32,959 nt of DNA from Verrucomicrobiia bacterium (GTDB taxonomy: Bacteria; Verrucomicrobiota; Verrucomicrobiia; Limisphaerales; UBA11358). A model generated the notes under the pieces. It searched no databases. It saw only the letters and a list, made by a program, of their open reading frames with translations, and was not told the origin of the DNA. Position numbers and translations under genes: made by a program. The stretch lies in the NCBI GenBank assembly GCA_035279985.1, contig DATEGR010000062.1, positions 1 to 32,959 on the forward strand, given 5' to 3'. Positions 1 to 32,959 of this stretch are shown here, in pieces (positions within the stretch are counted from its first letter, which is position 1; each line of letters opens with the position of its first letter).

Positions 1-42
1 GAACAATTCGGAATCGGATTTCCATTCCATGGCCATAGCTTA

Positions 43-1356
43 TCAGCGATTTTGACCGGTTGCGGCAATTTTCATCGGTTCCAGGCGCGGATTCAAGACC
101 TGTATGGCGAGCAACGCCAGCAGGTAGGCGCAGGAGGCGCCGCCGAATAACAACACATAACTGCCCGTCCATTGGAGGACATAGCCGGTAAATTTCGCGG
201 CGAGCATCCCCGCCACGGCGCCGGCCATGCCGCCAATCCCGACCACGGAGCTGACGGCGCCGGGCGGTGCCGTGTCGGACACGAGCGTGTAAAGGTTGGC
301 GGCAAAACCCTGATGCGCGGCGGCGGCAAGTCCAATGAGCGCGGTAACGAGCCAGAGATTGGAAACGGTCGCGGCGGCAAAAACGGGCACGACGCACAGC
401 GCGCAGATGAGCATCGCGGTTTTGCGGGCCGCATTGAGCGACCAGCCGCGCTGAAGCAGCCATGAGGAGAGCCAGCCGCCGCCGATGCTGCCCACGTCGG
501 CGATCAAATAAATCGCCACGAGCGGGGGCCCAAAATTGCTTAAATCAAGCCCGTGCTGGTCGTGGAGGAAACCGGGCACCCAAAAGAGATAAAACCACCA
601 GACCGGCGCGACCAGCACCATGCCGGCGGTAAACGCCCAGGTTTGCCGGTGACGCAACAATTCCGGCCAGGAGATTTTCGTTGCCGGATCGGGGGCATCA
701 CTTTGGATGTAAGCGAGTTCGGCGCGCGAAACACGCGGATGATTTTGCGGACTGCGATAGGTCATTTGCCACGCGACGAGCCAAAGCAGACCCAGCGCAC
801 CGGTCACGAAAAAGGCCGCCGGCCATCCCCAACGCAGTGTGAGCCACGGGACCAGCAGCGGTGTCACCACCACAGCCACGTTGCAACCCGCGTTGAAAAT
901 TCCCGTAGCCAGCGCGCGTTCCTTTTGGGGAAACCATTCCCCGATCGTTTTAATTGCGGCCGGGAAATTGCCACCCTCGGCCACGCCCAGGGCAAACCGT
1001 GCCGCACTGAAGCTCATCACCGAGCGGGCAAACGTGTGGCCGATGGCCGCGAGACTCCAGCTAAACACGGCGACCGCGTAACCCAGCCTGACCCCGACCC
1101 GATCCATGAACCGGCCGCCACCGGCGTAACCGATGGCGTAAGCGCATTGAAAAGCAAAGATCACGTTGCTGTAATCAATTTCATTCCAGACCAGGTTGTG
1201 CATCAAAGTGGGTTTGAGAATGCTGATGACCTCCCGATCCACGTAGTTGAGGGTGGTAGCGAAAAAGAGCAACGCGCAGATGCGCCAACGATACGAACCG
1301 GTACGGCCGAGGCCAGCCGCCGTGGACCGACTTGATGGTTGGGATTCGCCCATCAT
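43..1356 (-). CDS. exuT: MFS transporter, anion:cation symporter (ACS) family, hexuronate transporter ExuT-like
   Basis: 437-aa ORF that is hydrophobic throughout (multi-TM). 'LNYVDREVISILKP', 'GEWFPQKERALATGIFNAG' and 'WPAAFFVTGALGLLWLVAW..YRSP' line up with my recollection of E. coli ExuT ('SEWFPAKERSIAVGYFNVG', 'WQMAFIISGALSFIWAMAW..YKHP'). It is the last gene of the pectin-degradation train. Confidence 0.8.
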   Translation of the reverse strand: MMGESQPSSRSTAAGLGRTGSYRWRICALLFFATTLNYVDREVISILKPTLMHNLVWNEIDYSNVIFAFQCAYAIGYAGGGRFMDRVGVRLGYAVAVFSWSLAAIGHTFARSVMSFSAARFALGVAEGGNFPAAIKTIGEWFPQKERALATGIFNAGCNVAVVVTPLLVPWLTLRWGWPAAFFVTGALGLLWLVAWQMTYRSPQNHPRVSRAELAYIQSDAPDPATKISWPELLRHRQTWAFTAGMVLVAPVWWFYLFWVPGFLHDQHGLDLSNFGPPLVAIYLIADVGSIGGGWLSSWLLQRGWSLNAARKTAMLICALCVVPVFAAATVSNLWLVTALIGLAAAAHQGFAANLYTLVSDTAPPGAVSSVVGIGGMAGAVAGMLAAKFTGYVLQWTGSYVLLFGGASCAYLLALLAIQVLNPRLEPMKIAATGQNR

Positions 1357-1431
1357 CGCTAGGCCATTGTGCCACGTGGACGGCGGCCTTCGTTGAAACC
1401 GGAAGTTGCGAAGCCGGAGGTTTTCATAAAA

Positions 1432-2130
1432 TCACTTGGCCGACGCCGGCGCGGAACCCTCCGCGCCCTTCAGTTTTTGTTTTTCGCCCCATTCCTGGTA
1501 GGCCTTGTGCACGTCATGGCCTTGCGCATTCAGGTAATTGTTGATCTTGCCCTTGTATTTTTTAAAGACGGCCGATTTTTCTTCGGCGCTGCCGCAATCC
1601 ATGGCCTCCTCGCGCGCCTGTTTGAGCAATTCCAGAATCCTGGCTTTCTCCGCGTCGGTAAGTTTCGGGACAATCCGGCAATAAGCGTTGTAAGTCACCT
1701 CAACTTTGTTGTAGGTCATCCGGTCCTTGACCGTGTCCACCTGTTGGGGGTCCAGGTTCGCCGAAAGTGCGGTGAGAAATTTTTGGTGCAACGATGCCAG
1801 TGAGGCCCGGATTTGCGCGGTGGCATTTGAGTTGCCCGCCTTGACCGCTTGTTTCAGTGTTACGTCGTTCGCGTCGTGCCAGGCCCGCAACGCCCGCCAC
1901 TGCGCCATGATGATACCGTGCACCCTGGCGACCTGGTTGGTCTCGCTGAGCGCCAGCGCCTTCAGGATGTCTGCCGTGCGGCCTTCGATGGCTTTGGTGT
2001 AATTTGCTTCCATCAGTTCCGACGGCGATGGGGAGGTCGCGGGCGTTTTGTCTTCGGCCGCAAGCGCAGGGGTGACGAAAGTCAGGTTTCCAGCGCAGAG
2101 AAACGTGATGATGAACAGCGAATGTTTCAT
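1432..2130 (-). CDS. DUF3826-family secreted protein (function unknown, typical of pectin/RG-II loci)
   Basis: The longest ORF runs to 2163. The ATG at 2130 gives the signal peptide MKHSLFIITFLCAGNLTFVTPALAAEDK. The C-terminal half 'VKDRMTYNKVEVTYNAYCRIVPKLTDAEKARILELLKQAREEAMDCGSAEEKSAVFKKYKGKINNYL' matches the DUF3826 signature as I remember it (..GMTYG..VTY..Y...P.LT.E.K..I...L.EARE.AMD.GS..K...F.KYKG.INNYL). Confidence 0.75.
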   Translation of the reverse strand: MKHSLFIITFLCAGNLTFVTPALAAEDKTPATSPSPSELMEANYTKAIEGRTADILKALALSETNQVARVHGIIMAQWRALRAWHDANDVTLKQAVKAGNSNATAQIRASLASLHQKFLTALSANLDPQQVDTVKDRMTYNKVEVTYNAYCRIVPKLTDAEKARILELLKQAREEAMDCGSAEEKSAVFKKYKGKINNYLNAQGHDVHKAYQEWGEKQKLKGAEGSAPASAK

Positions 2131-2246
2131 TTGGGTAAACCTGGCAAGTTCGGGAAGTCTCATAATTTAAAAATTGCCAGATGAGTTTTGGATTGTGACA
2201 GACCGTCCGCGAATCGCGGTGGCGGGTGTTGACTGTGAGTCCGAAT

Positions 2247-5200
2247 TCATTGTGCAGAAACCGCGCGATAAAATCGCACGGATAAACCTGGAAACCCCGG
2301 CGGCGTGAAGGTCTGGCTTGAGCCGGTGGCGGTGGTATGGGTCCAGGTCGTCCAACCGGCCAAATCGTCGGAGTATTGGAGCAGGAAGTAAAAACCGGAT
2401 TCGCCGCTGAACTGCAACTGCGGCACGCCGCCCGAAACCGAAAACGTCAGGTGCGACTGAGGATTGGCCCGGACATGAACCCCGACCACGTTCGTGCAGG
2501 AAAACCCGGAAGCGTCAGTCACTTCAAACTGAAATCCGCCTGTCCCGTAAAAACCTGTCGCTGGTGTGAAACGGGCAATCGTTCCGCCGGCGAGCAACAC
2601 GACGGTACCGTTCGTCGGATTGGAAACCGTGTAGACCGGCGAGTTGTTTGTGAACCCGCGGGTGAACCGCATCAAGTCCACGTCCACGTAGGCATTGCGT
2701 ATACAGTCCAGGTGAGGAGCGGCCAGCCAGTTCAAGTAATCTTCGAGGTCGGTGTAACCGTCGCCGTCCGGGTCGGCATTACTGTCGGAAAAATCACCGG
2801 CAGCAGAATCGGGATTCAGTCCTTTTGCCAGTTCCCACCAGTCGGGCAGCCCGTCGTGGTCGGAATCCGTCGGCACATCGGCAGTGGCGTAGGCCGGCCA
2901 GGGATAATTGGGCGAACCCGCGGCGTCATGGACGTCAGTCTGTGAATCAATGAAGCCGGGATTATCCGGGCCTGCGGTATCCTGCAAAACTCCGTTGATG
3001 GTGTAGGTCGGACCGTTCGTGCCCTCGTAATGAGTCGTGCCGTCCAGCACTTCACCGATAATCCGCTGGTCAATCATGTCGGGCGCCGGTTCGTTGCAGC
3101 CGACGTCCGACAGTACGACCTCGTAGGCGTTGCTGGCCGTCTGGGTGGTGACGTAAGACGGAAAAAGCTCACCGTTCGTCACGACCAGTCCAGCCAGGGG
3201 CAAACCGTTGACAAATGACCCGCTCATCCAATTGTTTGTGTAATAGGATTTGCCCTGCATCACATTGCCGTTCATGTAAATGTACTCGGTGCCCCAATTC
3301 GTATTGATGGAATCCAACCTCAACAACCAGGTCACCGGGCTGTTGGGGGCGTAGGGCTTGTAGTAATTGTTCACGTAATCCAGCCGTGCGACGCCACCGT
3401 CGGTGGTCCGGGCCAGCCAGTTGTAAACGACGTTGTTGCGGATATCGAGCGAACCGGCGTAATGCGCGCTTTGATCCAGGCCGCCGGCCAGCGACCAGTT
3501 CCGATCCGTCGAGTGCGCGATGAGGTTATGATGGTAGCTGCCGATTTCCCCGCTGATGGAAGCCGCGAAGGCATGCGGCTGATAACAATTGGTGCAGCCC
3601 GTCGCCGCCCGCTCGGCATCATTGTAATGATACGAATAGCGCAACGGCTCGGAGATGATGTTATGTTGGTACGTGGTCATGGCCGACTGGCTGCCCACGC
3701 TGCCGCTTTGCAGGGAATTGCAGGCCACGTCCAGCGACCAGCTTGACGAGCAATGGTCCACAATCGTCTGTGTCGCACTCCCGGGACTCATCGCGTCCAT
3801 GGACTGTTGCTCGGCATCGCCGATGCGGAAGCGCATGAATCGCATGATGACATCATTGGGTCCCGACATGCCGGCGCGAAAGTTGGCGATGCAAATGCCG
3901 TCGCCCGGCGCGGTCTGCCCGGCAATGGTGAGATAACCGTTGCCGATCACACACGGCGATTGAAGCCGGATCAGGCCCGATACCCGAAAGACCACCGTGC
4001 GAGGCCCGCTGGCGGCGATGGCGGCCCGGTAGCTGCCCGGCCCGCTGTCGTTCAGATTCGTGACCTCAATGACTACGCCACCGCGCCCGCCGCGCGCCCA
4101 GCGCCCGTAGCCCTCCGCTCCGGGAAAAGCCAGATGCCGCGTACGGAATTCCCAGACTTTGCCTTTCGCGAGGTTGGTCGCGCCGTTTTCAATGTCCAAC
4201 TGGTCCACGCGCCAATAATAAGTCAGGGCGCTGTCAAGGTTCGTGACGAAGAACGAGTTGGTGGCGTAGACCAGGGCGGCATTGTTGGTCTTGAATTCCG
4301 GGGACGTGATCGTGGCGTTCGCCACGATGTTGCTGCTCGTGCCAAGGTAAAGATAGTTGGAAACCGCAAAGCCCGCCGGCAGCCATTGCAGGGTGAGATA
4401 CCCGGCGTTGGCCGTGCCCGGCAGCGGCGCATCATTGCTGGCGAACACGTGCTCGTCATTCTGGGGCGGAAATACCGCGGTGGCGGTCGTTCCCGGTGCG
4501 CTCGGGCGATCAATTTCAAACCCGTTGAGCACCACAAAATCAAGAGCCCCGCTGTGATCGGGATCGAAGTTCAGTACCACCGGCTGGCCGTCGTAACTGT
4601 TGCTGACCGTGAAAAAGGCGAAACCACATTGATTGTCGTTCGTCGCAAAAAACGACGGGACGTTGGTAAAAACCGGAATCCCATTCGCGCTGACGATGGA
4701 GCGGCTCAGGAACGGACTGGCCGGATGGATCCACGTCTGCCCCGCGTTCGTGCCCCAAAGGTCATTATGGTAGGTCGTGATGGTATGCAGGCCGGCGGAC
4801 AGGTTGGAAATGGTCAAAGACAACGCGCCGCCATTGGTGTACGGGTGGCCGGTGCTGGTGTCGTTGACCCACACGCCGTCACCACACAGCCGGTAACCGG
4901 CGTTCGGGTCCGTACTGGTCGTGTTGCCGTTTTTATTCAACCAGTTGGCCAGCAGTGTAGAATTGGTATCGCCGATGGCGGGAATCGTTTGCGCAAGCGT
5001 GCAGGAAATGACGCTGAAATTGGTGGCCGTCGGCAGCCCGGTGTTGGGATCCAGCACCACAGTAACATTGGTGAACGAATGCGTTGCTGTCTGGCCGGTC
5101 CCCACGTCATACCAGCCGACAAATCCCGGGGCGGTGTCGTCGGGCCGCGGCGATTGGCTCTTATTGATGTCCACGCTCAATAATTGCGCGCGGGAAAGTT

Positions 5201-5255
5201 GCGCCGTCAGCAGGATCAGCAACCTCAATATGACAATTTGAGCTTTTGGCCTCAC
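2247..5255 (-). CDS. Secreted multidomain pectate lyase, PL1 family (CBM-like + FN3-like + PL1 beta-helix + DxDxDG Ca-binding pair + Ig-like + FYR-ending C-terminal domain)
   Basis: The ORF spans 2247..5492. I place the start at GTG 5255, which gives the signal peptide MRPKAQIVILRLLILLTAQLSRAQ and overlaps the upstream stop as GTGA. The upstream 79 codons are Arg/Gly-rich junk. PL1 signatures: 'RHLAFPGAEGYGRWARGGRGGVVIEVTNLNDSGPGSYRAAI', 'IVDHCSSSWSLD', 'SYHHNLIAHSTDRNWSLAGG', 'DIRNNVVYNW'. The N-terminal ~440 aa are paralogous to 16769..19063 ('GLHTITTYHNDL' vs 'GQHTIVTYHNEV'; 'VVLNGFEIDRPSAP' vs 'LILNGFAIDVPDP'). Confidence 0.9.
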   Translation of the reverse strand: MRPKAQIVILRLLILLTAQLSRAQLLSVDINKSQSPRPDDTAPGFVGWYDVGTGQTATHSFTNVTVVLDPNTGLPTATNFSVISCTLAQTIPAIGDTNSTLLANWLNKNGNTTSTDPNAGYRLCGDGVWVNDTSTGHPYTNGGALSLTISNLSAGLHTITTYHNDLWGTNAGQTWIHPASPFLSRSIVSANGIPVFTNVPSFFATNDNQCGFAFFTVSNSYDGQPVVLNFDPDHSGALDFVVLNGFEIDRPSAPGTTATAVFPPQNDEHVFASNDAPLPGTANAGYLTLQWLPAGFAVSNYLYLGTSSNIVANATITSPEFKTNNAALVYATNSFFVTNLDSALTYYWRVDQLDIENGATNLAKGKVWEFRTRHLAFPGAEGYGRWARGGRGGVVIEVTNLNDSGPGSYRAAIAASGPRTVVFRVSGLIRLQSPCVIGNGYLTIAGQTAPGDGICIANFRAGMSGPNDVIMRFMRFRIGDAEQQSMDAMSPGSATQTIVDHCSSSWSLDVACNSLQSGSVGSQSAMTTYQHNIISEPLRYSYHYNDAERAATGCTNCYQPHAFAASISGEIGSYHHNLIAHSTDRNWSLAGGLDQSAHYAGSLDIRNNVVYNWLARTTDGGVARLDYVNNYYKPYAPNSPVTWLLRLDSINTNWGTEYIYMNGNVMQGKSYYTNNWMSGSFVNGLPLAGLVVTNGELFPSYVTTQTASNAYEVVLSDVGCNEPAPDMIDQRIIGEVLDGTTHYEGTNGPTYTINGVLQDTAGPDNPGFIDSQTDVHDAAGSPNYPWPAYATADVPTDSDHDGLPDWWELAKGLNPDSAAGDFSDSNADPDGDGYTDLEDYLNWLAAPHLDCIRNAYVDVDLMRFTRGFTNNSPVYTVSNPTNGTVVLLAGGTIARFTPATGFYGTGGFQFEVTDASGFSCTNVVGVHVRANPQSHLTFSVSGGVPQLQFSGESGFYFLLQYSDDLAGWTTWTHTTATGSSQTFTPPGFPGLSVRFYRAVSAQ

Positions 5256-7897
5256 TTCACACCCATGTTTGCGTTCCGTTTGTCCAGAGTGACCGATTGC
5301 GGCACGACACCGAGCACCACAAAACTGCCTTTGCCGATCAGCTCCAGTTTCTGCCGGCCCGCTTCGTAGCGGAACGCGTGGATGTCCACGCTGGGACAGC
5401 CGGAAATTGCGACCGCGTTTTCGAGGACTGTGTCCACGCCGCCGCGTTCGTCTGCCTGCGCCGCGGTTTCGAGGTCGGGCACCTGCAGCCATTCCTTGCC
5501 GGGGTTGTTGAAATATCCCACCAGAACCTGCACCGGCTGCGAGACTTCGAATTCAATCGGCTGGTAATGGCCCTTCCTGGCGGTTTCGTGCGAAAACCGG
5601 ATGCCGGTCAGCCCGTTCAATTCCGGTGCCAGGCTTTGAATCACGAAGTTCCGGTCGGTAAAAACGCGGGCGCCGACTTCGACCTTGTAGGTTTCGGCAT
5701 TGGTGCTGATCAATTTGAAATCTGCCGCCGGCCAGGGATTAATATTAGACTGGACCGCAGAGTTGGCGGCCCTCGAACCCTGTTTCAACGAGGCTACCCT
5801 TGCCTGGAAATTTTCCAGCTCCTTCCGGTAGAGCGGCACCAGTTGCGACCAGAGGTAATTGGTGCCGACACCATGGATGCCGCCAGTAAACGGAATTTTC
5901 CGCTGCGACGTCTGCATGCCATTGGCGAAGCGATAGGCCGGCGACGCGAGGGCGGCCAGTTTTTGGTAATCCGCGAAGCTTTCGGCCAGGTATTTTTCCG
6001 CCTGCTCCATGTCGGCAAGGTCACGGCTGTAGCCATAACGCAAAACCAGCTCCGCGGCCTTCACTTTCGCCGAATAATTTCCGGCCATCAGTTGAATGCA
6101 ATGAACGTCGTTGTCCAGCCGTTCGAACTCAGCGCGGTTTTTGAGGCCGCGCAATGGGACGGAGGCGACAGAGGCGACTGCATTGCTGGAATAGTCCAAC
6201 ACTTCACGGATGATGGACTCCGGCGTTTCGCCCGTGTGCGGCTCGTGGTTCCATTCATTTTTAACGTATTCGTCCAGGCGCTCGCCCGGCGGTGCCTGTG
6301 AGAGCCACAGCCCGTCGAACGCCTTATATTTTTTGGGGTTCACGAGTTCGTCCAGCGTCATGCCGAGGGAAAGCGTCTGGCGATTGCCCTCGGTGATCCC
6401 GAATCGGCGGATGAGGCGCGGTGCGACTTCGCCGGATGCGTTGTAAGCATCAAGGATTTTCTCGGCCGCGTTGGTGTTGCCGTAGCGGTCGGCCAGTTGC
6501 GAAATCCAGTAAGCCCGGTCTTCCTTTGGCGGAATATCGGGATTCCAGGAATAACGAGCCCAGGCCGTGAACCAAATCCAGTCACGCCGCCACTGGAGCA
6601 GGGGCGGGTCGGCGAGGTCGGGTGAATAAGGCCAGTTCCAATAAGACAGCGGATACAGATGGAGGCCGGTTGCCCCCAGCCGGTCGCGCGCGGCCTGGAC
6701 GCATTTTTGGATGAACTGCTGGTCGCCGTAACGGAACGGTTCGAGATTGGACAAAAGATGGATGTTGACCATGTGCGGCGAGAGTTTGCTCATGGCCACG
6801 TGGATGGCCGCTTCCTTGCCGCGCGGTTCCCAGGTCGTCAGCGATTCACCGTTGTATTTCGATTCGGTCCAGATGTTGGTATAAACCTTGAGCGCGGCGG
6901 GAATGATGGCATAGGCATCCATCGCGTGGGTGCGGATGACGACCGGCGGTTCCTCCTGCAAACCGGCCTCCTTCATGCCATCCAGCACGCCGGGCAGAAT
7001 CACATTGGTGCACCACTCCAGTTGATTCGGCGTGTCCCGCAATGCTTCGCCGAGACAAACCATGAGGCCGACATGGGGATAATCCTTCACAAATTCCGCG
7101 ATGGACTTACGCGTGTAATCCTCGGTGAGCGGCGTGGGCGCGGAGAGTTGGGTGGAAATGCCATTGGTCTCGGCAAACGGTTTTGAGACGAGAATGTTAT
7201 AGAACATTTGCACGAGCCAGATGCCGCGCTGGTCACACTCTTGGGTCAACCAGCGGAACATCTCCTGGTTCCTTTTGAAAACGTCGTCCGGCACTTCCAC
7301 CGCATACGGATAATCCTTGAGTCGCACCAGCGAGGCGAACGGATGGCCGCTCCAGAGATAGAGCGTGTTCATGCGGTTCTCGACGAGGAAATCCAGATAC
7401 TCGCGCCACATTTCTTTGTCGTAGAACCACGGGAACAATTCCGGCGTGTAGGGATATTCATAAACATGCCGGCCCGGCAGGATATAGGTCTTCTGCATCC
7501 CGATACAGGTGCCGCGCAGGGTGAACGCGGGCTGGCCGGCAAAGTTGGCGATCCTCGGCAGCTTGCCTTCGTCGCGAATTTGCCGGGCCAGTTCCAAACA
7601 GCCGTAGAGCGTGCCCGAATCGTCTCCCGATGTGACCACCAGATCATCATTGCCCTTCGAATCAATGCGGAACCCCTCATGTCCCGCGGCCGGATCATGG
7701 GGCGCTTCCAAATGAATCTTCCGGCCGGAAACGTTTTCTGCATGCACAATCGTTGCATCCCGCTTCACTCCCTTGAGCGCCTCCACCAGTCTTTCCGCGC
7801 CGAATTCCACGCGCGGCGCGGCATTTGACGAAACGACGATGGAAATGGTCTCAGCCCGGACGACAAACGAAAAAAAGAGCGCCAAAACAGCCAGCAT
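5252..7897 (-). CDS. Secreted glycoside-hydrolase-like protein, family not assignable by eye (GH20b/alpha-glucuronidase-N-like domain + probable TIM barrel + C-terminal beta-sandwich)
   Basis: 949-aa ORF. I place the start at ATG 7897 (MLAVLALFFSFVVRA|ETI) because 7898..8101 is filled by a hairpin repeat element; an alternative ATG lies at 8008. 'ETISIVVSSNAAPRVEFGAERLVEALKG' and 'GFRIDSKGNDDLVVTSGDDSGTLYGCLELARQI' resemble the N-terminal domain of GH20/GH67/GH115/DUF4838-type enzymes. 'WREYLDFLVENRMNTLYLWSGHPF' fits a beta/alpha-barrel glycosidase. The stop overlaps the next start. Confidence 0.75.
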   Translation of the reverse strand: MLAVLALFFSFVVRAETISIVVSSNAAPRVEFGAERLVEALKGVKRDATIVHAENVSGRKIHLEAPHDPAAGHEGFRIDSKGNDDLVVTSGDDSGTLYGCLELARQIRDEGKLPRIANFAGQPAFTLRGTCIGMQKTYILPGRHVYEYPYTPELFPWFYDKEMWREYLDFLVENRMNTLYLWSGHPFASLVRLKDYPYAVEVPDDVFKRNQEMFRWLTQECDQRGIWLVQMFYNILVSKPFAETNGISTQLSAPTPLTEDYTRKSIAEFVKDYPHVGLMVCLGEALRDTPNQLEWCTNVILPGVLDGMKEAGLQEEPPVVIRTHAMDAYAIIPAALKVYTNIWTESKYNGESLTTWEPRGKEAAIHVAMSKLSPHMVNIHLLSNLEPFRYGDQQFIQKCVQAARDRLGATGLHLYPLSYWNWPYSPDLADPPLLQWRRDWIWFTAWARYSWNPDIPPKEDRAYWISQLADRYGNTNAAEKILDAYNASGEVAPRLIRRFGITEGNRQTLSLGMTLDELVNPKKYKAFDGLWLSQAPPGERLDEYVKNEWNHEPHTGETPESIIREVLDYSSNAVASVASVPLRGLKNRAEFERLDNDVHCIQLMAGNYSAKVKAAELVLRYGYSRDLADMEQAEKYLAESFADYQKLAALASPAYRFANGMQTSQRKIPFTGGIHGVGTNYLWSQLVPLYRKELENFQARVASLKQGSRAANSAVQSNINPWPAADFKLISTNAETYKVEVGARVFTDRNFVIQSLAPELNGLTGIRFSHETARKGHYQPIEFEVSQPVQVLVGYFNNPGKEWLQVPDLETAAQADERGGVDTVLENAVAISGCPSVDIHAFRYEAGRQKLELIGKGSFVVLGVVPQSVTLDKRNANMGVK

Positions 7898-7960
7898 GGA
7901 AAGCCGCCGCGTGTTCGCTCTCGGATATCCCGGCAACCAAGCCCAAGGAGCTCGCGCTGG

Positions 7961-8057
7961 CGCGGCAGCGTCCTGGAGTGCGGCAGCCTTCTGCCGCTTT
8001 TCGCACATCGGCGCGCTCGAAAGCGGCCGAAGGCGGCCGAAGTCCAAAACCTCGCGG
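7961..8057. repeat. Head-to-head pair of REP-like hairpin repeats in the only sizeable intergenic gap of the operon
   Basis: Copy A (7961..8003, reverse orientation) reads cgaaaaGCGGCAGaaggCTGCCGCactccaggacgctgccgcg. Copy B (8018..8057, forward) reads cgaaaGCGGCCGaaggCGGCCGaagtccaaaacctcgcgg. They share about 31/40 positions. Each carries a 6-7 bp GC stem with a 4-nt loop (7980..7997 and 8024..8039). The six-frame translations give ..KRQKAAALQDAAA.. and ..ASWSAAAFCRF.., which I recognise as the typical shadow translation of a dispersed repeat family in Verrucomicrobiota/Planctomycetota genomes. Confidence 0.6.
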
Positions 8058-8101
8058 AGGTTGAGATGGTGTCGTTTCATTTTGAATGCTGTTGGTCTCA
8101 A

Positions 8102-11100
8102 TCAGTCCTTTACCAGCCAAACCACCCCCGGCGGCACATTGATGGTTCTTCCCGCGGGAATTGTTTCCGACCGGGTTGCCACTTGACCCGTTCGTGGGTC
8201 CACCACGTGCAGCTGGAACGAGCCGGATTCCGCCGACAAATCCAGTTCCGATTTGTCTGATGAATAAACGAGGTACTGCCGGCCCCGTTCGCGCAGAACC
8301 CAGCGGTTCTTTCCCGCAGCCTCCGGCCAGGGCTGCATTTGCGGAATGGCGTCAAGTAATTGTGAGTCGGTTGTTTCTGGCAAATCAGGCATCGAACCGC
8401 CGGCACACAAGAACGCCCATGAACCCTTCAAATTGGCATCCTCGCCCGAGGCGATGACGGCTTTGCCGGGAAATTTATGCCGATATTCCGCCGCCATGGC
8501 GGCCAAATCCATGTCAGTGGGTGTCCCGCCATGCCATTTCCGCTCAAACTGGCGCGGTGAAAGATTCTGTCCGCCTTTCGGCGCGAACAACCCCTTGTCC
8601 GTCCGCCACCAGTAGCGGAAACAAATCACGTCCACCACCGCGCGGCGCTGCGGGTCGGCGAGAATGGCGTCCTGCACGTCCTTGGGTGCGGCAAGCGCGA
8701 TGATGGGCTTCGTAGCCGCCGATGTGAGGAGGCGATGTCCCGCACGAGTCGGACCATCCGCCTCCTCACGTCGGCGGCTACAACCGTGGTCGCGTTCCCA
8801 ATCGGCGATGGTGTCGAGCCAGAATTGCTCGAATGCCAGCGGCCCGGTGAATTCCGCGCTGGTGAACTGGATGACATTCGGCTCGTTTGTAAAATTATTC
8901 AGATTTTGCCGGATGAAATTCTCGTGCAACTTGCGCCGGACCGGGTCGCTTACGTCATAAAACTGTTCGGCCATGAAGATGCGTTTGTCGCCGGCGAACG
9001 GCGGTGGCTCCGGAAATCCGGTGTGATTGATGTTGTTGGCCGAGCGCCACGGGCAATCCACCCAATGCGCCCCGGCTTCGAGGATGTTGTGCTGAAAATA
9101 ATTTTCATTGAACAACACCAGCCCGCGCTCGTCACAAATGTCGGCGAATTGCTTTAACCGCGACCAATACCACGGGTTGAATTTTGTGAGATCATATTTG
9201 CTCAGGCCGTCCCACGCCGTGCCCTGGCCGCTGCGCGCAAACGGCTGCTCATAAAATGGCCCCCAGACATCGCCGTTCTCGCGCCGGACGCGTTCGTGGT
9301 CCTCGCGCCGGCGGTCATACCAGAGGCCATAGTGGTGATCGAGCGCGACTTGATTTTTGGAAACCATGCCGTCGGCAACCGCGCTCAAATCATCGGTGAA
9401 GCCCGGCCCGATGCGCCCGGGTGCGAACCTGGTCAGGTTGATCCCGTAATTTTTTGCCTCGCTGGGGCGCATGTTGCCGCGCCACCAATTGATGCTCGCC
9501 GTGTTGCCGGCGAGCAATTTGCCGTTGCACACCAGCCAGCCGTTGGTGAGGGAAAGAACAGCGGACGGAGGGCGGAAGACGGAGGGCGGGGTTGGAAGTT
9601 CGTCAACCGGCTTGGCGGTTCCGGGTTCTGCCGGAATCGGATTCCGCGTTTCGGCGGCGGCGATGAAATTGGAGAGTTGCGGCGCAGGTTTGCGGGCCGC
9701 CGCGATCAATTCCGCCGCCTGCTGCTCGCTCGGGTTGCTGTATTCCTCCATCGAACGCGGCATCAATTTAATTTTTGCGGCCGCCGCTGCGCCCAGCCGG
9801 TCGGCGACCTGCGCGACAAACAGGCTTTCCGGCCGGACGTGGTCATTCGAGCTGCGCCAGATGCCATTGCCTTCAAATTCTCCCCACGAGCCGAACGCCC
9901 AGTTTTGGGCTGTCGGCGGACTTTCGCAGGAAATTTTTGACGCGTCACATTGCCACAGGACGGAGTTCGCCGCCGACCAGCCCGCGCCCTCACCGGCGTC
10001 GCCGCGATTCATCAGACTCAAACCGTTGCCGTCTATTCGGACGTTATCGAAAAGGGTGCCGCTCGCCCAGCTTGCCAGCGCGCCGCTGTCAGCTGTCGGC
10101 AAAGTATCCTCACATTGCACGAAGGCATTCGGTCCGGCGGCACAAAATCCGGCAGCGAAATCATGGCGTCCATGCTCGGCCCAACAGCGCAGAAACAACG
10201 TCTGCTGGCCCATGGTGAAAAAAGTGTCCCGCCGCCAGCCGCCCATTTCCGACACCGGCGCCAGCGACAGACAATCCTCAACCGTCACCCATTGGCAGCT
10301 GTCATAAATCGCCACCGCCGACCCGGCAAAATGCACGAAGGTGACCTGCCGGACCCAGGTGTTCTCCGCGTTTTCCATTGTGATGGCGAACCAGGAATGA
10401 TTTTCGTCCCTGGGATTCCCCGCATCGTAAGCGGATTCCAGCCGGAGATTTTCCACGCCGATACGGCTGATGCGTCCCGGCCAGGAATAGGTTTCCACCC
10501 GCCCGCCGCCGAATTTTGATTCGATGGCGGTTGTAATCGGCGCATCGACCGTCACCCGGTTGCCGTCAACTTTCTGGAGGACGCGGTCCCAGGTAAGGTC
10601 ATAACTGCCGGCATGCCAGACCAGCCGCCAGTCGCCGATTCCGCCCCCAAATTCCGTCATGCCCAACGCGCCAATCCACGGCCGGGTGCTGGGACGGATG
10701 ACGAAGACGGTGTCGCCGACTTTCAATCCGGTCGCGTCCCGGACGTGAAAACTCGTTGCGCCGACGGGAACGTGATCGTCCGCAATCTCCCAGTTTGAAT
10801 TCGGGATGCGTGACAAGTCGTTTTGGCCCGCGACGCGAATCAAAGTCCGCCGGTCCATTCCGGTAGCGACCAGCAGTGTTCCATTTTCGCCCATGCCTTG
10901 CCCCCGAAGCACGACGCCGGAATTGGTGATCTGCAGGCCGCCCGAAACTTCATGCCGGCCCTTGAGCAACAACACTGCGCCGCGGATCCCGTCCGGGCCC
11001 ATCGGCAACCCGGCGACGTAATCAATCGCTTTTTGAATTCGCGCCGTTTCATCACCGGCGACCGGCGGGACGATGACCCGGGCCGGCGCATCGGGAATGT

Positions 11101-11278
11101 CTTTGTCGCCGCCGGCGTAACCGCAGGTGGAAAAATCGGGAACACGATTGCCGTGTTCGTCGGGGTAATAAACCAGATGGCCGTCGGGGCCGATGGAAAT
11201 GATGGGCGACAATTTTTCCGGCGCGGCGCCGGCGGTAAGCACGAATCCGAAGGTGAACAGCAGGAGAAATGTTTTCAC
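8102..11278 (-). CDS. Secreted composite glycosidase-like protein: N-terminal right-handed beta-helix (pectate-lyase-superfamily-like) + C-terminal TIM-barrel-like domain (possibly DUF6298-like)
   Basis: 1058-aa ORF with a GTG start at 11278 that overlaps the upstream stop (GTGA). Signal peptide MKTFLLLFTFGFVLTAGAAPE. 'ETARIQKAIDYVAG..GAVLLLKGRHEVSGGLQITNSGVVLRGQG' is the usual N-terminal cap of Pectate_lyase_3/tailspike-like beta-helices. In the C-terminal half, 'ICDERGLVLFNENYFQHN' (an NE motif) and 'NVIQFTSAEFTG' resemble clan GH-A acid/base and nucleophile strands. Residues 833-856 are encoded by an inserted palindrome (listed as a separate feature). Confidence 0.8.
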   Translation of the reverse strand: MKTFLLLFTFGFVLTAGAAPEKLSPIISIGPDGHLVYYPDEHGNRVPDFSTCGYAGGDKDIPDAPARVIVPPVAGDETARIQKAIDYVAGLPMGPDGIRGAVLLLKGRHEVSGGLQITNSGVVLRGQGMGENGTLLVATGMDRRTLIRVAGQNDLSRIPNSNWEIADDHVPVGATSFHVRDATGLKVGDTVFVIRPSTRPWIGALGMTEFGGGIGDWRLVWHAGSYDLTWDRVLQKVDGNRVTVDAPITTAIESKFGGGRVETYSWPGRISRIGVENLRLESAYDAGNPRDENHSWFAITMENAENTWVRQVTFVHFAGSAVAIYDSCQWVTVEDCLSLAPVSEMGGWRRDTFFTMGQQTLFLRCWAEHGRHDFAAGFCAAGPNAFVQCEDTLPTADSGALASWASGTLFDNVRIDGNGLSLMNRGDAGEGAGWSAANSVLWQCDASKISCESPPTAQNWAFGSWGEFEGNGIWRSSNDHVRPESLFVAQVADRLGAAAAAKIKLMPRSMEEYSNPSEQQAAELIAAARKPAPQLSNFIAAAETRNPIPAEPGTAKPVDELPTPPSVFRPPSAVLSLTNGWLVCNGKLLAGNTASINWWRGNMRPSEAKNYGINLTRFAPGRIGPGFTDDLSAVADGMVSKNQVALDHHYGLWYDRRREDHERVRRENGDVWGPFYEQPFARSGQGTAWDGLSKYDLTKFNPWYWSRLKQFADICDERGLVLFNENYFQHNILEAGAHWVDCPWRSANNINHTGFPEPPPFAGDKRIFMAEQFYDVSDPVRRKLHENFIRQNLNNFTNEPNVIQFTSAEFTGPLAFEQFWLDTIADWERDHGCSRRREEADGPTRAGHRLLTSAATKPIIALAAPKDVQDAILADPQRRAVVDVICFRYWWRTDKGLFAPKGGQNLSPRQFERKWHGGTPTDMDLAAMAAEYRHKFPGKAVIASGEDANLKGSWAFLCAGGSMPDLPETTDSQLLDAIPQMQPWPEAAGKNRWVLRERGRQYLVYSSDKSELDLSAESGSFQLHVVDPRTGQVATRSETIPAGRTINVPPGVVWLVKD
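8711..8782. repeat. 72-bp palindromic (REP/MITE-like) element lying in frame inside the CDS 8102..11278
   Basis: GTAGCCGCCGATGTGAGGAGGCG (8712..8734) and CGCCTCCTCACGTCGGCGGCTAC (8759..8781) form a 23-bp stem with a single T/G mismatch around a 24-nt loop. The element is exactly 24 codons (CSRRREEADGPTRAGHRLLTSAAT on the minus strand). Because it is a palindrome, the plus strand also reads RLLTSAAT (ORF 8735..9157). Confidence 0.85.
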
Positions 11279-12873
11279 GGGAGTTTGCCGGTCAATTGCT
11301 CAAGTTTGTCTGCGTGCGCGATTTCCTTGCCGCCGGCCAGCACCGTCAAACCTTTGCCGCGCTGGTAGCGTGTTCCGTCCTGGTCCCAAAGAATGGTGAG
11401 GGTGTGATCGTGATATTTCACGCCGTCGAGACAAAACCAGTTCCAGGTCCCCTCCGGCAACAACGGCCAGACCTCCACCGTGTCATCCGCCCGCGGCACC
11501 AGACCGACAACGCCGGTGATGAGCAGGTCCGCAAACGTGGAATGGTTGTAGTAACGGCTGCGGCCGCCCTTGCCGTTGATCCATTGGCCGGTCGTTTCGT
11601 CGAGGTATTCGCCGATATAAGGTTTGGCGTCGGCGTGCTGGCTGTGAACGTAAGCGAGGAACGCGTCGAAATAATCGCGGGCAGTGACGACGTTTTGCGG
11701 GTAATCACGCAGCAAATTGGCCAGCGCGTCCAGGGTCTGGGACGTAGCGAACGGCCAGACGGCGCCGTCCCATTCACAATGGCCGTAGCCATGCGACCGG
11801 AATTCCGGGCTGCGGCGCTCGGCCGTCGTGATGCCATAGGGCGCGCTAAATCCTTGCGGGTCAGTCAACTGCGCCCACGCTGTTTCGTATCCTTTCCCCG
11901 GCTCCGGCAGGTCAAACATCCAGGGAAGGAACCCGATTTCCTCGCGCACATCGGCGAATTTGCCGTCGTCGCGGAGCACTTCAAAAAATTGCGCCTCCGG
12001 ATTCCACAACTTTTCCTCGACCAGCATTTTCAAGCGCGCGGCTTTGGCGGCAAATTCGACCGCAACTTTCCTGTCTCCGGCCAGCCGGGCGATGGCGGCG
12101 ATGGCGCGGGCGTTGGCGAACATGTAGCTGTTGATGGTCGGGCGCAGGTTCCGGTTCGTGCGCGAGCCGCTGATGGATTCCTCCATTGCGTCGCGGACAT
12201 CATATTGCCAGAACAGGCCGTTGGTGGTCAGGCGTTCCTGTTCCCATTGCCGGTAGTCACGCGTCAAATCATCGAGCAATGAAAGCAGGAAACGCTTGTC
12301 GCCGGTGACCAAATAACGCTGGTAGAGTGCGTCGGCCAGCCAACTGCTGTATTTGTGCAGTTGTTGCCGGCTGGCCGGGCTGCGCAGCCAGTAGCGGACA
12401 TAGTCGTCGAGGTATTTCTGGTCGTGCAACCAGCGGCCTTCCCTGAGTTGATGGCCGAGCGCGCTGCTGACGGGCTGTGGCCGGGTGAGAAATTCGGTGA
12501 GCACAAAGCCATCCGGCGTCTTCTCGATGTGTTTCCGGAACGACCACCAGCGGTAATAATACATCTCCTCCACTTCACGGTCCGGGCATTCAAAAAGCGG
12601 AATCTCCTTTTGCAACCAGTCCCCCGAAGCGGCGTTGGAGATGTAATTGGTGACGTTTTCGTCCTCCATCGTGTTGAAGGATTGCACGTAGTGGGCGAAC
12701 GCGGCCGGTTTCAAGACCGGCCATCCGGCAGAGCGAACCGGGAAACCAACCGCTAAAAACGCGAAACATCCGAATGCGACACGGCAGGTGCACCCGAGGC
12801 CATGGCCAATACCGAATGCCCAACCGCTGGCATTGGCACGGCGTTTTTTTGTGTCGCTCGCGGTTTTCATCAT
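11275..12873 (-). CDS. Six-hairpin (alpha/alpha)6 glycoside hydrolase, MGH1/GH63-like (family uncertain)
   Basis: 532-aa ORF with a basic N-terminal region followed by a hydrophobic segment (KKRR..VAFGCFAFLAVGF). 'EEMYYYRWWSFRKHI', 'GLFWQYDVRDAMEESISG', 'FANARAIAAIARLAGD' and 'HCEWDGAVWPFATSQTLDALANL' are the kind of motifs seen in trehalase/GH63/GH65-like six-hairpin enzymes. Its stop overlaps the GTG start of the next gene. Confidence 0.7.
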   Translation of the reverse strand: MMKTASDTKKRRANASGWAFGIGHGLGCTCRVAFGCFAFLAVGFPVRSAGWPVLKPAAFAHYVQSFNTMEDENVTNYISNAASGDWLQKEIPLFECPDREVEEMYYYRWWSFRKHIEKTPDGFVLTEFLTRPQPVSSALGHQLREGRWLHDQKYLDDYVRYWLRSPASRQQLHKYSSWLADALYQRYLVTGDKRFLLSLLDDLTRDYRQWEQERLTTNGLFWQYDVRDAMEESISGSRTNRNLRPTINSYMFANARAIAAIARLAGDRKVAVEFAAKAARLKMLVEEKLWNPEAQFFEVLRDDGKFADVREEIGFLPWMFDLPEPGKGYETAWAQLTDPQGFSAPYGITTAERRSPEFRSHGYGHCEWDGAVWPFATSQTLDALANLLRDYPQNVVTARDYFDAFLAYVHSQHADAKPYIGEYLDETTGQWINGKGGRSRYYNHSTFADLLITGVVGLVPRADDTVEVWPLLPEGTWNWFCLDGVKYHDHTLTILWDQDGTRYQRGKGLTVLAGGKEIAHADKLEQLTGKLP

Positions 12874-12880
12874 CCGGTGC

Positions 12881-13819
12881 TCACAGGTTCAATGTGGCCA
12901 GGTCCACCTGGACTTTCTTCAGCCGCTCTTCGACCAGCGCCCGTTCTTCGGCGCGAAAACGGTGGAACGGTTCGGCCATGAAATCGTCGCAGATGCCCAA
13001 ACCGGCCAGCGCGCATTTGATGCCTTTGATGACGGCGGAAGGATGTTTGCCAATGTGGTAAAACGCCGCGCCAATATTCGCAATTTGCTTCTGCAACTGC
13101 CGGGCGTGCGCAATATCGCCCGCCCGAAAGGCCTCGCAAAGGGTCACGTATATTTTCGGAAACAGGTTGGCGCCGCCGTTCACGCCGCCGTGGCCGCCGA
13201 ATTGCAGCGCATCGAGCAATTTTTCTTCCGGGCCGATGAGTAACGACCAGTCGGGGCGCTGCTTCAGGAATGCGGCGACGCATTTGAAGTAATTCAAATC
13301 ACCCGAGCTGTCCTTGAATCCGATGATGCGCGGATTGTCGAGGGCGCGGCGGACCGTATCGAGTTCGTAGGACACCTTTGTCAGCGGCGGCATGTTGTAG
13401 AGAAACAGCGGCAGCGGCAGTTCAGGCGCCAGATGGTCCAGCCATTCCTGCAATTCCGGCTGGCCTTCCGGCATGTAATAGGGCGGGGCGGCGACGACCG
13501 CCTGTGCGCCGCAATCCGCTGCGTGGCGCGCGAGATGCACCGATTCAATAAACGCCGTGTCCGTGATGCCGATCAGTACCGGCACGCGCTGCTTCACTTG
13601 TCGGCAAACGCGTTCGACCAGTTCGCGGCGCAGGCGGTAGCTCAGGCTCGGTCCCTCGCCGGTGGTGCCGAGAACAAACAGTCCGCTGACGCCGCCGGAC
13701 AAAATATGTTCCAGCAATGTTTCCAGCCCGGCCACGTCCAGCTCATCCCGGCTCCGTAACGGCGTGACCAGGGGCGGGATAATTCCCGTCAAAGGCGCTT
13801 TCATGGTTTTATTTCCCAT
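12881..13819 (-). CDS. Class I aldolase of the dihydrodipicolinate synthase / N-acetylneuraminate lyase family (probable 2-keto-3-deoxy-acid-sugar aldolase)
   Basis: 312 aa. 'GIIPPLVTPL', 'GLFVLGTTGEGPSLS' (the GTTGE motif), 'LFLYNMPPLT' (the YN.P tyrosine) and 'IIGFKDSSGDL' (Schiff-base lysine context) are DHDPS/NAL family hallmarks. An alternative ATG lies at 13804 (MKAPL..). Confidence 0.85.
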   Translation of the reverse strand: MGNKTMKAPLTGIIPPLVTPLRSRDELDVAGLETLLEHILSGGVSGLFVLGTTGEGPSLSYRLRRELVERVCRQVKQRVPVLIGITDTAFIESVHLARHAADCGAQAVVAAPPYYMPEGQPELQEWLDHLAPELPLPLFLYNMPPLTKVSYELDTVRRALDNPRIIGFKDSSGDLNYFKCVAAFLKQRPDWSLLIGPEEKLLDALQFGGHGGVNGGANLFPKIYVTLCEAFRAGDIAHARQLQKQIANIGAAFYHIGKHPSAVIKGIKCALAGLGICDDFMAEPFHRFRAEERALVEERLKKVQVDLATLNL

Positions 13820-13829
13820 CGCAAAAAAA

Positions 13830-15074
13830 TCATCGCCTGGCCAATTCCGCTTCGCGGCGCGGCCGGATCAGCAGAATCAGCCCCGCACTCAACAAGGCTA
13901 CGGTCGCCGAGCCGGCAAACGCCACGGAAAACTTGATGCCGTGATCCCGCATCCAGCCTAGCAGGACCGTGGCGCCGGCGCCCACGCTGATGCTGACGAA
14001 ATTCATGAAACCGTAACCGGTGGCGCGAAGTTCCGGCCGCACGATCTGGCAGAGGATGGGCATGTTGTTGCAATCGAAAAATCCCCAGCCGATGCCGAAC
14101 AACACCATGAACACCATGGCCGCGCCCACACTCCAGGCCCAGCCCATTCCCAGCAAGGCAGGCACCATCAGAAAGACCCCAACCGCACTGGCGTAGATGC
14201 GGCCGCGCGGCGTGGCGCGCATCCACCAATCGGCGGCCACGCCTCCGAGCAACACACCGGCAAATGACGCCATCTGGATGTAGCCGGTGGCCGACAAGCC
14301 GGCCGGGCCTTCTTTGAGGTGAAACGTGTCGGCCAGATAGGTGGGCAGCCAGTTCTTCGTGACCCAGCCGGCAATCGCCGGCAAGGTAAAATAAATGACC
14401 AGAATCCAGAACGCCGGTTGCAGCCACAGGGCGCGCAATGTTTCGCCGACGGTTACCGAATTTTTTTTCGCCGAAACCTCGTCGGCGGTGACCGGCGCGT
14501 CCCGCAAGGCGAGCATCAGCACGATCGAGTAAATCACGCCCACGGCGCCAAACCACGTGAAGCAGTTCCGCCAGGTGCTGGTTTGGGCGATGTAACCGCC
14601 GAGGCCGCCGAGTGCCAGGCCGGCATAAATGCCGCTTTGATGAACACCCACCGCCCGCGCCCGCGTGTGGCCCGTGTGAAAATCCGCGATGAGCGCCAGT
14701 GCCGCCGGAATGTAAAATGCCTCGCTGATGCCCATGAGCCCGCGGAAACAAAGCATCTGCGAGTAGGTGGTCGCCTGTCCCGTCGCCCAGGTCACCGCGG
14801 ACCAGACGCCCAGACTGCCGATGACCGTCCAACGGCGGTTGAACTTGTCTGCCACGAAACCGCCCAGAGGACTCAGAAACGCATACACCCACATGAACAC
14901 CGCCATGAGCGTGCCGAACTCCTGGTCGTTGGCAATGCTGGGTATGTCGGCGCGGATGGACGCGCGGATGGTGGCGACCATCTGACGATCCAAATAATTC
15001 AACAACGCCACCGGCCAGAGCAATGCCACCACCGCCCAGGCATACGTGGAAACTTTTGAGGTCGCGCCGTTCAC
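13830..15074 (-). CDS. MFS transporter, ACS family (acidic sugar / ulosonate-type substrate likely)
   Basis: 414-aa multi-TM ORF. 'ALLNYLDRQMVATIR' is the same N-terminal ACS-family motif as in the ExuT-like gene at 43..1356. The GTG start at 15074 overlaps the upstream TGA (GTGA). There is no in-frame ATG before TM1. Confidence 0.85.
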   Translation of the reverse strand: MNGATSKVSTYAWAVVALLWPVALLNYLDRQMVATIRASIRADIPSIANDQEFGTLMAVFMWVYAFLSPLGGFVADKFNRRWTVIGSLGVWSAVTWATGQATTYSQMLCFRGLMGISEAFYIPAALALIADFHTGHTRARAVGVHQSGIYAGLALGGLGGYIAQTSTWRNCFTWFGAVGVIYSIVLMLALRDAPVTADEVSAKKNSVTVGETLRALWLQPAFWILVIYFTLPAIAGWVTKNWLPTYLADTFHLKEGPAGLSATGYIQMASFAGVLLGGVAADWWMRATPRGRIYASAVGVFLMVPALLGMGWAWSVGAAMVFMVLFGIGWGFFDCNNMPILCQIVRPELRATGYGFMNFVSISVGAGATVLLGWMRDHGIKFSVAFAGSATVALLSAGLILLIRPRREAELARR

Positions 15075-16765
15075 TTCAACGTGTTCACGTTGTTGCGGGG
15101 ATCACCCCAGTCAATCTTCTTCGTCGGGTCGAGGCCGTCGAGATACTTGTCCATGACGGTGTAGCCGTCGCCCTGTAAATCCTTTTGCGCGAGTTCCGTG
15201 TCGTTCGTATCGAGATGATATTTCACCTTCCACGACAGCGGGATGCCGTCGGGGCACAGGTCTTTGATCGGTTCGCCCTTGTATTCGGGATAACCGCCAA
15301 CCTGCGATGGATTTGTGATGATGCCGTTGCCCGCCACGCCGATGTCGTTTTTGGCCAGACCCTTCCTGTATGGCGGCGTGAATTCCCTGCCTTCACTCCA
15401 AACTTTTCCCGTCCGGACCGCCTCGATGATGCGCTTGTCGACCGCGTCCCGGCAGGGCAAGGTTGCGCCAACGCCAGCCAACACTGCCTCGTAGGCCTCT
15501 TTGGCCGGGGTAATCGTCATGGGCGGCATCGGGAACGGCCGATCGACGCGGACCTTGGCGATCAAATCTTTCACAGCGTCGCCCGTGGTGACGGTCGGGT
15601 CATCCTTTGAGCCGCCGGAGGCAAACTGGACACCGCCGGCCCAGTTGTCGGCGGTGACTTTTTGGTTGCCATCAACAATATTGCCCGCGACATAAGCCTT
15701 GCCAAAGCGCGGCGTCGGGTCCGCTTTGGACTGCGTGGCGGAAGGCTCCAGGACGCGATAACGGATAGGACCGTTGTCCACCGCGGGGCCGGGTTTGAAA
15801 TAGTTGTTGATGATGTTGTAAAGACTCAATTCGCCGCCGCCGTCAATGGTGCGATGCCGCCAGTTGAACAACACATTGTTGACGAAATTAAAATCGTAGG
15901 TCATCGCCACGCTGGGATTGCGTCCGGTGTTGCAGGCAAAAAGATTGTGATGAAAACCGGTGTTGCGACCGCCCCAATCGCCGCCAAACGCGTGATTGTA
16001 GGTGTTGAGGGCCTCGCTGGTGATGCACCATTGAATCGTGACATTGACGGCGGGGAGCTTGAGCGCCGGGCCACCGTTCCTTGGCTGATACATGTGGCGG
16101 TAGGTATCGAGGTTCTGGTCCTGGCCCCAGCTCGCCGAGAGATGATCGAGGATGATATTGCCGACCGGATTGCCGTAATGAACGCCGTGACGGTTGAACA
16201 CGTCCAGGTTGCCGCGCCGCAAACGGAGATATCGGATAACGACGTCGTGGGCGTTGTCCACCAGGCCGTTGCCGGCGACGCAGACACCGTCGCCCGGCGC
16301 GGTATGACCGTCAATCGTGATGTAGGGTGCCTCGATGTAAATCGGCTTTTCCAGATGAATGATGCCGGCGACGTTAAAAACCACGATGCGCGGGCCGGCA
16401 GATTCGCAGGCTTCCCGAAACGTTCCCGGGCCGCTATCGGCGAGATTGGTCACGACAAAGACCTTTCCACCTCGCCCGCCAAAGGAAAATTTTCCACCGC
16501 CCTCGGCACCGGGGAAGGCCGGCACCTTCGCCTGCGGCAAATCTTCAGGTTTGGACGCCCACGGAATGAACGGCTTGCCCTTCTTCGCCCACTCGGCAAT
16601 TTTGGGCGAGTCTTTGGCGATGACGTTCTGCTCATATTGGTTCCAGGCGGCGTCGCGCTGCCGGATGGCGGCGTCGGGAACCGGCCAATTTTCGCGGGCA
16701 AAACCGGATGGCACGGCAAGTGAAAGCAGGGTGGCGAAGAGAATAGCATTTTTCATGTGTTTCAT
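15071..16765 (-). CDS. Secreted pectate lyase, PL1 family
   Basis: 564 aa with signal peptide MKHMKNAILFATLLSLAVPSGFA. PL1 beta-helix signatures: 'AFPGAEGGGKFSFGGRGGKVFVVTNLADSGPGTFREA', 'ILDHLSASWGQD', 'GFHHNLFACNTGRNPS', 'FVNNVLFNW'. The C-terminal 'DLQGDGYTVMDKYLDGL' is a Ca-binding-type motif. The start lies 3 nt after the upstream stop. Confidence 0.9.
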   Translation of the reverse strand: MKHMKNAILFATLLSLAVPSGFARENWPVPDAAIRQRDAAWNQYEQNVIAKDSPKIAEWAKKGKPFIPWASKPEDLPQAKVPAFPGAEGGGKFSFGGRGGKVFVVTNLADSGPGTFREACESAGPRIVVFNVAGIIHLEKPIYIEAPYITIDGHTAPGDGVCVAGNGLVDNAHDVVIRYLRLRRGNLDVFNRHGVHYGNPVGNIILDHLSASWGQDQNLDTYRHMYQPRNGGPALKLPAVNVTIQWCITSEALNTYNHAFGGDWGGRNTGFHHNLFACNTGRNPSVAMTYDFNFVNNVLFNWRHRTIDGGGELSLYNIINNYFKPGPAVDNGPIRYRVLEPSATQSKADPTPRFGKAYVAGNIVDGNQKVTADNWAGGVQFASGGSKDDPTVTTGDAVKDLIAKVRVDRPFPMPPMTITPAKEAYEAVLAGVGATLPCRDAVDKRIIEAVRTGKVWSEGREFTPPYRKGLAKNDIGVAGNGIITNPSQVGGYPEYKGEPIKDLCPDGIPLSWKVKYHLDTNDTELAQKDLQGDGYTVMDKYLDGLDPTKKIDWGDPRNNVNTLK

Positions 16766-16768
16766 TTT

Positions 16769-19063
16769 TTAGATAGAATACTCGCCCACCAGCCAGTTGA
16801 GATATTTTTCCAGATTTGTGTAGCCGTCTCCGTTGGAATCGGCGTTGGCGTCATTCGGATCGTTCGGGTTCAAACCATGGGCCTTTTCCCAGTCGTCCGG
16901 GATGCCGTCGTGATCGGCGTCCGCCGGCACGTTGTAAGTTTTATATTCCGGCCAGGGAAAATCCGGCGAGCCCAGTGCGCTTTTGTCGTCGGTCTGCGTG
17001 TCAATGATGCCGGGATAATTCGGGCCGGGCCGGTCGCCGTAGGTCGGGCCGCGGGTGCCGATAAATTCCGCCGTGCCGTTACGCACGTCCGCGATGAGGT
17101 GGCGGTCAATCACGTCCTGCCTGGGGAAATTTGCGCCGACGTTTGCAAGCACGTTCGTGAACGCTTCCCGGGCGGACTGCGTGGTGACGTAGGATGGATA
17201 GAGCGGGTGATCCACGCGCACCTGTTTTTCCACCTGCGGCCCGTTCCAAAACGCCGACCAATTGTTGGTCTCGTTCACATACCCTTCCAGAACGTTGCCG
17301 GTCATGTAATAACTTTCCGTGCCCCAGTTGGGATTAATGGGATCCAGCTTCAGCAACCATTTCACGAACGGGTTTTGGGGATAGGGCTTGTAGTAGTTGT
17401 TGACATAATTAAGCTCCGCCACGCCGCCGTCCGTGGTGCGCGCCGTCCAGTTATAAACGACATTGTTGCGGATGTCCAAATAACCGGCGTAATGCCCGCC
17501 TTTGGTCAGGCCGCCGGCCAGGCTCCAGTTCCGGTCCGTGCAATCCGCGAGCAGGTTGTGGTGATAGCTGCCGATGTCGCCGCTGATGGAGCCGGCAAAG
17601 GCGTGCGTTTCCAGCTTCGTCCGGTCGTTGGCGCGGTAATGCGGGCCGTGATGCAGGGCCTCGGCGACGATGTTACGCTGGAAGGTGATGTTCTTCGCGC
17701 CGCGTGAACTGGTGCCCTCATCCGAGCTCCAACTGATGGAGCAATGATCTATAATGCAGTTGTCGCAACTGCCCAAACCCGCGCCATCCATTGCCTTCCT
17801 GGCAAAATCCCCGATCCGGAAACGCAGATAGCGGATGATAACGTCGTGCGTGCCGTAAGCGCCACCGGAAAAATTGGCCAGGCAGATGCCGTCGCCGGGC
17901 GCGGTCTGCCCGGCAATGGTGCAATACGGATTGTGGACGGCGCAGGGCGCTTTGAGCCGGATGAGACCGGAAACCCGGAAAACAATCGTGCGCGGACCTT
18001 CGGCTTCGACGGCTGCGCGGAAACTTCCCGGAATCACCGCTTCGCCTTTGCTCCGGTCATAATCCCGCAGGTTGGTGACTTCAATCACCCGGCCGCCGCG
18101 ACCGCCGATGGCAAAGCGTCCATAACCTTCCGCCGTCGGGAACGCGAGATGCCGGACGCGAAAGCGCCAGACCTCGCCGCGCGTGACTTTGCCCGCTGCA
18201 TCCACCTCGTCCACGCGCCAGAAATAGTTTTGCCTGGAGTCGAGTTTGGGGAGGGATGGATAAGATGCATGGGACAGCTTTCCCTTGAATGCCGGCGAGG
18301 CGGTGGTCGCGTTCGCCACGGCGTTTGAATCGGTTCCAAAAAAGAATTGGTGCGAGAGAGCGTTGGCGGGGAATTTCCAGGTCAATGGCATTTTATTCGG
18401 CCAGTGCTCATCGTCGTTGGCGGGTGCCGGCTCGATGGCCTGCCGGCGCGGGTCGGGCACGTCAATGGCAAAACCATTGAGGATCAGGCTACGATTGGTG
18501 CCGGACGGTTCCGGACGGAAATGGAGTACCACGTCCTTCCCGGCGGTCGCGTCCACTTCCAGAAAAGTGCTGGCGACTTCGTCATCGTTGGTGGCGCGAT
18601 GGGTCGGCGTGAAATCCTGGATTCGTGGAGTACCATCCACCAGCACGTCGATCCGGGCCGGCGCCAGGTTGCGCACTTCGTTGTGATACGTGACGATGGT
18701 GTGTTGGCCGGGCGTCAATCCGCTGATCACCATGTCAAAACCATCCTCGCCAGAGGAATTCCCGGTCACCATGCCGTCGCAGCCCATATGGGCGCCATAA
18801 TCCAGCAGGCCCTTGAACAAGACCGGCGCCAGGCTGCCTCCCGGTGTGCGGAAAGTGACGGTGACGCTGCCAAAGGAATGGGAGCCGGACTTGCCTTCGT
18901 GCCACGCCCAGTTTTCCCAATGCGGCGTGAGCAAATCCGTCCGCCGTTCAGGTGGATTCAAGTCCACCCTTAACCCGGCTGCCGGACAGGTTGCGCCCCA
19001 GGCCATCAACATCCACATAATGGCGGAGACAAATTTGCCCTTATGACCCAATAAGAAACTCAT
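16769..19063 (-). CDS. Secreted pectate lyase, PL1 family, with CBM-like + FN3-like N-terminal module and C-terminal DxDxDG pair
   Basis: The ORF runs to 19078 (TTG). The ATG at 19063 gives MSFLLGHKGKFVSAIMWMLMAWGA... Signatures: 'RHLAFPTAEGYGRFAIGGRGGRVIEVTNL', 'IIDHCSISWSSDE', 'SYHHNLLADCTDRNWSLAGG', 'DIRNNVVYNW'. The C-terminus reads 'DADHDGIPDDWEKAHGLNPNDPNDANADSNGDGYTNLEKYLNWL'. Confidence 0.9.
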   Translation of the reverse strand: MSFLLGHKGKFVSAIMWMLMAWGATCPAAGLRVDLNPPERRTDLLTPHWENWAWHEGKSGSHSFGSVTVTFRTPGGSLAPVLFKGLLDYGAHMGCDGMVTGNSSGEDGFDMVISGLTPGQHTIVTYHNEVRNLAPARIDVLVDGTPRIQDFTPTHRATNDDEVASTFLEVDATAGKDVVLHFRPEPSGTNRSLILNGFAIDVPDPRRQAIEPAPANDDEHWPNKMPLTWKFPANALSHQFFFGTDSNAVANATTASPAFKGKLSHASYPSLPKLDSRQNYFWRVDEVDAAGKVTRGEVWRFRVRHLAFPTAEGYGRFAIGGRGGRVIEVTNLRDYDRSKGEAVIPGSFRAAVEAEGPRTIVFRVSGLIRLKAPCAVHNPYCTIAGQTAPGDGICLANFSGGAYGTHDVIIRYLRFRIGDFARKAMDGAGLGSCDNCIIDHCSISWSSDEGTSSRGAKNITFQRNIVAEALHHGPHYRANDRTKLETHAFAGSISGDIGSYHHNLLADCTDRNWSLAGGLTKGGHYAGYLDIRNNVVYNWTARTTDGGVAELNYVNNYYKPYPQNPFVKWLLKLDPINPNWGTESYYMTGNVLEGYVNETNNWSAFWNGPQVEKQVRVDHPLYPSYVTTQSAREAFTNVLANVGANFPRQDVIDRHLIADVRNGTAEFIGTRGPTYGDRPGPNYPGIIDTQTDDKSALGSPDFPWPEYKTYNVPADADHDGIPDDWEKAHGLNPNDPNDANADSNGDGYTNLEKYLNWLVGEYSI

Positions 19064-19140
19064 GCCAAAATCAATCAATGCTTACCAGCTTCCGATGCGG
19101 CTGAATACGCCCGTCACCGCCAACCACCCTTACTGCAAGT

Positions 19141-19185
19141 AAAAGCCGGGGCCAACCCCGCACCGCGGGATCAACCCCGGCTTTG
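19141..19185 (-). terminator. Rho-independent-type terminator after the 1175-aa gene
   Basis: Minus-strand RNA: AAAGCCGGGG-uugau-CCCGC-ggu-GCGGG-guugg-CCCCGGCUUU-U. The outer stem is 10 bp (19142..19151 / 19175..19184), the inner stem is 5 bp, and it ends in UUUU. It lies 39 nt after the stop at 19224. It is the only strong GC hairpin with a U run that I found in the train. Confidence 0.55.
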
Positions 19186-19223
19186 CAAACCAAACCCAAG
19201 GCCGACGATTCCCTCCGTTGATT

Positions 19224-22200
19224 TTATGGATCGACCAACCGATAAAAGACGCTGGCGTTGGTTATCGAGTTGGTAAAGACTAACGCGGTATTCGTCCAAG
19301 ATCCCTTTACTCGCGTCCAGTTGGTGTTGTTCAAGCCGTTGGTAAGCGAGTCGACCTGCGTCTCGAGCACCCAACCTGGCTGAGCTTTCGGCCAGGAGAA
19401 CGTTCCCACTACATTCGTGCCTGAAACGATCGCGAAACTGTTCGTCAGATACACGACCGGTGTAGCCACGACGCCAATGTAACCATTCGGCCAAAATTGG
19501 CTGAAATCCCAGGACAGTCCCGGACCGGGCGTCGCCGGCACAATGATGGGATAGGAGTTGGTGGAGGTTCCGGTGGGAATCACATTATCGCCGCCGAAGG
19601 AATTGCCAAAGAAGTTGAACGCCTGTCCCGCTGCGAACGGTGCCCCACCAATATTCGTTATGACGAGCGTGCCACCGTTTTGTGATTGGACACTCTGGCT
19701 TGGGCCGTAATCCTGGGCGCCGGCAAACACCATGGCGCTGTTTGGCGTGTTGGTGGGATTCACTGCCAACAGGGTGGTGGAGCCGCTGTTGAGCGACAAG
19801 CGTCCGGGCACCGTGCCAATACCGTCCGAATTAATCGTTGTGCTGCCGAGCCCGCCATTACCCGGAATAAACGTTGCGCCGGCCAAAATATTCAACCGGA
19901 ACAGTGTCATGGAGCCCGCACCGGTGTCCTCCAATGTGCCATCGACCTGCAGCGTACCGCCATTGGCCACGCCGGTGTCACTGATGGTGCCCACGTTCAG
20001 CAGTAAGGCATTGGTGCCCACCGTGCCGGTTGGGCCCATGTCACTGATACTGCCGGAATTATCCATGAACGAACCGGTTTCCAGTGAGATTGGACCATTG
20101 ATGGCATTCAAATTGGTGAAAACTGCGCCATTCTGGACATCCACCAGGCCGGTAATGGTGCCGGAGCTGGTTCCCGTTCCGCCGCAAATTACTCCCGCCT
20201 TGATGGTGCCGGCATAAACCATGGTGGCGCCGGGTGAAATGTCAACCGAGTTGACCGTACCGGCGCCCGTCAGCGTTCCCTGTGTGAGGTTCACCGACAA
20301 TTCCGTGGATGCCTCGATGTCCAGGGAAGCGGTGCCGGCCTTGGTCAGGATGGCGCTGCCCACGGTGATGCCGCTTCCGCTGAGGATATAGTTCTGCAAC
20401 GAGTTGGTCATGGCGACCGAACTGACGATTAACGATCCTACCAGGTTGATGTTGGTGGGGATGGACGCGGTATCGTCAAAGGAAACGTCATCGAGATTGG
20501 CGAAGTTCGTATGCAGTCCCGTGCTCAGGTCCAGCCAATTTTTCGTGGTGGTATCCCAGTTGTTGTTCACGTAGCCGCGCCAGACCAGGGACTTGGGAAC
20601 GCTCGTCGAGATATAGACATCAATCGTACTGCCCGGACCATTATTGATGATGGTGCCGCTGTATCCGCCCGGCAAACTGACGTCCAACGTGGGCGAGCCG
20701 ACGGCGTATTGAATCAGGGGAACCTGGGCCGGCAGCGTCAGATTGTTGATGGCGCCGATCTGAATCGTGTTGCCCGAACCGGTGGTCGTCAGATTATTGA
20801 CGAAGGCATAGGCCCCGCTGTGGTTGCCGTTGACGAAAAGTTCCATGGTCGAATTACCTCCAAAACTAAGCAGGCCCAGGGATCCATTCGGCGTGGAATC
20901 GGCGATGTTGTTGGAGACGACCAGCAGGGCTCCGCTCGTGAGCGTGATCTGGTTGAGCTGGCCGTGCCCATCGGTGGAACCGACCAGGCCGGAGGTCTTG
21001 GTCACTCCTCCCACACCGATGGTGTTGGCAATCACGGTGCCACCCGGACCGATGTTGATGATGCCGTAGGTGGAACCCGGATCGGAAAGGTCACTAATGC
21101 CTGCCGTGGTATAACCCAGTTCCAGATCAGTATTGGCCCGGAAAACGGCGGTGTTGGAGACAATCAACTGCGCCTGGCAATAGTCGAGATTCGTTTGGTT
21201 CCCTTGCTCCTGGTCTCCGAGGATGGCGGTATTGGCATCGAAAATTCCCGCGCCCAATCCCATCTTCGACTGTGCGGTGCAGCCACTGGAGGAATTCGGA
21301 CGATCTCGGGACATGATAAACCGGTCCACCAAAGCATCCACATAGCCGTTACCGCTGGCAAAATCCACGCCGGGAGCCTTGGTATTACCGCCAGCCGGGG
21401 TGGGACCGCCTGCGTCGGCCAGGCAGAACATGCTCATGCGGCTGACGCCATCGGTGTTGCGGAAGTAGACACTTGGATTGTCGCTGGCAAAATTCGTGTT
21501 AAAATTCACCGAGCCATCAGCCGCGCCAAATCCGCTGATGCAAAGGCTGTCCATGTTGAAGGAGTTCGAGATGCCCAGACTGATCAGGAGCAATTTGCTG
21601 GAACTCGTCGCCTGATTCAAATTATTGCCCAGAATCAGGCTGTAGGCCCGGTTCGTGCCATTGGTATAATCATTGGGATCCGCATAGACGGCTTTGACGA
21701 CATTCGTCATCGCCAGTTTGACCGTTGGCAGGTAAAGCTTGGGCACGCCATTGTATCCGTTCGTCTGGAGGTTCCAGAAGTTCGGATAGAGCAGGTAATC
21801 TCCCAGCCCGACCTGGCTGACATCCGCCTTATAATTGCCCAACCCCGACAGGTCCAGGGTGCTGGTTTGGCTATTATCAATCAGCGTCGCAATACTGGCA
21901 GTTTCGTTACTGACCAGCAGGGTGCCGGATTGGCCTGCCACCGTGACATTCATTCCTGACCCAAGGCCCACGTAATCCCGCAACTGGCTGAAACCATTGG
22001 TCCCGGTGACGGCAAGGGTCACATTCGGATCAATCAGCACGGTTTGAACGTTAGTGCTGCTATTGGTTTGCGAAAAACGCAGGGAGCCAATGGTGAAATT
22101 TTGGTTCACGATACTATTGGTGGTCACGGATGATTGGGCCCCCGCCTGGGTAAACACCACATCATCGTTGGCGCCGGGCAGGACTCCTCCATTCCAGTTC

Positions 22201-22751
22201 CCGGTATCCGACCAGTTGATGGTCGAGCCGCCGACTTTCCACAGATCCGCTACTTGCAAGGTGATGAAGAGAGTATTGGTTGCCCCATTGGCCGCGTTGA
22301 GGTCGAAGGTATAAATTCCCTCCGCCACGTTCGCGAGCGTCAAGGTCAGGTTCGCCCCCCCGCTATTGGTAAAAGCCGTTTTATCGAGGCTCGCGGAGGC
22401 ACCTGTTGGCAAGCCCGACACGGACAGGTCCACCTCGTTTGAACCGCCAGCGATCGTTACGTGGTTGGAAATCACCAAGGAACCGCTAAAATTAAATGGC
22501 ACCGTCAGCCGCAGTGGTATGGCGGTCAGGTTGACGGTTTCCTGCGCCGCCGCCGGCATCACTAGCGCGGCTAAAAGCAAACAAGCGAGGGCCAGCCCGG
22601 ACCTTGTGCGGGAGGCGATCCTTGATATTGAGCCTGCGCCGGGTTCGGCGACATAACAGCCAGTGGGGTTGAGTAGGTTCATTCGCATAGGTTTTGATTT
22701 AGGTTGATTGACAGGGAGGGAGTGAATTGAGGATTTTTTAGCTGTGTTCAT
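19224..22751 (-). CDS. Large secreted beta-strand-repeat (autotransporter-passenger-like, PATR-type) surface protein without beta-barrel, with FYR-ending C-terminal domain
   Basis: 1175 aa, very rich in G/T/S/N/V. Repeat units of the type '..LSGSGITVGSAILTKAGTASLDIEASTELSVNLTQGTLTGAGTVNSV..' are typical of autotransporter-associated beta-strand repeats. The hydrophobic signal core LALACLLLAALVMPAAAQE sits about 50-70 residues in; alternative starts are at 22688 and 22682. The C-terminus is '..WTRVKGSWTNTALVFTNSITNASVFYRLVDP'. Confidence 0.85.
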   Translation of the reverse strand: MNTAKKSSIHSLPVNQPKSKPMRMNLLNPTGCYVAEPGAGSISRIASRTRSGLALACLLLAALVMPAAAQETVNLTAIPLRLTVPFNFSGSLVISNHVTIAGGSNEVDLSVSGLPTGASASLDKTAFTNSGGANLTLTLANVAEGIYTFDLNAANGATNTLFITLQVADLWKVGGSTINWSDTGNWNGGVLPGANDDVVFTQAGAQSSVTTNSIVNQNFTIGSLRFSQTNSSTNVQTVLIDPNVTLAVTGTNGFSQLRDYVGLGSGMNVTVAGQSGTLLVSNETASIATLIDNSQTSTLDLSGLGNYKADVSQVGLGDYLLYPNFWNLQTNGYNGVPKLYLPTVKLAMTNVVKAVYADPNDYTNGTNRAYSLILGNNLNQATSSSKLLLISLGISNSFNMDSLCISGFGAADGSVNFNTNFASDNPSVYFRNTDGVSRMSMFCLADAGGPTPAGGNTKAPGVDFASGNGYVDALVDRFIMSRDRPNSSSGCTAQSKMGLGAGIFDANTAILGDQEQGNQTNLDYCQAQLIVSNTAVFRANTDLELGYTTAGISDLSDPGSTYGIINIGPGGTVIANTIGVGGVTKTSGLVGSTDGHGQLNQITLTSGALLVVSNNIADSTPNGSLGLLSFGGNSTMELFVNGNHSGAYAFVNNLTTTGSGNTIQIGAINNLTLPAQVPLIQYAVGSPTLDVSLPGGYSGTIINNGPGSTIDVYISTSVPKSLVWRGYVNNNWDTTTKNWLDLSTGLHTNFANLDDVSFDDTASIPTNINLVGSLIVSSVAMTNSLQNYILSGSGITVGSAILTKAGTASLDIEASTELSVNLTQGTLTGAGTVNSVDISPGATMVYAGTIKAGVICGGTGTSSGTITGLVDVQNGAVFTNLNAINGPISLETGSFMDNSGSISDMGPTGTVGTNALLLNVGTISDTGVANGGTLQVDGTLEDTGAGSMTLFRLNILAGATFIPGNGGLGSTTINSDGIGTVPGRLSLNSGSTTLLAVNPTNTPNSAMVFAGAQDYGPSQSVQSQNGGTLVITNIGGAPFAAGQAFNFFGNSFGGDNVIPTGTSTNSYPIIVPATPGPGLSWDFSQFWPNGYIGVVATPVVYLTNSFAIVSGTNVVGTFSWPKAQPGWVLETQVDSLTNGLNNTNWTRVKGSWTNTALVFTNSITNASVFYRLVDP

Positions 22752-22783
22752 GATCGGTCCGCCAGCCTTTCGTCAGTCCGGCC

Positions 22784-23689
22784 TTATCGGTAAGGCATGT
22801 GGTCATCCATCCATTCGTAATCACGGCTGACACCCAGATTGACCATGCCCCAGGGGCTGCTGCTGCTGCCGCCGTAAGTTTTCATCAGGACTGGATACAC
22901 TGTCGTTCGGAGGCCGCCCGTTTCCTGCCACTTGTGGATCTCCGAATGTCCGTCGGCAAAAGAGAAACAACAGGCACCATTGAAGAAACTGGCCGGCAGG
23001 TCGCGCCATCTCTCGGAACCCTGGGACGCACCGGGATTGAACATGAACTTGCCATCGTTAATGCTGTCGGGGTGTTCGTCCAAAATCACAAAAACCATGG
23101 AAGGATGGATCAGATCCGTCGTTCTCACGACGTTGGAATTTCCTCCGTAATAGGCCCGGCCGCCGGGCGCGCTGCCTTCCACAATGGGGCCGGAAGAGCC
23201 GCCCAACGCGCCGTTCATGGCGTAACTGCGCACCCGCGGTCCAGGATTGGCGGAAGATTTGTAGTTGTCGGCCGGATCCTTAAACACATGGTAATTCCTG
23301 ATGTAAGGTGCCAGCAACGGTAATGGCTGCCCACTCGGTCGGGGACCCACCAGCAGGGTCGTGTCGATATTCTGCAGGCTCGCGCTCCAATCCATGGTGC
23401 CCAATACCCACGAGGACGATGACACCAGCTCTTCATGATGATCACCGGAATACTCGGCCCACGCCAACATCTGTTGCCGGGTGTTGGACATGGATTCCGT
23501 CGCCTGCGCCTTGAGCTTCGCCGCGGCCAGCACCGGCAGCAGCATGGCCGCCAGAATGGCAATGATGGCGATCACCACCAATAACTCAATCAACGTAAAC
23601 CCGTGGCCGCGGCCAGCCTCCCCACGACCCTTCTCGACACCGAGGTTAATGCCTTTCAAACGTAACGATCCACTTCGGGATTTATGCAT
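22784..23689 (-). CDS. Prepilin-type N-terminal cleavage/methylation domain protein, H-X9-DG / DUF1559-like pseudopilin (paralogue 1)
   Basis: 301 aa. The sequence 'GRGHG|[28 protein letters not shown]' shows a class III signal with Gly at -1, Phe at +1 and Glu at +5. The C-terminal '[18 protein letters not shown]' is the H-X9-DG region, here with Phe in place of the His. It is paralogous along its whole length to 23948..24868. Confidence 0.9.
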
Positions 23690-23782
23690 ATTTGTAATGC
23701 TAGGATTAGTTAAAACCTAGCACATAGGTTGAAAAGGCAGAATGCAAAAATTGTCAAATCATTTGCTAAAAATGATAAGTGC
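23690..23782 (-). promoter_or_regulatory. Conserved AT-rich upstream region / 5' leader of pseudopilin paralogue 1
   Basis: Homologous to 24869..24980. TAATCCT lies exactly 13-19 nt upstream of the ATG in both copies (23702..23708, 24881..24887). Both also carry a second block, tcatttttagcaaatgatTTGACAatttttgcattctgcc vs tcatttttggtgatgatTTGCCGttattgcagattgttcc (minus strand). There is no Shine-Dalgarno-like purine run before either ATG. Confidence 0.45.
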
Positions 23783-23947
23783 TGGAGACGGCAAATGACC
23801 GGCGACGCAATGGGAAAGCGTGAAGCCACGCGATTGCGGCAGGTCACACACCCGTCGCAGGGTCAACATCTTACCGGATCAGGACGAGGCGGAGGTGCGC
23901 CAGTGCTGTCATGCGCGGGGACGTGCATCAAGATGGTCGCATGCCGG

Positions 23948-24868
23948 TTATTGGTAAGGCATGCGGTCGTTCATCCACGCGTAATCCCGGCTGCCATAGA
24001 TGCCGTCGTACAATTTGTGATTTCCCCACGGCGAATTGGCGCTATTGGCATAATTTTGATAGGTGACGGGATAAACCGCCTTCTTGACGCTGTCGGTTTC
24101 CACCCAATGGTGAATTTCCGAATGGCCATCGGCAAAAGAGAAGCAACAACCGCCGCCGTGGTAACTGGCCGGCAGGTTGCGCCAGATCTCATTCGCGGGA
24201 ATAGCTCCGGGGCTGAACTGATACACCGCATCGTCGATGCTGTCGGCGTGTTCGTCCAACATCACAAAGACGATGGCGGGATGGCGCAGATCTGACATTT
24301 TGTTGGCGTCCGTTTTCAGAGGTGAACTACTGCTCGACCCATAATACTTTCGATGTTCCGGGTAGACGCCCAGGACGTTGGGGCCGGAACTGCCGCCGCC
24401 CAGCGCGCCGTTCATGGCATAACTGCGGACCCGCGGACCGGGACTTTGAGAATTCCGGTAAGTATCCGACGGGCACTTATAAAGAGCCGCCGACTTGACA
24501 TAGTCTGCCATCAAGTTCGTGCCAACCAGCATCGACGTGTTGGTATTGTCGGTCGAGCCGGCCGCCCATTTCATCTGGCCGAAAACCCATTTATGATAAT
24601 CCATCAATTGCTCCTGACTATCGACGGTGTACATAATCCAGCCCAGCATCAATTGCCGGGTGTTGGACATGCAGCGAATCGCCTTCGCCCGTTCTTTCGC
24701 CGCCGCCAGCGCCGGCAACAGCATGGCCGCCAGGATGGCAATGATGGCAATCACCACCAGCAACTCAATCAGGGTAAAACCGTGACCACGGAGACATTTC
24801 CCACGACGCTTTTCCGCGCCAAAGCCAGCGCTCGCCAGCAGTGAAGATTCACTTTGGGGTTGGTGCAT
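23948..24868 (-). CDS. Prepilin-type N-terminal cleavage/methylation domain protein, H-X9-DG / DUF1559-like pseudopilin (paralogue 2)
   Basis: The ORF extends to 25057, but the ATG at 24868 gives a leader that aligns residue for residue with paralogue 1 ([30 protein letters not shown]|[28 protein letters not shown]). The C-terminal '[20 protein letters not shown]' is an exact H-X9-DG. Confidence 0.9.
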
Positions 24869-24980
24869 ATAATAAATAGCAGGATTAATAAATGCCAACA
24901 CGCTTTTCACCAACCCTAACACGTATCGCTTCAGGAACAATCTGCAATAACGGCAAATCATCACCAAAAATGAGAATTGC
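24869..24980 (-). promoter_or_regulatory. Conserved AT-rich upstream region / 5' leader of pseudopilin paralogue 2
   Basis: See 23690..23782. It has the same TAATCCT spacing to the ATG and the same distal block (24934..24980 vs 23736..23782). Confidence 0.45.
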
Positions 24981-25049
24981 CGGAGGCGGCGGATGATCAA
25001 CACGGGACGGGTAAGTTGTAATGACGCGGGTCGTGACCGCGCTTGGTGT

Positions 25050-25080
25050 TTTTGCAAACCGGCGCAGCCAGCTTGCGCCG
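25050..25080 (-). terminator. Candidate weak terminator hairpin downstream of the pseudopilin remnant / sialidase-like gene
   Basis: Minus strand: CGGCGCA-agctggc-TGCGCCG-GUUUGCAAAAAC. The stem is 7 bp (25060..25066 / 25074..25080) and starts 2 nt after the remnant's TAA. The U tract is short and interrupted. Confidence 0.3.
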
Positions 25081-25081
25081 A

Positions 25082-25141
25082 TTATTGGCAGGGCATGTGG
25101 CCGTCCGTCTATTCGTAGTTCCGGCTGATGCCCGGATTTAG
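25082..25141 (-). pseudogene. 3'-terminal remnant of a third H-X9-DG pseudopilin paralogue
   Basis: The minus-strand translation is LNPGISRNYE*TDGHMPCQ*. It aligns with the C-termini of paralogue 1 ([19 protein letters not shown]) and paralogue 2 ([17 protein letters not shown]). The conserved Trp codon TGG has become TAG. Homology stops about 7 nt from the stop codon of the sialidase-like gene (25148). Confidence 0.7.
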
Positions 25142-25147
25142 AGTTGT

Positions 25148-26233
25148 CTACGGATGATTATTTGGCCAGACGCCGTTCACGATGGGGCGTAACGTCAGCT
25201 TTTGCGGGTCCAGCACCACATGTTTGATGCGCTTGCGTTCCCAGGTGTAGGTGATGTGAACAAGTCCATCGCGGGTCTGAATCACCGCCGGATAAGGAAA
25301 TCCGTTGGGTGCGTTCGGGTCGTCTTCCAGCACCAGAGCGGCGAACCAGGTCTGGCCATTGTTCGAAATCGCCACGTTGAGCGGGCTGCGGCCCTTGTTT
25401 TTCGAACCGGTTCGAACATTGTGGTTGTAAACCAAAAGCTGGCGCCCGTCCTTCAATGTCACCGCATCAATTCCCGAATCCGGATTCGGCAGCGAGGTCA
25501 GGGTTATTTTGCTCCAGGTCCGGCCGTCATCCGCCGACCAGGTCTCAAAAATCTTTCCTGCCTTCGTCCGGCCCAGCACCTGGAGCCGGTCGTCTGGATG
25601 AAACAGGATGCACGGTTGAATCGGCCCGATATCCGGGTCGCAGGCCACCGGCGGCGTGGCCTCCCAAGTTTTCCCCAAATCACTCGACCGTTCGAAATGC
25701 ACTGTGCGTCCTTTGGATTCGTCGCTGCTGCCGGACAGAATGTCGCCGTTGGCCAGTTGCACGGGTTTGTCTTTGATCGGACCCAGGATGCCCTCTGGCA
25801 GGCGATGCGGCCTCGACCACGTTTGGCCGGCATCCTCCGAGGTCATCATCATGCCCCACCAGGTTGCCGGACTGGGACCGGCTTTGTAGAACAACATCAA
25901 CGGACCCTTCCGCGGCTGGAATAACACCGGGTTCCAACACGGGTAGCGATTCGTCGTCGACACCACGCCATCGGCCACTTCCACCGGCGGCGTCCATTGG
26001 CCGCCGACATCGTGCGACAGCCAGATGCCCACGTCCGGATTCCGTTCCCGCGTGCCGCCGAACCACGCCGCCACCAGACCCTCCTTTGTCTCCGCGATGG
26101 TCGAGGCGTGGCAGGACGGGAACGGCGCGTTTGTAAAAATGAATTCCGATTTCACCAGACCCGGTTCGGCAGAAAAACCGATAAATGAGGCCGACATAAG
26201 AGTGGAAAACGCCAGGGTCAGTTTGAGGTTCAT
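25148..26233 (-). CDS. Secreted BNR/Asp-box sialidase-fold beta-propeller (non-canonical exo-alpha-sialidase-like; ulosonic-acid hydrolase candidate)
   Basis: 361 aa with signal peptide MNLKLTLAFSTLMSASFIGFSA. It has three clear Asp-boxes (SEDAGQTWS, SSDLGKTWE, SADDGRTWS). The N-terminal 'FPSCHASTIAETKEGLVAAWFGGTRERNPDVGIW' is characteristic of the short BNR_2-type sialidase-like family. I do not see the canonical F/YRIP motif. Confidence 0.8.
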   Translation of the reverse strand: MNLKLTLAFSTLMSASFIGFSAEPGLVKSEFIFTNAPFPSCHASTIAETKEGLVAAWFGGTRERNPDVGIWLSHDVGGQWTPPVEVADGVVSTTNRYPCWNPVLFQPRKGPLMLFYKAGPSPATWWGMMMTSEDAGQTWSRPHRLPEGILGPIKDKPVQLANGDILSGSSDESKGRTVHFERSSDLGKTWEATPPVACDPDIGPIQPCILFHPDDRLQVLGRTKAGKIFETWSADDGRTWSKITLTSLPNPDSGIDAVTLKDGRQLLVYNHNVRTGSKNKGRSPLNVAISNNGQTWFAALVLEDDPNAPNGFPYPAVIQTRDGLVHITYTWERKRIKHVVLDPQKLTLRPIVNGVWPNNHP

Positions 26234-26258
26234 GGTTTTAATCGCGGGGAATTCTCAG

Positions 26259-28295
26259 TTACTGCCGTTGCAGCCAGACGCTCATTTCGGACTTGCCACG
26301 GTTGTCCCAGACACAGTACGGAATCAACCGGGTTTTGACGGGGCGGGTCTGAACGTCGATCGCTTTGCGATAAAGTTGTCCATCCCATTCGCTCGCGGGT
26401 TGCGTCCGCAGCGTGCAGTCCAATGCCACCACGCCGCCCAGCAGCCGCCGGTCATAACGGGCCGCGAATTTAACATCCGTCGGCACGCGGATTTGCATGA
26501 CGCCGACGTTGCGTGGCAAGTCCGTGGATTCCAGGCAATAGACCACCGGTCCGCGTTTGACCGCCACCTGATGCAAATCATCTTCGACCAGCGGGTTCGC
26601 CTCAATTACCTCCACCGGCATCGGGATGTCGAGGTCAATGAAGTCACCCGGTTGCCAGGTCCGCCGAATTTCAAAATACGTTCCCGGCACGGGGGAATTG
26701 TCCGCCGGCCCGTCGTTGATCCGGACCGACGCGCTCCCTGCCCAGCCGGGGATGCGCAATTTCAATGCCAGCGGCATTTCGCCACACTGATTGATGGTGA
26801 TACGCACACGGCCATTCCACGGATAGTCGGTCTCCTGGGTCAGTTTGATCTTCCGTCCGTTCCCAATCGTCGTATCGAGCACACTGCCGCCATAGAGATT
26901 TATCCAGATCGTGTCGCCGGATTTGGCATAAGCATAATTTGCCGACTCGGCGATGGTGCGGACCAGATTGGGCGGGCAACAGAACGAATTGAGAAACGGC
27001 ACGCGCGTCCGCGGCCAGCGCAATTCCGTCGGCATCGTATCAAGCTGGCGCAGCGGGTTGACGTAAAAGTAATTTGTCCCGTCGAGGCCGCTGCCGGACA
27101 ACACGCTATTGTCCAGCGCGAGCTCAACCACGTCCATGAACTTCGCCTGGCCGGTGGCCAGGAACATTCGCCAGTTCCACATCACATTGCCAATGTTGGC
27201 ACAGGTTTCGCAGTAGGCGGTGAGGTTGGGCAGTTGATAGTTCCGTCCATACGCCTGATGAACCCGCGTGATCGTCTTCTGGTCTTTCGCGCCGTCCGGT
27301 GATGCTCCGTCCCACAACGCGCCACAGCCGCCGGTGATGTACATTTTTTTGTCGACCACGTTTGTCCAGATCGATTCCAGTGGCTTCCACAACGTTGGAT
27401 CGCCGGTTTCCAGGAACAAATCCGCCGCGCCGGCGTACAGGTAATTGGCGCGGACCGCGTGTCCCACGGCTTCGTCCTGTTCTGGAAAGGGAACACGGTC
27501 CTGATTGTCATCACCGCCGTCGGTCACCAGATCGCGCATGGCGAAGAGGTGCCTGGCGAGGGCCAGATAACGCGGGTTACGCGTCGTGCGATACAACTCA
27601 ACAACGCCCATGTAATGCGATGGACAAACCAGGTTTCGCGCCAGCTCCGGTGTCGGGCGCTGGAAAGTCCGATCGAGGAAATCCGCCGCGCGGCAGGCGA
27701 TGGCGAGCAGGTTGGTTTGCCCGGTCGCCCGGTAGTTGACGCACGCCGCCGTCATCAAATGGCCCAGGTTGTACATTTCAAAATCATTCGGGTTCTGAAA
27801 CGGCACGGCATTGGTGTCGCCGTTGCGCTCGCGAATCAGCGTGCCCGTTTGAATATAGCCATCCGCGCGCTGGGCCTTGCCGATGATGTCGACGATTTGT
27901 TCGATGGTCGCGCCCAGTCCGGGATCGTGCGTTTGGCCGTACATCGCCGACGCGCCTTCGAGCCATTTGTAGAAATCGCCGTCATTGAACGGCGCGCCGT
28001 GATGACGACCCGGTTCCAACCCGGCGGCGATGCGGAAGTTCTGATAAAACCGGGTGTAATTGGTGCCTTCCATCAGTTGCCACATTGCCGGGATCATCCG
28101 CTGACGGCACAGCGCAAAGCGCTCCGCCCACAGACCCTGCGTCCAATGGGCTTCATCCAAACCCACACTCCGAACCTGTGCGTCCGGACTCAGACGGTCG
28201 TCCGCCACGCCGGACTCAGCCGCGGCAACGCGGTTGAGTAATAAAAGTGTCGCGGCGAGAATGGCTCCCGAAAAAATAATTGGCAACCGGCGCAT
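26259..28295 (-). CDS. Glycoside hydrolase family 127 (DUF1680, beta-L-arabinofuranosidase family)
   Basis: The ORF extends to 28649 (TTG). The ATG at 28295 gives the signal peptide MRRLPIIFSGAILAATLLLLNRVAAAE; an alternative ATG lies at 28310. 'AYCETCANIGNVMW' (Glu/Cys Zn-site) and 'NSFCCPPNLVRT' (the Cys-Cys of the catalytic/Zn site) are GH127 HypBA1-type hallmarks. The overall length fits DUF1680. Confidence 0.9.
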   Translation of the reverse strand: MRRLPIIFSGAILAATLLLLNRVAAAESGVADDRLSPDAQVRSVGLDEAHWTQGLWAERFALCRQRMIPAMWQLMEGTNYTRFYQNFRIAAGLEPGRHHGAPFNDGDFYKWLEGASAMYGQTHDPGLGATIEQIVDIIGKAQRADGYIQTGTLIRERNGDTNAVPFQNPNDFEMYNLGHLMTAACVNYRATGQTNLLAIACRAADFLDRTFQRPTPELARNLVCPSHYMGVVELYRTTRNPRYLALARHLFAMRDLVTDGGDDNQDRVPFPEQDEAVGHAVRANYLYAGAADLFLETGDPTLWKPLESIWTNVVDKKMYITGGCGALWDGASPDGAKDQKTITRVHQAYGRNYQLPNLTAYCETCANIGNVMWNWRMFLATGQAKFMDVVELALDNSVLSGSGLDGTNYFYVNPLRQLDTMPTELRWPRTRVPFLNSFCCPPNLVRTIAESANYAYAKSGDTIWINLYGGSVLDTTIGNGRKIKLTQETDYPWNGRVRITINQCGEMPLALKLRIPGWAGSASVRINDGPADNSPVPGTYFEIRRTWQPGDFIDLDIPMPVEVIEANPLVEDDLHQVAVKRGPVVYCLESTDLPRNVGVMQIRVPTDVKFAARYDRRLLGGVVALDCTLRTQPASEWDGQLYRKAIDVQTRPVKTRLIPYCVWDNRGKSEMSVWLQRQ

Positions 28296-28449
28296 GACAA
28301 AAATTTCCATTCTTCGATCCAAATCGGGCCTCATGATAGGCCGGATTGCCTCGACGTAAAAACATTTCGTGCCCGCTGTCAAAAAAGACAAAATTTCTGT
28401 TGGATATCGCATTCTCGACACCCCGGACCTGTGGACATATTTTGGCCAG
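28296..28449. promoter_or_regulatory. Divergent intergenic region between the GH127 train (-) and GH78 (+)
   Basis: 154 bp, relatively AT-rich, and the only divergent junction in the window. It contains three A-tract/T-tract motifs: GACAAAAATTTCC (28296..28308), GTAAAAACATTTCG (28356..28369) and GACAAAATTTCT (28387..28398). I could not place a convincing -35/-10 pair. Confidence 0.4.
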
Positions 28450-31400
28450 ATGCATTGGTTCGACAGGATTCTGGGCGCTGGGTTGAAAACCATCTGCAGG
28501 TTTCCGGCGGCCATCGCGCTTGCTTTCGTGTCCTCCGCCTGGGCCAATACCACAGTCACGGAGTTGCGCTGTGAATATCTGGAAAATCCCGCGGGTATTG
28601 ATACCGGGCAGCCGCGGCTGGCTTGGATTCTGAATTCCGACGGGCGCAACCAGCGGCAAACAGCCTATCAAATCCTCGTGGCCGGCAGCGAGGCCCGGCT
28701 CAACGCGAACGTCGGCGATTTGTGGGACAGCGGCAAAGTGGATTCCGACCAATCCATCCAGGTGCGGTACACCGGCAAGGCGCTCGTGTCGGACGAACCG
28801 TGTTTCTGGAAGGTGCGCGTTTGGGACAAAGAGGGCAAGGCGTCGGCCTGGAGCAGGCCGGCAGAATGGAGCATGGGATTGCTCCAGCCTTCCGACTGGC
28901 ACGCCCAATGGATCGGGCTGGATGGCGAAGATGCCACCGATTACCTCGCCGGCACGGGCTGGATATGGTTCCCGGAAGGCGAGCCGGAAAAATCCGCGCC
29001 GCCCGGTGAACGGTATTTCCGCCGCGTGATCGTGATTCCGTCGGATCGCGAAGTTCGACGCGCCAGCTTCGTATACACCGGTGACAACCTGTGCCGGGGC
29101 TGGTTGAACGGCCGTGATCTCGGCGCCCGCGCCAGTTATCACGTCGTCAAGGACAACGACATCACGTATCTCCTTCAGCCGGGAACCAACGTTATCGCGC
29201 TCACGGGCTACAACCGGGGGACGAATGCAAAACCGGCGGGTGTCGTCGGTTTGTTGACGGTCGAATTCGACCATGGCCCGCCGTTGATCATTCCCACCGA
29301 CGACCAGTGGAAGGTCTCCGACCAGGACCCGGCCAACTGGAACATGCCGAGTTTCGATGACTCGGCGTGGGTGTCGGCCAAAGTGCTCGGTCCGGTCGGC
29401 ATGCAACCCTGGGGCAATGTCCGCATTTCTGAATCACGTCGGCAACCCGCCCGGTGGCTGCGAAAGCAGTTCAACGCCGACAAGAAGATCAAGCGCGCGA
29501 CGGTTTCTTTCTGTGGGTTGGGCTGGTCAGAGTTGTATCTGAACGGTCGAAAGGTGGGCGACGCGGTTCTGTCACCAGCTTTTGCTCAATACAACCGGCG
29601 TGTGTTCTACGTTACCTATGATGTGACAAAACAGTTGCGGCGTGGCGCCAATGCCATGGGCGTGGTGCTGGGCAACGGACGATATTATGCCGACCGCAGC
29701 AAGGTTTATACGGGCACGGCGACTTTTGGCTGGCCCAAATTGTTGCTGCAACTCCGCGTGGAATATGCGGATGGTTCAGTTTCGAACATCGTCAGTGATG
29801 CATCGTGGAAATTGACGACCAACGGGCCGATTGTGGCCAACAACGATTATGACGGCGAAGAATATGATGCCCGGAAGGAATTTCCCGGCTGGAGCCAACC
29901 GGGCTTTGATGATTCAAGTTGGCAGCCGGCACGAATCGTTGCCGCGCCACCGGGCGTCGTGGTTGCCCAGATGATTGAACCCATCCGCGTCACCGGCACA
30001 CTGAAGCCGGTGACACTGACCGAGCCAGAACCGGGCATCTACATTTACGATCTGGGCCAAAACATGGTCGGTTGGGCGCGGCTGAAGGTCTCCGGTCCGG
30101 CCGGCACGCGGGTGAGGCTGCGCTTCGCCGAAGTGCTCAAGCCGGACGGCACGCTTTACGTGGCTAACCTGCGCGGCGCGCTGGCCACCGACACTTACAC
30201 GCTCAAAGGGCAGGGGACCGAAGTCTGGGAACCGCGTTTTACTTCGCATGGATTCCGCTATGTCGAGGTCACCGGTTATCCCGGCAAACCCGGCCTGGAT
30301 GCCATCGCCGGCCGGATCGTGAACGACGATTTGCCGACCAACGGTGGGTTCGAGTGTTCCAATCCATTGCTCAACCGGATTTATCGCGCCGTCGTCTGGG
30401 GCGTGCGCGGCAATTATCACAGCATCCCGACCGATTGTCCGCAGCGCGACGAGCGGCAGGGCTGGCTCGGCGACCGCTCGGAGGAATCTAAAGGTGAAAC
30501 TTATTTGTTCGACAACTCAGCGCTTTACGCCAAGTGGCTGCAAGACATCGCCGACGCCCAGCGGTCCAACGGCAGCGTGCCGGATATTGCCCCTGCGTTC
30601 TGGCCCATTGACTCGGACGACGTCATCTGGCCCAGCACCGGCATCATCATCCCCGAAATGTTGCGCGAACAATACGATGACACGGAAACCATCACGCGCC
30701 ATTACGACAGCGCCAAAAAGTGGGTGGATTTCATGGGCGGTTTTGTCACCAACGGCCTCATCTCGAGGGACAGCTACGGCGACTGGTGCGTACCGCCGGA
30801 GGATCCGGCTTTGATTCATTCCCGGGATCCGAACCGGGCGACGGACAAAACCCTGCTGGCGACCTCCTTTTTTTTCCACGATCTCCGGCTGATGGAACGG
30901 TACGCGCAGATGCTAGGAAAAACCGACGATGCCCGGCAGTTTCACGACCAGGCGGAAAAGATGAAGACCGCGTTCAACAACCGGTTTCTTAATCGCGTTT
31001 CGGGCCAATACGACAACGGCTCCCAAACGTCCTGCGTGCTGCCACTGGCTTTTGGCCTGGTACCGGACGACCTGCGTCAGCGGATTTTCATTCATCTGAT
31101 GGACAAGATTGTGAACGAAAGTCACGGCCACATCGGCACGGGCCTGGTAGGCGGCCAATACTTGATGCGGGTGCTGACTGACAATGGCCGGCCCGATCTG
31201 GCCTACACCATTGCCAGCCAAAAAGCCTATCCCGGTTGGGGTTACATGATCGAACAGGGGGCGACCACCATCTGGGAACTTTGGAACGGTAATACCGCCG
31301 ATCCCGAAATGAATTCCCGCAACCACGTCATGCTGGTGGGTGACCTGGTCATCTGGCTTTACGAAGACCTCGCCGGTATCAAACCCGATCCGGCTGCGCC

Positions 31401-31737
31401 CGGTTTCAAGCACATCATCATGAAACCGCATCCAGTTGGCGGCTTATCCTTCGTCAAGGCCACGCACCGCTCGCCTTACGGTTTGATTGTGAGTGACTGG
31501 AAAAGGGACGGCGGAACTTTCGTCTGGCAAATTGAGATTCCCGTGAACACCACCGCCATGGTTTACGTGCCGGCGAAAAGCAATGATCAAGTCTTTGAAG
31601 AGGGCAGGTCTGCCGCTCATGTCCGCGACCTGAAATCCCTTGGCATGCATAGCGGCTACGCCGTGTTCAACGTCGGCAGCGGTAAATACCGTTTCACCAG
31701 TGAACGCTATCCGGCCAGTGAATCAACTTCACGGTAA
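28450..31737 (+). CDS. Alpha-L-rhamnosidase, glycoside hydrolase family 78
   Basis: The ORF opens at GTG 28369. The ATG at 28450 gives the signal peptide MHWFDRILGAGLKTICRFPAAIALAFVSSAWA. 'LRCEYLENPAGIDTGQPRLAW' is the usual GH78 N-terminus. 'DCPQRDERQGWLGD' is the conserved catalytic-domain motif. 'YPGWGYMIEQGATTIWELW' fits the six-hairpin domain. Confidence 0.92.
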   Translation: MHWFDRILGAGLKTICRFPAAIALAFVSSAWANTTVTELRCEYLENPAGIDTGQPRLAWILNSDGRNQRQTAYQILVAGSEARLNANVGDLWDSGKVDSDQSIQVRYTGKALVSDEPCFWKVRVWDKEGKASAWSRPAEWSMGLLQPSDWHAQWIGLDGEDATDYLAGTGWIWFPEGEPEKSAPPGERYFRRVIVIPSDREVRRASFVYTGDNLCRGWLNGRDLGARASYHVVKDNDITYLLQPGTNVIALTGYNRGTNAKPAGVVGLLTVEFDHGPPLIIPTDDQWKVSDQDPANWNMPSFDDSAWVSAKVLGPVGMQPWGNVRISESRRQPARWLRKQFNADKKIKRATVSFCGLGWSELYLNGRKVGDAVLSPAFAQYNRRVFYVTYDVTKQLRRGANAMGVVLGNGRYYADRSKVYTGTATFGWPKLLLQLRVEYADGSVSNIVSDASWKLTTNGPIVANNDYDGEEYDARKEFPGWSQPGFDDSSWQPARIVAAPPGVVVAQMIEPIRVTGTLKPVTLTEPEPGIYIYDLGQNMVGWARLKVSGPAGTRVRLRFAEVLKPDGTLYVANLRGALATDTYTLKGQGTEVWEPRFTSHGFRYVEVTGYPGKPGLDAIAGRIVNDDLPTNGGFECSNPLLNRIYRAVVWGVRGNYHSIPTDCPQRDERQGWLGDRSEESKGETYLFDNSALYAKWLQDIADAQRSNGSVPDIAPAFWPIDSDDVIWPSTGIIIPEMLREQYDDTETITRHYDSAKKWVDFMGGFVTNGLISRDSYGDWCVPPEDPALIHSRDPNRATDKTLLATSFFFHDLRLMERYAQMLGKTDDARQFHDQAEKMKTAFNNRFLNRVSGQYDNGSQTSCVLPLAFGLVPDDLRQRIFIHLMDKIVNESHGHIGTGLVGGQYLMRVLTDNGRPDLAYTIASQKAYPGWGYMIEQGATTIWELWNGNTADPEMNSRNHVMLVGDLVIWLYEDLAGIKPDPAAPGFKHIIMKPHPVGGLSFVKATHRSPYGLIVSDWKRDGGTFVWQIEIPVNTTAMVYVPAKSNDQVFEEGRSAAHVRDLKSLGMHSGYAVFNVGSGKYRFTSERYPASESTSR

Positions 31738-32883
31738 AACATCCGTCAGCGGTTTGCTGGTGATCAAGCCAATGCCGCGCCCGCCGGTGATGACGCCTTT
31801 CTTGCCGGGTACGGCGCAGTAAAACATATAAAACGTGTCGTTCCTTGGATTGTAAACCAGGGAAACCTTGTGGGCGTACTGTTTGTCCAATCCACTGGGA
31901 TTGCCGCCGCCCTTGTAAAGCGGGTCCGGGTCGGCCGTCCAGTGCATCAGGTCGCGCGAAAACGCAATCATGATGCTCGCCGTGCCATGCCCGACACCGA
32001 AGTAAAACATCGTCCAGTGGTCGCCATCCCGATAAACCTTCGGGTCGGAACAAAATCCTGCGTCGTAGCCGCCGGGGCGGTTGCGAACGATCGGGTTCGC
32101 CGGGTAATGAATCCATTGCGTCAGGTCGGTTGAAAACGCGACGCCCGTTTGCTCGTGGCGTTTGTATGCCGCGTTGTAGAAGTCGAAAAATCGCCCGTGG
32201 AATTCCATGAGCCACGGCATGTAAATGCGATCGCTCTCCCAGTCGGCGCAGTCGGGATCGCGGATGGAAAGCACGGGGGCGTCCTGCGCCGGACGCCAGG
32301 TCAAACCATCGTCACTGACGGCCAAGCCTTGCCCGTCGGGATGAAGTTCGTAACCGCCTTGCTGCGCATACGCGCCATACAACGTCCAGAATTTCCCATC
32401 GCGTTTCTTGAGCACGCGCGGCGCTTTCAGGTCGTAGGACTCGAGCAGGAAACCGCCGATGGTCCGGCCCCCATGGTCAAATTCACCCTCCGGCCCATAG
32501 CCCAGCGCCAGCCGGTAATGGCCCCAATGCACCAAATCCGTACTGTCGGCCACGTAGGACTGATAGCCCTTGCCGTCGAACGCCACAAAACTCACATACC
32601 ATTTGTCGTCGCCGGGAATCTGATAGACCGTCGGAATGTCCGTCCCGATGATATTGGTCGCGCCGGGCAGTGGCGGGTTCGACGGAATCACGTGCGTGGG
32701 CCAGTAATGCCAGTGGCGGAACGGCGCCGACCATGCTTGCAGAGCGCCGACCTGAATCGTCGTGGAATCTGCCGGAGCATTGGTAGGTTCCGCTCCAAAT
32801 CCACTTTGTCCGGTCATCAGTGCCAAAATTGCGGCCGCTTGCGCTACACAATGGGTTAAATGAATTTTAATGAGCGGTCTCAT
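31729..32883 (-). CDS. Secreted beta-propeller glycosidase-like protein (GH43/GH32/GH130-superfamily-like, family unassigned)
   Basis: The ORF runs to 32907. The ATG at 32883 gives MRPLIKIHLTHCVAQAAAILALMTGQSGFGA. Blade-end motifs recur: 'ADSTDLVHWGHY', 'AVSDDGLTWRP', 'AFSTDLTQWIHY', 'AFSRDLMHWTAD'. This pattern is typical of 5-bladed furanosidase-type propellers. The 3' end overlaps the GH78 3' end by 9 nt. Confidence 0.7.
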   Translation of the reverse strand: MRPLIKIHLTHCVAQAAAILALMTGQSGFGAEPTNAPADSTTIQVGALQAWSAPFRHWHYWPTHVIPSNPPLPGATNIIGTDIPTVYQIPGDDKWYVSFVAFDGKGYQSYVADSTDLVHWGHYRLALGYGPEGEFDHGGRTIGGFLLESYDLKAPRVLKKRDGKFWTLYGAYAQQGGYELHPDGQGLAVSDDGLTWRPAQDAPVLSIRDPDCADWESDRIYMPWLMEFHGRFFDFYNAAYKRHEQTGVAFSTDLTQWIHYPANPIVRNRPGGYDAGFCSDPKVYRDGDHWTMFYFGVGHGTASIMIAFSRDLMHWTADPDPLYKGGGNPSGLDKQYAHKVSLVYNPRNDTFYMFYCAVPGKKGVITGGRGIGLITSKPLTDVLP

Positions 32884-32914
32884 GATTCGGCGGTGTTCTG
32901 ATTTCAAATTTCCC

Positions 32915-32959
32915 GGAGCGCGACAGTGTGCGAAGCACCAGTCGCAGCGCTGCGGCTGG
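32915..32959. repeat. Possible further copy (truncated by the window edge) of the hairpin-repeat family seen at 7961..8057
   Basis: ggaGCGCGacagtGTGCGAAgc.. matches the reverse complement of 8000..8020 (cgaGCGCGccgatGTGCGAAaagc) and is followed by a palindromic GC hairpin core GCAGCGCTGC. Only about 45 nt are visible. Confidence 0.3.

Follow-up and report, generated by a model that had tools for sequence, protein, structure and literature searches.

A gene for a secreted protein in a soil Verrucomicrobium carries, within its reading frame, a palindrome that would fold into a long hairpin. What is this element, how did it come to lie in a coding sequence, and has the host put it to use? We addressed these questions in a stretch of 32,959 nucleotides from a Verrucomicrobiia genome, the whole of which is referred to here as the window (33 kb). 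A first-pass annotation, made from the sequence alone, had described the palindrome as an in-frame insertion belonging to a dispersed repeat family.

An inverted-repeat search placed the arms of the palindrome at 8712-8734 and 8759-8781; they are 23 nt each, 22 of 23 positions (96%) are complementary, and 24 nt lie between them, in agreement with the first-pass annotation, which had also correctly located the structure inside a 1058-aa open reading frame (ORF), with residues 833-856 at 8711-8782. The only long ORF through the palindrome runs on the minus strand, from 8102 to 11278. The insert had been given a length of exactly 72 bp. Preservation of the frame holds, but the palindrome proper, from GTAG to CTAC, is 70 nt long, 72 nt being the extent of the 24 codons that it touches, and the net gain relative to orthologues with an empty site is 69 nt, or 23 codons. 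Similarly, the single arm mismatch is T/G, as described, on the plus strand but C/A on the mRNA (the minus strand), where it forms no wobble pair. Beyond each arm and its partner, no match to an arm was found elsewhere in the window, and none of 100 dinucleotide-preserving shuffles of the window contained such an arm pair. Folded as RNA, the palindrome region has a predicted free energy of -69.4 kcal/mol (z = -6.4), which none of 200 shuffles equaled. The parts of the locus are as follows.

8102..11278, minus strand: host gene, encoding a 1058-aa secreted DUF6298 protein (from the ORF, Pfam, the structural model, and Foldseek)
8711..8782, minus strand: the 24 codons containing the element, residues 833-856, CSRRREEADGPTRAGHRLLTSAAT (from the ORF translation and orthologue comparison)
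8757..8781, minus strand: REP unit 1, the 5' arm on the mRNA, GTAGCCGCCGACGTGAGGAGGCGGA, with no difference from the 25-nt family consensus
8737..8756, no strand assigned: spacer of the doublet, 20 nt, common to locus L122 and unrelated to the spacer of locus L270
8712..8736, plus strand: REP unit 2, the 3' arm on the mRNA, GTAGCCGCCGATGTGAGGAGGCGAT, its GTAG reading on the plus strand

Unit 1 consists of a GTAG tag and a 5-bp stem (CCGCC/GGCGG) around a 10-nt loop, GACGTGAGGA. Unit 2 carries three substitutions relative to the consensus, one of which disrupts the unit's own stem. No direct repeat surrounds the window copy, whose flanks, GGTT on one side and GAAG on the other, differ. An independent Logan contig, from run X1, contains the window sequence as well, and the insert is also present in a relative of about 91% identity (run X3) and in L122, a locus of a metagenome-assembled genome (MAG). 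The 33-kb source contig contains one copy of the element, and when the contigs of X1 were compared with the element alone, the source contig was the only one to match.

The host protein has a signal-peptide-like N terminus, an N-terminal beta-helix, and a C-terminal GH5/GH140/GH30-like barrel with a beta-sandwich. Its sole Pfam match is DUF6298, and a PDB sequence search with the protein returned no match. Foldseek paired the N-terminal part of the model with tailspike-type beta-helices and the C-terminal part with GH5, GH140, and GH30 barrels (TM, 0.4 to 0.5 per target). Its neighbors in the window contig are GH65-like, DUF3826, and MFS genes, and those at orthologous loci include an apiosidase-like gene. 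The name glycosidase, under which the gene was first annotated, is plausible in light of the modeled fold and the CAZyme-like neighbors. All columns invariant in 49 orthologues are also kept by the window protein, and by this measure the host gene is otherwise intact.

An AlphaFold model based on 49 sequences (mean pLDDT, 64.5) is good around the insertion site: pLDDT values are 85 to 93 for helix 814-830 and strand 859-863 and fall below 50 for residues 836-855. The insert, for which the first-pass annotation had proposed structure prediction with a surface loop in mind, was modeled as a low-confidence loop (pLDDT, <50) and would form a disordered loop linking a helix of the GH5/GH140-like barrel to one of its strands. 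In such barrels, the loops that lead from helix to strand are found on the opposite side from the catalytic face, and we infer that the insert, too, would be on the noncatalytic face. The 24 residues are presumably translated as part of the protein.

Comparison with homologues established the state of the site elsewhere. Residues 472-832 match DUF6298 profile positions 1-361, and the match resumes past the insert, split at positions 361/362. Most of 120 homologue clusters are about 1035 aa long and read ...WERETG-HK-PLIALAA... without a gap. In DNA from 80 orthologous loci, the interval from FW(L/I)(D/E)(T/V) to K(D/N)(V/A)QD measures 29 residues in orthologues and 52 in the window, and the 29-residue empty state spans Verrucomicrobiota, Planctomycetota, and Bacteroidota. 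An empty-site relative in run X2 has 37 nt in place of the window's 106 nt, a difference of 69 nt; excising the 70 nt of the palindrome leaves 8 nt, and empty sites have 9 nt. No empty-site allele was seen in the source sample X1, whose contigs drop rare variants. The orthologue alignment suggested in the first-pass annotation therefore bears out its reading of the palindrome as an in-frame insertion, with orthologues of three phyla lacking the insert. Read against these orthologues, the palindrome is a lineage-specific, frame-preserving insertion. Presence and absence among orthologues show only that insertions happened; what the inserted element is was apparent from its copies in other genomes.

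The 23-mer arm is found exactly in at least 120 loci of a collection of species-representative genomes, nearly all of them Verrucomicrobiota MAGs, with several in a single MAG; SMAG_U2734, for example, has 7 such loci among the first 80 of the matches listed. An unbiased 193-kb sample of 46 genomes contained 7 REP units. The copies have in common GTAGCCGCCGACGTGAGGAGGCGGA, followed by a variable spacer of about 15 to 35 nt and then by TCCGCCTCCTCACGTCGGCGGCTAC. Across 243 units, 21 positions of the 25-nt core are 93 to 99% conserved (96 to 99% for GTAG). Conservation is lower, 78 to 86%, at the last base and at positions 12, 15, and 17, and it is these three numbered positions that distinguish a second subtype, GAGGTAACGA. 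Immediately before GTAG, 57% of the units have C and 22% have T. Compensatory A-T pairs at stem pair 5/22 occur in 7 units. The loci listed, at least 120, include 100 tail-to-tail doublets with variable spacers and a modal length of 70 to 71 nt, 46 unpaired units, and a few tandem arrays. Several metagenome contigs terminate in the repeat. Rfam, searched with the whole window at the gathering threshold, gave no family for the element, and a permissive search of 8600-8900 gave only subthreshold matches to eukaryotic microRNA hairpins, of the kind that any hairpin would give.

By its anatomy and its copies, the palindrome is a REPIN, a tail-to-tail doublet of the 25-nt GTAG unit GTAG-CCGCC-GACGTGAGGA-GGCGG-A. 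The unit is a short imperfect palindrome ending in GTAG, and the inverted doublet can fold as one hairpin, both of which are features of REPs and REPINs; the extragenic location expected of REPs is not that of the window copy or of 22 of 99 doublets. The first-pass annotation had pointed to a dispersed palindromic repeat of Verrucomicrobiota and was right to do so, as the distribution of the arm among many MAGs of this phylum attests; the translations that it named, LLTSAAT and HVGGY, are two open frames of the repeat. It was also right in placing a different hairpin-repeat family in the next intergenic gap.

REPs are associated with dedicated transposases, and candidates for the REP-associated tyrosine transposase (RAYT) were sought in the loci with query sequences assembled from Additional file 5 of PMC3733652. 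Locus L037 contains a 189-aa gene whose product is 39% identical to the Rhodopirellula baltica RAYT RB11751, with window-family REPINs about 70 nt upstream and about 200 nt downstream. A scan with the L037 protein gave 68 loci. Among homologues at least 66% identical to it, 17 of 18 are flanked by the window-family REP, mostly on both sides and within about 150 nt. They include L203; its source, SMAG_U6377, is the MAG with the DUF6298 gene nearest to that of the window. Around the RAYT genes of more distant clades, the GTAG REPs are different ones. In two of them the loop is retained and the stem has compensatory changes on both sides (GTAG-GAGAC-GACGTGAGGA-GTCTC and GTAG-CAGCC-GACGTGAGGA-GGCTG), and the REPs of still other distant clades differ throughout. 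The MPDHxH (HUH) motif of the RAYT proteins is invariant, as are a Tyr and the NP that follows it. The sole PDB match to the RAYT profile was Escherichia coli TnpA-REP (4ER8; E = 3e-8), the sole NCBIfam match was REP_Tyr_transpos (NF047646; E = 1e-17, with 64 bits against a curated cutoff of 80), and a Pfam search of the RAYT candidate gave nothing at an E value of 0.01. Because the 33-kb window holds neither a RAYT gene nor a second REPIN copy, the RAYT link for the window organism rests on its closest relative. From these associations in related genomes we infer, on firm grounds, that the RAYT mobilizes the REPIN family.

Location within a gene is common in this family. The count of copies in relatives that the first-pass annotation had envisaged yielded, besides the loci of the arm, 22 of 99 classified doublets in frame inside long ORFs, with no fewer than 150 codons on either side; by a looser measure (at least 60 codons before and at least 40 after), 46 of 100 doublets have an open frame running through them. 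All 10 ORFs tested are real genes, and they encode IleRS, LeuRS, ValRS, HrpB, an ABC ATPase, UbiD, a GH38 mannosidase, a NuoF-type protein, an SDR, and an MFS transporter. As read from the sequence, only one of the element's six frames contains stops, and the frames used start with SRRREEA or VAADVRRR and end with RLLTSAAT, PPPHVGGY, or SASSRRRL. No frame-breaking intragenic doublet, whether in a pseudogene or with translational bypass, was found; three candidate pairs of ORFs, at L019 and L050, were rejected, both loci being ordinary intergenic positions. The absence of out-of-frame interruptions indicates that selection removes all but frame-preserving hits. Selection against strong mRNA structure, which would have left weaker hairpins within genes, was not seen: the arms of intragenic and intergenic copies are no different in strength (p = 0.25 and 0.94). 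Wherever a model or an alignment allowed an intragenic copy to be placed, the copy is in a loop or linker. These repeats enter coding sequence often, and the intragenic copies observed are all in frame.

The history of the window copy can be traced in its relatives. The window and L122 have the spacer in common and differ at 7 of the 72 nt, and 5 of the 7 changes in the element are synonymous. In L123 and a contig of run X2, 42 bp have been lost between short repeats in the arms, leaving GCS-RLLTPAAAK. Judged by the three substitutions in one arm and by the relative with the 42-bp deletion, the window copy is old and decaying. It is one of several insertions in this loop, which carries an insert in about 10 of the 120 orthologue clusters, from at least 6 repeat families. 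Inserts found in the loop in other genomes are as follows.

L270: window REP family, at the same junction as in the window, with an unrelated spacer
L271: window REP family, at another junction, with a 62-nt element
Elsewhere: a GTGG-tagged palindrome
Elsewhere: a GTAG-TGGGACAGGC palindrome
Elsewhere: an untagged GGGAGCGCCGGC palindrome
Elsewhere: a repeat translated as ...PSDTL.P.GGEGRGEG
Pirellulales genome: another GTAG palindrome
Elsewhere: a 7-bp microsatellite

Peptides of the form GTGVSPV...RDACAT match the GTAG-19 translations listed for Opitutus terrae. Other sites with REP-like inserts are near residue 259 and in the interdomain linker at 561-573. The insertion points in the loop vary by a few codons, and we therefore read the hot spot as tolerance rather than targeting.

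One observation does not fit so simple a history. In a neighbor-joining tree L270 falls in a different clade from the window, and a history with a single insertion is at odds with this tree. Among the window's closer relatives the site is empty, and the codons that flank it are different. One old neutral insertion would leave the junction common to the window and L270 unexplained; the candidates are independent hits, replacement of one element by another, and a recombined patch. It is conceivable, although we consider it rather unlikely, that the loop does more than tolerate inserts and that REPINs revisit occupied or structurally marked sites, with one junction reused by successive elements. 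If they did, RAYT systems would be a semitargeted, recurrent source of loop-length variation in Verrucomicrobiota, affecting secreted enzymes and housekeeping proteins.

Our findings support the model that the palindrome is, very probably, a decaying, tolerated REPIN of a RAYT-mobilized family in a permissive loop of the DUF6298 protein. In this model, a REPIN family abundant in Verrucomicrobiota of the Pedosphaerales/Limisphaerales type would be moved as single-stranded DNA by its cognate RAYT, an HUH/Y1 enzyme, and one copy would have inserted in the DUF6298 gene of an ancestor common to the window organism and SMAG_U6377. That copy may have survived because it added a whole number of codons, was read in one of the element's two stop-free frames, and fell in a helix-strand loop of the barrel that tolerates extra residues, which are disordered in the model. 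At present it would be a decaying passenger, probably a tolerated one and presumably neutral.

The principal alternative is that the element has been co-opted and is kept by selection, either as an mRNA hairpin (an RNase III site, a ribosome pause, or a control of decay) or as a functional loop rich in Arg, Glu, and Ala. The hairpin is indeed very stable (-69 kcal/mol; z = -6.4), the insert is still present after nucleotide divergence of about 13%, the differences between the window and L122 are mostly synonymous (5 of 7), and the same loop carries inserts in about 10 of 120 orthologue clusters. However, most orthologues, closer ones included, manage without an insert; spacers and even repeat families vary between lineages, one of which has deleted 42 bp of the element; arms inside genes do not differ in strength, in either direction, from those between genes (p = 0.25 and 0.94); and the same element lies in unrelated genes, such as those for tRNA synthetases. 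We regard co-option as improbable on this evidence. Less probable still, and in our judgment quite unlikely, is an origin as a MITE or as an element like those of Rickettsia, in which the palindrome would be a deletion derivative of an insertion sequence (IS), moved by a DDE transposase and bounded by terminal inverted repeats and target-site duplications. An element that is short, palindromic, dispersed, in frame like the Rickettsia palindromic elements, and without an Rfam family might suggest as much, but there is no direct repeat at the GGTT and GAAG flanks, every arm forms a GTAG-tagged stem-loop of its own and is also found unpaired (46 units), and the arms adjoin RAYT genes, not DDE transposases.

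The last alternative, that the 24 residues are ancestral and were lost elsewhere or that the palindrome is an artefact of assembly, has nothing in its favor beyond the single copy in the window, and we give it practically no weight. It is refuted by the 29-residue empty state in three phyla, by the independent assemblies and runs that contain the insert, and by the fit of the DNA to a repeat consensus from at least 120 other loci. The preferred reading remains the tolerated REPIN.

This reading leaves knowledge of how REPINs work unchanged. To the small number of REP/RAYT families known outside the Proteobacteria it brings a further one, widespread and undescribed, and the insertions amount to a natural map of where a CAZyme-like protein and essential enzymes tolerate extra sequence. 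The consequences are also practical: such inserts split the domain matches of hidden Markov models (HMMs) and add spurious low-complexity peptides to protein databases, and the repeats break metagenome assemblies.

Mobile hairpins within genes have been encountered in several other systems. The yeast mitochondrial "byps," reportedly described by Lang and colleagues in 2014, are said to break the frame and to be skipped by the ribosome. Like byps, the REPINs studied here are G+C-rich mobile hairpins inside coding sequences; unlike them, the 22 high-confidence intragenic copies all keep the frame, and no bypass is needed for this reason. Bacterial MITEs (Correia/NEMIS, ERIC, and RUP) are likewise small, nonautonomous repeats that form hairpins in transcripts, but the IS-derived terminal inverted repeats and target-site duplications that characterize them were not seen for the window element.

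The first-pass annotation had compared the locus to the Rickettsia palindromic elements (RPEs), whose insertion in frame in genes was reportedly described by Ogata and colleagues in 2000. RPE-1 is about 100 to 150 bp long, and Rickettsia is an obligate intracellular alphaproteobacterium. The likeness holds for the outcome, since in both cases palindromic repeats lie in frame in functional genes and add surface peptide segments. It does not extend to relatedness: there is no sequence relation, and the window element is a 70-nt GTAG REPIN of Verrucomicrobiota, for whose family a cognate RAYT has been identified. Two of the RPEs, RPE-4 and RPE-6, are themselves CGTC-tagged REPs (PMC3733652).

The closest parallels are the GTAG-tagged REPs, whose anatomy was described by Di Nocera et al. 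in 2013 (PMC3733652), and the REPINs described by Bertels and Rainey in 2011 (PMC3116915). As in those systems (Nunvar et al., 2010; PMC3116915; PMC3733652), the window family is built of units 25 nt long, with GTAG at the 5' end and a short stem-loop of G+C, forms inverted doublets with a variable spacer, in many copies dispersed across MAGs, and flanks a RAYT with the same units, each RAYT clade having its own REP. It differs from known GTAG REPs in that its core is almost unchanged across many species and about one-fifth of its doublets are intragenic.

REPs are by definition extragenic, yet many copies in Opitutus terrae are intragenic, and this organism had the most intragenic GTAG REPs among the genomes studied (PMC3733652). 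Its intragenic inserts are mostly doublets or grouped repeats that encode 20 to 30 residues, several of them in glycoside hydrolases (PMC3733652). The window family resembles GTAG-17, -18, and -19 of O. terrae (Additional file 3 of PMC3733652) in belonging to the same phylum and in forming in-frame doublets in real genes, and also in the occurrence of different families at similar positions, which in O. terrae is seen among the paralogous ASPIC/UnbV proteins. It differs in the sequence of the REP and in the order of Verrucomicrobiota that carries it. The window REP sequence is absent from the peptides and families listed for O. terrae (PMC3733652) and from the searchable literature. The window case also offers a series of orthologues with an empty ancestral state and repeated independent hits in a single loop, for which the only counterpart in PMC3733652 is recB of two Xanthomonas species, where different REPs lie at about the same site. 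The entry of a REP in frame into a gene is thus a kind of event already known from Opitutus terrae since 2013, and what the window brings to it is the REP/RAYT family itself, which is undescribed and widespread.

Among orthologues of the DUF6298 protein, at least six distinct families of palindromic repeats have contributed inserts to the loop equivalent to window residues 830-858, the helix-to-strand loop that holds the REPIN insert in the window, and a (GGAAATC)n microsatellite is one further insert type in the same loop. Secondary insertion sites in these orthologues were found at residue ~259 and in the linker 561-573.

Orthologues with loop inserts, at the equivalent of window residues 830-858: loci L135, L156, L160, L175 and L271-L274

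The insertion junction of the REPIN family, GACCACGGTT|GTAG, is identical in the window (8690-8800) and in the orthologue at L270 (4050-4205), which belongs to a different clade of the DUF6298 gene tree. The arms of the L270 element match the consensus perfectly and its spacer is unrelated to that of the window copy. In the closer relatives of the window the sites are empty and the flanking codons differ. The common junction could be the product of independent hits at one site, of replacement of one element by another, or of a recombined patch.

Insertion of the window family into coding sequence extends to other genes, at loci L007, L011, L057, L096 and L119. Among them are the essential genes for IleRS, ValRS and LeuRS, with one REPIN apiece, and single genes with two REPINs (L057, 3462-3532 and 5515-5608; L096, 3049-3125 and 5191-5267). 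The proteins of this set have also received inserts of other repeat families, such as ...PLPSGRGEG... and ...ARAVPARSA.... Tandem arrays were observed at L015:1599-1901, comprising four REPIN copies with a period of 82-99 nt, and at L110:4093-4190, comprising single REP units with short spacers. Because contigs start or end within or directly beside the repeat at L017, L020, L021, L072 and L111, the observations suggest that this family interrupts short-read assemblies.

Among the RAYT loci (L215-L263), the flanking REP, of GTAG or GTGG type, is specific to each RAYT clade, and the REPs of two clades keep the loop GACGTGAGGA while their stems are fully compensated. Two RAYT clades occur within one MAG in some cases (e.g., CAVQGB01, DATLVR01 and JANOHH01). 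Two stop codons interrupt the matched frame of a RAYT homologue that is flanked by the REP of the window family (L208:1201-1743, MAG MFD03044.bin.1.155); this gene may be a pseudogene, or the stops may reflect sequencing error. The Verrucomicrobiota-type repeat of the window family, RAYT genes and DUF6298 genes were also present in MAGs titled Bifidobacterium, Klebsiella or Akkermansia muciniphila (L002, L007, L012, L057, L073 and others), labels that look unreliable.

A further repeat lies in the intergenic gap that follows the DUF6298 gene.

Window 7974-8046: imperfect inverted pair, TGGAGTGCGGCAGCCTTCTGCCGCTTT ... AAAGCGGCCGAAGGCGGCCGAAGTCCA

Its pattern, TGGAGTGCGG-N10-CCGCTTT, matched no Rfam family and recurs at at least 120 loci in many phyla, with copies in Acidobacteriota, Verrucomicrobiota, Planctomycetota, Kiritimatiellota, Victivallis, Armatimonadota, Anaerolineales and Nitrospinota. 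Among the matches listed, most copies are arranged as inverted pairs, and the inner stem covaries from copy to copy.

Follow-up and report, generated by a model that had tools for sequence, protein, structure and literature searches.

A conserved, fast-evolving pilin and beta-helix fibre gene pair at the head of an RG-II degradation operon in a soil-type Verrucomicrobium

In a 32,959-nucleotide stretch of DNA from a soil-type Verrucomicrobium (contig DATEGR010000062.1; hereafter the window), a gene for a pilin-like protein and a gene for a 1,175-residue beta-helix fibre form a conserved and fast-evolving pair at the head of an operon for the degradation of rhamnogalacturonan-II (RG-II), a complex pectin. 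Our best reading of the pair is a two-component cell-surface module belonging to the RG-II utilisation locus. The module, at positions 19224-25141 on the minus strand, consists of two pilin-like genes, here called pilA and pilB, and the giant fibre gene, with a terminator hairpin just beyond it. An earlier note had described this arrangement from the letters of the DNA, and its gene-level statements were all borne out. Of its interpretation, the pilin-like proteins, the beta-helix fibre and a conserved link to pectin stood, and the pilin pair as a unit and the single tight operon did not. The features, all on the minus strand, are as follows:

24869-25147, minus strand: intergenic region upstream of pilA, with a diverged copy of the pilB element
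23948-24868, minus strand: pilA, 306 aa, ATG at 24868, type-IV-pilin-like
23741-23769, minus strand: upstream element of pilB, TTAGCAAATGATTTGACAATTTTTGCATT, candidate promoter or operator
22784-23689, minus strand: pilB, 301 aa, pilin-like, directly upstream of the giant gene
19224-22751, minus strand: giant, 1175 aa, secreted beta-helix protein; M24 at 22682 is an alternative start
22548-22751, minus strand: giant residues 1-68, low-confidence N-terminal extension and Sec-type signal peptide (..GLALACLLLAALVMPAAA↓QE)
22239-22544, minus strand: giant residues ~70-171, Ig-like beta-sandwich domain (DSSP strands 72-171)
19572-22229, minus strand: giant residues ~175-1060, predicted long right-handed beta-helix of short regular strands
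19227-19484, minus strand: giant residues ~1090-1175, C-terminal beta-sandwich ending ..VFYRLVDP (strands 1091-1173)
19141-19185, minus strand: intrinsic-terminator-like hairpin closing the pilin-giant unit

The two pilin-like proteins are 57% identical and are paralogues, as had been proposed: both have the RGHG↓ cleavage context, Glu at +5 and a shared C-terminal motif. In pilA the leader is 30 residues long, the cleavage site reads G↓FTLIELL (E+5) and the H-X9-DG motif is a true one; a longer TTG-initiated ORF reaching 25057 was rejected, as homologues give it no support. Both proteins passed PF07963 (33.2 bits for pilB and 32.5 bits for pilA, cut-off 21.2; E-values for pilA 3e-8/6e-8) and TIGR02532 (31.8 bits, cut-off 16.3), which supports the proposed pilin-like N-terminus. 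Their pilin-like nature is further backed by the AF2 model of pilA (pLDDT 88.4), in which a 51-residue N-terminal helix (33-83, the canonical alpha-1) precedes a 4-strand sheet. In 64 aligned homologues F31-I40 of the N-terminus is invariant, indicating selection for processing and assembly. A profile of these homologues matched solved T4 pilins and GspG over the N-terminal helix only, and the GspG/H/I/J models likewise matched the pilins over this shared helix only, far below their cut-offs. Foldseek returned no function-suggesting structural match for the head domain. Within the head, D205, E206, D209, D247 and H249 are invariant among the 64 homologues and H237 and H253 nearly so, and these acidic and His residues look like a metal or ligand site.

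The proposed assignment to the H-X9-DG/DUF1559 family held in part. PilA carries the true motif and matched DUF1559 (PF07596) marginally, at 27.6 bits (GA 23.3) over a 20-residue C-terminal stretch only, but it scored 14.8 bits against TIGR04294 (H-X9-DG), under the cut-off of 19, and pilB matched neither PF07596 nor TIGR04294. The motif of pilB is F-X9-DG, with F in place of H, and among giant-partner pilins this position varies (F, Y, H or A). Like the family in Planctomycetota, Verrucomicrobiota and Lentisphaerota, both proteins have a prepilin leader, an alpha-1 helix, a ~220-residue head and a C-terminal ..F[AS]DG[HS].. stretch. Unlike typical H-X9-DG/DUF1559 members (PF07596, TIGR04294), they represent a divergent verrucomicrobial subfamily with a fixed genomic partner. 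Pilin copy number per locus ranges from 1 to 3, with 1 in distant loci and 3 in L002. The conserved unit is thus one pilin plus the giant, rather than the pilin "pair" of the earlier note; pilB is the conserved giant partner and pilA a lineage-specific extra copy, such extra copies probably being recent duplicates.

The giant ORF begins 32 nt after the pilB stop, as originally noted, and the database gene call starts at M24 (1152 aa). In its AF2 model (pLDDT 86.4) an Ig-like N-terminal domain is followed by a long beta-helix and then by a C-terminal beta-sandwich of 85 residues; there is no beta-barrel translocator, in agreement with the earlier description. Residues 1-53 have pLDDT <50 and are followed by a hydrophobic helix (54-63); the signal-peptide cleavage site is putative, and its A-x-A↓Q pattern is kept in the family consensus. 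The Ig-like domain gave many Ig-like or PapD-like Foldseek matches (~100-130 columns). The start motif of the beta-helix, W..G...NW...F..DD, is repeated at ~171-200 and ~722-760. Between close relatives the C-terminal sandwich has diverged least (nucleotide identity to L003 0.83-0.86, versus 0.54-0.72 in the rest of the gene), and in all fetched loci an HMM of this domain matched giant-family proteins only.

The giant itself had no Pfam match, PATR (PF12951) included, and no credible NCBIfam match, even with the threshold relaxed to E=10. Homologues numbered 139, the more distant of which are ~1700-1900 aa long and bear PF12951; these are 32-39% identical to the giant. Its best whole-length PDB matches, all weak, were autotransporter passengers (Hap 3syj, E 2.8e-4; EspC, SepA, Hbp, Ag43, EspP), and a viral library gave a match to a "parallel beta-helix repeat" protein. 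The autotransporter-type beta-strand repeats that had been claimed were not matched by PATR in the giant, and the label is suggested by its distant homologues, weak fold matches and the predicted beta-helix. The giant resembles PATR proteins and autotransporter stalks (Hap, Ag43, EspP) in being a predicted long right-handed beta-helix, but differs in having no 12-strand C-terminal barrel and no TPS or ESPR features, and so cannot be a type V secretion substrate. Pfam, NCBIfam and comparison with the pectate-lyase profile revealed no carbohydrate-binding module, lectin or enzyme signature.

A pilin gene lies directly upstream of the giant homologue in 13/13 contexts examined, at giant identities of 33-89%, a recurrence that is not due to chance. 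Among the best 120 pilA homologues, 12 are on contigs equal in size to giant-homologue contigs. An RG-II-type enzyme locus surrounds the pair in 11 of the 13 contexts, with a shared set of GH138, GH127, GH78, GH141, apiosidase, DUF3826, pectate lyases, MFS and DHDPS. One further context is partial (the P0016 contig, with only DUF3826, an esterase and a fucosidase near the pair), and in the last (L098) the pair sits among housekeeping genes. In the window, the neighbourhood holds GH127, BNR_2, GH78, DUF3826, DUF6298, an MGH1-like GH, DHDPS and MFS genes; a 949-aa neighbour matches the structure of GH138 BPa0997 (E 1e-236), and a pectate lyase matches 9buj (E 8e-43). Related loci additionally have GH141, apiosidase, GH2, GH95 and an AraC-type regulator within ~8 kb. 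The link to the pectin locus is thus conserved down to 33% giant identity, and a one-off insertion is excluded. As the earlier note had it, T2SS or pilus machinery, TonB/SusCD genes and regulators were absent among the 17 large ORFs scanned in the window; no filament-machine gene, prepilin peptidase or secretin was present in the window or in any fetched flank.

The pair is also the most diverged part of its locus. The giant is 56% and the adjacent pilin 65% identical to its counterpart, compared with mostly 78-94% for the flanking enzymes, and giant and pilins were the most diverged proteins in 7/7 loci compared. Against L003, pilA is 95% and pilB 65% identical, and nucleotide identity is 0.54-0.72 across the cassette versus about 0.8-0.98, mostly >0.9, in the flanks. 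The dN/dS of the pair is 0.25-0.29, compared with 0.12-0.18 for the enzymes, and the dN of the giant is 3-8 times that of adjacent true enzymes.

Two features, a conserved element upstream and a terminator kept in position, suggest that the pair forms a transcription unit of its own. The element TTAGCAAATGATTTGACAATTTTTGCATT spans roughly 50-80 nt upstream of pilB, ending ~50 nt before its ATG, and occurs once in the window (chance expectation 0). Its core is identical in L001, L002, L003 and L008, and L009, L011 and L097 have degenerate but recognisable copies. The pilin upstream alignment showed that pilA shares the ATG context of pilB (..TAATCCTGCTA..ATATGCA). A sigma-70-like match at 24898-24869 adjoins the pilA ATG, so its function is doubtful. 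The hairpin at 19141-19185 has a GC-rich stem of ~19 bp and a 3-nt loop, followed by CUUUU, and is the window's sole long intergenic inverted repeat with a tight loop, which upholds its description as the only strong terminator. A hairpin and U-tract occur at the equivalent position in L003, L002, L008, L009, L011 and L097; the base of the stem, AAGCCGGGG/CCCCGGCUU, is conserved across loci, and the upper stem differs yet still pairs. A conserved terminator before the downstream enzymes implies that the module is transcribed as a separate unit, or else as an attenuated leader, and co-expression with the enzymes is not guaranteed. Of the tight co-directional embedding in one operon, the conserved locus survives; the terminator, and the pairs lying partly or wholly outside the enzyme operon (P0016 contig and L098), speak against the rest.

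We propose, with a probability of roughly 0.4, that the pilin docks or exports a cell-surface beta-helix fibre for first contact with RG-II. A prepilin peptidase would cut the pilin at G↓F, and a T2SS or T4P-like type-4-filament machine encoded elsewhere in the genome would insert it. Its large head domain may then bind the giant, which would thereby be taken across the outer membrane and would either stay on a short pseudopilus or pilus or be released from it. This handling is modelled on the type IVb minor pilins TcpB (V. cholerae) and CofB (ETEC), which have enlarged heads and are encoded beside the Sec-exported partners TcpF and CofJ; such partners need the pilin for outer-membrane crossing or filament-tip placement (PMC10120004, PMC9565799, PMC6048534). 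Modular pilins offer a further precedent for a pilin with a secreted or binding partner (PMC8179133). Here too the pilin gene adjoins that of a Sec-exported partner, but the systems are unrelated in sequence and in any detected fold, the cargo is a ~1,100-residue beta-helix in a glycan-degradation locus, and TcpB/TcpF and CofB/CofJ are encoded with a whole assembly machine, whereas no machine gene is nearby here. Pilin-like proteins are likewise co-encoded with a large non-pilin protein shown at the tip of a filament in T4aP minor pilins with the tip adhesin PilY1 and in the T2SS GspH-K tip complex, although those systems have four different minor pilins plus a beta-propeller adhesin in place of 1-3 near-identical-type pilins.

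The exposed beta-helix would touch pectic RG-II before the lyases, glycosidases and MFS transporters do, as a possible functional analogue of Bacteroidota surface glycan-binding proteins (SGBPs). As with SGBPs of the SusD and SusE/F type, the pair is at the head of a polysaccharide-utilisation operon, and the giant is non-catalytic by every test run and far less conserved than the locus enzymes; SGBPs diverge fast. It differs from them in not being homologous and in having neither a lipoprotein signal nor a TonB-dependent partner, the uptake genes here being MFS transporters. Weighing against our explanation, the filament machine is assumed, as the window and flanks hold no machine gene; the L098 and P0016 pairs are outside a full RG-II locus; and the giant has no detectable binding domain or obvious binding hotspot. 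Since the structure of RG-II varies very little, one would not readily expect a hypervariable binder for it. The "capture or import of polysaccharide" put forward in the earlier note is something we infer, because of the missing binding and enzyme signatures, among other points; a T2SS-like machine exporting the giant would fit the data just as well.

Were the pilin a cargo-specific T2SS pseudopilin, the giant could be a released exoprotein and a new beta-helix enzyme, lyase or hydrolase, making the first cut in RG-II or in its homogalacturonan backbone. The beta-helix is the standard fold among pectin-active enzymes, three PL-like paralogues are in the locus, and charged or aromatic positions are invariant across the giant family (R225, R431, D446, K804 and 8 Trp). 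In a sample of the wider pilin family the next ORF downstream was glycan-related in 8/20 cases, of which 5 were enzyme-type (GH78, a pectate-lyase-like beta-helix, DUF4838/GH67N, a BD-FAE esterase and a 3-keto-disaccharide hydrolase) and 3 binding-type (Ig/PA14, Ig/Laminin_G, and Laminin_G_3 with F5/8 type C). We nevertheless consider such an enzyme unlikely: the giant has no CAZyme Pfam family, profile comparison did not relate its beta-helix to the adjacent pectate lyase, its closest structural matches are to autotransporter stalks of adhesins or proteases rather than to lyases, its conservation is flat along the length, with no catalytic cluster or obvious binding hotspot, and its dN far exceeds that of the neighbouring enzymes. 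The hyperdivergence and allele-like replacement are, for their part, typical of phage- or predator-exposed surface proteins, and the pair might build a generic, variable surface coat, with a fibre of adhesion, S-layer-like or phage-decoy type that has nothing to do with glycan use and lies near RG-II genes through shared ancestry within one verrucomicrobial clade. The terminator setting the pair apart from the enzymes, the pairs away from the operon (L098, P0016 contig) and the non-CAZyme contexts of the more distant PATR giants L013 and L014 fit this idea. It too appears improbable, as the same enzyme set stays syntenic even where the giant has dropped to 33% identity and gone from ~1150 to ~1835 residues. 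The genes flanking the pair are moreover reshuffled between loci (GH78/GH141/DUF3826 or BNR_2/GH127 upstream), a pattern difficult to account for unless linkage is selected, and in distant loci the pair is first in a rightward operon, adjoining a divergent promoter region and an AraC gene.

In Sulfolobus, sugar-binding proteins of the bindosome are anchored by class-III signal peptides, so that a pilin-type N-terminus puts carbohydrate-acquisition proteins on the cell surface (PMC3047682). By analogy, the pilins could be, instead of filament subunits, membrane-anchored, periplasm- or surface-facing binders passing RG-II oligosaccharides to the MFS transporters of the operon, with the giant an independent neighbour; Pfam files DUF1559 as SBP_bac_10, and the invariant head residues would suit a ligand site. 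However, the bindosome is archaeal and has ABC-type solute-binding folds, whereas the predicted pilin head is a pilin-like sheet with long loops, not a two-lobed PBP fold, with no PBP match in Foldseek. The canonical His is swapped for F, Y or A in giant partners, and the strict adjacency and joint divergence of pilin and giant argue that they act together, making this the least probable of the alternatives.

In contributing the constant pilin-giant linkage (13/13), the RG-II context (11/13), an apparent transcription unit of its own and the fast divergence of the pair, our analysis bears on a family that is the largest paralogue group in Planctopirus limnophila, with 68 copies and no known function (PMC10632474). 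For the H-X9-DG pilins of PVC bacteria, a large family without an assigned function, this supplies a concrete, testable partner and context.

The ORF listing and translation of the 19224-25141 region confirmed the gene order of the earlier note, in which a protein of 1175 aa, the giant, had been placed 32 nt past the second of two pilin-like genes. The features of this module, and the pectate-lyase-like genes of its neighbourhood, are as follows:

23948-24868, minus strand: pilA, pilin-like protein of 306 aa
23741-23769: upstream element TTAGCAAATGATTTGACAATTTTTGCATT, whose end is some 50 nt 5' of the pilB start
22784-23689, minus strand: pilB, pilin-like protein of 301 aa
19224-22751, minus strand: the giant, 1175 aa, beginning 32 nt past pilB
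19141-19185: long hairpin 3' of the giant
16769-19078: pectate-lyase-like paralogue
15071-16765: pectate-lyase-like paralogue
2247-5492: pectate-lyase-like paralogue

The pilA and pilB proteins have 57% sequence identity. In both, a basic leader of 30 residues reads RGHG up to its Gly and is followed by an identical 22-residue stretch with Glu at +5, and a 14-residue motif is common to their C-termini. Both passed the prepilin N-terminal model PF07963 (33.2 and 32.5 bits versus a cut-off of 21.2), and TIGR02532 was also passed (31.8 bits, cut-off 16.3), which bears out the pilin-like N-terminus previously noted for these ~300-aa proteins. A profile of 64 pilin homologues matched solved type IV pilins and GspG over the N-terminal helix only. 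The T2SS pseudopilin equivalogs GspG/H/I/J were rejected as assignments, as they scored 17-33 bits versus cut-offs of 44-89 and covered only the N-terminal ~30-55 residues.

Both proteins had also been assigned to the family with the C-terminal H-X9-DG motif (DUF1559), and this held in part. Near its C-terminus pilA has the His, nine residues and Asp-Gly of the motif, and it matched PF07596 (DUF1559) with 27.6 bits (cut-off 23.3) over residues 231-251 around H-X9-DG, but it scored 14.8 bits with the H-X9-DG model TIGR04294, under the cut-off of 19. In the Pfam and NCBIfam searches pilB matched neither model, and it has Phe at the His position; in the giant-adjacent pilins of other loci this position is H, Y or A. 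Some close pilin homologues carry PF07596. Because of the short PF07596 match and the TIGR04294 miss of pilA, and the lack of a match for pilB, we regard the two as probable peripheral members of the H-X9-DG family.

The AF2 model of pilA (pLDDT 88.4) has an alpha-1 helix of 51 residues (33-83), long loops and a sheet of four strands (150-153, 201-206, 240-245 and 250-254), and as modelled it is a classic pilin "lollipop". Foldseek aligned the N-terminal helix alone, to the pilin 1ay2, and found no structural match for the head domain in the PDB. A periplasmic solute-binding (PBP) fold for the head (Pfam name SBP_bac_10) was rejected because only the N-terminal helix was matched by Foldseek, with no PBP among the matches; in place of the two hinged alpha/beta lobes of a PBP, the predicted head shows one small sheet and only a few helices. 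Within the head, residues 205-213 and 237-253 (window about 24110-24256) hold a cluster of invariant or nearly invariant acidic and His residues (D205, E206, D209, D213, H237, D247, H249, E251 and H253), and two Cys of pilA, C66 and C132, are near-invariant. Together these residues resemble a metal site plus disulfide and are candidates for one.

No Pfam family matched the giant at E up to 10 in the Pfam and NCBIfam searches, including the autotransporter-associated beta-strand repeat (PATR; PF12951/TIGR02601), so that direct PATR membership was rejected; the sole NCBIfam entry, a galactoside O-acetyltransferase (E 0.76), is not credible. However, PF12951 is present in about 40 homologues of ~1700-1900 aa that are 32-39% identical to the giant over ~90% of the query, and the giant is therefore a PATR relative, though not a demonstrable member. 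In the AlphaFold model (pLDDT 86.4) the signal peptide is followed by an Ig-like domain (about 70-171), then by a beta-helix of ~900 residues and a C-terminal beta-sandwich of ~85 residues (1091-1173). The best PDB fold matches were the autotransporter passengers Hap, EspC, SepA, Hbp, Ag43 and EspP, all weak (E 3e-4 to 1e-2). The "autotransporter-type repeats" proposed previously are thus supported indirectly, through these homologues and through the predicted beta-helix with its weak fold matches, while the repeat models themselves found nothing. That the giant has no beta-barrel translocator was upheld, as its C-terminus was modelled as a sandwich and no Autotransporter Pfam match was found. 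A classical (type Va) autotransporter was rejected for the same lack of a Pfam match and of a 12-strand C-terminal barrel (about 250-300 residues). A PDB sequence-profile search with the giant family gave a single weak, Ig-like match, and the structures that Foldseek matched in the PDB and BFVD were all generic, of beta-helix or Ig-like type. The C-terminal sandwich was considered as a general sorting tag and rejected, as among 99 loci it was found in giants alone. The giant has no PEP-CTERM tail; genes for PEP-CTERM (exosortase-sorted) proteins adjoin the pair in two related loci, L008 (7122-8066) and L098 (5148-5972).

To follow the pair across genomes we compared 13 contexts of giant homologues (33-89% giant identity): the window, the related loci L001-L003, L008, L009, L010, L011/L012, L097, L098 and L099, and two JGI contigs. 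A pilin gene lies directly upstream of the giant in all 13, the one in L008 being interrupted by a frameshift. Since the number of pilin genes ranges from 1 to 3, what is conserved is a single pilin together with the giant. Copy number is unstable, with three pilin genes in tandem in L002 (2585-5946). Two-frame splits were observed in the pilA orthologue of L001 (6217-7126) and in the sole pilin of L008 (8876-9881), which could be pseudogenes or assembly errors. In addition, 12 of the best 120 pilA homologues are on contigs equal in size to those bearing giant homologues, which suggests many further co-occurrences.

The pair is found within the same enzyme neighbourhood in 11 of the 13 contexts. 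In these, a PL-like gene, a ~560-aa protein, MFS, DHDPS, an MGH1-like GH and DUF6298 are downstream, and GH78, GH141, DUF3826, GH2, GH95, apiosidase or AraC are upstream or divergent. In one context, only DUF3826, an esterase and a fucosidase remain near the pair, and in L098 the pair is among housekeeping genes. The embedding in a pectin island described previously is thus the usual arrangement, partial in one context and absent from L098. In the more distant loci L016 (1-14869) and L004 (9691-19566), two or three PATR-type giants (1484-2933 aa) form an array, and a pilin gene lies between or behind them; the L016 array adjoins a Y_Y_Y-type hybrid sensor kinase. These arrays suggest that the pilin-giant theme reaches past loci for rhamnogalacturonan-II (RG-II), a complex pectin.

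The window itself, from a member of Verrucomicrobiia, is a minus-strand gene train with co-localised RG-II enzyme families, as in the RG-II-type loci of Bacteroides thetaiotaomicron. A 949-aa neighbour of the module matches the GH138 structure BPa0997 (E 1e-236), and the other enzymes are GH127, a BNR_2 sialidase-like gene, GH78, DUF3826, DUF6298, an MGH1-like GH and a DHDPS-family aldolase, with two MFS proteins as transporters. The three pectate-lyase-like paralogues are 33-50% identical to each other, and one matches PDB 9buj (E 8e-43). Sister loci contribute GH141, apiosidase, GH2 and GH95. Based on family content, the flanking genes are predicted to form an RG-II-type degradation set. No TonB-dependent transporter or SusC/SusD gene was found among the window ORFs and no regulator gene in the window, and genes for a prepilin peptidase, ATPase, platform protein or secretin were absent from the window and the fetched flanks; the absences in the window are as the earlier note had them. 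An Rfam search of the whole window found no match.

Several other aspects of the locus were noted. The whole window can be seen as the verrucomicrobial equivalent of the RG-II PUL of Bacteroides, with MFS transporters in place of SusCD. Sister loci (among L008, L009, L011, L097 and L099) further add an AraC regulator and PdxA/four-carbon-acid-kinase-like genes. The MFS transporter at 13830-15074 is 94-95% identical in L001/L002 and 31% in L003 (17681-18916), where its neighbours are 78-86% identical, an apparent non-orthologous replacement within an otherwise syntenic operon. In L001 all that is left of the 769-aa pectate-lyase-like copy is a 73-residue N-terminal remnant plus a short fragment. 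Inside coding sequence, the window has two long inverted repeats: one in the DUF6298 gene (8712-8781; 23-nt arms, 96% complementary, 24 nt between) and one in the GH138-like gene (7974-8046; 27-nt arms, 85% complementary), about 60-130 nt inside the 5' end of ORF 5252-8101. That ORF (TTG 8101 to 5252) shares 240 nt with the next gene. For the divergent GH127 (TTG 28649) and GH78 (GTG 28369) genes, the starts as listed give an overlap of about 280 nt (28216-28649 / 28369-31737), and at least one start is therefore over-extended; no family matched the 396-aa minus-strand ORF 28216-29406, which is probably spurious.

The pair is bounded by conserved signals. The 19141-19185 hairpin is the only tight, long intergenic hairpin in the window, as was claimed at the outset, and it is at the same position in six other loci, where the stem base and U-tract are alike and the upper stems differ yet pair. 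The element TTAGCAAATGATTTGACAATTTTTGCATT occurs once in the window and is conserved or recognisable upstream of the giant-adjacent pilins of seven other loci. With both hairpin and upstream element conserved, the pair looks like a leader unit, or separate transcription unit, and read-through from it to the enzymes could be subject to attenuation.

The giant and its adjacent pilin have diverged much more than their surroundings. Between the window and L003, nucleotide identity is about 0.8-0.98 in the flanks (mostly above 0.9) and 0.98 within pilA, falls to 0.54-0.72 between about 23800 and about 19700, a stretch that covers pilB and the initial 85% of the giant, and is back at about 0.85 over the C-terminal domain of the giant. 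The giant (33-75% identity) and, apart from the pilA copy of L002/L003 (79-95%), the pilins (42-69%) were the most diverged proteins in 7 of 7 compared loci, whereas orthologous enzymes were 66-95% identical. Nei-Gojobori estimates for the window versus L003 gave dS 1.2 and dN/dS 0.29 for the giant, dS 1.06 and dN/dS 0.25 for pilB, and dS 0.2-1.0 and dN/dS 0.12-0.18 for the enzymes (the GH127 versus L003 and DHDPS versus L008 rows were left out as frame artefacts). The cassette has thus undergone allele-like replacement under weaker or diversifying constraint, a pattern typical of exposed surface proteins. That pilB and the giant have diverged together is compatible with the two being physical partners, though no proof of it. 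Across adjacent genes dS runs between 0.11 and 1.2, which makes the locus a recombination mosaic.

In Planctomycetota, Verrucomicrobiota and Lentisphaerota, the H-X9-DG/DUF1559 family ranks with the most expanded. The pilin family is very large, with at least 8000 significant matches (all 8000 candidates scored). Of 65 full-length members sampled by pattern from 54 PVC loci, only one had a giant-family gene nearby, and the pairing is therefore a trait of a subfamily and not of the family. Among 20 downstream ORFs that were scanned, 8 have glycan-related extracytoplasmic domains, 3 are cytoplasmic housekeeping genes and 9 are other or without assignment. The 8 include binding-type names (PA14/Ig, Laminin_G/Ig, and Laminin_G_3 with F5/8 type C), DUF4838/GH67N, GH78, a pectate-lyase-like beta-helix, a BD-FAE esterase and a 3-keto-disaccharide hydrolase. 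This descriptive count may point to a wider rule of "pilin plus exoprotein". In P. limnophila DUF1559 is the largest paralogue group, with 68 copies, two of them essential, and its role is unexplained (PMC10632474).

We hypothesize that the pilin is processed and then inserted by a type-4-filament machine encoded elsewhere, that its head would bind the giant, and that the giant would in this way be exported and displayed at the surface, where its beta-helix fibre may be the first part to touch, and perhaps bind, RG-II. We give this mechanism, the best supported of the readings, a probability of roughly 40%. Its nearest mechanistic precedents are TcpB/TcpF and CofB/CofJ (PMC10120004, PMC9565799, PMC6048534), with modular pilins (PMC8179133) and the archaeal bindosome (PMC3047682) as further ones.

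The giant might instead be a new secreted enzyme, as its beta-helix sits among pectate-lyase-like genes. We consider this unlikely: a pectate lyase/GH28-type enzyme was rejected based on an hhalign probability of 0.1% versus the adjacent PL, the empty Pfam search and autotransporter stalks being the top fold matches; the Foldseek matches (PDB, BFVD) held no tailspike, depolymerase or specific lyase signal, and the conservation profile along the giant is flat, with no hotspot. A generic variable surface coat with no glycan role would suit the fast divergence of the pair and its place in L098, and sits poorly with the recurrent enzyme neighbourhood; it too seems doubtful to us. Still less probable is that the pilins act as bindosome-like binding proteins that work without the giant, an idea at odds with the invariant adjacency of the pair.

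Display of the giant by the pilin touches two questions, the role of H-X9-DG proteins and how PVC bacteria grip polysaccharides without SusCD. We found no functional study of DUF1559, H-X9-DG or PATR with pilin in the literature, and no link of H-X9-DG pilins to PATR-type proteins or RG-II loci in open-access papers or preprints; the component families are already known. For Planctomycetes, pili from crateriform structures were proposed for polysaccharide uptake, with no parts identified in the account of Boedeker 2017 relayed by PMC12673574. A subfamily with a fixed partner, an RG-II context, and a conserved element and terminator makes both questions open to direct experiment, and flags an unannotated beta-helix family as candidate glycan-binding or glycan-cutting surface proteins. 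More speculatively, and with low expectation that it holds, H-X9-DG pilins at large may be cargo-specific type-4-filament adaptors, each paralogue being paired with the exoprotein encoded directly downstream, which it would export or display. If so, this would account for the family being the largest paralogue group in PVC genomes, and the pilin/beta-helix pair that heads the RG-II loci of Verrucomicrobiia would stand in functionally for surface glycan capture of the SusC/D type.
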